A model generated the notes under the pieces. It worked only from the letters and a program-made list of their open reading frames with translations. It was not told the DNA's origin and ran no database searches. 64,000 nucleotides of DNA, from assembly GCA_000182565.2 (NCBI GenBank), contig KQ257453.1; one strand, 5' to 3'. The stretch's first letter is position 1; every line of letters begins with the position of its first letter. Of this stretch, positions 1-64,000 are shown piece after piece. Both the position numbers and the translations under genes were made by a program. This DNA comes from Spizellomyces punctatus DAOM BR117 (lineage: Eukaryota).

Positions 1-1150
1 TAATCTCTTTGGCTTCATCGCTCGTTTCCTAGTTTGACAAGGGTAAGAAGGTGTGCTGATGTGGGAAATGAATATACATGGCTTACTTCGCGGGCTTTGT
101 GGCTGAGATCTTTGATATATTGGAGAGCCAGAGCGAATGCTTCGTCATTCAACTGCAAGATCATCATAAATGTTAGAACCGCTGACATCAAGTTAGGGAA
201 CGTCGCCGACCTACTTGGTGTGTGTACCACAAATTCCTCAAGATCCAAACTTGTCGGACTTTTTGAAATTTCCAGTTTTCACGGTCGGTAACGTATTGTT
301 GCAAGTATTCTACTGCCGCCTGCCGTCGTTTACTCTCACCTGGTGCAGACGGTGGAGCCACAAGCAGGGATTTGGCTTTGACCGTAGCGGGTTCTGAGAC
401 ATTTGTCTCTTCCGCCGCCCCAGGCTTCTCAGTGTTAGACTCTAGTGCACCTTCTTTTGCAAGTAGCTTTTCTCGCATTGATTGGCGCTGTTTGAGTTTT
501 TGGACGGCGGTTGGTTTGGTTTTTGGTCTTGGTGTTCGCTTTTTTCTTCGCTTCTTTTTCTTTTCAGGAGCACCCGTCGACTCGTTGTCGGGAGTCGTTG
601 TCACTTTTTGGTCGGAAGCGTCAGCAGGTATATCATCTTCGTCTTCTCCAGAACGTTTTCGCTTCTTGTCCGTTACTTTCTTATCTTCACCTTGCGCTCC
701 GGTCTCGTCTTTGTTGGATATCACCTTGTTTTCATCTGTGTCCTTCTTGTCCTCCTTCTTTCGCTTTTTCTTTATTGACTCATTCGCGTCCTGTGCATCC
801 GTACCGGTGCTCTCTTCTTTTTTTACATTGGCATTATCTGCCGCCTTTCGTTTGGACTTTCGTTTCTCCTTGCTTGAGTCAACTTCCGTCTCAGTCTCTG
901 CTTGTTCCTCGACGCTCTTTTTCTTTTTGGTCATTTCCTTTTTAGGCTTGTCAGCCTGCTCAATGGTTGTGGTATCCTCATCGGCAGCTCCGTCCTTGCT
1001 CTTCTTTTTACTTTTCTTTACTTTATCGCCATTCCCGGATTTATCCCTTTTGGTTCGCTTCTCCTTCTTTTCTGTGTCAGCGCCATCCTCAGCTTCGCAT
1101 GTGGCAGCCTTTCGTTTGGACTTGCGAGGCTTCACTTCCTCGGACGTCAT
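1..1150 (-). CDS. Lys/Glu-rich protein with C-terminal WKF domain (C7orf50-like); 3' end runs off the window
   Basis: ATG at 1150; long K/E low-complexity region, then AVEYLQQY..ENWKFQKVRQVWIL; GT-AG introns 214-153 and 86-29 join LNDEAFALALQYIKDL in frame. Confidence 0.75.
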
Positions 1151-1330
1151 GATTCCGCACCACAAAAAACCAAGTGCGACGAAGGCGAGCTACAAGCCAA
1201 AAAGAAGTCACCAATCGCAGAGGCTTAGCAATATACCCCAATATGGTTAAATTACGGGAGTGAGCGAAGTCTAACGCAAAGTCCGCTCAGCACGACATTT
1301 GTTGGTTTTGAGACATGTACACGAATAAAC

Positions 1331-2745
1331 ATGTCAGCGCTTGGCGAGGAGGATAATACCGTAAAGACATTGTCGCTGTCGTTTGGTGGCCAATATGGGC
1401 TGCCGGTAGCTAAGAGTCTTGAGCAAAGATTGGCTGAAGAGAATCCCTCGTTGCCGTCCTTTATGGTCCGACCGTCTGCACATGCTTCCCTTTCAGCTCC
1501 ACGTAATAACACCTCCCTACCATCCACAACAATGTCATCTGCAACTGTACCAACGAGGTCATGCGTACGCTTTGTGGACACTTCCCACCGGGATTTCTTT
1601 GCGTCAAAAGAATATCAAGCACACTGCGACTTTGACACTCCAAATCAAGCTGAAGGAGCGCGGTGGAGTACATTAGGGGAGTTGGCGCACCAATTAAGCT
1701 TTGCCCTCGATCTGCTCGAATTTGAGGGCGGCCGAGGGTTTGAGGCAGAGATCTTGCGAGTTGCTGTGGATGACATTATTGATGCGACGCTAGAGGATCC
1801 CGAGGTGGATGTTGATTTGGAAGTCAAGGTGCAGGCATTGCTGGACCGGACAAGGACGCTCATTGATTGTGCTATGGTAGTAAATAAGAGTACTTGCTTG
1901 ATGTGCGCATTTCCCTTGAAAACGATATGTTCCTATCCGCACAGGAGCATGGGACTTTGAACACTGCCAAAAAGCTCATGGACATTTACGGCATGGACTG
2001 GGCAACAGCACGCAAGTTGATAGAAAGTGGGATTCAGGTAGCTTTTTCATTAATGGCGGTACTTTATCATTCTCATGCTGATCTTTTTCCCTGAAAGGTC
2101 CGAGCCCTTTTGAATTCGTCTGATCCAATTGGCATGTTGCCCGAAAACTATCTTGACCCATTCCAAAATTTTGGTTTAAAGCATTTTAATCGCACGAAAC
2201 GGATGCAAGCAATCAGTCGTCAAGGTACTTTGAAAAATTCTGCTACCGATCGTCTGTCTGCCTACTAGTAGATCACTCATCCGAGAACAAGATTGCATGT
2301 CTATTCTCGAAAAGCTTCAGGCTACCCTTGCAACGTCATACCCGGAGCTGAAGATCAATCCTTGCGGCTCTTTTGCGAGAGGGTTACCAATGCTCTCCGT
2401 TATGAACATTGTCGTACCCTTGGACGTTTCTGATGCATCCATAACCGCTGAGCGGATGATGAAATTGTTTGTTGCGGATGATCTCGTTGAGGGTATGTAC
2501 CAGAGGTTTCATTGGTCACCCGGTCATTTTGCGCACAGTGTCAACAATATGGCATCCAGGTGCTTCTGTCGAGCCACTGTCAGAGAACCAATATCTTGCT
2601 CTTGTGCCGCTGCGAAATCGAGCTGTCATGTGAGGAACCTGATAACCTAGTATCTGGATGGTACCTGACTCGCTCAATCTTTATTAGCTTGGATCTAAAG
2701 GTTCTACAATTTGAAAGTCAGAACGATCACGTGCAGCGAGGATAG
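1331..2745 (+). CDS. X-family DNA polymerase (Pol beta/lambda)-like protein, predicted inactive and C-terminally truncated
   Basis: 6 exons (1331-1876, 1945-2037, 2098-2224, 2292-2492, 2539-2629, 2688-2745) splice in frame; HhH-like LMDIYGMDWATARKLIESGI; FQNFGLKHF..ISRQDCMSI..PCGSFARG is collinear with Pol beta HQRIGLKYF..IPREEM..VCGSFRRG. Confidence 0.7.
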
Positions 2746-3780
2746 CTTGAACGATTTTCCAACTCGTCGCTTCCAGAGGTGTTAAAGTGCAAAATGCTGC
2801 CATCAAACATTTGTATATCTGTATTCTAGATGGCAAGTGCCAAACTTTTTAGCAGTAGCATGCACATGTGTATAGTCCACCTTGTCCTGCAAGAGCTTCC
2901 ACACTACACAAATAATTTGGCAAAACGACTAGTCATTTCCCTTGTTGAATTCCCGTCGGCCGCAAACGCACACGCACGACAAACACATCTAAACTCTTAC
3001 GCGAGTTGCAGGCGTTTAAAAGGAAGAAACCGGGAACGACAAAAGTCTTTTGAATCCATGGCTGTGGAACTAACAAGGAGACAGGAAACTAATTTTTGTA
3101 CTCCAAAGGTTCCAAGTATAACATGTACCAGGATTGGGAAATTCGTGAAAAATTGCCAGTGACGTGGACCGGATTTTTTTTTTTTTTTTTTATTTTTGTG
3201 ACGACGACGACGACGATGGCTGGAATGCCATGGCCTCCCCATCTCGTAGGATCGTTGTCGACCTGTAACGCAAGCAATTGTGTGTTGAACGCTATAGAAG
3301 AAAAAAAAACAATTGCCAGTCGTTAAAGCCGTGGTTTGACCAATTGTTGTAACACGCGGCATCCTTTGAAGCGTCACTTGTCGTCCGTGTGCACCGGACA
3401 CTATTTACTGTGCTGATCATTGAACAGCATCCAAAGTGCACTTGACATGTTATCCATACCATGCGCTTTCTGGAATGGGCACAGTTGATACTTGGCTGGC
3501 CAAAACTAAATGTGCCAACTGGACAGCAAAAGTTCAAATGCTACAAGATATTTACTCTATCAAGAAAAAAAAAAACAAAATTGCTGCCATGCAAAAGTCT
3601 TTCAAAAAGACAAGGATATCCGTGCAAAAACAAAATCATACAGCAATTGTCTGATCATTTCTCTAAACGAGACAACATTCCTCTATTCCCTCTCTTCAGG
3701 CCCGCCAATCACATACTCCTCTTGCAGGATAATAGCGCCCACTAGGTCCCGGCGGATGGTGCGGTGCCGGTGGATACCCA

Positions 3781-5727
3781 TCATACGAAGGTTTCAGGCG
3801 TTTGGGTTGCGGGTAGTCGGGTAAAGGTCGTTGATAGGTTGGAGACGAAAACTGGTATGGCTGTTGTATGGCGGGCGGGTACCGAGTGGATGGCTGTGCC
3901 TGGATGCTGTATGTTGATGTCGGTGTGTAGGGCGCATACGTTGGGTAGTTGGATGGGCGGGGCGGAGGTTGAGGGCGGGGTTGAAAGTGATGCGTGGGTG
4001 GAAGGGTGCGTGGATCGGGTTTGCGGTGCCGCTAAAAATGGGATGTGTGAGTCAAGAACAAGGATGGGACCTCTACGTTTTTTATGCATTACCCATTCTG
4101 CGGATTCATCATGGTACGGGGGGCCTTGATATGGGCTAGGATACGGCTTCTGTTGCTCGGGCGGTGGTGGTGGTTGGCGATAGTATGCAGGTTGCGAGAC
4201 CCGCACCAAATTGGGAGGATGCATATGGCCGTTTAGTACATGCTTCTATGTGCAGGACGTTCTTGATTAAAAAAGGATCCATGTAAACCGCAACTGTGAA
4301 CTCGTCCACAAACCTTTTTAACTGCCTCCTTTTCAAGTATCATGTAAGAAATCAGCACATTGGGAGCTTGTCGTCGCAGATGCATGTCACCTTTCTACAC
4401 ACAACGGCATTAGAAAACCAGGGAAAAGATGCACAACATCCACGGACAAACTATGCCAACTTACCACCCTGCTGTAAAGTGTATCGTAGCGATGCAAGGA
4501 GGCTTCGTACGCTGCCAGCCTCGTGCCCACTTGCGGACCCACTTCCCCGGTGCGGCTAACACCCGTAGGTTGGAGAGGCTTACTGGGGGCCCTTATCGGA
4601 GTTGCAGGAGTTCGGCCAGATGACCAGTGTAGGCTCTGGGAAGGCGCTGAGGTGACTGGACGCGGAGCGGATGGAGGGTATGTAGCATTGTTTCGTTGTG
4701 CATGGTGGTAAGCGTTCAAATCGTCACAATGCGTAAGGTCGATCACGTCTGGAGATTTGTACTGGCAGTTCCGTCTTTGGTCTGCTCCGGGTGAGTACTG
4801 AAAGGGCATTATTAGGATACCGAGTGACGGAGAATGGAGAGGGCGTAAAATATGACTTACATTCGACGATGGTGTGTGTATGCAGTGGGTATCGGCATTC
4901 CGATTCGGGGTCACATGGATAGGTTGTGGAGCTGGAGGTGCAGCAGCCGGGGGTGTAAGCAGTGGAGGGCCCAGCCCTACAGGCATGATTGTGAGCGTTG
5001 CGTACAGAGATATATACAAATTGTAGACGTGGCAATGTTACCTGTAGAAATTGGATGAGGTGTGCGACCGTCGACGATGGGACGGGTGCTCTGGGGATAA
5101 AAGGGTGTTTCCCTGTCGTGTAGATGAAAGGGACGATTTTCGAAATACCGATGACTACCATTGGAGATCCGATGATTGGGAGGTTTCGTTGTTGTTGTTG
5201 GAAGGTGTCCTAGCGATTAGAAAAAAAAAGATATGATTTTAACATACAGAATTTCTTGCACAGTTTAATCAAGTTGAAAAGCTACCATGTAGTCCAATCT
5301 CTGCAGCATTTGCAGCACCTTCTCCAGGTGACGTTGCCATCTTGTTGGGCACTGCTACAGGCACTTCACGGGCGATAGACTCGGGCAAGTCTCGCGGTTT
5401 GCCTTCAGCCAACGATAAGAGTGACGTTGCAACAGCGGCCAACGTCTCCAGCGGTGAGCGCGGGGCATCGTCACCAACGACTTTTTGCACTGTACGGATG
5501 TTGACGGTGGGATCGGATTGGCTCAGGAGATGCTGCACAGAGGAGCGTTTCAGAGGTGTCAAATGAGCGAGTTCGTGCTCCTGTGATGCATGGAACGAGC
5601 GTTTGCGGTTGATAAGGAATGGATCCGAGTGCAGAGGTAAAGGTTGGTACATTGGCCGGTTGGTGCTTGTCATGGTGTGGGCGGAGAATCGATGAAGATC
5701 CTTTGCAAGAGGATCCAATCCGTCCAT
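3781..5727 (-). CDS. Uncharacterised Pro/Ser/Thr/His-rich multi-exon protein, largely disordered
   Basis: ORF 5727-5269, an exon at about 5209-5042, ORF 5019-4387, a short exon (KGDMHLRRQAPNVLISYMILEKEAVKK) and ORF 4224-3781 join in frame through GT-AG introns; 3' end uncertain. Confidence 0.55.
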
Positions 5728-6196
5728 AAGGCGTTCGTGAATATATACTCAAGGATGGCTTTTGGGGAACAGAGGAAAAGAGTTGAGCATCGTTTTGACG
5801 AAACGAATACGTGCACACGACACACACACACACGGCAGTTTTGTACCGAAAAGCCTTTAAATTGTCACATTCAATGGAATAAGCCCTTTGGTTCCTTCCC
5901 CGGCTTGCCTCCCAGCCAGAAACATATACACGAACAAAAAAAAGAAACGACCGGAGGTTTTTCTCCCTCGTCCCAAACTCCCTTTGACCTTACGACGAAA
6001 ACATGTGTCGTTCCAACCCGGGGAAACGTACCTTTTTGGTTTGTCGGTCAAGATCTCGTTTTTGTTCCAGCTCAACAAGGGGGCGGAAGGAGCAAGGGAA
6101 GGAAAAGGGGGATACCAATTGACAGCAGGAACAAAAGAAGTTTACGCGCGCGTGAGCGGATTTCTAGGTGAAAAAAAAGGTCTCCCCCCGCCAAAC

Positions 6197-6218
6197 GCAC
6201 ACACACACACACACACAC
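6197..6218. repeat. (CA)n microsatellite in a long divergent intergenic region
   Basis: cacacacacacacacacaca; a shorter CA run lies at about 5815-5832. Confidence 0.9.
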
Positions 6219-7396
6219 AAGGGCTTTTTGAACCGTTGGACTTTTCTTCCTTAAAGCCCCCAAAGAAAACGCCGCCCCTCCGGCGAGAAGAATGTGTGTG
6301 TATTCAAACGAGATGAAAATGCGCGAGCAAATTACTCAGCGGAATGCGCAGGGATGCCCCAAACCCAACCAATAAAAAGGAAATGAACAAGGACAGTGTA
6401 AGGAAGAAAGCCGGTCTTGTTGAATGGATAATGCTTATCCCTTGAAACCAAAAACGCAAAGACCCTCGTTCGTCGTCGTCCTTCAATCCTTGTGCAAAAC
6501 AACAAACGGGCCATTCAAAATCCAAAAATCCTACTTTTTTTGAACACTTTTGCGGGGGGTCATCCCACTGTCTCCCGGGGGACAAATTTCATGATCATAT
6601 TCAGGGAAAGTGGCTTATGACATCAATACGCGATTTAAGGAGCCCCAGCGGTTCCAGAACCAGATTTGTGGGAACAATGGTCCGTTGGTTGCGCAATCCC
6701 AAACAATTGGTACAACCCGGGTTTTCGGAACTCGGCCAACTTATCGGAACGGCTAACGTAAGCAAACACAGCAACGGGGGGGTGTCGCAGGCGTGACAAA
6801 AAGTGTTGGCTTTTGTCCTTCCCCCAGGTCCGGTGCGTGTTGTTACAGAGGTGCTCGAGAGTCGAACAAGCAACAAGGCCCCATCACACGAGAAAAGGGG
6901 AAATGGGCCTGAACGCTCTGAAAGCCCGAGCAAAACGTTTACCAACCGATGAGTTTTGAACACTCGGGTGACAAACAAAGGGCTTGAATAATTGCCTCAT
7001 ACACATCTTGACCTCATCCAAAGGAACAAAAACAGTTTTATAACACAAAAGGAACAGGCACTGAATTCATCAAAATCTCTTGATATTGTAGTAGTAATCT
7101 TTCATCACCAGAAAGGGATCGTTTAACAAAGGAGGCGTTTATGGAAAGCATATGCCAATCACAGCTCCCAATGCATCCAAAATGGGTTTCAAAGTTTCTA
7201 AAAATAGTTGTTGCAAATGACCCAAAAAAAAACAGGCAACCGCAGAAACCCATATAGATATTCAAAATTGGGGACAAGAAGCAACAAGTTTTTCTTACTC
7301 TGATTTTTGGTGGCTCACATAACTACGCCCTGGAAACTTTAACCACGTTTCGAACCTATAGTTGTCGTTGTGTTTTTTTGTTAACAATCAGCATCA

Positions 7397-9160
7397 ATGG
7401 CCATGCTTTTGGCTCAACGATCCGTTGGCCTTTCGGAGGGATGGCAGCAGCAGCAGCAACAAGGTAAACTTTTGTAACGCATGACAGCACAAACCGACGT
7501 GTTTGACTAACGTTTCACCAACTGTGGTCTCTCGTAAAAGATACCGAGCAGTTGGATGTCGTCGATGACGAGGGCACAGTCGATGACAGTGAGACAGAAT
7601 CAGTATTAGCGATAAATGACGACGATGTAGATCAATTGAGTGAAGAGGAGCTCCGTCGGAAACTAAAAGAGTCCCTGGCGGTTTTACGGGAGAAGGAACG
7701 AGGTGGGTTATTTCAGGGTGTTTTTTAAACCCCCGCGAAATGGGCTTGTTACAAAAGGTAAAACAAAAACGATAACTAATCTCCTCGAATTGGGTGTTCT
7801 AGATTTGACGATTGCGGCGGAAGTGGGTCAGCATCTCCTTGAAGCCCATGCTGCGCTCCGCGAAGCCTACGATAATTACCTCAACGACACATCCCGTAAA
7901 TCGGTAACTCGCCCCCCAACACTCAGCCGATCCAACTCGACACCTTCAGCCCTCAATTCCCGTGTACCATCCTTTGACGTCCTTACACCAGATACCAAGC
8001 GTCAAAAAATCAATGATTTTGTCAAATCGTGCGAAAACCTGTTTGCGTCCTCGGAGGTGTTGTTTGCGTCGCAGAAACTCAAGCCGCGACGAAAAAGACA
8101 AAATGACTGGGGCCCGTCACTGGATTACCTTGCTGGGTCGTCCTCCTTGGCGAAATCTATGGAGCTTCTTTCCGGGTTAAAGAATAACCTTCGGAAAGAC
8201 TCTTCATTGCGCTCGGTGGGGAGCCAAGGCAATGGATCAGGCGCAGACTTGTCCGGCTATGTTTCAACCCTCGAAAAACAAGCCCAAGAGTATCAAGCGC
8301 AGATTGCAAACTTGACGGCTGAAATTAAAGATTTGACCATTGCACGGACCAAAGAAGCCGAACGGTATGCCCTTCATATGGATGAAACTCGTGCGGAACT
8401 TGGAAAGGCCAACGACAAGGTTGAATCACTCTTGTTGACGAATCGCGATCTTCGTCGACAAATTCGAGACAATAGCAAAGAGCACACATCATTGGAGTTA
8501 CAAGACCAAGCGCTCATTGATACCCTTACCAAGAAGCTTCGCGAAACTGAAGAAGCATATCAAAAACTCTTGCAAGAAAAGCAAAACGCCGATAATAATC
8601 TCGACCAAATCGTCTCTGAAGCTCGACGCCTACAAACCCTCGTCAATCAACTTGAACGACAAGTTGGAGATCAAGCAGACATTAAAACCGTATGCGAACA
8701 TCAACAAACCCTCATCAACGAGCTCCAAGAGCAACTGGAGGAAGTCCGAGGAACCTATACTGTAGAACGGGCTGAATGGGAAGGAAGAACCCAACCCCGC
8801 GGCATTGGATCCGAACCACAAAACCAAGTTCCCGAACAAAAGAGCCTTCACGACATTCTTCGTTCTGTCCCTAAACCCCTCCCAACCATGACAACCGAAC
8901 CAACCGCTCCATCCACCCCATCCGCTCGTCGGGTCTCGGCCACAGCGGCGGCAGTCGGTGTCCTCATGCGATCAGAACCCAATCCACAACGCATTGTGCA
9001 TCGTCCATCCCTAGCAGATGTTGCACAACCAAATAGTTCGGCTTTGTTGTTTAATTTAATGTGGGGATACGTTCGAGGGGTTATGGGGCGGAGAGGAGAA
9101 GAGGAAGAGGCGGTCTGGAATGCTGTTGTGGGCGGCAGTGGAGTGTTTGGGTGCATCTAA
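7397..9160 (+). CDS. Coiled-coil protein with HAP1/TRAK-like N-terminal motif (CC1 box)
   Basis: Exons about 7397-7463, 7541-7702 and 7803-9160 give LREKERDLTIAAEVGQHLLE, followed by long heptad-rich segments. Confidence 0.7.
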
Positions 9161-10540
9161 AAAATGGCTTCTACATGTGTGTGTGTGTGTATTCATATCA
9201 TTCTTTTTTTGAATATTTTATTTTTTTTGGTTTTTTGTTTACCCAGATACATGCATATAATGACAATAGTTGCATCAAAAGGGATAGCGCAACTATTTCA
9301 TTTTATCCTCATCATTTTGCGATAAGTTCCGCCATTGCTCCATATCTGCCATTTGCTCCATATCGATGATTCAGTGAACAATAGTTGAAAGACAAAACCC
9401 CGCTCCATAACGCGCGAAAGGGCAAACGCATTGTCCAAGGCATGTTCCAAGGGTGGACATTTTTGGGGGTTCGTTTTTCGTTTCCTTGGGTCCAACTATT
9501 TGCATTTTCGATGGGTTTCTTTTTTGGCGGGGTAGGCTTTTTGTTATTACTCCTTTAATCCTATTTAGAGAACTGATTGCTTAATCATTCCCGCTCGAGT
9601 TACCCGTTTGTGAGTTGTTTTTTGGGTCTGATGCCAAATGTTTCCCCATTATAAAACTTGTTTTGTTTTTTATTTTATCGCTGGAATTTGGTGCGTTTTG
9701 TCATCGTCTCCTTCTACCATTTGATCTTGGAGGCCCCTGCCCAAGAGGGCTGAGAAGCGGGTGTTCGATCGGTAAGTATGTCTTTTTGCAAGTACCAAAG
9801 CGTTACCATGTAAAACATGCTGGATATACAATTACACGGGCAGATGGATAGAAAAAAAGCAGGTACGGAAAGTGTCATTGTCGATCACATTCCGCCAAAG
9901 ACACACCCGCCCGGAAGTGGTTCCTAGCTTCCCGCTACAGTGCCTGACACTAGCTACCCGCCCGTACCGCCCGCCAAAGGTACTGGTAGAACATGTGTAT
10001 GAAGCCTAGTTCCCTGATGGATTCCTCACTACAAGAGACACTTGAGATACTGCGGGGAAGCATGCCCCCAAGATCAAGTCTCTATCGCTATGACTGATAC
10101 AAGTTTTGGGACGGTTTGATCTGTTTGCGGTGAGCGTAGATTTTATGCCAAATGCATGGTATAAGCATGGTAAGGAGGGCCGTTTGTTAATATCACAAGC
10201 AATAATAATTACACGGCACCATGGTACTCGTGTAGCATAAAACTAGGTTATGCCACCTTCCTGGTTTGTTTTTTCCGTTGATATCCATGGTTCAGATAGA
10301 TTTTGGCACAAATGACATGGCCGTGGTGATGGTTAACGCCAAATAACCATAATGACAAGAAAAAAGTGTGCACATCGAAAGTAAAGCCAGCGGACAAACC
10401 GTGCGTTCGATTGCATGCCCAAAGGTCGACTTAAGCCAATGACCAGGTTCAACATGGCAACCGCGCCTAGTTACCGTTAAGGATGCTCACTTGACGAGTT
10501 CGCCCTTTGGTAGATTGCGCACAAACACTTTCCTCATGGG

Positions 10541-11423
10541 ATGCCGCTCCCAGGAACGCATCTCGCCCTCGTGGGCACAATATCACTTACCCTTCCCTCC
10601 CTCATATCCATCTACCACACCAACCTTGGCCTCTCATCCCCTCTAATACCGTTCAGCCGAATATACGACACGTTGCATTTCACCTACCAACCCCGCCCAA
10701 AATTCAAGCTCTTGTCACGAAAAGAATCGATAGTGGGGCACTTGTTTCACCATGTTGATATTGCGTGAGTGTGTTGAATGATTTTTTTTGTAATAGTCTC
10801 TTTCTAATACGCTTATGAAAAGTCACTGGTTTGGAAATACCTACGCGATACTTTCCTCTGGATACTTTCTCGACCTTGGGCTTATCAAAACCCTCGTACT
10901 GATCATTGGGGGCGGCGTGACGGGGGCGGTGACGCATATATTGGAATGGACTATCAAGACAGGACCGATACCTATCCCTCTCGTACAATCAGAGCCAGAG
11001 CCTACATCGCTCTTGTCTGATATTGTGACGGATGCTCAAAACCTATTTACGTCTATTTTTACGACGACGGCCCCAGCTCCATTACGTACTCCTGAGCGGC
11101 TCCTTCCGCCGTCCACCTACTCGCTTTGTGGTGCAAGTGCCGCAGCGTATGCGCTAACAGGAGCTGAGATTGCGGCGATATTATGGGCAGTCAAAGAAGC
11201 ATGGGGACGGAAAGGGAGGTCACGGATAGGCGACCGAGATCGAGTCAGGAAACTAATTGTGGTTGCGCTTGGGAGACTGGTGGCCGTTGTTGCGCAAGTC
11301 GTGGCAAGCATGGAGCCTGGACGACGGGATGGACCGCTTATTATTGGTCATGGTGCACATTTGGGTGGATTTCTGTTTGGATTCATTGTAATGGGATTTT
11401 GGCAGGCCAGGCGATGGATTTGA
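10541..11423 (+). CDS. Rhomboid-family intramembrane serine protease
   Basis: Intron about 10765-10822 joins HLFHHVDIA to HWFGN (HxxxN motif); catalytic GAS in LCGASAA; catalytic His in GHGAHLGGFLFG. Confidence 0.85.
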
Positions 11424-11582
11424 AGGGACATTACATAGAGATGAGAAAGTTAGCATTTGGATAAGAAGCGACTCAACCTTACTTTGAGCTTGAACCATTG
11501 GACTAGCAGCATAGCGAGTCTAAAGTCACGGGGATTCCAAAGTCGCGGGTATGGATCACGGGATCCGCGTATGTAATCAATG

Positions 11583-11642
11583 TGACGTCAGAGTCATCGA
11601 CCGCGTCATTCTGAGATGATTCGACTGCGACAGGATATAAAA
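11583..11642 (+). promoter_or_regulatory. CRE (TGACGTCA) and TATA box upstream of the small hydrophilic protein gene
   Basis: TGACGTCA at 11583-11590; TATAAAA at about 11636-11642; ATG at 11685. Confidence 0.45.
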
Positions 11643-11684
11643 TGGGCTTTCGTTTGAGCCATTTCCTTTCAAAAACCTAAAGAC

Positions 11685-12065
11685 ATGCTTTCAGGAGCCA
11701 GACCATTGAGATCCTTGCTACGCACACCAACACATCCATTCCGAGCAGTTCGCACCATGTCATCCGCCAACGCATCTGGAGGCAAACAAGCCAGCGGAAA
11801 GCCTCAAGGTGTCTCACACAATGTAGGAGGCAACACGGACATCAATGCCGAATCGGGTGGAACGAAATCTGTCAAGGGTTCTGACCCGGCAGCTAAACAA
11901 GCGCATACCACCACGACTTCTGAAAAGCATTGGGGGACGACGCAAAAGTATCAGACAGAGGAAGAAGCGTACTCTGATCAGTATGGCAGAGCTGGAGGCA
12001 AGGGAGGGCAGAATGACAAGAACAACAAGGAAGAGCCAGACCCGACAAAACTTGTTGATGCTTGA
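11685..12065 (+). CDS. Small hydrophilic protein with probable mitochondrial presequence
   Basis: Intronless 126 aa; Arg/Leu-rich acid-free N-terminus (MLSGARPLRSLLRTPTHPFRAVRTMSS), then G/K/T/E-rich body. Confidence 0.65.
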   Translation: MLSGARPLRSLLRTPTHPFRAVRTMSSANASGGKQASGKPQGVSHNVGGNTDINAESGGTKSVKGSDPAAKQAHTTTTSEKHWGTTQKYQTEEEAYSDQYGRAGGKGGQNDKNNKEEPDPTKLVDA

Positions 12066-12322
12066 AAATTCTTTGTAAAATGGGTGTATAATATACCAAG
12101 ATGGATTTCTTTTCCAACAAGCGGGCTTTGATTCAAACGCATGCGTTTTTCCATTTACGGCTTGGAACGATCGAATGGTCTGTTACAATCTGGCCATTCC
12201 AATTCCCCTCGTGGGGGCAAAGAGTAGAATGAGCTCTTCCCTTGCTTGTTAAATGGCCCGTTTGTTGTTGGTTAACAAAACGAACAGTTGCCATGGGTCT
12301 AAAGACGCATTCTCGCAGTTTG

Positions 12323-12612
12323 CACGTGCTATTGAAGAAGCCCTTGAAGCCCAACACAATCAACACGTTGAGGCTTGTCTTTTAATCCCTCCGATCGCCC
12401 ACACACGTGCATTCGTTATACTCATAAAGTTTCAAGATGCGCAAAAAAAAATTCATCCGTCAAAATCCTTAATTGTAAAAAACTCTGTAACCTTATTGTG
12501 GAGGGGTTCTAACAGGCACGTGCAAATATTTTAGCCAATCACGTACTTGAGAATGCAAACGTGCATTGTATGTGATTACATAAAATGTCTATAAAAGGCA
12601 AAATTGCACGAG
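12323..12612 (+). promoter_or_regulatory. Cluster of Pho4-type E-boxes (CACGTG/CACGTT)
   Basis: CACGTG at 12323, 12404 and 12517; CACGTT at 12364 and on the minus strand at 12558; lies upstream of the phosphate transporter. Confidence 0.65.
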
Positions 12613-12826
12613 TGTCGCCCAAGTTAATCCTCAACCGCTTCTCGCACCCTCGTAAATCGGCGGGGTTAGCGCCTTGGAAAAAAAAAAATGGAAAAGAGAA
12701 ACGGGAAGGAACGGGCGGGGCGAGGGGAACATAAAAAGGAAGGGTGAGCGTTGGGTTCCCCCTCCACAGCGAGCTGCTATCTTCAAACATTCCAAAAGGC
12801 CAAACGTTTAGAGCAATCGTGCAGAA

Positions 12827-14511
12827 ATGGACGTTCATCAGTTTACCTACCTTTTTGTCCTTGGTCTGATTTTGGCCTTTTTGGATGCCTTTGGCATTGG
12901 TAGGTGTTCTCTGCATCTTTTGTTCTAGCTTTACAAGACGCTTATTTGTTTTTCTCTTTGTTAGGTGCTAACGATGTTGCCAACTCGTTTGCTACCTCTG
13001 TCGGTTCCCGGTCCATTAGTTTGAAGCAGGCATGCATCATCGCCATCTTCACCGAGTTTGGAGGTGCTGTTCTCATGGGTGCCTCCACCACCGACACCAT
13101 CAAGAACGGTATCATTGACCTAAAGAACTTTAAGGGCAACCCAGAATTGCTCATGCTCGGTTTCGTTTGCGCTTTGGCCGGATCTGCTACCTGGGTCTTG
13201 CTTGCGTCCCGAATGGGATGGCCCGTGTCAACAACTCACTCTATTGTCGGTGCCATTTGCGGTGTCGGTATCGCTGGTTTTGGTGGAGACGCTGTTCTTT
13301 GGGGTTGGGACGGTATGGGCAAGATTATCGCCTCGTGGTTCATTTCCCCTGTCGTGGCCGGGGTTGTGGCTTCCATCATCTTCCTGATCACAAAGTATGG
13401 TGTCATGCGAAGCCCCAACTCGCTGAACCGCGGTCTGAACGCCATCCCCATCTACTTTGGTATCACCATTACAATTTCCGCGCTCTACGTCGTCCTCAAG
13501 GGTGGAAAGGCTGTCAAGATCAACTCTGACAATGTTGGCGTGGTCCTTGGTGCTACCTTTGGTGCTGGTGCCGTTGTCGCCTTGTTTTGCTTCTTCTTTA
13601 TCCGCGTCTGGCTTAAACGCAAGCTTGTCAACGAGGAGAAGCTCGCTTGGTACCAAGTCTTTTACATTCCTTTTGTTGGCCCTCAGCCTCGCGACGAGCA
13701 CATTGCCGACCGCCTCACCAGGACCTTTGGTGACCACTCTGTCCCTGCCAAGAGCGACGTGGAAAATGGTCAAGTTGGCGTTGCAAAGGGAGAGGAGGTT
13801 GCGATTGTCGAACACGACCCTACTGTCACCGCTCACCCGTCTCTTGTAAACCTCGACAAGGAGACCTCCGCCACCGGAAAGGCCTGGAACAAAATCAAGG
13901 GTGCTCTTACCAAGGGTGTTAACATGGACGTTGCCTCTGTGCAATCCAGCCACGTCAAGGAGGTGCACTCCCACGCTGTAAAGTACGACTCAAAGACAGA
14001 GTACCTCTACTCCTTCCTTCAAGTCATTACCGCATCCTTTGCCTCCTTCGCCCACGGTTCCAACGATGTTGCCAACGCTGTCGGTCCTCTTGCTGCCATT
14101 TACCACATCTGGAGCACCGCTCAGCTTCCCGGAAAGAAGTCTGACGTGCCCATTTGGATTCTCGCCTATGGTGGTGTCGCCATTGATATTGGTTTGACCT
14201 TGTACGGTTACAATGTCATGAAGAACTTGGGTAACAACATCACCTACCACTCTCCCTCCCGCGGTTTCTCCATGGAACTTGGTGCCGCCTTGACCGTCAT
14301 CACTGCCAGTTTCATTGGTCTCCCCGTCTCCACAACTCACTGCATTACTGGAGCCACCGCCATGGTTGGTCTCTGCTCTGGATCATGGCGGGCATTGAAC
14401 TGGAAGGTCCTTGCCTGGTGCCTTTTCTCTTGGATCTTGACCGTTCCCGTAGCCGGGCTCATTGGTGGATTGTTGTTCGCCATCATTGCCAACGCACCCA
14501 AATTTTTGTAA
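12827..14511 (+). CDS. PHO89: PiT-family Na+/phosphate symporter (Pho89/PHO-4-like)
   Basis: Exon 1 12827-12899 (MDVHQFTYLF..AFGI), intron 12900-12964; signature motifs GANDVANSF and HGSNDVANA, PVSTTH twice; strong codon bias. Confidence 0.93.
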
Positions 14512-15263
14512 GATAGAAGAAATTCGAATTTTGGGGGACAGATGGAAAGGGCGCAGGACACCTTTAGCAAGTCTTGGCATTGAGCATTTTTTCACTTAGA
14601 CCTTTTTTCTTTTTGTAACATATGATGATCTAATAGTCAATACAAGATTTGATTCTATGCTGTTCTCTCATCATTTTGCTACGAATCATTGAGTTGAATG
14701 GAAAAGTGCCGTATGTAAATGGCGTAAGGTTCCGCCGTCGCACCTACTCTGGTTGCAGTTTGTGAGGCAATGTGCAGCGAGGGTTTTCCATGTACATTCC
14801 ATACACGTTCAGAATGTTCACGACGGTCAAAACAGAGCGTTGCCGTGATGCAAGTCGTCGTATCCAGGTGGTAGCAGCGGCTGGCATGTGCATTTTGCAT
14901 CTCGGGCTTTTCGATGTCTGATTACATAAGCAGCTCGCACAAGAATCTCCGACAAGAGTTGGCCAGCACGGCCATGCAAGCGGAGCATGCATTGTGCACA
15001 AGGCAACCTTTGAAATGCATACACACATGGGCCAGGCAAATCTCCATCGGAGCAGCCGAAAGCTGTTCTATGACGCGGCCCGATCCTTGAATATGGAATT
15101 TAGAATGTTTATTGTGAAGCGATGTAGAGTTGGCCCACGTCGAGCAGAAATGATCCCAGTCCGATAATAACAAGTAGGGTGACTGCCGAGCCACGGGATT
15201 TTTGTGTTTTTTTAAAACACTGTTGTGTAGTGACTTGTAGGTTCTACTTTGCAGTCTACGAAT

Positions 15264-17068
15264 ATGGAGGATCCAAAAAAAGTATGCTTTACTCATTGAT
15301 CTACTTGGTCCTTTACCTTTGCACTAACTGTTTCCATCTAGCAACCACGTTCCTCATCCGTTCTCTTCCCACCATCCATCCCACCACCCCCGTCGCATGC
15401 CCCACCCCTCCCCCCATACCCCAGATCCTCTGCCAACATCTCGAGCCCAGAAATGCACATTACACCCTCTCAGAATGACGTCTCAGAAGGTCAAGACGCA
15501 TCTACCCCTTCTCCAATTCATCGTGCACTGTCTGTGACGTCCAATGCGACTTTACGCCGTCTGGATCCCGATGACCCTATTGTGGTTTTGAGGAATATAC
15601 ACAAGACGTACTTGTTGGGGTTGGAAGGAGTCGCAGCGTTAAGGTTTTGGTTCATGTTGCTGTTTTTCCTGTACCGTATGCAGCAATTGCTGATCTTTTG
15701 TCACCAGAGGTGTGTCATTGAAAATCCAACGAGGGGAATGGGTGGCGGTCTATGGCACATCAGGGGGAGGCAAGACTTCCTTGTTGAATATTGTTGGGAC
15801 GATTGATAAGCCGACAAAAGGGGATTTGACTATATGTAATACAGGTGAGAAATGTCGGTAGTTCTGGGACCATTCATAGAGATGTTGGCTAAAAAGTTTG
15901 TGTTGGTCCTAGTTATCACCCCAAATACTAAAGATGAGGTTTTGGCGGAACTCCGACTCAACAAGCTGTTAGTGTTTCTGCAACGAGCGCGATGTGATGG
16001 AGCGAAAATACTAAAAGATTTTCCTTTGTTTGCTATTTAGAGGCTTTGTCTTTCAAACCTTTAATCTCATCTCCTCTATGACGGCTTTGGAAAATGTGGA
16101 GTTGCCCATGGTTCTCAAGGGCACTTTGACGGCTTCGGAGCGAAGGGCCAGAGCTGTGGGTGTGTACCTAAAAAAACATGGTGTTCTCCACTCGCAAAAT
16201 ACTAAAACCAATCTATTTGCCAACAGCTAGTCTTGAAAAAGTTGGCCTTTCCCACCGACTCCACCACTTTCCGGCCAAACTTTCGGGGGGTGAACAACAG
16301 CGGGTTACCATCGCCCGAGCAATAGCCAATCTCCCTGAAGTCCTCTTACTCGATGAACCAACGTGAGTGTGCGTCCCGATTTGTGCCTTACTCCTACCAT
16401 AGTACTTAAATCCTTCCAGAGGCGACCTAGATACATCCAACACCCATCGCATTATCGACCTCCTCCATCGTCTGAACAGCGAAGAAGACGTGACACTCAT
16501 TATGGTCACTCATGATGTATACCTCAAGAACTTTGCGCATAGAGTCATTTATATGCGCGACGGAAAGATTCAGCGCGTAGAAATGGTTCGGACTGCCAGA
16601 AGGGCAGAGGCGTTGGACGATTTGAGGCGTCGAATGGAAGAGGTATGTATCATTTGTGTTGGGTTGAATGTGTGCAAAAGTACTGACAAACCGATAGGAT
16701 AAACGACCTACGATGTCGAGTGACCCATCAAGCAGTCATTCACCAACGGGGGGACACATTGGTCAGTTACCTGGGGAAGCAGTACATCGTCCAGGACGTT
16801 TTGTGTCTTGCGCAACCGAGATTCGAGAACCGGGAGATTATGCCACGTACTCACCTGCATGTGGTATGAGGAACCTTATAGGCCATTCCTTTATGTTTTA
16901 TCGAGATACTGAATTCTGAATATGGTAGGTATACCCTCTGTTGTCCCTGATGCACAACACCCGCAACCCGCACAGCGGCCCTCAGAAAAGAAGCTGGAGC
17001 AACCGGCAGACAGATTTGGTGGGAGGCAAGTGTTGAGGAGTGTAGAGGATATCGATCATATTGTATAG
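15264..17068 (+). CDS. Stand-alone ABC ATPase of LolD/MacB/FtsE type (ABCH-like of protists)
   Basis: About 9 exons; Walker [19 protein letters not shown], signature LSGGEQQRV, Walker B LLLDEPT-GDLD, H-loop VTHD; no transmembrane domain. Confidence 0.9.
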
Positions 17069-17776
17069 AATGCAAGGTTTTTATGCTTGTAATTCGGTTT
17101 TTTGTACAGTTTTTTTGTGAATGTTATGCATATAATGGCTAGTATACTAGACATGCGAGCAAATCAGTAGACTTGTGCTGCTTTTTCGACTTGGCAGAAC
17201 CGGGGAAAAGGAGGTTATAGTGCCAATGATGTGAGATGTTACAATATACTGCATTCCTACAATGTCTAGCACGAAAAAAGAGCCTTTACCATTACTGTTT
17301 GTTGCCAACTTTTGCAAGTGTTCCAACTCGCAAGCAAACGTCGGCATCTGTTCGCTGATGCAAAGGTGCTGCTGGAGAATATGTCCCCAATCCTCAGGTT
17401 CCTCCTTTCGAGCATACTACTGTGCAATTGTCTAATTACTTTTCAAAAATGTTTATGCCTGGCAGTCTGAATCCACCGCAGCTGCCTGCCTTGAGAGCTA
17501 TGCTTTCTTCAATAATATATATTCAATGAGAAAATTCGACCAGAAGCGACACCCATGGGCATACGACTTTATCATATGTGTGTGCATCCGGAAAATCAAT
17601 CTATCGATATTTAACTCTCTGCTGTACGATTGTTTACCGAATGCACAAAGCTCGCCGGCAACCCAATGCAAACTACGATCCCAGCAAGAGCGCTATCTAG
17701 GCTCACATCCTAAACCCTGATCATGATTCTTTTCCAACTCTACATTGTGGGCAACCCTCTTGCGAATATCTCTCTT

Positions 17777-18596
17777 TTATCGTGCCGCGTTCATCTGCAG
17801 ACTTTGAACATGCGGGGAATCCACACTCGTATTTCTTCTGCACATGATCTCTTCAACAGTAATACCCAACTCGGTGATAGACCATATCTCCACCGAACAA
17901 TTCAAAGCCCTCAAGTAGGCATCCATGGCCGTATATGTCGTCAGAACACTGAGTAATTTGAAAACGCATTCGGCTATTTTTGTTCCAAAGCTCATCAATA
18001 TTATAAACGATTGGGTATGGCTTGCCTCCAGATGTGTTTCCTTTAAAAGAGCGCGCTGCGAATTCCGGATCTTCCAAAGGAGCCATATATCGACAGTGGA
18101 AACCATCACAAGATAAAAAAAGAGTCCAACAGTCGCAGAGGTTTTGCCGACTCCATTATGGTAGTAATTTGTAGCAAAGCTCCAAAAGTTATTGATGTCG
18201 GTCACCGCAATAGATGCGTAAATCATGATATGGTCGACAAAAAAGAAGGCAGCAATGGCCCCTGAAAACACCTTGACACAATTCGTTTGCCACGGACGTC
18301 GGTTGGGCATCAGGGAAAGCAACCGTAACGCCATAAAGTAGGTAAAAAAATACTGCATAATATCACTAAAGTTGCTTGCGAGAAAGGCGATCACCGTGGT
18401 GTGTCGTCCGAGTGTACCGTTGAGGGCATCGGTGGCGATACTGCACATGAAAATGTCTAATGCGAGGGCTAGGAAAATCGGTACCAGCTGAATGAGAACT
18501 TTTTTGTTTTTCTTATATCGTCGTGACCAGTTTACTAGTGCGGATATTGTAAACGCAGCACCCATCCCGGATATAAAGATTCCATCTTGTCGTTGG
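17777..18596 (-). CDS. Seven-transmembrane, GPCR-like membrane protein; N-terminus lies in the assembly gap
   Basis: Seven hydrophobic stretches by eye; TM3 ends MALRLLSL; frame is open up to the N-run; probable ATG at the far gap edge (about 18717). Confidence 0.6.
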
Positions 18597-18715
18597 NNNN
18601 NNNNNNNNNNNNNNNNNNNNNNNNNNNNNNNNNNNNNNNNNNNNNNNNNNNNNNNNNNNNNNNNNNNNNNNNNNNNNNNNNNNNNNNNNNNNNNNNNNNN
18701 NNNNNNNNNNNNNNN
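18597..18715. other. Assembly gap (119 N)
   Basis: Run of n characters. Confidence 1.
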
Positions 18716-20222
18716 ATGATTATGTTGAGGTTGCTGTTTTTAACCAGCGGAGGAGGTTTTAACACTTGACTTTTATTCAGCTTCAACTTGGGACATTTCC
18801 CACAGTATTCTATGAACTCTTGTAGGGGTAACCTCCATTTGTTCTGTTTCGGAGGGGGGGTTGCTGACCGTCCACCGAACAACTCTTTTGTGTATTTCAC
18901 GCGCTCACTAGGACAAGTCTACACATTTATTGTGTCCATTTCCACCAAAACAACCTAGGGGGGCAAACTAGTTTTGCGACTTTCAAACTACAAGCAGTTT
19001 TGGCAACGGAAAATCGTTTGCGCTCTTGAAAGGACCGGGGCAGCGCATCTGGAAGGGAAACGCGAACACAGATGTTTCTGTGCGTTGTAATCTGGCGCTG
19101 ATGCGAGCAGAGTAGTTGCCCCCCCATCTATAGGTGTTGAGCCCAAGATACACACAGCAAAGTAAGCATATTCTTGTTTCTCGTCAACAAAGAACTGTTT
19201 GATCGGCGTACTTTTCAGGCAAGTTTATTGTACTCTGCCGATCCCACTTGCGACTCAGCGGTATCACTATCGATATGCAGTCAATATTCCATGTAATATT
19301 TCATAACATCCTTCCATCATGTTGGTACATGTCATTTTGGCGAGATAGATAATCGCAGGATCTGCGATTGTGTACCATTATGTTTCGTAATTCCAAAGTT
19401 TGGAGCTCGGTAACTGTTCAGCTGCAACCGATGCGTAGAAAGTATGTCCCTCCTGACAATAGAGTTTCGTCACTCATGGCGCCAAAAGGCGAATAAAAAC
19501 AATATTAATATGTTAACTGTTATGAATTTTGATATTATATGGATCCTGAAGGAGTGTTCCAATGATTTGCTCCATCGACAAGATACCCAAGTCTGTTTCC
19601 ATAGATGAAGGGCAAGTGGTCCCGATGTGTTCGCCCGCGTTCTGCTCTTGTGCAGCTGCAGTCTGAGTATAGGATCATCCGTATGTGGGCACCGTCATAG
19701 TCACCTCTCATAGAGCCAAGCGCCCGCCACAAACCGGACTGGACAGGTTGGATTTTGCAATGATCCTGGGCATGTTGAAGGCACATCTGATTATTTATGA
19801 AGCATCTTTCCGCACCTATTTAGTACCAAATTCCGCGGGTTCTGCCCTGACTGGCATTGGGGTAAACGGATATGTGATGGGCCCTTGCGGGGAGCTGCAT
19901 GTTCTGTGCTAGTTATTATCCTGTAAATTTAAAAGAGTTTGCCGGATTTCGGTACAGGATGAAATGGCTGGTTATCAAGTGGACAGTCCTCTGGCGCATT
20001 CAGGTAGTTCGACAGTCGGTATCGCTACCCAAACAAAGTCGACGGCCAACATGCGGGAAGGGAAATTAATATAAACTAAAGTGTGCATCGACCGGTACAT
20101 CATGCTACGAACGACGATCGCTATGGTTTCCGCAGCTCAAGTTGCATATATGTAGTGTATGTCAGCTCACAAGGTGTGCGAGTTACTATTATGGTTGGAA
20201 CTATGTTGCCGACATTCTATGT

Positions 20223-20928
20223 CTAATTCGCTGCACTACGAACGACGAGTTCACGTACCTCCGCCGTCTGAAGAAGAGCTAACGATCTGTGTTGCCATGC
20301 TTCGAGACCTTCGAATGCGGTTTGCAGGATCTGGTAAGATTAGAGCAGATAATGTAAGTATTGGAGGAAAACAGGCCACTTCCACCATCGACAGAGGAGA
20401 CTGTTTCTGGCCAATACATAATACCTGCAATGTATCACCGTGCCCAACCAAGATCACAACTTCAGTTTCTCCATGCTCTTCCAGCTGTTTGATAACCGTC
20501 ATTCCACGATCTCTAACATGTGCCGTATCCTCTACTCCAGGGCCGAGTTGCGCCTTGGGTCCTTTTGCATCCTCTTCCCAAACCACACGATAACAAGTAT
20601 CCGCTTGCCCTTCGAATTCTCCAAACCGTCGTTCACGAAGCAAAGGCGTTGGGTGAATAGTTGCATCAGGGAATTTGGAAGCAATAACAGCTGCTGTTTG
20701 AAGGGTGCGAAGAAAATCTGATGTGTGGATTTGGACTTTGCTGGCAGATGGTAGGATTCTGCGGAGGTGATCTGCCGCTAGAACGGCTTGCTTCTGTCCC
20801 TCCTCCGTCAGCCCATACCGTATACACCCGACCTCAGGATCAGATACTATGATTTTCTCCACATTGGCTTCCGACTGGCCATGTCGAACAGCAAAATACC
20901 GTCGGCGGAGGGGTTTAAAATGGGTCAT
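20223..20928 (-). CDS. Histidine phosphatase / phosphoglycerate mutase-like protein
   Basis: RHGQSEAN, SDFLRTLQTA, LRERRFGEFEG, VGHGDTLQ; one intron, then ILQTAF..LQTAEVREL. Confidence 0.88.
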
Positions 20929-21142
20929 GGTCACTGCAGGGCGACAAACGACCTTTCGCGTTGGTGAGTTGACTACAACCCAACGCATCACGTGATCATA
21001 TGCGTGAACTGGTCAATGTGTACGTTTTGTAGTTTTGGTTGACGATCTGCGGCAAACGACAGATGCCGGAAAGAGGACGCTCAAAACGTTGTTAACGACA
21101 AGGGGAATCTCATAGTTTTGCTCTCTAGGACTGTTCGTCAAC

Positions 21143-24100
21143 ATGCGAGCAGCGTGTGGGGTCTGGGTAGCATGGTTTTCGGTGTTATTGTTTGTATTGT
21201 TGGGGGACCATGCAAGTGTGAAAGGGATGACTGTGGAACGACGATTGGAACTAAGGTTGTTTTCGGAATTAGCTGCCATTGTTGCTGATTCAGTTATCTC
21301 AACGTGATATTCATTCATGTGCTTTGAATGCAGGAATAAAGTTAAAGAAATGTTTGACCATGGCTATCAGAATTACTTGAGGCATGCCTATCCGCTGGAC
21401 GAACTGAACCCTCTGGCCTGTAATGGTCGTACCAAGGATGACAATCCAGGAAATTGGTATGTGAATGTAGATTATATCAGACTCTCCTTTGGCTATAGAG
21501 ATATCTTACCGTGTATCTTTCATGCAGGAATGTGAACGATGTCTTGGGTAATTTTTCATTAACGCTCGTCGATTCCCTAGATGCCCATGCGGTAGGTTCG
21601 TGTTGAGAATGAGACATTTTTTTCTTTCGCTCATACATTGACCCTAGATAATGCGTGACCAACCCGAGTTTGAAAAGGCCGTGCGTCTTGTCATCGATCA
21701 TGTGCACTTTGAACAGGATTCCCGCGTCCAGGTTTTCGAAGTGACCATTCGCGTTCTCGGAGCGTTGCTTTCTGCGCATATCTTGGCGACGGAAGAGAAG
21801 TGGGGATCGCGTATTGCATGGTACAATGGGGAACTGTTGTTATTGGCCCAGGAGCTCGCCGATAGGTTGATGCCCGCGTTCAACACTCCAACAGGGATGC
21901 CATGGCCGCGGGTAGATGCTTGCATTTATCGAGTCTGTTTATGAGAAAAGCGCTGACGGTGGATGCTGTTTTAGGTTAATTTGAAATACGGTGTTTTATC
22001 TCATGAGACGGAAGTTACCTGTTCGGCAGGTGCTGGGACGTTAATTTTGGAGTTTGGAGTGCTCACCCGTCTGACAGGAAATGCTACTTATGAGGTATGT
22101 CCAGTACACTCTGTGTAGTAGTGAAACATTACCAATATGAGAAATTGGTCTAATTGCTTTGTGTAGGATGCTGCCAAAAAAGTATGTCTGTAATCGCGCG
22201 TCCTCTCCCATGTGGAATTCTGTATTTTTACCATCTGGATAGGCACTACTACGTGTGTGGGCACAACGATCTCCACTTGACCTCGTTGGCAATAGTCTGA
22301 GCGTTAAAGATGCCAAGGTGGTAGAAGCGTGAGACATGCCATATCACAGCAAGTATTGACTACTTGGACTGTTTCAGTGGTACAACACAGTGGCGGGAAT
22401 CGGTGCGGGCATCGATTCTTTCTATGAGGTTGATATATCTTGAAAAAACGACGCGTACATATTGAGCTAACACGCTGCATTTTACATAGTACCTCCTCAA
22501 AGCATACATTCTTTTTGGCGAATACGTCTATTTAGACATTTTCGATGCCGCTTACCGAGGCTTAATGAACGCTGTTAAAGACGAACGCGGATTAATTTAT
22601 CGGAACGTGGACATGTTCAGCGGAGCTTTGGCTGCGACTTGGGTTGACTCCTTGGCAGCCTTTTTTCCCGGTTTGCAGGTGAGAATGTGTCGCGAGTCTG
22701 CAAATATTGAAGAGGCTAGTCAACGCGGTTTGTTCTAGGTGTTGGCAGGAGACATTGAGAACGCTATAAAGTTACATCAAGTTTACTACACAATTTGGAG
22801 ACGGTACCGATCGCTACCGGAACGGTTTGATTTTCAAACCCGCGCTCCAGCGATCGCAATATATCCCTTGCGGCCTGAGTTGATTGAGTCAACTTACATG
22901 CTGTATCAGGTCAGTTATTGGATGGCTTCATAATGCTCTTGGCAGCAACTGATGCCACTTGCGCTGTTAGGCTACTAAGGATCCGTATTATTTGGAAGTT
23001 GGTGAACAGATAGTGATGGACTTGGAGGAATCAACCCGTGTCCAATGTGGATTTGCGGCTTTGGCCGATGTTGTGAAAGGGGAGCTTGATGATCGAATGG
23101 AGAGTTTCTTTTTGAGCGAGACATTGAAGTATCTTTATTTGTTGTTCGACGAAGGTGGGATCGGGCTTTGTGCGGGAAGTCTGCCAATGGACGAGGACTA
23201 ACCATGCATGTGGATTTTCGTAGATAATTTCGTTCATGTGAACGATGGCAACCACGTCTTTACGACTGGTATGTACCTGTGGAAATATTGCATTGTGGTC
23301 CTTGTTGCGTGTCGCATTTGTAACTCCTGTTCCACAATCAGAGGGACATTTCTTGTCTCTTTCTTACGATCTGCTAAAGCACGAGTCAGATACGCGGAGA
23401 CCAGACAACTCCACAAGACCCCCGAGACCATCTTCACAGCCCATGTGCGACCGCTATATGCCAATCCATAATTCAAATGCGACATCCTACTACCTCCCGG
23501 TGGAACATTCCCCGCCTCTTCCTCAGGACGAAATCATATTCATCAAGCACCTGATAGGAGGCACACAGGTCGGCGAAGACGGGCCAACGGATGCAGATGA
23601 ATACATAAAGAAACTGGTCAACTCACCAGACAATCCGCCGCCTTTGCAGATGCGGCCTTTCGAATTCAAGTACGGTCTCCGAGCAGTTTTGGACGCTTTT
23701 CTTGGGGTGGTGCTTCTTGGCGCCGTGATGTACTCTGGTCATCGGTAACATCCCCTCGTTTCCTTCTCTTTTGTGGTGCTTGTTAATCCAGGGTCGAACC
23801 TCATGATGGATCGGTCTATCAAAGTGCGAGGATCGTAAAGGTACCAGTTTACAGGTCGCGTGGTGCGTAACGTAGGCTGACATTTTAATGGACAACCTTC
23901 AGTCTGCCGACGGTTTTATTGCCGATCATTTTGCGGGCGTACAATTTCAAGTCGAGCGAGACCCAACTGGGGCAGGTTACAGAGTAACGAAGATGAACGG
24001 AAAGGACGTTCAACCTACGGATATCATCAAAGTCCCTCAAAAGGGTATCTCCTTTCTTACCAGCCCCGCGAAGGGCGACCCACTGCAGCCATCTCGATCA

Positions 24101-24844
24101 CCTGACAATGGTCTATCACATCAAGGTGCCCGACTCGAGGCGTATCTCCATGATGACAATGGGGAGATTCTGCAGCGTGATTTTATGTTGGCCATTGCGC
24201 AGTTTGGACCTCAAATGTTACCAAGCGAAGTTATAAATACTTCTCTTGTTGTTTTGGATGATGAGAGAGATGTCGAGTATGGGTGCCATCCATTTTCGCC
24301 TGAGGATCACCGTCTTATCCAAGGTCGACTACTGTTTGTTCGACGCGGGGGATGTCTCTTTGCGGAGAAGGCCATCTGGGCAGAACTAGCAGGAGCAATT
24401 GGCGTGGTGGTCATGAATCATGTAGAACCCTTCATATTCCCCATGGCAAGTGGTGCCGAGCAAGGTCTCGATGGACCTGGTCTATCGAATGGGGTGGACA
24501 CTATTAGCATACCAGCATATATGGTGAGTGGGAGAGATGGGGCTTTGTTGGTTCGTGAAGCTTCGAAGCACGGGCCAGTCAAGGTCCAATTACGGGCGCT
24601 GGATGGGATAGAAGCTCTCGGCGCGGTAGATTTGCAGATACAGTTTGCTGGACGACCGGTTTTAAATGTCATGGTTGTCCAAGAGGTTAGAGAGGGACAT
24701 ACGAGCAGAGAGATGAAGGGCCCGCCATGGCGCAGGTGGGGGACTAGAGGAAGTGGGCTCTTGGATCCCGGAAGTGGATTTGGGTGTTTGATGGGATGTG
24801 GCATAGCTGCTACGCAAACTTGTTGCAGTGACGTGCGCTTGTAG
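21143..24844 (+). CDS. ER degradation-enhancing alpha-1,2-mannosidase (GH47 plus PA domain; EDEM3/Mnl1-like)
   Basis: Signal peptide; [76 protein letters not shown] domain [10 protein letters not shown]; many introns. Confidence 0.92.
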
Positions 24845-24985
24845 GAGCGATAAAATCATAGATACACGATTCAAAGTCTGACAATTCTGATTCTATATAT
24901 CTTGGCGTAGTTGGAAGTTCTATCTGATTGAGCAGACAAATAATTACACTACCTCTACTATACCATCGACTATCTAAACCATATA

Positions 24986-26058
24986 TTAGTCTTCAAACTG
25001 AACCAACGAATACGTTGGAGCGTCTAGCTTTTCTGATCCCTTCAGAGCACTGAGTTCAACGAGGAAGATATACTTTACGGTCTTGCCCCCATGCTTGGCG
25101 ATAAGCTCACCAGCTGCCTTGGCGCTTCCACCAGTGGCTATGACAGAGAAGACGAAACATTAGTAAGTTGAGCACGGGCGTATCGGGCAGGGTATCAATA
25201 TTGGTTATTACCGATTAGATCATCGAGGACGATCACGTTTTGGCCGGTCTTGATGGCGTTGGCTTGCATTTCGAAGTAGTCCTATGTTGAGTTAAATTTC
25301 AGGCTTACTGGTTTCCTTTAGATATCACACTGAACAAGAACTAACCGTTCCGTATTCTTTTTCGTAAGCTACTTTAATGGTCTCGCCGGGAAGCTTACCA
25401 GCCTTTCTGACAGGAACGAAAGCGGCACCAAGGCGGTTGGCAATCCATGGACCTGGTGGCAGGGAATGAATGACCTCAGTCGGCTGCAGGCTATACGTGA
25501 TCAAGTTTGCATAGATGCTTACCTAGTAGGAATCCGCGAGCGTCTAGACCTATGAAATGAAAGAGGCATCTGTGTAAGGAAACCTACACATTGACGAAAT
25601 CTGTGGGATGTGTGTTGTGCGTACCAACAATTACGTCAATCTTTGGAAGACCAGTTGATAGAATGTGGTGGACAATATTGGTGACAATGGTCTTGAGTTG
25701 AAACATGGCATGAGTTGCATGTCCAGATATCTGCTATGTTTGTTTCAGAGCCGAGAATACAATACATACCTCGACAGCAAGTGGGTCTTGGAAAATAGGG
25801 AAGATATCTGTAGGTATAGAAAAGGATGACGGAGATAGCTTGGTCAGATCATAGTTCTTCACAGTCTGTAGATATCTGACAAGTGACTTTGGACCGAGAC
25901 TTACCTTGGAAGAGGATGCCCTAAAAGTTACCAACAGGACGAGAATTCAGGCGTTAGTAGTGAGTTCTGGGCACAAACAGCAACAGAATTCGACCAACCT
26001 TTTTGGGAAAATCGGGAATGGCTCTCAACAGCGACTTTATCCTTGCAATATCTGACAT
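24986..26058 (-). CDS. APT1: Adenine phosphoribosyltransferase
   Basis: 8 exons: [37 protein letters not shown]-binding VLDDLIATGGS; 16-nt micro-exon at 25905-25920. Confidence 0.95.
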
Positions 26059-26286
26059 GACTTTTATTGGATGAGAGTGGAAATGGCAAGGAAAAACACC
26101 GAGATCTCCTGCAGGAAAACACCCTGAGCGGAATCCATCCGATCGGCCAGATGCGCCACATTTAAATGTCCACGTGCACTCGCGCAACGGAAGATGAACT
26201 TCACAGCCGCTCCGCTGTGCTCTTTGAACGAAACCCCTGCGATTTCAACCTTCTTGTCGGCCTTGCTTGTCGCCAGCTACCCAGCC

Positions 26287-26967
26287 ATGATACTACGAGC
26301 GGCATCTCGCCTTTTGCCTGTCCTTTTGATTCTACTGGGTCTGCTACAGGTTCGCTGGACACTGCGGTTTAGAGCGTTTGCAAGGTTATTGACGCGAACT
26401 CCTCACACAGCCGGTGCAATCAGCAAATACAACGCAGTTCTGCAAGTGCTCCTGTCCTCCCAACTCTACAATTCTTATCGTCTCCGCCTGTTCATACTGT
26501 ACTAGAGACTTTTGTGTCGAGCAGAAAGCGTGCTACCGCCCGGTAAAAGAGACTCAGCCGTCCACTGCAACTCTTAGTGCTTCTGTTGTATTGGAGCCGA
26601 CAGAGATCCCTTCAGTAAATGAAGAGGATTGGGGGGTGTTGTGTTATCGTGAGTAGCTTTGTACATGCTATAATTGGCGGTGGCGATGTTCAAGACAGTA
26701 TTGAATTTCTCATGTTTCTGCTTAGAACTTGGAAGTTACAAGGACGAATTTATCATATACTCTTTCATCATTATTGTGTGCAGCCTGTTGGTTGCGTCTG
26801 GGACAAAGCTATGTATGGAGAGATTTGCCAAGGTATGTAGGCCTTCCTGGTTATGCGTTGCCATAACCGGTATTCATTGGCGCGTGTCGTTTGTAATTTA
26901 CAACGACTCTTCTTTGACATAGGACCGATGGTCACCTCGAGCGTTATACAGTACTTTGGGGCGATAA
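26287..26967 (+). CDS. Small type-I membrane protein with Cys-rich lumenal domain, uncharacterised
   Basis: Signal peptide; FCKCSC..CSYCTRDFC..C; then KDEFIIYSFIIIVCSLLV transmembrane segment; 4 exons. Confidence 0.65.
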
Positions 26968-27132
26968 ATGGAGCCCAAAGGGGTAGGGTAGCTCTTGAGC
27001 AGAATGTGAATTTTGCTGGGATGTAATTACAATTTTGGAATTTACGATGATGGAAGAGAGCTTAGGAAGGAAAATTCAATTTGCACGTCCCCCTCCGGCC
27101 CGTATTTCCGTTCCTTTTTCAAGACTCCTTTC

Positions 27133-29614
27133 TCAACGGTTGCCAGCCATACTCTGCGGCACTATTCTCTGCGTGTACCGCATTACCTCAGGCGGAATAT
27201 AAGTTTGTCTCGTCACAGTCGTAAGCGCCCGCGCTTCAGACCCGATACCCAACAGAGACACAGGAGTGTCAAGGTCTGGTTGCATATATGCTTTTGCTGT
27301 CGAGGCAGGGTGAACTATGGGCTGCGGTGGCTCTGGTGCGTACGGGAAAGCACCAATGGTAGAATGGGTGGTTGTTTCGTAGCTGGAATGAAGACTCGTT
27401 AAGCCAGTGCATTTGTCAGTCATCACCTACGCATCCTAAATAAAATCTTACTTACTCGGTCACAAGGCTCTCGCCTGTTTTGTCTCCTACATCGAGCGTT
27501 GCCAATGTGTCCGAGCCGACCTTCACCCCAGCGGCTCTGATATGTTTTGTGTCCCCAGCTGCCATGGGATTTTTGAAAGCCTCCCTCTGACAAGTGCCAC
27601 CTGTTACCCCACCTTCTTTCTCCTCATCACCCAACAAGAAATGCTCCCGGCGAAGATAGCTCCTGCTGTCTGATGACTGCTTTTGGGAGGCCCTATAGGC
27701 GAGTGGATCCTGTACACCTTTGTAGCATGTCTGCGAGATTGATTGCGGTGTGGGTTCAGCTGGATCATGCTGCAGAAGGTTGTGGCCCGTTGCTGTAGGG
27801 ACGGCATGCAACACGGGTCGGGTGACTGCAGTAGTGGGTGCACTATAGGATGTAGACGTGATCGTGCGGTACCGGCCGTCCGTATCAGCGCCAAAGCATA
27901 TGCTACTGGTACCGTCGCTGCGCTGCATATCGGGAATGCCATTTGGTAAGCGTGCGAACTCTGCGGTGTCTCAATCCTACCACACTGCGTACCTTCCGAT
28001 CTTGATGCTCCCTATCACTGTGTCTCTTGACAACCTCAAAGCTCTTAAACTCCTCTTGAGATGTAGTCCGTCCGGTCCGTCTATCGTCGTCGTATTCCTC
28101 TAGCACATGGCTAGGGACGAACTTGCCACGTGGAGTAATGGGAGTCACATCCTGAGAGGAGCGATTCTGAGGTGGAAAAGATGCCGTATATTGAGATTGT
28201 CGCGGGAGAGTTGGGTCATTTCCCAGCTGTCGAATGCCAAAGCATCAGCAAAGAAGGCGGTACTTTGCCATTGAAAGGGCAGCTAGTTACTCACGGTGAA
28301 ATGAGTGGAACGCAGATCTTTGATCGTAGCCTTCATATCGGGCCGAAGGGAGTCGAAATCTAAATTAGCGGGAATATTGTCGTGCGCTGAGAAACAAATA
28401 GGATCCATTATGATGGAGATTAGGACCGGAAACACGTCTATCTTTTCGTCCAATAGATTGTTTACCTTCCCGCGCTGAACTCTTCCAGATGGGAGCTTCT
28501 CCATCCGGACAATCCAATACGTTCGACTTATAACCAAGCCTCTCATAATCCGCAGGAGGAATTGGTGGTAAGGCACGCAATGCGTTGCCAGAGGTGGTTT
28601 CGTAACTAACTCTGTCGGTGCCGAGGGAGATGTGCGTGATGCCTTTGTTTTGACGTGCCGAACGGAAACGTGTGCGTAATTGCGGCTTTTGCAGAGTGAT
28701 TCAGTCGGCAGTCGCAACGAATATCTGGTATTCTATCATACAGATAGATACCTTATGATATGTGTCTTTGTAGGTACTCTGATGTTTTTCAACGTCAGCT
28801 TCCTCGTCACGATATATTATTGGATAACGCTGCAAGGTGTCGCAGAGATCAGAACTTCATAGTATTGAATACGTGAAAGAATATAGATGAACCGCACCTG
28901 GTACTTCTTTTGTGTCTCTTTATAACTCTCTGTGGAGACGGCCTTCAAAAAGCAGGGTTTACAGAATTACCGTGAGCAGAGCAGATGTACATTGGCATCC
29001 GTCCGATTCATGCTTTACCGTGGGATCTTGGGCCGGAAAATCCTCTTTGGTTCTGGATTTGAGTATCAATTCACCACCATCTGGTCCTTCCAGAGTGAAG
29101 TGGGAACGTTTGATGTCCTCAGCAACTATTAGGACATCAGATGCAAATTTCAGCTTTAACGAGCTGCCAAGTGTGCAGACACAACCACAACGTTCCGCAT
29201 ACCAGAGGTCGTCTCTTTGGTCATTATCCCCCTGTCCACTCTCTTGGGCGCAAAGTCCCTCTTCATAGTACTCATCCATTGCGGTGGTTGTTCATCCGCA
29301 TAGTTTGCTGTGTGGGTTTTCGCCTCATTGTTGCTCCTCGCTTTCAGCGTTCAAAAGGATGACAGTCAGTAAGATCGCAACCCGCTCCTTTCGACTTGGG
29401 ATCCGGTAAAAAAAGGTACTTTTGGCTTACGCAAAAATCGATTCTCTCGCTTGCTTCCATAGAGTCTTGCATGCATGTATTCTCTGTGTGCCGGTGACAA
29501 GTCCACGTATCGCGGATCGTACTCGGGACGATGCACCACAGTCGGTGGACTTAGAAGGAGGCTCTTCATGGATTGCGCACTCCGGCTATGTAGCGAAGAT
29601 GCAGCTGTGGCCAT
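27133..29614 (-). CDS. Repeat protein resembling SAXO/TEX45-type axonemal microtubule inner proteins
   Basis: Multi-exon; recurring units HF.LG.D...[ST]xxxx[FY] (WMSTMKRDF, STYKDTY, HISLGTDRVSYETTS, HFTLGNDPTLPRQSQYTASF, TTSQEEF, TTVTRQTY); 5' end may extend further. Confidence 0.6.
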
Positions 29615-30621
29615 GCTCGTCAAAGCGTTCAGTAAACAAAAATGGAATAATCAGTGCCAAAGATGCGTTGGCTTGATTCTTTGGTATGTGTCCCCTTTCT
29701 GCTTGTTTGGCCTGAAAACAGCTTGTTTTTGCTGCTTCATATGTGGGACGTGCGGGGTTTTGGGATAAGGATTTTGATATCGGAGAATTAATGGTTGCAT
29801 CTTATGTGAGGATACAAATAAAGACTACGCTTGGCACATCTGTTTCGTTCGGGACAACCGTGGGTATCGTTGTGACTTACGACGCTTGCAATGGCCATGG
29901 AGACGGAATAAGATAGTAGGGCTAGTATACCCCAGGACCGAGCGAGACAGAGCACATCTTCTAAATAACTTCCACAACGAGATTCATAGCTTTTGACTAT
30001 TTATCTATAGGCCAAATTCATAAATATTTACAAAAATAAAACATAATTCTCCAAGGTCAGAGCAATTGACGTCAAGTACATTAAAAGAAATATTTGCCAA
30101 GAGAGGAAGATGAGTATGTACGGTTGGGAAGAATATTGGACTTACTTCCTCCCGCGTCAGTCTGATGAACAAATACTTCCTCTTCTCGAATATCATCAAA
30201 TTTGGACATTACAAGATATCGTAGGTTCGTCTCCCTCGTCCACCTGGACGGGGTGGCATTGTCAAGCCATATTTACATAATACTCGACTCCGCTGGCTCC
30301 GGTGATCGGTGAGGGTCAAAGGAGCGCTTTGGCAGTGAATGCGCAAAATAAACTTTTAAATTGTCGAAAATAGAAACTTCGCAAGCACTTATTGTTTGCC
30401 GAGACTAACATGGAACCATCACAAAGATAGCCATTGACTGACAAGAATGCTTGCCAAGCCTCTAAACTGCAAGGTAAACCCCAATATGACACGGCCAAGA
30501 GGAATCTGTTTCTGTATGCCTACCTTACACAGATAAAAAGCGGGAAAAAAATAAGTTCAAGCTTGTTTGGTTGCTGTTCTGCAGATTTAGGCGCTGTCAC
30601 CTGCAATTACGCAGAACATTA

Positions 30622-33081
30622 ATGGCTTTACAGCTGTTTCCTACAACCGTGAATTGGAATCCACTTCAATCAAGAACACCAGATTTCTCAGCTCAGGACG
30701 CCAATGGGAATGAGGAAGACAAAAAAGGCCCAGCCAGCAGACTCGGCATCAAAAGTCGACAAAGAACGTCACTTGTTCCCCGCGCATTGGATGTAGCTGC
30801 TGGACAGTTACCCCCTCAGAAATTGGACCTTGCTTTACCAAGAGTGGGTTTACCGTCTCCTGGCGAGTCAGGAACTTATGAATATGAAGAAGTTCCGTCT
30901 TTCTCCTTTGATGCGCCATTTGCTAGGCGAACCGCTGATAAGGATCGTACCTCACGCCGGCGTAGAGGCAGCGATGGTGGTATCGGAATTCGCCCTTCCA
31001 CATCGAGCCTCCAGACAGAAGTGACCAGTGAAGATGTAGCCGAATTACCAGCAATGCCCAGTCGATCATCTCGACGTCGTGGTCACAGCATATCTGCATA
31101 TACCGCTTCATATGATAAACCAGATTGTGGACCTGTCTGCACCACCGTCACATTTCAACGTCGGCGCATGGCTTCCGAGCCACCGCCCAAGACCCAATCT
31201 AAGCAGTTAACTCTTCCAGCAATTGACCCGAACAGAGTACAGCCCGTCAATCGGAAGGACGAAATCAACCCATTCTTGAGTGATAAGACATTGACCGCAA
31301 GGAGCAGAAGGGAATCAATTGTCAATAGAGATTACAGCAAGAATGTGTGGAAGCCGGCTGGCTCTACAACGCGATATACACTCGATTTTGTGCAGAATCG
31401 TGCCAAAGCACGGTCTTTTGCATTGCGTGCACGGCGAGCACTAACTCGACGATTTGTCCGCTCAAAGGTTTCATCAATTGCTGAAGATGAATCTAATCCA
31501 GTTACCACCGAATTAGAGGAGCTTGGTATTTTCTTGATCGAGGAAGAGGATGATTCTACCAGCACACCTGCATCCCGTCGGCACTCCGCGCGTAGGGCGT
31601 TACAGCAGTTTCTCAATGAAGAAGAGGGCGACATTGACGCTGATCTGGAAGCGATAAATCATAAAAAGGCACGCGTCTCACATGTAGAAGAGGAGCCACG
31701 ACCGGAAAGTGCTCAGCAGGCAACTCAAAAGGAGGATCATCTAGGGCTAGCGGGAGAAGAAGCGGTGCCAATTACACAACAGCATACTGAGGAGAAGGAA
31801 ACCCGCAGTGCCGCGTTGTCCAGAGTATCGTCGGCACCTTCTTTGCCGATAATTCCAAGCACTCCCAGTGAATCCTTCCCGCCAACCAGCCCTCTGCTTC
31901 CGGATACATCGGATCATATATTCCCGGTCCGACCTTCCCGTCGTGATCGGGAGTCTTCTCGGTTCCGAGGGGTGGAAGTTACGCCTTTGTTGATGTACGA
32001 CCCGATAATGCGGTTCGTTAGTCCTCATGCAGTGGAAATGAAGGCAGGGTTTCGACCATCTGATGACACAGACGAAGGTATTCTGATATCTGAACAAGAG
32101 AAGGCATGTGTGCAGATACCGCCGACGCGTGATCGAGACTTGGAGTTTCCAATGAGCACTGAGGATGACCGCATGAATGCGAATCGTCAGACCCACGTTA
32201 TGAAAACTATCTTTCTCAATGACTTCCTTGTACTGTATGCGAGTTCAACCCTGGCTCAAGATGCCGATCTGTCACACCTCGTCCGTGATGTTGATGTCCT
32301 TCCGACAGCCCGCCCGACCTCTCCTACCGCGGCGGTAGATGAAGCTGATATACCAATAATGTGCTGGAACTTTTATTCGTATCTTCGAGGTCCTGTGACT
32401 GCAGGGGAATATCAACTGAAATCAGGAGTCTTGCTGCCTGATGACGTGTTGGAGAATATCCTTGGGGTTATGAGTGAGTATGCAAGATACTTTTTGCCTG
32501 GTTTTATTTATTTCTAACCTCTTCGCCTGAAAGGAAATGCGAGGTTGTCGGAAGAGAATCGTGTGGCCGAATTCCGCTCCTCTTTCAAAGAATTGTCGCG
32601 TAAACAATATCTTTTCGTGAAGGCTGTCGTTGGACATTTGAATCGGTAAAGACATACCTTGATCAGCACCAGTGGATATTCTGAGACTGACTTTCCCTTC
32701 TGCTCCAATCTCAGCATAAGCGGAATTAGCCCCTCATACAATATCATCCATGGCCTGGCGTCAGCATTTGGTCCCGTTCTTCTGCCTGTCCCTCTCGTAG
32801 AGTCTCGACCATGTACCCCAGGCCCAGGCACGCATCTAACGGATTCCCGTCCCATACCTGGCTTCCGCAGGAATGATGATGGCACCCCTTTCATATATCC
32901 CGCTCTATTGCCTCCCCCTAAGCTGATCCGGCTGGAGGTGGATGTTATCTCAAGCGCAACGCCCAACAGTATTGCAAGGACTGTGTTCATGGAAAACTGT
33001 GCACCATTAACGGAGCGTTGCGGGGTATTAGCGCTGATGCTGGAGCACTACGATGCTTTATTTAGTGCTTCATTGGCTTGA
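30622..33081 (+). CDS. Large disordered protein with C-terminal degenerate RhoGAP-like domain
   Basis: Spliced C-terminus reads QYLFVKAVVGHLNRI..IIHGLASAFGPVLL..LMLEHYDALF, matching the RhoGAP C-terminal helices. Confidence 0.55.
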
Positions 33082-33329
33082 AAATTGGGAAGGTAGCAAG
33101 GACATTTAACCCCATTGGGGTACTTCTGCAACCGAAAAACACCTACTGCACGTTTGTCTTTGTACAGATAGATAGCTAATAGAAGTCACGAACAGCGAAT
33201 TCAAAGCAAGGTACTCGCACTTATTGGTCATAGAATCTAAATAGATAGTATCTGAGACCAGAATTGCGCGCTGCGAGCATGTGCAGTAACTCCTCCATAA
33301 TCGCGTATGAAGTACCGACAACTATAGTG

Positions 33330-33861
33330 TTACTGAACACTGCCCTTAAGCTTCTCTAAACGTTCCCGTTCCCTGTTACGGATGTATTGCTCCTCGGCAG
33401 CGGCCTGTTTCTTCCTTAATTCAATCAAAGTTCCTTTATTAATGAATCGCAGTGTCTGCAGGTTTACCACCACAGTTAGCAACTCACTTGAAAGCATCGG
33501 CGCCATGCACCCCAGATACGCTTCGCCCATCCTTCAAAATTTCCTCTCGAAACTCAGGATCCATTTTTGGATCTGCATCCAATCTTTTCAATACTTCGGT
33601 TTCTTTCCTTTGTAACTTGGCCTGGAGCTCTCGAATGATCTCCTTTTCGTGATCCCAGAAGTACTTTTCCTCTAAGGCAAACTCGCGCAGGGCAAATCCT
33701 CCGCGAGCCTCTCGAATATGGCTTGCACCCAAGTCATGTTTGCCACCTGGATGGCAAATATCGGCAATTGATCGGGTAGTGCTGTGCATGGGCATGGGCA
33801 AGGAGCAACAACAGATCGGACGCAACGCAACGGAGGGTGACAGAAGCCGAAAAGAAGCCAT
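33330..33861 (-). CDS. Mitochondrial ATPase inhibitor (IF1/INH1-like) with two tandem inhibitor modules
   Basis: Presequence; HIREARGGFALREFALEEKYF; intron 33487-33415; DAFKKKQAAAEEQYIRNRERERLEKLK. Confidence 0.75.
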
Positions 33862-34123
33862 GTTTTTCAGAAACTATTATTGGAAAGCGCCCAAAACCAT
33901 TGTCGGCAAAAGTGGATAACATTTACGTCAGAAGAACGGGCGGATTGGCAGCTACGAGGCTGGCAGTTGCCATCTCAGTTCGACTCACGAAGCTAAGGTC
34001 TGCTTACGCAAGTCTCCTCATTACGCTCGATATAGTCATATAAATCCGGATTAATGCATTTCGCGACAAAGCTGAGATTTCTTGCCAGCAAGCGTCTTTT
34101 CGAGGCATTTCATTCGACTCGAA

Positions 34124-36169
34124 ATGCCCGCAACTCAAGAAAACGAGGCCGCAAAGACGCTGGCTATTCTCGAAGAATGGTTCAAGAGCCATCGCGTTGT
34201 ATACGATGAGCATGCAATTCAATTGAAGCCCAATGTGAGGGGTGCTGTAGCGGACGGACCTGCCTTTGGTGTCATTGCAAAAATGAACCTTTTGGAAGGG
34301 GACACAGGTCTGCACTACTTAATCGGGCAGTTAAAGCAAGGGGGGACATTTAGAGGAGTGGAGTCTGACAACCTCTCCGTTTGTTAGTTTGTACGATCTC
34401 AAAAGACGCAGTTGTCTCCGTGAAGAACTGTGGGATAGCTGATATCATCGAAGAAGCAGAGATAGGAGGAGTATTCGGGCTTGCTTTTGCGTTGATGTAC
34501 GAGCTCTCTCTCGGCGCTCGCTCCCCATGGAGCGGCTACCTTCAATCTCTGCCCCAGCGCGAAAACCTCCCAATGTTTTGGAGCGATCAAGACTTGGAGG
34601 AGCTAAATGGGACGGATCTTGGCGATGATATTGTTGCGGATAAAGCGCTACTCCTTGACGACTATGAGACCATGATACTCCCCATTATCAACGACCATCC
34701 AGAAGCGTTTCCAGACAAATCTTTGCTCACCTTTGAGCATTTCCTCAATGCGACATCCCTTGTAACATCCCGTGCTTTTCAGGTGGATGAATATCATGGC
34801 GACTCAATGGCAAGTGATTGATGGGTGCGTAAAAAGCTATAGTATCTGAATGGTGCGTAATTTTGCAACAGGTACCTTTAGCCGATATATTCAACCACAA
34901 AACAGGTGCAGAGCATGTCCATTTTGAAACCGATACAGATGTGTGCCCATACTGTGGGGCAAATGGGCCTTGTTGGTGTACTGGTTTGGATGACGACGAG
35001 GACGAGGATGGGAATTGGGAAGACGTCTCAGATGCTGACGAAGGAGAGAGTGACACGAATACGATCAAGAAAAATATCGGAATTGAAAATGGAGCGCAAG
35101 TTAACGGCGCTACGGAAAGCGAGGATGCAGACGACGAAGTAGAGGAGCGAACACCTTCCCTTTATGACCCCGATGAGTGGGTTCGGGATGACGAGGAGGT
35201 GGATCTGGAATCATTCGAAGAAAACCCTCTCGCAGACACTAATGATGTACTGGAAATGACCGTTGTACGGCCTTGCAAAACTGGCGAGGAGGTTTTTAAT
35301 ACCTACGGGAATCATAGCAACGCTGCTCTTTTAAACAGATACGGTTTTGCAGAAGAGGAGAACCCGTTTGATGAGGTCAAAGTGTCCATGGACGATATCG
35401 TGATGAGTTTGGAAGGGAAGATGCCATTGAAAAGAATACAAGAACGACAAGACTTTTGGAACTTGGTAGCACGGCGTGTGGTTGAAGACTTCCTTAGCGA
35501 TAATGGTGCAGGCAGCGAGAGTGAGGATGAACCTGAATCTGAAAATGATGAGGATAAGGTAGATGACGATGAAACATCAGAAGGGTCTTCAGTTGCAGGG
35601 TCCGAAGACGAGGAGGACTCGTCGCATGACAATTTCCATTTCACATCCACGGGCCAAGCGTCACCGACCCTCTTCACATTTCTACATATTCTCTACGCAG
35701 ACCCGAATCTTTTCTCTTCATTGGTTGAGGATGTAGAGAAGCTGCAACGCTATGTTGCACAACTTGCATCTGGTGGGTGGACCGTGAAATCTGTGACACC
35801 TGCCAGTAAAGCGAACCGAAGAGTGGGGGGGAAAGTACCCGTTAAGGCGGCGGGTCCGTCGCCTCTCGGACGGGCTGTCTCATCAACCCTTCTGTGGCTA
35901 GCGGAGAAAAGAAGTGCACGCTACACGACTGGTATTCAAGAGGATAAGAAACGATTGCGTACACTGGTAGGTGCTCGCCTGCTCACCTTGCAAGGTTATT
36001 TCGCAACAGAAGCTGGTATTTGACATGTTTCATTAACTTTCATCAGCCGGAGGGACCATCCAATCTCCGTTGGGCATTGATATTACGAATTGGAGAAAAG
36101 GCGGCTTTGGCACAAGCTGTGAAACGGTATTCAAGTTTTGCGACTCCGCTAGGAAGCAAACGCAGATAA
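34124..36169 (+). CDS. SET-domain protein lysine methyltransferase (Rkm3/SETD6-like)
   Basis: SPWSGYLQSLP, SRAFQVD..M-VPLADIFNH, GEEVFNTYG, LLNRYGF; acidic inserts; 4 exons including a GC-AG intron. Confidence 0.88.
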
Positions 36170-36297
36170 ACCGTTCTGAGTGTACCCCATTCAAAATCAT
36201 TTTATTTATACATTAAGCTCCAGAATATCTAGAGAATGTGATTCACAGGCTTAGATTTGGTTAAATACGTTATCTGCTACACGATATCTGGTCTGAT

Positions 36298-37224
36298 CTA
36301 ATATATACAAAAGCGAACCCGTGGTGCAGATTCTTTGATGGAATGCAGTAATTGAAAAAAATCGGTTCTAACCTCTGGAACGTCAAATAATGTACGCTCC
36401 TTCTGATCTTTATGTGTTCCGTCCGCAATGACGAAATCAAGCTCATCTAGCCGCAGTGCACCTACATATCGCGTAAGGTTGGGACAAGGAGAGATGACAA
36501 GCAGCCGTGGGATACGTACCTCCACCATCGGAAATCAGTTTCTGTATCCGGTTGGGTGTCCCTACCGCAATAGGAAACGTGTCCTTCTTCAAAACTTCAA
36601 CCTGATCCTTCAATTTCATATGCTTTGCAAAGAGTTTTGCAACTTTGCAATCGCCTGTCTTCCGAACAAGCCTGCAGACCTCTACCGCCCTTATCGCTGA
36701 ACTCGCCAGGACTAGCACTTTGGGAGCTCCTGGGGGAAGGTTTGAACTCTTAGAGAAAAACTTGGCGGCATCAGATGGGAAGACTATAGGAGTCAGTTAG
36801 CACTCTCAAGAAAGTGAAAAGAGTAGTATTACAATATACGTACGAAAGTCGCGAATAAATAAAGAAATGTTATCGTCGCCCTTTAGTTGCCAGCCCGAAC
36901 AGTCATGTAATGGCAAACCTAAAGTCTCCCTGTATTAGAAAAAGTGAAGGTCGCTAGGTACCGTACGACACGAATACCTTCTTTGGCAAAAAGTGCCGAT
37001 GCATCCACTCCATGTCCTTGTTTCTTTGTCTTCACCTTCTTTTTGGGCTTTTCAGCGATATCTGCGGCTTCAACTGCCTTTCTCTTTGTGCTCGGTTTTA
37101 TAGACTCTTCGGCATCGCTTCCCACATCGGAGATCACAAAGTCTGCAGCTTCTTCTACGCCATCCACAAAGTCGTCCAGAAGCTCATCGCCCTCTAGGGT
37201 GTCTGCTGATTCCAGCTTGCTCAT
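36298..37224 (-). CDS. CMS1: Cms1/CMSS1, 90S pre-ribosome associated helicase-like protein
   Basis: SSAIRAVEV, VAKLFAKHMKLKDQ, VGTPNRI, DQKERTLFDVPE; 4 exons. Confidence 0.85.
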
Positions 37225-37409
37225 GGTTGAAGGTGATCTCTACGAGGAGGACACCAAAGCCCAGGTTTTCTGAGTTGCTTGGGTAATTGTGAGGCATGGT
37301 AACTGCGCCTGCGACTGGTTAGCTTACATAATGTCCTGAAGGCGCGTCTGCACGAGCGGAGTTCCCTCATTTCTGTTCATCTCGCTCCTTGCATCTGGCG
37401 GGCAGGGCG

Positions 37410-40400
37410 ATGACTGAACTAGCTGGCACTCGTGGCAGTCTTGCCAACTTGTACCGCTCCAATCCCACCCTATTTCACGATCCAGGACTTGATCCAAAGA
37501 AGCGGGCCGCGGCTGCGAACGCTATTGAGAAGAAGCGGGCGGGTTTAGATGCTCGACACCGCTATCTGTTGGAGAAGTTCGCGACTTTCATAGATGAAAA
37601 GCCTGCAACGCTAGAGAACTCTTTGCTGCAAGGCAGCAAACTTGACTATGTAAATGACTTCTTTGCAGAAGGAGGTTCCAGAAGAGTTTTGTTCTTCTGG
37701 CAGCCAGCTGGAAAGGTACGATGATGGCATAGAATCGCTAAGATTATGCAAATTTTGATGGTCAAATGCTACTTTTGGATTTTAGGATGAAGCTCCTAAA
37801 CATATGGCCGGGTTTAGCAACACTCGTACCAATACACTCATCGTTACCAATGGCAATCGCGAAGTACTCACCGGCACCGGGTGCTTCTTCATTCGTTCCA
37901 CCTCAAAGGCCATTACACCAGCCAACCTCTACCAAGAAGTTTCCTTTGGGTTGATAACACCCAATCTTCTCCCTTCACTTACGACGACTGTCAAACATGT
38001 TGTTCTTCCCGCCCTCAAAGCGCAAGAAAATTGGGGTGTCTTGACCCGACAGAAAGATGAGAGCGTTAAAGGTTTTATGGAGGTGTTGGAGAAGTTTGTG
38101 ACTGATTTAGATGTCGCAATGGTGAATTTATGCGACAGTGTGCAGTTGCATGAATGCACAGTTGATCTGGAGGCATTCAAGAAGCCCAGCGAGTATGCAA
38201 ATGCGGCACATACTCCTGAGGTTGTTAACGCGCTTGAAGGTGTGTCACAGAATTTTTCAAGCCCGATGACTGTTTATTGAGCGCTCATTGACTATCCTTT
38301 TTAGCTCTCGTGGCGGAATGGTGTAAACAAATTGAACAGGTGCTCGCCGAAAGCGAGCAAATGCGCAAAGAAGCGGATGACATCGGTCCCAACGCTGAAC
38401 TTGCACACTGGAAAGCTCGCATGGTGAAGTTCAACTCGATCACTGACCAACTCAAGTCGACGACATGCAAGAAGGTGATTGGAATTCTACATGCTGTCAA
38501 AAGCCGAGCGCTCCTGAAAACTTGGAAGGATTTGGATAACCGAGTTACGGACGCTGCCAATGAGTCCAAGGTACCTTTTTCAAACAGCGTTAATTCCTTC
38601 CAAACAATATTTACATGTTTGAACTATTAGGACAACGTCAAGTACCTGTACACCCTCGAACGGTTCTGTGAACCGCTCTACCGCAGCGATCCTGTCGGCA
38701 TGGTCCCCGCCATCCCTGGCCTCATTAACGCAATTAAGATGATCTATAGCATTTCGCGCTACTACAATACTTCTGAGAGGATGACGTCCCTTTTTGTCAA
38801 GATAACGAATCAGATGATTACCAGTTGCAAGGAATATATATACAAGGACGGAGGAAGCAAGCTTTGGGATCAGGATAGGGTTGCGTTGGTGGAAAAGTTG
38901 ACGGATTGCGTGAGACTCAATGAGGCGTATCAGAGAGTTTTCCATGAAGTTAAGCGAAAGCTAGCCGAACTGCCTCAAGAAAAGCAGTTCGACTTCTCCG
39001 AAATGTACATTTTCGGCAAGTTCGACGCCTTCTGCAAGAGGATTCAAAAAGTAGTTGACATGTTCTCCATTATTGAGAAATTTTCGCTTCTCGAGCGCCT
39101 CGGTATTGAGGGTATGGATGGGCTCATCAAGAGGTTTTCGAACATCATGATGCAGATGCAAAGGAAGCCGTATGATATTCTGGATCATAGGAAGATGGTG
39201 AATATTAAGTCTCTTAACAGTCTCAGACCAAGGTCTCATATTTTCTTCCATCACGTAGGAATATGATTCAGACTACAATACATTCAAAAAGCAGATTTCC
39301 GATCTCGAAGCCAACTTGCAGCAATTCATTGACGCAAGCTTCGAGCACATCACCAACACTGAACAAGCTCTCAACCTGCTCTCCAAGTTCAGTCAGATCA
39401 AAGACATGCAGCTGGATCTCGAATCGAAATACCATCAAGTATTTGTTCACTATACACGTCGGGATCTTGAAGGTGTCCGCAAACTTTACACCCGATACAA
39501 GGAAGCACCGCCCATCCCCCGCAACACGCCTCCTGTATCTGGTGCAATCGAATGGGCGAGACAACTGTATCGACGTATCGAAAATCCGATGAAACATTTC
39601 AAGAGTAACACGTCCGTTCTTGACTCTATGGAAGCCAAAAAGCACATCAGAAACTACAACAAGCTCGCGAGGGCATTGATTGAATTCGAGTTGTTGTGGT
39701 ACAGGTCTTGGTATGGCGTGGTGGATGAGGCCAAAACGGGTTTACAGGCCACTTTGCTAGTAGCCGACCCTGAGGGAAACCTTTATGTCAACTTCGATCC
39801 TCAAATCCTTCAATTGATTAAGGAGACCAAGCACATGCAGAGGTTGGGCTTGGAACTGCCCGAGAGTGTCAGGAACGTTTGCTTGAAGGAGATGTACTAC
39901 AAAAATCTACAGAGTGGATTGTCATCTATTCTCCAGACAAAGCAGCGCGTGCTGCTCAAGGTGACAAACGTACTCCGCCGAGCGATGGTGCCCCATATCG
40001 AAGAGTTGGATCGAACACTTCAGCCGGGATTGACTGCTTACACATGGACCTCTCTTAACCTCGATGAATACCTACAGCGTAACAACACGCAACTTGCAAA
40101 GCTTGAGGAACTCGTGGACAAGCTGCTCGACATCATTGAGGTCCGCATTGATCACGGCGTTCGTAGAATCGCCGAGTTATCTCTCTGTGAAGTACCCTCC
40201 GAGACGGAGCAATGGACAGTAGATACGTTCTTGGAGCGAATGGACGACAGATGCACCACTGTTGTGAGTGCTATCAACAATCGCTCCAACCTGATTGAAA
40301 GTGCAACACGGGACATCATTGCAGAGTTGTCCAAAGGTGTAACGACGCCCATGAGCCCGGACTTGAAACTGGCACACGAAGCAGTCTACTACCACTTCAA

Positions 40401-43400
40401 CTACCAGAACTTTGAGGCGTTGGTTCAGTGTACTAAGGGGTCTCTGGATCTACTTCGTGCTCGCCTAGGAAATTACACTGGGAACCAGTACAATCGGGCG
40501 CCGAGCCAGAAACCCTTTTTCCGTGCAGAGCTCGTGTTGAACATCCCGAACGTTGTCTTGCAGCCCAAATTGGAGGATATTCAAGCTGCTATTAATCGCG
40601 CCGCAGGCATGATCGTTGAAGTATCCAAGAAACTCAATCTCAATTGGAAGACTTTCCTCTCTTCATCGGATGCCGAGCACACGACACCACGGTCACCCGA
40701 AGACACGGCCCAGGTCGCAAACAACAAAGACGTTTTCAAAGCAATGGCCACTCTGAGTTCCACCGTAAACTCTATGCGTAAGGAAGTTGAGAATCACCGT
40801 GAGCAGTCCAGCAAATACGACTTCCTGTGGAAGGACGACAAGACGGAAACAATCCAAGCTTTCTTAAACTCCAACCCAACGATCGCCGATTTCGAATGTG
40901 AGATCAACAGATATGAAGCAATCGAAAGGGAGATCAATGACATTCCGACCACAACTCAGATTGGGTTACTGCTTGTCTCCTCTGAGCCCCTCAAACTAGC
41001 GCTATTAGCTGAAACCAAGGAGTGGAAGCAACAGTACGGTCTGAATCTCAACGGAAAGGTCAAGACGGATATGGAGCAGCTTATGGAATATATGGAAAAC
41101 AAAACCGTAAAGCTGAGTCGCAAAATCTCCGATATTGACGACCTGCGCATGGCCGTCCAGACGCTTTCCGAGATCCGTGAAGCCGAAGTTGATATTGACA
41201 TGCGCGTTGCTCCCATTGAAGAAGCGTATCTCCTTTTGACAAAGCACTCTGTGGCCGTAAGCAAAGAGGAAACGGAGATGGTCGACTCGCTTCGTTACAG
41301 TTGGAAAAAGCTAAAGCAGCTTGTAATTGACGTGCAAACGCATCTGTCAAAGATCCAACCTGTGTTCAAGGCGGATCTCATCAGTTCCGTGCAAAAGTTT
41401 TCCCAGGACGTTAAGGACTTCACTGTAGAGTACACCGAAAACGGACCTATGGTTGGCAGCATTCCACCAAAGACCGCGACCGAGAGATTAAATGTATTCC
41501 AACGTTCGTTTGACGAGTTGAACAGAAAATGGGAGACCTACTCAGCCGGTGAAGAGCTATTCTCCTTGCCTGTTACTCCCTTCCCCACCCTCGTTCGCAT
41601 CAAAAAGGAGCTGCGACTGCTTCAAAACCTTTATGGGTTGTATAACGACGTATTGGAGAAACGGCAGCAATACAACGAAACACTTTGGAGCGATCTCAAT
41701 CTGGACCAGATTAACAACGATATGAACGACTTCCAGAACAAGATCAAAAAGCTGCCCAAGGCGCTAAAAGAGTGGGATGCTTTCTTGGAGCTGAAGAAGA
41801 TTGTGGACAATCTGACGGCTATTGTACCTCTTCTTGAGATGATGAGCAACAAGGCCATGCAGCCACGCCACTGGGACAGAATCCAACAGCTCACCAACTC
41901 TACATTCAACCTTGACCCAGAAATGTTTTACCTCAAAAACCTTCTTGATGCGCCTTTGAATGAGAATCGGGACGATATTGAAGACATATGCACGGCAGCA
42001 GTCAAGGAAGCTGACATCGAGATCAAATTGAAGCAGGTCGTGACCGAATGGGAGGATAAGAGCTTTATTCTTGCCGCTTTTAAAAATAGGGGTAACCTTA
42101 TTTTGAAACCGTCCTCAACTTCTGAAATCATCTCTCAAATGGAGGATGGTTTGATGACCCTCGCATCACTGATGAGTAACCGTTACAATGCGCCCTTTAA
42201 GCCCGTCATCCAGACCTGGGTTCACAATCTATCGACAGCATCTGAAGTCATTGAGAACTGGTTGGCGGTACAGAACCTGTGGATTTACTTGGAAGCGGTT
42301 TTCGTAGGAGGTGACATTGCCAAACAGATGCCAAAGGAAGCAAAGCGGTTTAGCAACATCGATAAGAGCTGGGTGAAGATTATGAGTCTGGCCAATGAGC
42401 ATCCAAATGTCATCCAATGTTGTGTACTGGACGAGACGATTGCAAACCTGCTTCCGCATCTAACGGAACAGCTCGAGCTGTGTCAAAAGTCTCTTTCCGG
42501 CTATCTGGAGTCCAAGCGTGCTATTTTCCCTCGTTTCTATTTCGTGTCCGACCCGGCGCTTCTTGAGATTTTGGGACAGGCGAGCGACTCACATACGATT
42601 CAAGCGCACTTGAAGTCTGTTTTTGACAATGTCAACAATGTCCAGTTCCACGAGAAGGATTATGACAAAATCCTTGCCCTTGAAAGTGCCGAGGGTGAGC
42701 GTGTACCCTTGAGTCGACACATGCTTGCCGCGGGCAACGTTGAAATGTGGTTGGGCACTCTCCTAAAGTCAATGCAAACAACTATCAACGACATCATTCG
42801 TGAAGCGGCTAGCAGGATGAACGATATGCCTCTGCAAAAATTCATGGATGAGTATCCTGCTCAGGTTGGGTTGTTGTGTCTCCAGATTCAATGGACGCAG
42901 ATGTGCGAGGAAGCACTGCAAGCGTCAAAGACGGACAAAAAGAAGATGGCTGCAACAAATCAGCGAATTACTGAGATTTTGAACACCCTGATTGAAGTGA
43001 CCACCAGAGATTTAACTAAGATGGATCGAACAAAGTATGAGACTCTCATCACAATCCAAGTGCATCACCGGGATGTGTTTGAGAAGCTTTATAAAGCGCA
43101 CGTCAAGAGTCCAGATGACTTTGAGTGGCTCAAGCAGGCTCGATTCTACTGGCAAGAGACAAAGGACTGTTGCGTTGTTTCGATCACAAACTTCGACTTT
43201 AAATACCAGTGCGAGTACCTTGGGTGCACGGATCGTTTGGTCATTACCCCTCTCACCGATCGTTGTTACATTACGCTCGCCCAAGCGATTGGTATGTCAT
43301 TAGGAGGCTCACCAGCCGGTCCTGCCGGAACGGGTAAAACGGAATCCGTCAAGGATCTTGGAAAGAATCTTGGAAAATGGGTTGTCGTATTCAACTGTTC

Positions 43401-46400
43401 AGATCAAATGGATTACCGTGGTTTAGGTCGTATCTTCAAGGGATTGGCGCAAAGTGGATGTTGGGGCTGTTTCGACGAGTTCAACCGTATCGAACTACCG
43501 GTATTGTCCGTCGCTGCCCAGCAGATTGGTTGTGTGTTCTCCGCAAGGAAGGAAAGGAAGAGCTCCTTCATTTTCACAGACGGTGATACAGTTGAACTTA
43601 ACCCCGAAGTAGGTATGTTCATCACCATGAACCCCGGTTATGCAGGACGTGTCGAGCTTCCCGAGAATTTGAAGGTCCACTTCCGTTACGTAGCGATGAT
43701 GGTTCCTGATCGCCAGATCATCATGAGGGTGAAGTTGGCCGGATGTGGTTTCCTGAACAACATCATCCTGGCAAAGAAGTTCTTTGTCCTCTACCGTCTT
43801 TGCGAGGAGCAGCTTTCCAAGCAAGTGCACTATGATTTTGGTCTTCGTAACATTTTGTCAGTATTGCGTACTTGCGGTGCAGCGAAGCGTGGAAATCCTG
43901 AAGATTCAGAGAATCTGATTATCATGCGTGTTCTTCGTGACATGAACTTGTCCAAGCTCGTAGACGAGGATGAGGCGCTTTTCTTGAGTTTGGTGAATGA
44001 TTTGTTCCCCGGCTTGACTGCAAAGAAGAGTACATATCCAAGTATGGAGGCGGCTATCGACCAGCAGCTCCAGGATGCCAATCTCATCAATCACCCCCCG
44101 TGGACGCTGAAGGTCATTCAGTTGTACGAAACTGCAAAAGTCCGTCACGGTATTATGGTCCTCGGACCCACAGGTACGGGTAAGACGAAATGTATCAACG
44201 CATTGCTGAAAGCTATGACGGCTTGCGGCGATCCACACAAGGAATTGAGAATGAACCCGAAAGCCATTACCGATTATCAAATGTTTGGACGGTTGGATGT
44301 TGCAACCAATGACTGGACAGACGGTATTTTCTCATCTTTGTGGAGAAAAACGCTAAAGAAAAAAGGTGAAACTATTTGGATCGTATTGGACGGTCCTGTC
44401 GACGCAGTGTGGATTGAGAATTTGAACAGTGTTCTGGACGATAACAAGTGCTTGACACTGGCAAACGGTGATCGTATTCCCATGTCAGCCGCTTGTAAGC
44501 TCACATTTGAGGTCCACAGTTTGAGAAACGCATCTCCGGCTACGGTATCTCGTTGTGGTATGATCTACATCGGTGTGACGGCACTCTCATGGGACATTGT
44601 CCTTCAGTCGTGGTTCAAATCCCGGGCAGCATCCGAGGTAGCCGTCCTTGAACCTCTGTTCAACGCCAGCTTTGGTGCTTGCAGCAACTACATGAACTTG
44701 GAGCTGCACCCCAAGATGATCATTGCGCGTGTGCAATATGTTGTTAATTGCACGACGTTGTTGAATGGATTGATCCCCAAGGCCGAGGCAAACAAGTCAC
44801 AAATTGCCGCTGATCACTTGGAGAGGCTGTATGTATTCTGTTTGTTCTGGGCATTGGGGGCTCTTTTGGAACTTGATGAGCGGAAGAAGCTTCAGACGTT
44901 CATGCTGGAGAAATGTCCGGACCTCAAGTACCCACCACTTGATCAGAATAGCCAAGACACATTCTACGAGTACTTTGTCGATGAGTCTGGTCAATGGAGT
45001 CATTGGCGTGAGCGTGTACCGGGATGGCAGTACCCTCAAGACAGCACTCCAGAGTTCTCTAGCATCATCATTCCTACTGTGGACAATGTTCGAACAGAGT
45101 TTTTGATCGACACAGTTTCCAAGCAGTCCAAATCGGTCCTACTTATTGGTGAGCCTGGAACGGCCAAAACGGTCACCGTCAGAAAATACCTCGCGAAGCT
45201 CAATCCCGACACTCATTTGTCGAAGAACTTGAGTTTCTCATCCGCAACCACTCCCATGATCTTCCAGCGAACTATTGAAAGCTATCTCGACAAGCGCATG
45301 GGTTCTACCTACGGTCCACCTGCCGGAAAGAAGATGATCTTATTTATTGACGACATCAACATGCCCGAGATCAACGAGTGGGGTGATCAGGTAACTGGAG
45401 AAATTGTCCGACAGTTGATGGAGTACCAAGGCTTCTATTCTCTGGACCGACCTGGTGATTGGACAGGCATTGTTGATTTGCAGTTCTTGGGGGCTATGAT
45501 GCACCCCGGAGGTGGTCGTAACGATATTCCGAGTCGTCTAAAGCGACAGTTCTTGGTCATCAACTGTACGATTCCATCTGACGTCTCTGTTGACAAGATC
45601 TTTGGCACGATGTTGGAGGGACATTTCTCAGCCGCTCGCAAATTCCCAGAAGAAGTTATCGCAATGGCTGCTCGTCTACCAGCACTTACTCGGCGATTGT
45701 GGCAATCGACAAAAGCAAAAATGCTTCCCACACCTGCTAAATTCCACTACATTTTCAACTTGCGGGACCTGTCCCGTATTGTGGAGGGCATGCTTAACAC
45801 TAAATCTGAAGTTATCAACAGCACCAAAATGCTGCTTCATTTGTGGGAGCATGAATGTTCTCGTGTGATCCCGGATCGGTTTGTCACATCTGAGGATATC
45901 GACTGGTTCAGCAAGACTCTGGTTAACCTTGTCCAGAAAGAGGTTGGTGACGATGCTGCAGCCGCAGTCGCTCAAAAGAGCTACTTTGTAGACTTCTTGC
46001 GGGAACCCCCAGAAATCGATGACCCGGACGTTGAAATTGACTTGGATGCCCTCAAGGTTTACGAAAAGATTCCTTCGTTCGAGGCTCTTCGTGACCGATT
46101 GCAGGACTATATGAAGCAATACAATGAAAACATCCGTGGATCTAAAATGGATCTGGTACTTTTTGAGGACGCTATGAAGCACATTGTTAGGATCTCACGT
46201 ATCATTCGCACTCCTCGTGGAAACGCTCTGCTGGTTGGTGTCGGAGGTTCCGGCAAACAGTCCTTGACCAAGTTGGCTGCATTTATTGCGAAAAGTCAGG
46301 TCTTCCAGATCTCCATCTCAAAGAATTACAGCGTTCAAAACCTGATGGAAGACTTCAAATTTATGTACAAACTTGCCGGAGCACAAGGGAAATCCGTAAC

Positions 46401-49400
46401 CTTCATCTTCACTGACAACGAAGTCAAGGAGGAAGCTTTCCTCGGATATATTAACAACATTCTTACATCCGGTGAAATCACCAACCTCTTCCCGAAAGAT
46501 GAGGTGATTGGTATCACTGGCGATCTCCGGGTGCCCATGAAAAAGGCCCGGCCAACAGTTCCGGACACACTGGAAAATCTCTGGCAGTTCTTCATTGACC
46601 GTGTAAAGGCCAACCTCCACGTTGTGCTTTGCTTTTCGCCTGTTGGTGACAAGTTCCGAAACCGGTCGCTGAAATTCCCTGGGCTCGTTTCTGGATGTAC
46701 GATGGACTGGTTCACCCGCTGGCCAAACGAGGCATTGCGGGCTGTTGCGGAGAAGTATCTAAATGAGGTGGACATCGTAGGTACGGATCAAGTTAGAAAG
46801 GAGGTCGTAGCGCATATGGCCTTTGTCCACGACCTTGTGGCGGAGGCCTGCAACAACTATTTTGTGCAGTTCCGTCGCAGGACCCATGTGACTCCAAAGT
46901 CCTACCTGTCGTTCTTGGACTCTTACAAGACACTATATGTGCAAAAACGGAATGAAGTGGGTGGCCTTGCCGATCGAATGAACATGGGTCTAGCAAAACT
47001 GGTGGAAGCTTCCAAATCAGTCGCTCAGTTGCAAGAAGAACTTGTTGTGAAGGAGCGCGATCTAGCCGTGGCCTCCAAGGCTGCTGATGCCGTGCTCGCT
47101 GAGGTGACAGCCAGTACAGCCTCAGCCGAAAAGGTCAAGGATGCTGTGCTCAAGGTGAAAACCAAATCCGAAGGGATTGCAAACGCAATCAAAGCGGACA
47201 AGGAATATGCCGAGTCACAACTCGAGGCCGCCAAACCAGCGTTGGAGGAAGCCACCAATGCGTTGAACTCTATTCAGCCAGCCCACATCTCCACAGTTCG
47301 TAAGCTGGCAAAACCGCCTCACCTTGTCATGCGTATCATGGATGGTGTGCTCCTGCTACAAAAACGGAAAGTAGATCCGGTTGTCCAGGATCCAGACAGG
47401 CCTTGTGTGAAGCCATCATGGAGCGAGTCTCTCAAACTCATGTCAGCCTCGGACTTTTTGTCTTCGCTCGTGAACTTCCCTAAAGATGAGATAAATGAGG
47501 AAACAGTCGAGCTGTTGGAGCCTTACCTCGAAATGCCGGATTTCAATCTTGAAGGTGCCAAAAAGGTGTCTGCTGATGTCGCCGGTCTTACCTCTTGGGT
47601 CAAGGCTATGGCGTTTTACTTTGGCGTGAACAAGAAAGTGATCCCATTGAAGGCTAATCTGATCGTTCAAGAGCACAAACTTGCTTTGGCCATGGAGGAC
47701 TTGAATAAAGCTCAACAACAGTTGGATGAGAAGCAAGCGGAATTAGACGTTTTCAAAGAAAAGTATAACCAAGCTGTCGGAACGAAGCAAGCGTTACAAG
47801 CCGACGCCGATAATTGTAAGCGGAAGATGAACGCAGCCACTGCCCTCATTTCTGGATTGAAAGGAGAAAAAGATCGTTGGACGATTCAAAGTAAAGAGTT
47901 CGCCGAGAGAATCGGCCGTCTTGTGGGTGATATTATTCTCGCCACAGCTTTTCTGTCATACAGCGGGCCTTTCAATCAGTCCTTCCGAGCCCAACTCTTG
48001 TCTGACTGGAAAAGGGAACTGGTCAAACGAAAGATCCCACACAGTGAGGATTTGGACATTGCAGGTCTTCTGGTTGACCCTACTACTGTCGGAGAATGGA
48101 ACATTCAAGGGTTACCGACGGACGAACTCTCTATCCAAAACGGTATTGTCGTCAACAAGGGCTCGAGATACCCTCTCCTGATTGACCCACAAAACCAGGC
48201 GAAAGTCTGGATTAAAAACAAGGAAGAGAAGAATAAACTCCTCGTTACGAGTCTCACAAACAAGTACTTCCGTGCGCATGTCGAGGACTGCGTCAGTCAA
48301 GGCCGGCCCTTGCTGATTGAAGACGTCGAGGAGACCCTCGACCCTACGCTAGACAACATCCTAGAAAAGAATTTGATGAAAGCCGGTAGATCGTTTAAGG
48401 TCGCATTTGGAGACAAGGAGCTGGATTGGAGTGACGGATTCTATCTCTTCATCACCACCAAACTTCCCAATCCCAACTGGTCTCCGGAAATGTACGCCAA
48501 ATGTTCAGTTATCGACTTTACTGTTACGCACAAAGGTCTGGAAGAGCAACTTTTGGGCCGCGTCATCATGCGCGAGAAACAAGAACTTGAAACAGAGCGA
48601 GCCAAGCTTCTCGAAGAAGTCAACTCCAACAAGCGGAAAATGAAACAGCTTGAAGATAATCTTTTGGAGAGGTTGACATCGACTCAGGGATCTCTTGTTG
48701 ACGATGAGTCGCTGATTGAAGTGCTGGCCGTAACGAAAACCACAGCAGAGGAAGTTAACGAGAAGCTCGTCGTCGCGGCTGAAACCCAAAAGAAAATTGG
48801 GACAGCCCGTGAAGAATATCGACCGGTCGCTAGCCGAGGTTCCATTATTTATTTCCTGATCGCAGAAATGAGCATGGTGAACGTTATGTACCAAACTTCC
48901 CTCAAACAGTTCCTGCAGCTGTTTGATGAAAGTATGGAAAGGAGTGCTCCATCCCCGATTCCAAGCAAACGAATTCAAAACATTATCGAGTACTGTACCT
49001 TCCGTGCGTTCTCCTACATTGCGCGAGGACTTTACGAAATCCACAAAGTCCTCTTTGTCCTGTTGCTGGCAATCAAGATTGACATTTCCATGAACAAAAT
49101 CTCCCATGATGAGTTCCGATGCTTAATCAAGGGAGGTGCTGCGTTGGATATCAATGCCGTCGTCAAAAAGCCCTTCAACTGGATTCCAGACATGACGTGG
49201 CTCAACTTGGTTGCCTTGAGCAAAATGCCCGGTTTCAACGATTTGTTGAACCAAATTGGAAAGAATGAGAAGGCTTGGAGGTCCTGGTATGAAAAGGATG
49301 CCCCGGAGAATGAGATGCTCCCAAGTGGGTATCAAAATACGTTGGATGCTTTCCGTCGGTTGTTGCTCGTCCGGTCCTGGTGCCTCGACCGAACTATAAT

Positions 49401-51397
49401 GATGGCCAAACAGTACATTGCCGAGTCCATGTCCCCCCGGTTTGCCGAATCCCAAATCTTGGACCTCGACGCCTTGCTCACTGAATCGGATAACCGAACC
49501 CCTATGATCTGTCTGTTGTCCACTGGATCTGATCCATCAGCGGATATAGAGAATCTGAGCAAGAAGTACAAGATTGACATCAAGGCTATTTCCATGGGAC
49601 AAGGACAAGAAGTACATGCACGCAAACTCTTGTCGGCCTTCATGACCAACGGAGGTTGGGCTTTACTCCAAAACTGTCACTTGGGAATCCCGTTCATGGA
49701 CGAACTCCTTGGACTCATCCTCGAAACTGAGACCGTACACGATAAGTTCCGCCTCTGGATCACCACAGATGTTAGCCCCAAATTCCCCATCACATTCCTG
49801 CAAATGTCCATTAAATTCACGAACGAGCCTCCTCAGGGGGTGAAAGCCGGTCTCAAGCGGACATATGCCTGGTTCACGCAAGATATGCTTGACATGAGTC
49901 CAAGACCGCAGTACAAACCTCTGTTGTACGGTCTGGCATTCTTGCATTCCATTGTGCAAGAACGACGAAAGTTTGGACCGTTGGGATGGAACATTCCCTA
50001 CGAGTTCAACCAGAGTGATTTGGCGGCTAGTGTCCAATTTGTGCAGAACCATGTGGATGAACTGGCTCCAAAGGCTCCCATCTCGTGGACGACGGCAAGG
50101 TTCATGTTCTGCGAGGTTCATTATGGTGGAAGAGTTACAGACGATTTTGATCGGTGAGTATTACATGTTTCTGCAAACTTCTAGGCATCACATATAGGTT
50201 TATGCTCAACTATCTACTCTACTCTACCAGTCGCCTTCTCAACACCTATGGAAAAGTCTGGTTCGGAGATCACATGTTCGCCGACACCTTTGCATTCTAC
50301 AAGGGCTATACCATTCCATATCTCAAATCTGTCGATGAATATCGCGCCTCCATTGAATCCCTTCCTCTCATCGACACACCCGACGTCTTCGGCCTGCACC
50401 CCAATGCCGATATCTCCTCCCAAACGAAAGAATCTCAGCAAATGCTGGACACGATCATGTCAATCCAACCCAAAGATTCCAACACGGGGACTGGAGAAAC
50501 AAGGGAAGAAGTCGTGAAACGTATTGCCAACGACCTGTTGAGCAAATTGCCCGAGGACTTTGACAAGAACAAAACCAAATCATGCATACAGAAACAAGGA
50601 GGTCCCAAGCCTCTCAACATCTTCCTTGGACAAGAAGTCGACCGCATGCAGATCGTCATCGGAGCCGTCCGCTCCACTCTTTCTGACCTCAAACTGGCCA
50701 TTGACGGAACCATCATCGTCAGTGCTCAACTCCAAGAAGCCCTTGACGCCCTCTACGACGCTCGAGTCCCGACGGCGTGGATCAAAATCTCGTGGCAAGG
50801 ATCTACACTCGGGTTATGGTATTCAGAGCTGTTGACTCGAGTCGCGCAGTTCCAGACGTGGCTGTACGATGGACGGCCGTTGGTGTTTTGGTTGAGTGGG
50901 TTCTTTAACCCACAAGGGTTCTTGACGGCGATTCGGCAGGAGATTACGAGGGTACACAATGGGTGGGCGTTGGACAACGTCAAGGTAAATCTAGTCAATT
51001 TTCCATCACTATCAACTAGTTAACATTGTCGCTCACACAATCTCTTCCCATTCAGCTCGCTCCAGAGGTCATGAAACAAATGAAAGAAGACATAACTGCA
51101 CCCCCCGCCGAAGGCGTGTACATCCACGGCCTTTTCATCGAAGGTGCTGCTTGGGACCGGAAGAACATCCGACTGACCGAGTCTCAACCCAAGGTCATTT
51201 ACCAAGCCATGCCAGTCGTTCACGTCTCTGCTACCAATTCGACGGATGAAGGGGATCCTAGGATGTATAAATGTCCAGTATACCGACGACCTCGACGAAC
51301 GGATCAGAATTACGTTTTCGACATTGAGTTGAAGACGGTACAGAATCCGGACTATTGGATTATGAGGGGGGTTGCATTGCTTTGTGCGACAAGTTAG
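37410..51397 (+). CDS. Axonemal outer-arm dynein heavy chain, gamma/DNAH5-8 type
   Basis: About 4500 aa in 7 exons; P-loops [24 protein letters not shown] and GVGGSGKQ; stalk and microtubule-binding domain; C-terminus [10 protein letters not shown]. Confidence 0.95.
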
Positions 51398-51692
51398 ACT
51401 GTTGGTTCTTGCGAGGATTTTTTGACGTTTTCTGCCACGCCCTTTTTGTGTATTTTTCTACTGTATGGGATACTTGTCGAGACTGGGATCGTTTGTCTTG
51501 GGGATTTTTTCCTGTGGATAGATAGTCGATAATATGATGGACGATTGTAAATACTACTTTTCAAATGTCCGTTTCATGGCCGTTTTCAGACATGTAAGGT
51601 GCAAGTGACCAATCACAGCACAGTCCAGATTCCAAGATACTCGAGAAATATATTACAAACAAAAATACTATCTTCTACCAAACCCCAATACA

Positions 51693-52745
51693 TTATGCCT
51701 CTCCATTTGCCGCCATAAGCAACATACCCAACAAATCTCTCGCCTCGCTCACCTGTCCGTCCGCTGCCCCCTGCTGAGCTTGAACCTGCTGACCTCCCTC
51801 CCCAAACAGCCCATCATGGTTCCCTCCAAAAGCCGCTATCTCTCCAAAGCCTGCTACACCCGCCACCCTCGCCGCTGCCGCCGCTGCAGCAGCAGCAGCC
51901 GCACGAGCCTGCCACTCCACATCCTGCTCCGAAGGCGCACCCTCCTGCCCATGCCCCAATGAACTCAATTCCTCCTCGACCGCTGCATCAGCAGCGAGGT
52001 TCCCTCCCCCATCGTTATTGTTCGTGCTCCCTGGTGCACCTCCACCACCAACCCACCACCTTCGATCCACAAACCGGGCTGAAACTGGGTTTCGATGTGC
52101 TTCGCCGGCTGTCACCTGATTTCTCGGTGTGACCTGCTGCAAAAAGGCGGGAAAGCCCGGATAGACCCTGTATCCCACTGATGGTGGTGGTCGGTCGAGC
52201 AGATATGGTGGCTTTGCGGCTGGGTAGTTGACCTGGGGCTTACGTCGTCGGTACGAAGTGGGTGCACGGCGGGCTCGGATGTGTGGGACAAGAGGGGGTT
52301 CTGTGAGGGGTTGAAGGAGTCTAACGAGGGTATTGGAGCGGTCGGTTGTGGATGTTGTTGGGCCTGACGTTGCCGTCGACGTCGATATTGATGTCCCTCC
52401 AACCTCCTTCCCGACGGTGAGAGCAACATCAAACGCCTCCGCTGGTAGCGGCGGCAAAGGATCAATAGCAGGCACAGCATGCGGAATATCATTCAACCCC
52501 GCCAAGAGTGTTTCAGCAACCGACGCTGCCGGCGTTGCAGGAAGAGGTCCCTCCGGCACTGCTGCGCTTGTGTCATCGTCATCGCTAATGTTTTCGGTTT
52601 GTCTGTCCGTTTTTCGTCGCTTTCGGATAGGTTCTTGGGCCTGTCCTTGAACGTTGGGTTCCGCGCGGGGTCCCATGCCGTCTTTGCGTTTGACGGATTG
52701 GAGCGTGATACCCGGAACGGTAGGCGCGTCACCTCCGGCGCTCAT
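51693..52745 (-). CDS. Uncharacterised Ala/Pro/Gly-rich intronless protein with NLS-like IRKRRK
   Basis: 350-codon ORF with a poly-Ala tract; no recognisable domain. Confidence 0.55.
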   Translation of the reverse strand: MSAGGDAPTVPGITLQSVKRKDGMGPRAEPNVQGQAQEPIRKRRKTDRQTENISDDDDTSAAVPEGPLPATPAASVAETLLAGLNDIPHAVPAIDPLPPLPAEAFDVALTVGKEVGGTSISTSTATSGPTTSTTDRSNTLVRLLQPLTEPPLVPHIRARRAPTSYRRRKPQVNYPAAKPPYLLDRPPPSVGYRVYPGFPAFLQQVTPRNQVTAGEAHRNPVSARFVDRRWWVGGGGAPGSTNNNDGGGNLAADAAVEEELSSLGHGQEGAPSEQDVEWQARAAAAAAAAAAARVAGVAGFGEIAAFGGNHDGLFGEGGQQVQAQQGAADGQVSEARDLLGMLLMAANGEA

Positions 52746-53096
52746 CAACCCAAACTCGGTTTACAAAACGCTTCCTTCTTATAAAACCAAAAAGACAAAA
52801 TGCTCCTCAAACAAGTCGGTGTATTGCTCGTAGTCGTCTAAACACAAAAGCTGTGTATATTATATCAAAACGCTTGTAAAATGGCAAAACCCAAATGACT
52901 TGACGCCAGAAGGTGCGACGAGGGGCCCCCAACGTCGGAGTCCCCGCCATGCGTCTTACTGCCATAGCAACGGTATCCATGTCAACAACTAGTTCCATTG
53001 CTGCGCCGTGACGTAATCAACTTGTCGTCGTCGTCGTCGTTTTTCCCTTTTGTTTATTTTCTAACCTATGCAAAACATCTATACACTATTACATCT

Positions 53097-56000
53097 CTAG
53101 AAAATGCTTTTATATGCATCCAATCCACCAGCACTACCAACCGCTTGCCAAAGCGCCTCCCGCCCAACCTTGCTTTCACATTCCTCCAAACATTTCTTGA
53201 CAAAGCCAGCAAACACGACCCCCGACACAGGATCAGACTCCATGAGAAGCCTGCGTCGCTGGGCATCCAGAGAAGCATCGTCTTCGTCATCGGTCCGGGG
53301 TTCGTACGTATAGATTAATGTTCTGAAAAACAAAAATTCACTTAAACATGGCCTAATAATATCACGATAAATCAAAAAAAAAAAAGATACATACTGGTCA
53401 GAGTCCAAATCCCGTAACTCAATGGCAACGCTCGACAAGACGGGCAAAATGTTCTGAATCCGAGAAAACACGTCTGGAGCACCGGTCGAAAAGAGTGTAG
53501 CGAGGGCCATAGCAGTCAATTTCCGTTGCTTGCCGTACCCCATGTTATCAAACTACCAAAAGGCAACAGTATAAAAAATCCCAACCCCGTACATAGCCGT
53601 AATCGGACAAACTCACCTTATCACACCATGCATCCACCAAGGCACTCACCCACGCACCAACAACTCCCACAAACCCCGCAGCATCGCAAACAACTACCCG
53701 ACCAACAACTCCCAAACACCCGACAACCACCACGCCCACCTCCTTATCCTCCACCACGACGCCCACAAGTTTCTCCAACAGCCCAGTTTGGACCAACACG
53801 TCGCGTATTGCGTGGAAGCAGTTAGACGCGTGGCAGGACTGCAGGATGACGTCCAAGCAGCGGAGGATAGAAGTGGAGGCTTCGGGGCGGAGGGAACCAA
53901 GCATAGTGCATAGGCGTGTGAGGATAGGATGTGCGTACGTCTGTCGTGACCAAATTGAATAAAAGCAACCCACTGTATGCTACCATCCGAATCCACACGT
54001 ACCTGTAACACCCCAACCGGTTCCAAAACCACGTAACTCTCCACAACCTTCAACACCGTTTTCAAGCTCTCGCTTCCGTATTCTAACAACGCCATACCGT
54101 ACTCAAGCAAAGCAGCAAGTTGTGGTGTACAGCGCGGGGTATTCTGAATAACGGCTAGCCAGAGATCAATGGCATCTTCCAGGAGGTAAATATGTGCCGG
54201 CTAACGGGTGAATGAGTACATGGGTCACGAAAATGTAAGAGGTGGGTAGTAACGTACGTTTTGAACGTTGAGACTAAAGGAAAGAACGGGAATCACAAAA
54301 TCGTGGAGTTGCACCGATTCCGCTCGCAGCGCCTAAGAAACCAGTCAGCGATTCAAACAATCCACCTAAATCCACGACGCATCCATCAACTAAAGCATAC
54401 CACAACAAGCCTCTGCAAAACCACCACAATCGAGGCCCGAAACATCTCCTGCCCTTCCGCCCCCTCCCACACCCTCGGCAACAACGCCATAATCTTCGGA
54501 ACAAATGCACCCAGCTCCCCTTGAAACCTCTCTATAATAACCCCCAAACACCCAACAACCCCCACACAACTCGAAACGCCATCCACATCGTCAAGAATAC
54601 CAGAAAACGCGTTCAAAAACACATCAAAGAACGGGTAAAATGTTTTTGGGTCGAATTCAAAGTCGTCCACGAGAGTTTTCAACGTTGTTATGCATGTGAG
54701 TCGGACGACGAGGTCGTAGGGTGGTGTCATGAGACGGACTAAGAGGGTATATATGTACGGGCGAAGGGATGGTGTGGGGTTGGATTGAGAGCCAGTGGGA
54801 GATGAGCCATGGAAATCCGGCGATGAAGTAGTGTTAAACTATAGAAAGGGTAGATACACCACTTTCTCTACAAGAAGATACCCAAACGTACCGTGTATCC
54901 GTATTGGATGCCTCTGCCCACAATTTAATTTCCAAACCACTGCTCGAAATTTACTAAATCGTATAAATCATGGGCGGCAAGTCCGATAGCGCAATATACG
55001 GCATCCTTGAGAAAGATGGCGTTCGTATCGGCAGGATCGCAAGGGTCTGGAAGGTTCGTTACTAAAAGTTGCAAGAACAGGTTCAGTGGGCACTACGTAC
55101 CAGCAACCATGCGCAACATGTTCATCACAACCGGCTGCAATACGGCACGGTTAGTTGACATGAGATCCATAAACACTTTTTCTGCACAGGCCTATCACGC
55201 GAAAATACATGAGCAAAATCCGCAATTAACAGAACGTACATTATCGAACCCACCCTTAAATGAAACTCCCAAGCATCCGCCTCCTCCTCTTCAATCCATG
55301 CCTCCGGATCCGCCTTCCACACCTCAACCTCTTCCATGGTCATGACCATATACCGCCCCACCAAGACCTCACAAGCTCGCTGGACGAATTCAGGTGTCAA
55401 AAGGTGCTGCCCAATCAGAGCCTTGATGGAGGGAGAGTCAGCGGGAGGAGTTGCGGTCAATGGGTCGTGTTTCTCAGATGGGGGTCTAAGGAGGGTTTTG
55501 AGGAGGCGGAGGGACTGGATGAGAAGCTTTTCCGTTGTCGTGTCCTCTATTCATCATATAAGTAAATACATCGTCACCGCTAGCATCCAACGTACATGGC
55601 CTTACCTCGATTTCCGACCCCACTTTCCACCAAACTCCAGTAGTATTTGACAACATCCATGCTACCAGGCATTACAACAAATCCGGATACATGTTGGTTC
55701 GCTAGGTTCAGATAGACTTTTCCAATCTGCACAACCGCGGAGGACACGAGTTTGTGAAGTCGGGTTGCCGTAGGTGGGATTGCAGGTCCTTTTCAATTGA
55801 TGAGTAACACACCCCCAGAAAAAACACAATGCAACATCACCACTTACGCAACACCAAAAACTTTTTCAAGTACTCCAGCAACACACCAAAGACCGCAACC
55901 ACCTCTTGAACGCGTTCCACCTCTTTGAACCCATACACAACAACGCGTCGCAGCGCCTTCAAGGCAATCAGCCCTAATCGCAGGGCACTTTCGGCCTCAG

Positions 56001-56815
56001 AGTAATCAGAAACCGCATTCGCGACAATGGCTTCTGAGAGTGATATAAAGTGGTTGCACCGGTCTGTAAAGATGGTTGCAGTGTAATGAAGGAGCTGGGG
56101 TGCGAGCTAGAAAAAGAACCAATCAGGGAACAATAGCATGATATCGGGGCACAACGTCACACACCTCTCGAAACATTTTGCGACTCGCAGGCATCATTGA
56201 ATAACAAAGCGCCTTGACAACCCCGTAAAGCGTACTCAAAGCCCGCACCTTGACCACCTCCTCCCCCTTGGCAGCAAAACTCGTCTCAACCGTCCCAACA
56301 AGCACATGCAACAAATCCGGCCAGTCATTCGGATAATCTAATCGGGCAATGCGGGATATAATGAGTATGTTGTAGTTGGCGAGTTTGTCGTTTGGTTCTG
56401 TAAAGGTGGTGAGAAGCTTGCTTTTGATTTGAGACTTTTCGGGAGGTTGAATGCCTCTGTACATCAATGGTTTGGTGAGCATTGAAAGTGTGGATAATAC
56501 GGGGTTGGGTGGGCACGTACCCGACACGCACGGTTTTTCGCCAATATTTGTCGATACCATTTTTGAGTGTAATGATGGCCAGCAGCCGGATTCTAATATC
56601 AAGAGACGTATCGTACGCAACCGCCTATATTCTCAAAAAGCCACTGTAAGAATGTATGGGTGCAGTAAACAAAAGAATACACAAACCTGCAAAGTCGAAT
56701 GAAAACCAGGCTCAATTTCCCATGCTTTCAACTGCTCGTCAGCCGGCTTTCGTACCTCGGAAAGAGGAGATGCAGCCGCTGTCAGGACGGAGCATATTTG
56801 GTTGTACGCTGACAT
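53097..56815 (-). CDS. KAP120: Importin-11 / Kap120 karyopherin (contains apparent frameshifts)
   Basis: PADEQLKAWEIEPGFHSTLQ, KNGIDKYWRK, IARLDYPNDWPDL, WKADPEAW, LKDAVYCAIGLAA, QRKLTAMAL; many introns. Confidence 0.88.
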
Positions 56816-57112
56816 GGCCCGTACGTTTTGCCTTTGACGTACAGCGTAAAGCAGAGTCAAAACGACGACGACGACGACGAGATCGCTGTGGTGTGCTGTG
56901 CCACTATCACCACGGTAACAACAGCGACCGAAACCTTGTTGACCAGCAACGCAACAACTGTGAAAGTCCAACGATGCCCCTATCCAGTTGATAAAGAGAT
57001 ATAGAATGATATATTGCCAGTGAATCTAGTATATACATGCTCACAGCACATTAAAATCGTAGAACAAAAAGGATACTAAAAGGGAATCTGGGGAAATAAA
57101 CGCACAAAATCA

Positions 57113-58789
<1,677 letters not shown>

Positions 58790-59932
58790 GATAATTAACA
58801 ACCGTTTCTAAATCGTTTTCAAAGAGTCTTGTTGCTAAATCTCGTTCGTAGATGCAAATGGCTTAAATGGGTTTCTAGAAGAAAAAAAACTGGCGGGAGC
58901 GAGAACGATAAACGAACTGAGTTTTCTAGAGATATCAAAATATGAAATATAACCATAAAAGGAAATAATACCCAGCCACACACCATGACGCAAAAGGAAG
59001 GACACGCGACCAGCCGCTTTTGTGGCGTAGCGACGTCATGCAAAAAGTTTAATTGGCTTAGCGGAGGTTTCGTCCCATGACGGGTTTCGGCGGATCGTCA
59101 CGAGCAAAGACTGCGGGGATGCTTGCAAGCAGTTGAGCAGATGAGCAGCTCGCTAACGGTGGTGACGGTTGCGATTCGTTGCCCACATGCACCATCCCAT
59201 GAATGTTCATAGTGATCATGAGTGATAAGTCAATAGATGAGGTGCTTTTTCATGGTGTGCTTGAACGACATTTCATAGTGACAAGGTCATTGGCAATGAT
59301 ACCTTTTTTAAAACATGGGTTATGGTGCAAAAGGGACAGACAGGATTGACAAAAGGGTGTGTAGATCATCCCTTGGGTGGATCATAAGAGTTTCAGGGAG
59401 ATTGCCAAGCTGAAAAACGTAACAGCAGGGATACCTGACACCTGGCGAATTGCCTTTGGGCATGTCATGCCATTTGAATTCATTCTTCCACCATTGAAAT
59501 GAGCATGGTCGAGTCGAGACCTGCTTGATTGGGGGACTTTAAGCCTATAAACATGCTCGCTACTCTTTGTGATAGGGCACCGCTGCACGCACAAGGCAAG
59601 GCATAACATCAAGAGAAGGCAGCCAGAGATGCGCGCGCGCCATTCGGGCGCCATTCGGCGAAAGTATTCTCTTTCTTGGTCATTGGAACTTTTTCTGCTG
59701 ACGAGGCCGACACCTTTGCTGAATGCGTCGGATGCCTCCTTTGGCAGCCCCTGCCAAAAGCAGACGCATGTCCCGCAGGACATTTCCAGCAGTCCATGTC
59801 GACGGACCACAACAAGTGGAAGGCCTGAGGAGGTGCGTCATATGAAATGCATTTATCCACATTCGAAGTGCAGTGGCTATGCAAGTCATTTATTTGTCAA
59901 AAGGAGTTTGAAGGAGAAGTGACCGATTTGAC

Positions 59933-61315
59933 ATGGCCCATTACCACCATGACAAGGCACATTACAGAAAAGACCAGGACGACGACTACGACAACGACAA
60001 GATGCAGAGCGGACACCACAGGGCTCGTTGCAGCAGCGACGACAAAAGGGGGCACTCCAAAATGGACGACAGAAAGGCTCGCGCGATAAAGGATAAGACG
60101 ACAAACACTCCGCACGACTACTTTGCAGACATTCATATTCTTGACACGGGAAGCATCTTGGACTTTTTACCAGTTCCAGAGTCGACACACGCCGTCAAAC
60201 ACCGCTCGCAGCCCCTCCTCCAACCTCCTTCCGTTCCTTACACGGTCAAACACAGGGTGTCGCATGAATCCTACCTCGTACCCTCACGTCCTCGGCAAAA
60301 GCACACGTCTCATATTTCCCGCTTAAACCTCTCCCGCTTGCCAGACAAGATCCTTTCTCGCATCTTCTCATTCACGTCTGACCCCGCATCCTTCTCCCTC
60401 GTCTGCCGCCGCTTCCAGTCTGTCTCCAAATCCCCTCATGCCCGCGCGGGGTTTTTTCTTTTTCTTTACGGTACCCGGAATGCAATTCCCGCTGCACTCT
60501 TGGGTCCCTTTCATGCAGCATGTTACCTGGCCGTCCTCGACCTGCTCCTCCGACAGTGCCCTCTCCCGCGGTGGATCGTGCAACTAGCGGCTATTGATCG
60601 AGATATTCGCCGAGTGGAAAAGCATGCCGCTAGAAAGGTTGTGCGGAGGGACCCGCTTTGGACCACGGCATGGACGAGTGGGACGGTGGATCGGTTGGTC
60701 CAAAAGGGGAAGGAGCAGTATGGACACGAGGCAATAAGTGGCAGGGATTGGATGGACATGCAAGATGTTTTGGAGGAAGCCCGTGTGGGGACTCTGTTGC
60801 CAAGGGAATTTGAGAGGTTAAAAACCTTGATTGTTGATGCGCATTATACTGCGTGGAGCGTAATTGATGGAACACGTCCCGATCCTCCCTCCTCTGTTTC
60901 CTTTGCCTCTTTGACCTCGTCCACCTCCTCCTCCTCCTCCGACTATTTTCCCACACTTGTCAACTATCATCCGCCAACCGACACGATCCTGCGCTCCCTC
61001 CCCATCTCCTTCATCAACATCCTCTACCGCCCCGACATTCTCACCCTTCACGATCTCGCACCCTCCCTCCTTCGGCGTCTCACGACGCCTCAAACGGAGG
61101 AAACCATCAACACAATTGTCATGACGGAACGAGTGATGAAAGGGAGTTTGGTGGAAGTACAACGGTTATTGAAAAGTGGGTATCGTGTGTCAGAACGGGT
61201 GGTGGACAGAGTGAGAGTGTGGTTGCAGGCGGACAGAAGGCTGGATGAGGATGGGAGGAGGAGGGTCCGGAGGATATTAAAGGCAGTCACCGGGACCCCT
61301 TATGGTGAAGTTTAA
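59933..61315 (+). CDS. F-box-like domain protein
   Basis: LSRLPDKILSRIFSFTSDPASFSLVCRRFQSV; intronless 460 aa. Confidence 0.7.
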   Translation: MAHYHHDKAHYRKDQDDDYDNDKMQSGHHRARCSSDDKRGHSKMDDRKARAIKDKTTNTPHDYFADIHILDTGSILDFLPVPESTHAVKHRSQPLLQPPSVPYTVKHRVSHESYLVPSRPRQKHTSHISRLNLSRLPDKILSRIFSFTSDPASFSLVCRRFQSVSKSPHARAGFFLFLYGTRNAIPAALLGPFHAACYLAVLDLLLRQCPLPRWIVQLAAIDRDIRRVEKHAARKVVRRDPLWTTAWTSGTVDRLVQKGKEQYGHEAISGRDWMDMQDVLEEARVGTLLPREFERLKTLIVDAHYTAWSVIDGTRPDPPSSVSFASLTSSTSSSSSDYFPTLVNYHPPTDTILRSLPISFINILYRPDILTLHDLAPSLLRRLTTPQTEETINTIVMTERVMKGSLVEVQRLLKSGYRVSERVVDRVRVWLQADRRLDEDGRRRVRRILKAVTGTPYGEV

Positions 61316-61599
61316 TCTATTGGACAATTCGCATATTTTTTGGGTTGCGTGTGAGGATACTCGTTGAACATTTAATGGTGGGTTATAGTAGCATTGACAA
61401 GTCTTAATTTTGGGAATAGCAGGGAAGATGGATATGTTGATGGATTTGTCTGGTTTGGTGTATATAGCTTGTAAAGTACGAATGTGATACTTTTTTCGCC
61501 TACACACATGTCCCACATTTATCAAATGGTCCATACATGCGACTTTTCTCCAAGCCCCAAAACCGCTCACGAGTTCAGCATGAAAAGCGTTGGCCGCAT

Positions 61600-62360
61600 C
61601 TAATTGTCGGACGTGACCCACTCTGCATTCGCAACTAAGGAAATTCATGAATTAGTACGGAAATCACCCACCACAAAATCAAAGCATCTTTACATACACT
61701 CCCAGTTGAACACCTCCGACTTGCCAAACCACAATGCAATCTCCTTCTCCGCACTCTCAAATGAGTCTGATCCATGGATTATGTTGCGTCCCACACTGAT
61801 GCAATAGTCTCCTCGGATGGTGCCTGGCTGGGCCTCAAGGGGGTTGGTTGCGCCAATGATGCGGCGACCTTGGCGAATTACATCCTTGCCTTCCCACACC
61901 ATGGCAATCTATATTCACTTCACGCGTTAGAATGCACGTCTGAAGACAGCATGAACGCACACAAGGAATACATACAACAGGAGCAGATCCAGACGTCATG
62001 TACGAAACCAAGCCCGCAAAAAACGGACGCCCCTTCAGATCCGCATAATGCTCCTCTGCCAGCGCCTTGGATGGTACAATCGCCTTGATGCCAACCAACT
62101 TGTACCCTTTCCTCTCAAACCTCTCAATGACATTCGCCACCAGTCCCCGCTGCGTCCCATCGGGCTTGATGGCTATAAATGTGCGCTCGATCCCGCCTTT
62201 TTGTGCCGGCAGGGAAGGGGGCCTCGAGGTGGAGAGGGGAGGTAAGGAGCCCAAGGGTGGCCGCGCTACCCGTGGCGATGGCGACAATGCGGGGCCGTGC
62301 CAGGCGGGGAAGCTGCTGGAAGGCTCTGCGGGCCAGGTGGGGAAGCATACGGGCAAACAT
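61600..62360 (-). CDS. NDK1: Nucleoside diphosphate kinase with N-terminal mitochondrial targeting extension (apparent frameshift)
   Basis: [28 protein letters not shown], catalytic RNIIHGSDS; two clear introns; ends WVTSDN*. Confidence 0.92.
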
Positions 62361-62557
62361 GATGCGTTTGTTCTCCAATGAAATCCTTTTAATAAAAAAA
62401 AGATGAAAGATGGAAATGTCTCCAAAACCCGCGAACGAGGCCCTTTTATATCCCGCTGATGGTTCCAACCAACCCACGCGCTCCTTCGCCCTCCCAAAGT
62501 CGCCGCGATCTCTCCTCGGCATCCAACCATAGACGACAAGATTTAGACAATCAAAAG

Positions 62558-63932
62558 ATGGAATTTGACGATGTATTGACGAATCAACCTGTTGTTATTG
62601 ATAATGTATGTCGTCTGTGCGTTTTAAAGAGTTGGTGGGACACTTGTTTAAATGTGCATTACAGGGGTCAGGCGTTATCAAGGCAGGTTTCGCTGGCGAC
62701 GATCAGCCCAAATGTTTCTTTCCCTCCTTGTAAGTTACTTGTTCCATCTCCCTTTCTAGGCCTTACATTTACCGTGCATCATAGTGTGGGCCGCCCAAAG
62801 CATCACCGCGTTATGGCCGGTGCAGTCGAAGGTGACACATTTATTGGGAAAAAGGCCCAAGAGCTACGTGGATTGTTGCGAATAAGGTACCCGATGGAAC
62901 ACGGAGTTGTTACGGATTGGGATGATATGGAGAGAATTTGGGGGTTTGTGTATGAGGAAGAACTCAAGATATTGTCAGAGGAGGTGCGTTCTAGGCAACT
63001 TTAGAGTTGGGTCAACCATGTCCTAAAAGAAGGGAAAAACAACAGCACCCAGTCCTCTTAACAGAAGCCCCCCAAAACCCCCGCACAAACCGCGACACCG
63101 CCGCCCAAATCCTATTTGAGACCTTCAATGTCCCCGCCCTCTTTCTCTCCATCCAAGCCGTGCTCGCTCTCTACGCCTCAGGTCGAACAACCGGTATCGT
63201 CCTTGACATTGGTGATGGCGTCACACATGCTGTACCCGTCTACGAAGGCTTTTCCATGCCGCATGCCGTTAGAAGGGTGGACATGGCTGGACGAGATATC
63301 ACACATCACCTTCAACTCTTGTTGCGCAAATCAGGATACTCACTCTCCACATCTGCCGAAAAAGAAGTCGTACGCATCATAAAGGAGAAAACATGTTACA
63401 TTGCATCCAATCCCGCCAAGGAGGAAAAAGAGGCTGTTGGAAAATACGAGGACTTTATCTTACCCGATGGCACACCCCTTAAACTCGGACCAGAACGCTT
63501 CAGGGCCCCTGAAATCCTCTTTGCACCTGACCTCATCGGCCAAGAATTCCCAGGTGTTCACCAGCTTTGCGTAGACGCCATTCAAAAAGCCGATATGGAC
63601 CTCCGGAAACACCTGTACTCAAACATGGTGCTGAGTGGCGGTACGACTCTTTGCCGGGGCTTTGGAGATCGGCTTTTGGGAGAAGTCAAGCGGTTGGCAC
63701 TCAAGGATGTCAAGATAAAGATTTATGCACCACAAGAACGAAAGTATTCGACATGGATCGGCGGGTCGATTTTGGCTTCTTTGAGTATGTCTGCTGTTTT
63801 GATTGAGTGACGATTGACTAGCTACTCATGACTTTTTGTCTTTGCCACTTAGGTACATTTAAAAAGATGTGGGTGTCAGCTGAAGAATACCAAGAAGACC
63901 CCGATATTATTCACAAAAAGTTTATGGGGTGA
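62558..63932 (+). CDS. ARP1: Actin-related protein 1 (centractin, dynactin filament)
   Basis: [67 protein letters not shown]; 5 exons. Confidence 0.95.
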
Positions 63933-64000
63933 ATGTCTTTAATTTATGGGCTGTTGTATATAGAATGTGTGTGCGTTTTTCCTTGCCAACGGTGTCGTGT

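Follow-up and report, generated by a model that had tools for sequence, protein, structure and literature searches.

The locus at positions 1331-2745 (plus strand) of the window, by which we mean the whole stretch of 64,000 nt of Spizellomyces punctatus DNA that was analyzed, raises the question of what a gene does that resembles a DNA polymerase with exchanged catalytic residues. A first-pass annotation, made from the letters alone, had described it as an intact gene for a catalytically dead, thumb-less X-family polymerase (PolX). The genome containing the window is eukaryotic and comprises 24.1 Mb. Elsewhere in the window there is a 3583-aa unbroken frame that presumably encodes an axonemal dynein heavy chain-like protein (39406-51023, plus strand), and we take 13075-14511 (plus strand) to be a phosphate-transporter-like frame and about 61835-62530 (minus strand) to be a nucleoside-diphosphate-kinase-like exon.

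As the annotation had it, six exons separated by five GT..AG introns (58-68 nt) splice in frame, giving 364 codons with no internal stop. The spliced product is identical to the database protein P0001, i.e. SPPG_02918 of S. punctatus (364 aa). The features are as follows, with residue numbers of Pol beta taken from alignments with Pol beta.

1151-1330, no strand: 180-nt spacer towards a head-to-head minus-strand gene for a WKF-domain protein
1331-1876, plus: exon 1, aa 1-182, a tail followed by an 8-kDa-like helical bundle
1877-1944, plus: intron 1, 68 nt, GT..AG, no RNA junction seen
1945-2037, plus: exon 2, aa 183-213, second HhH with G-M-D in place of G-I-G (PF10391, E 0.071)
2038-2097, plus: intron 2, between exons 2 and 3
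2098-2224, plus: exon 3, aa 214-255, fingers, with GLKHF resembling GLKYF of Pol beta
2225-2291, plus: intron 3, between exons 3 and 4
2292-2492, plus: exon 4, aa 256-323, palm, 24.7 bits with the oomycete profile, spanned by contigs X1 and X3
2366-2407, plus: altered catalytic motif GSFARG-LPML-SVMN, with G189 replaced by S, D190 by V and D192 by N, and R183 kept
2493-2559, plus: intron 4, 67 nt, the sole junction with RNA support (run X1, one contig)
2560-2629, plus: exon 5, aa 323-346, shortened palm hairpin in common with the oomycete family
2630-2687, plus: predicted intron 5, 58 nt, GTGAGG..TAG, retention of which leads to a stop at 2631-2633
2688-2745, plus: exon 6, aa 346-364, LDLKV strand with D348 and K350 (the R258 position), then the stop codon

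The tail of the protein (aa 1-84, within exon 1) has pLDDT values below 50 and is probably disordered, as judged from the model; it carries the short motif TLSLSFG. Residues ~85-182 form the 8-kDa-like bundle, which is strongly acidic and has a degenerate first HhH hairpin. The stretch LSLSFG (aa 14-19) also occurs in the oomycete-type protein P0003 (aa 10-15), upstream of the usual start of the family and possibly by chance, and in P0005.

In raw RNA from run X8 (about 6% sampled, 133 reads placed on the window) the plus-strand depth was 0 between 1243 and 1647, did not exceed 1.2 between 1648 and 2700 (0 over 2053-2376) and was 6-12 over 2701-2943; at the start of the neighboring minus-strand gene the depth was 38. 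Run X1, RNA by our guess, yielded one contig (depth 3.4) from which intron 4 is precisely removed and in which predicted intron 5 is retained as far as position 2673, while runs X2 and X3 behave as DNA. RNA support was thus obtained for one of the five introns, and the junction check proposed with the annotation succeeded for intron 4 but not for intron 5. When retained, intron 5 stops the frame where the annotation of the orthologue also ends; on the other hand, exon 6 is backed by homology, with LDLKV continuing the family alignment. SPPG_02918 is weakly transcribed and at least partly spliced.

The plus-strand read peak at 2701-2943, with loose ends at 2789, may represent the 3' UTR of SPPG_02918 or a separate transcript; a 110-aa frame at 2830-3162 is absent from the protein collection and is not thumb-like. 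The X1 contig differs from the assembly at 2430 (S302F) and 2593 (Y334C), both differences changing residues in a single low-depth contig, and the cysteine of Y334C is also the residue of the orthologue. The WKF-domain gene itself (188-1150, minus strand) encodes a lysine-rich protein (PF10180, E 2.8e-11). RNA read ends pile up over 1145-1152 at its predicted ATG, as if its 5' UTR were almost nil or its start lay further in.

The relationship to PolX was not apparent from sequence searches with P0001 alone: the Pfam palm match was below significance (E 0.065-0.26), and a search of PDB sequences returned 11 matches, all to Pol beta and each weak (E 0.06-0.09). A structure model from the single sequence was uninformative (pLDDT 43.5). 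A second model depends on its 39-row alignment (36 oomycete-type rows, the orthologue and one canonical PolX); its mean pLDDT is 66.6, with 86-97 in the palm (~251-350) and 60-67 in the HhH1 region. With this model Foldseek ranked Pol beta and Pol lambda first (E 2.4e-8), and the best VIA-align match was Pol beta (Z 15.2, 200 residues, rmsd 7.1). Residues 116-360 superpose on Pol beta 10-266, from the 8-kDa domain through the palm, so the collinearity with Pol beta that had been proposed holds. PolX clusters were also retrieved with the Atlas's own P0001 model (TM 0.46-0.57), the family profile matched Pol beta with E 1e-12, and a viral fold library gave nothing beyond ordinary PolX-level matches. 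Of the suggested checks, the HMM search accordingly failed with Pfam, and it is the structure comparison that settles the PolX fold; on its modeled fold, P0001 is an X-family DNA polymerase by descent.

What this PolX lacks can be read from the motif GSFARGLPMLSVMN at 2366-2407. V291 (2399-2401) and N294 (2405-2407; V-M-N) occupy the positions of D190 and D192 in Pol beta, S290 that of G189, and R183 is kept. The third Asp is retained as D348 (2692-2694) at the D256 position, and the stop codon follows at 2743-2745, with YFTG, helix N and thumb missing. In these respects the annotation was accurate: both metal-binding Asp are replaced, the third remains, and the frame ends soon after it. Compared with an active PolX, P0001 therefore has V291, N294 and D348 in place of three catalytic Asp; it is without the YFTG steric gate, helix N (N279, R283) and thumb; and it is without the two HhH GhG hairpins and the basic 8-kDa domain, the HhH1 mapping falling in the region of pLDDT 60-67. 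No alternative letter was found at the motif codons in runs X1 and X3, which argues against an assembly error or editing, although X3 may be the assembly's own source.

The missing parts were searched for in the surroundings. Against 607 six-frame pieces of window positions 1-12000 the thumb profile reached 3.3 bits at best, in a search where one control exon of a paralogue scored 14.9 bits and the remaining control exons only 2-6. None of 175 alternative donor-acceptor pairs produced a YFTG-like motif, and no GDxD-like motif was found in the three plus-strand frames of 1151-8000. Among 86 hypothetical splices a single one restored DxD; it would require a 768-nt intron with a GC donor and would lead into a homopolymer/microsatellite, and contig X1 continues unspliced there. 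A splice form restoring DxD or the thumb, named beforehand as an outcome that would overturn the annotation, was thus not found in plausible form in either set. A hidden thumb exon was likewise rejected: searching the genome with a single oomycete protein turned up one weak match, which contains 6 stops, in an insensitive search that also missed the P0001 gene. Rfam had no match in window positions 1-8000. Loss of a triad Asp removes polymerase activity, according to the available portion of PMC9226535, and with its triad Asp lost SPPG_02918 is expected, from established chemistry, to carry out no two-metal nucleotidyl transfer.

Two intact PolX genes, one beta-like on contig C19 and one lambda-like on C12, are present elsewhere in the genome; both keep GDxD, the third Asp and the thumb, so that polymerase work is covered without SPPG_02918. 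PF14791 matched in the genome on C19 only. The steric gates of the two paralogues (C19 2969-4614, L010; C12 2893-4520, L011) are unusual, HSTG and HYTG in place of YFTG; in the beta-like paralogue the lyase-lysine position is occupied by Leu, with Lys one residue earlier. A third, weak match to the PolX-fingers profile (C9:516888-516989, minus strand, 19.6 bits; L012) lies below the cut-off. Ku matches were found on C1 and C10, and the XRCC1 N-terminal domain had no match in the genome despite the Pol beta-like gene, in an exon-wise search that may miss it.

The closest relatives of the gene came from searching 1.84 billion representatives with a profile built from P0001 and P0002, its orthologue. 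This profile returned 7 matches: P0002 itself, the oomycete-type proteins P0003, P0004 and P0006, the N-terminal match P0005, and two canonical lambdas, which were outranked by the oomycete-type proteins and P0005. The altered motif is shared by P0003, P0004 and P0006, one of which is labeled Bremia lactucae. A family search seeded with these matches then found 37 proteins among 8000 scored candidates, 26 of them named, all as oomycetes (Phytophthora, Peronospora, Hyaloperonospora, Plasmopara, Peronosclerospora, Nothophytophthora, Pythium, Globisporangium and Lagenidium), and 11 without a name. No Saprolegniales or Albugo name occurred among the 37, but since the search also missed P0001 and P0002, its edge is not that of the family. 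Many of the entries are automatically labeled 'DNA polymerase', which they probably are not.

These 37 matches plus the Bremia protein make up a set of 38 rows, two of them fragments gapped at the motif. The D190 position holds V in 34 rows, T in 2 and a gap in 2, hence Asp in none of the 36 covering rows; the D192 position holds D in 35, N in 1 and a gap in 2; and D256 is present in 36 rows (36/37 covering). The G189 position is S and the R258 position K in 36 of 38, and R183 as well as T273/G274 are kept in 36/36 covering rows. YFTG is essentially intact and the thumb kept, whereas N279 and R283 never are. The features that define this SVxD type, namely S-[VT]-x-D replacing G-D-x-D, a short palm hairpin, xLDLK and membership of one clade, were also found in SPPG_02918, which deviates at the last motif position with N, as does one oomycete-type row. 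P0002 has V and D at the catalytic positions. Judged from the alignments, loss of the first Asp is a family trait, so catalysis was lost long ago. On the same comparison, Asn at the D192 position is recent, because Asp is found in the orthologue and in 35/36 covering oomycete rows, and like the loss of the thumb it belongs to later, chytrid-side changes. The dead and thumb-less state seen at first pass is accordingly family-wide in its first step only. Further chytrid-type members were found neither by a word-based search nor in metagenomes, viral contigs or prokaryotic genomes, in scans that are insensitive to intron-rich genes.

The N-terminal half of the oomycete proteins carries conserved HPxRKRKFF and C-x-PCW-x-C-x-H stretches ahead of the 8-kDa helices, without a Pfam match. 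The NLS-like basic motif is found in 32/38 rows and the Cys/His cluster in 34/38, neither being evident in P0001; they are possibly an NLS and a zinc site.

We consider that there is about an even chance that SPPG_02918 is a genuine gene of low expression, that it encodes a polymerase-dead representative of an old eukaryotic PolX subfamily found in Spizellomyces and in peronosporalean/pythialean oomycetes, and that its product serves as a protein-binding nuclear adaptor. On this view, the TLSLSFG motif of the tail and the acidic helices that once made up the lyase domain would dock on a nuclear partner of basic character, most likely one that takes part in recombination or in the repair of DNA breaks; the palm would remain as a folded platform, and DNA would not be gripped directly. 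Docking by these two parts is proposed because they have been conserved between distantly related members of the chytrid line: over 197 columns P0005 is 33% identical to the chytrid N-terminus (E 2e-16), with tail motif and acidic helices kept, and it appears to share intron 1, since its called frame ends just past the matching residues. The adaptor role, the partner, the pathway and the nuclear location are what we infer. A flagellar role was dropped, the family being kept in Hyaloperonospora, Peronospora and Bremia, which are non-flagellate.

How firmly selection maintains the gene was judged within Spizellomyces. P0002 stems from S. sp. 'palustris', is 85% identical and is syntenic, on the same contig as the orthologues of the neighbors. 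Three syntenic neighbors are 97, 95 and 96% identical to their orthologues (18 frames were looked up, 4 were in the protein collection and one of these had no orthologue in its 90% cluster), so that SPPG_02918 evolves 3-5 times faster. This rate is what one would expect if the subfamily were functional in oomycetes and the Spizellomyces copy, inherited or transferred, were a slowly decaying remnant transcribed via the bidirectional promoter of its neighbor, a reading which we regard as unlikely and still the most serious of the alternatives. It would account for what this copy has lost step by step in addition to the losses of the family (thumb, second Asp and possibly exon 6), for the sparse reads of the gene itself with a well-expressed head-to-head gene 180 nt away, and for the fact that both X1 differences change amino acids. 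On the other hand, the amino-acid changes between the orthologues (52 among 344 aligned residues) are of a more conservative kind than those in a neutral simulation (3000 runs, P 0.005), in which 88-91% of the runs reached a stop. An intact frame would still have a 10% chance at 7.5% neutral DNA divergence, but only 0.3-5% at 10-20%, where the expected identity is 66-81%. The confident palm model and the N-terminal motifs kept in the distant P0005 also speak against decay, while the difference in substitution between core and tail (13% vs 22%, p 0.08) is not significant. Weak or relaxed purifying selection in Spizellomyces fits these comparisons best. The first-pass argument that the gene is not decaying, as stops and frameshifts are absent, is therefore right about the frame and weaker as proof than was stated; that it is PolX-derived, polymerase-dead, thumb-less and not simple debris is upheld by the fold, the intact syntenic orthologue, the conservative substitutions and the dead oomycete family.

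The annotation had also suggested a scaffold that binds DNA gaps or ends, and for this copy that part is doubtful and found no support. Direct binding via the 8-kDa domain along with the HhH, possibly with dRP-lyase activity, could be expected from the presence of 8-kDa domain, HhH/fingers and palm, from the kept R183 and the mildly basic HhH2-fingers region (+3), and from Lys166, which in both Spizellomyces proteins aligns with the lyase-lysine position (we take K72 of Pol beta as this position, and the HhH1 numbering likewise). The pocket around Lys166, however, is acidic. Both hairpins of P0001 have lost the second glycine and carry Glu/Asp instead, the net charge of the 8-kDa region is -13 (-11 in the other Spizellomyces protein), compared with +2 to +10 in 11 canonical PolXs and -10 to +4 in the oomycete rows, and the core pI is 4.7 as opposed to 7.8-9.7, the pI values of the two Spizellomyces proteins being 4.7-4.9. 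In all 38 oomycete rows I/V/L takes the place of the lyase lysine and K/R that of the second HhH2 glycine, and the second HhH1 glycine survives in 1/38; in the chytrid copy the thumb, too, is absent. Direct binding of this kind is therefore improbable, and it is because of the Glu/Asp in the hairpins, the charge of -13 and the pI of 4.7 that an adaptor is favored over a gap scaffold.

No better placed is a remodeled active site, by which the full-length members would bind a nucleotide or one metal, as a sensor or for a different chemistry, via R183, D192, D256 and YFTG, the chytrid copy having partly lost this ability. The strictness with which R183, D192, D256 and T273/G274 are conserved in the oomycete rows is unusual for a dead site, and 302 triad variants are listed for prokaryotic dead PolXs in the available portion of PMC9226535. 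Yet D192 and K258 may form a structural salt bridge, going by the role of R258 given in the accessible text of PMC12362244, no row has kept N279 or R283, and Asn at D192 is tolerated in one oomycete row as well as in the chytrid copy. We consider this reading a long shot.

An oomycete-only profile, cut before the thumb, scored P0001 at 56.5 and P0002 at 43.7 bits, as against 4-26 bits for 11 canonical PolXs and at most 2.7 bits for shuffles (200 shuffles, 161 scored); a canonical-only profile gave 34.5 and 41.4 bits. When 27 rows were placed in a tree (14 oomycete-type rows out of the 38, 2 chytrid and 11 canonical, 7 of the latter viral; 188 columns, four motif columns dropped), chytrid and oomycete forms grouped together with support of 100/99 and a long stem; the tool warned that long branches meet. 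Origin from the genome's own beta or lambda gene was rejected (p-AU 8e-7 and 3e-4). That the two groups are independent dead duplicates joined by long-branch attraction would agree with their identity of 18-25%, the long stems, the small outgroup and the beta-like look of the chytrid fingers, but is very improbable in view of the profile-profile match (98.3%, E 1.8e-14), the AU tests, the traits in common outside the dropped columns (IYGM hairpin, ISxQD, short palm hairpin, xLDLKV) and the lack, by eye, of any intron position common to SPPG_02918 and its own paralogue models. Each alone, the chytrid and the oomycete group attach beside the same canonical row, P0007, the nearest in the trees, which has RIDLK. 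This hints at a stramenopile origin and transfer of the subfamily, with an outgroup too thin for the direction.

What is new is that SPPG_02918 is no broken local duplicate, its closest relatives being a conserved dead family of oomycetes. The fold of this family has persisted without a PHP nuclease in the downy mildews, Phytophthora and Pythium-like species that were sampled, which implies a non-catalytic job. We therefore put forward, tentatively and with slightly less than even confidence, that eukaryotes have a fifth, dead type of PolX: a nuclear adaptor in all sampled peronosporalean/pythialean oomycetes and in chytrids, either ancient and widely lost or transferred between stramenopiles and zoosporic fungi, that would regulate break repair or recombination without DNA synthesis, with a Cys/His metal site in oomycetes and a minimal functional core in the chytrid form. 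The distribution offers a testable case of deep ancestry with repeated loss or of gene transfer, and the chytrid copy a natural deletion series of the subfamily, in an organism that is harmless.

To our knowledge, the characterized eukaryotic PolXs are active enzymes. NF45/NF90, MiD51 and Utp22 are pseudo-nucleotidyltransferases that have kept the fold without catalysis and are used as adaptors. These, together with ImuB, an inactive Y-family member mentioned in the available part of PMC9226535, resemble the present proteins in using a polymerase-type fold as adaptor without catalysis, but they belong to different families and the analogy is one of principle only. In searches of the open-access literature we came across neither a dead eukaryotic PolX nor the locus tags in question; members may be contained in the 7250-sequence set of PMC12362244 or in the survey of Bienstock 2014; chytrids and oomycetes are not mentioned in the available main text of PMC12828229.

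With Pol beta as well as Pol lambda the family shares the order of 8-kDa domain, HhH/fingers and palm, the GS-RG motif with R183, the third Asp and the best fold and profile matches. It differs from them in the family-wide loss of D190, the broken HhH and the acidic 8-kDa domain, and the chytrid copy in addition in the loss of D192 and in having no YFTG, helix N or thumb. Pol lambda and Pol mu have an N-terminal BRCT domain and a 'brooch' (as given in the available text of PMC3799444), whereas no BRCT match was obtained with P0001, with P0002 or with 25 family members; P0001, P0002 and 34/38 oomycete rows have a Cys close to where the brooch would lie, in an uncertain alignment. The Harosa (SAR) cluster of PolXs with RIDLK likewise has Lys at the R258 position and xLDLK, but its enzymes are active and keep all three Asp, and in that survey of 7250 sequences, as far as its accessible text goes, non-canonical PolXs among 12 clusters are named only for bacteria (PMC12362244). 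The non-canonical prokaryotic PolXs of Prostova et al. 2022 carry a PHP exonuclease domain, which accounts for their persistence, and have for the most part retained 8-kDa domain and thumb, according to the available part of that study (PMC9226535), whereas the oomycete-chytrid family is eukaryotic; PHP was matched neither by P0001 and P0002 nor by 25 family members, and no prokaryotic relative was found. As described there, the prokaryotic proteins are otherwise similar to the present family, with an altered triad that includes valine, a shortened palm, lost dNTP contacts and coexisting polymerases.
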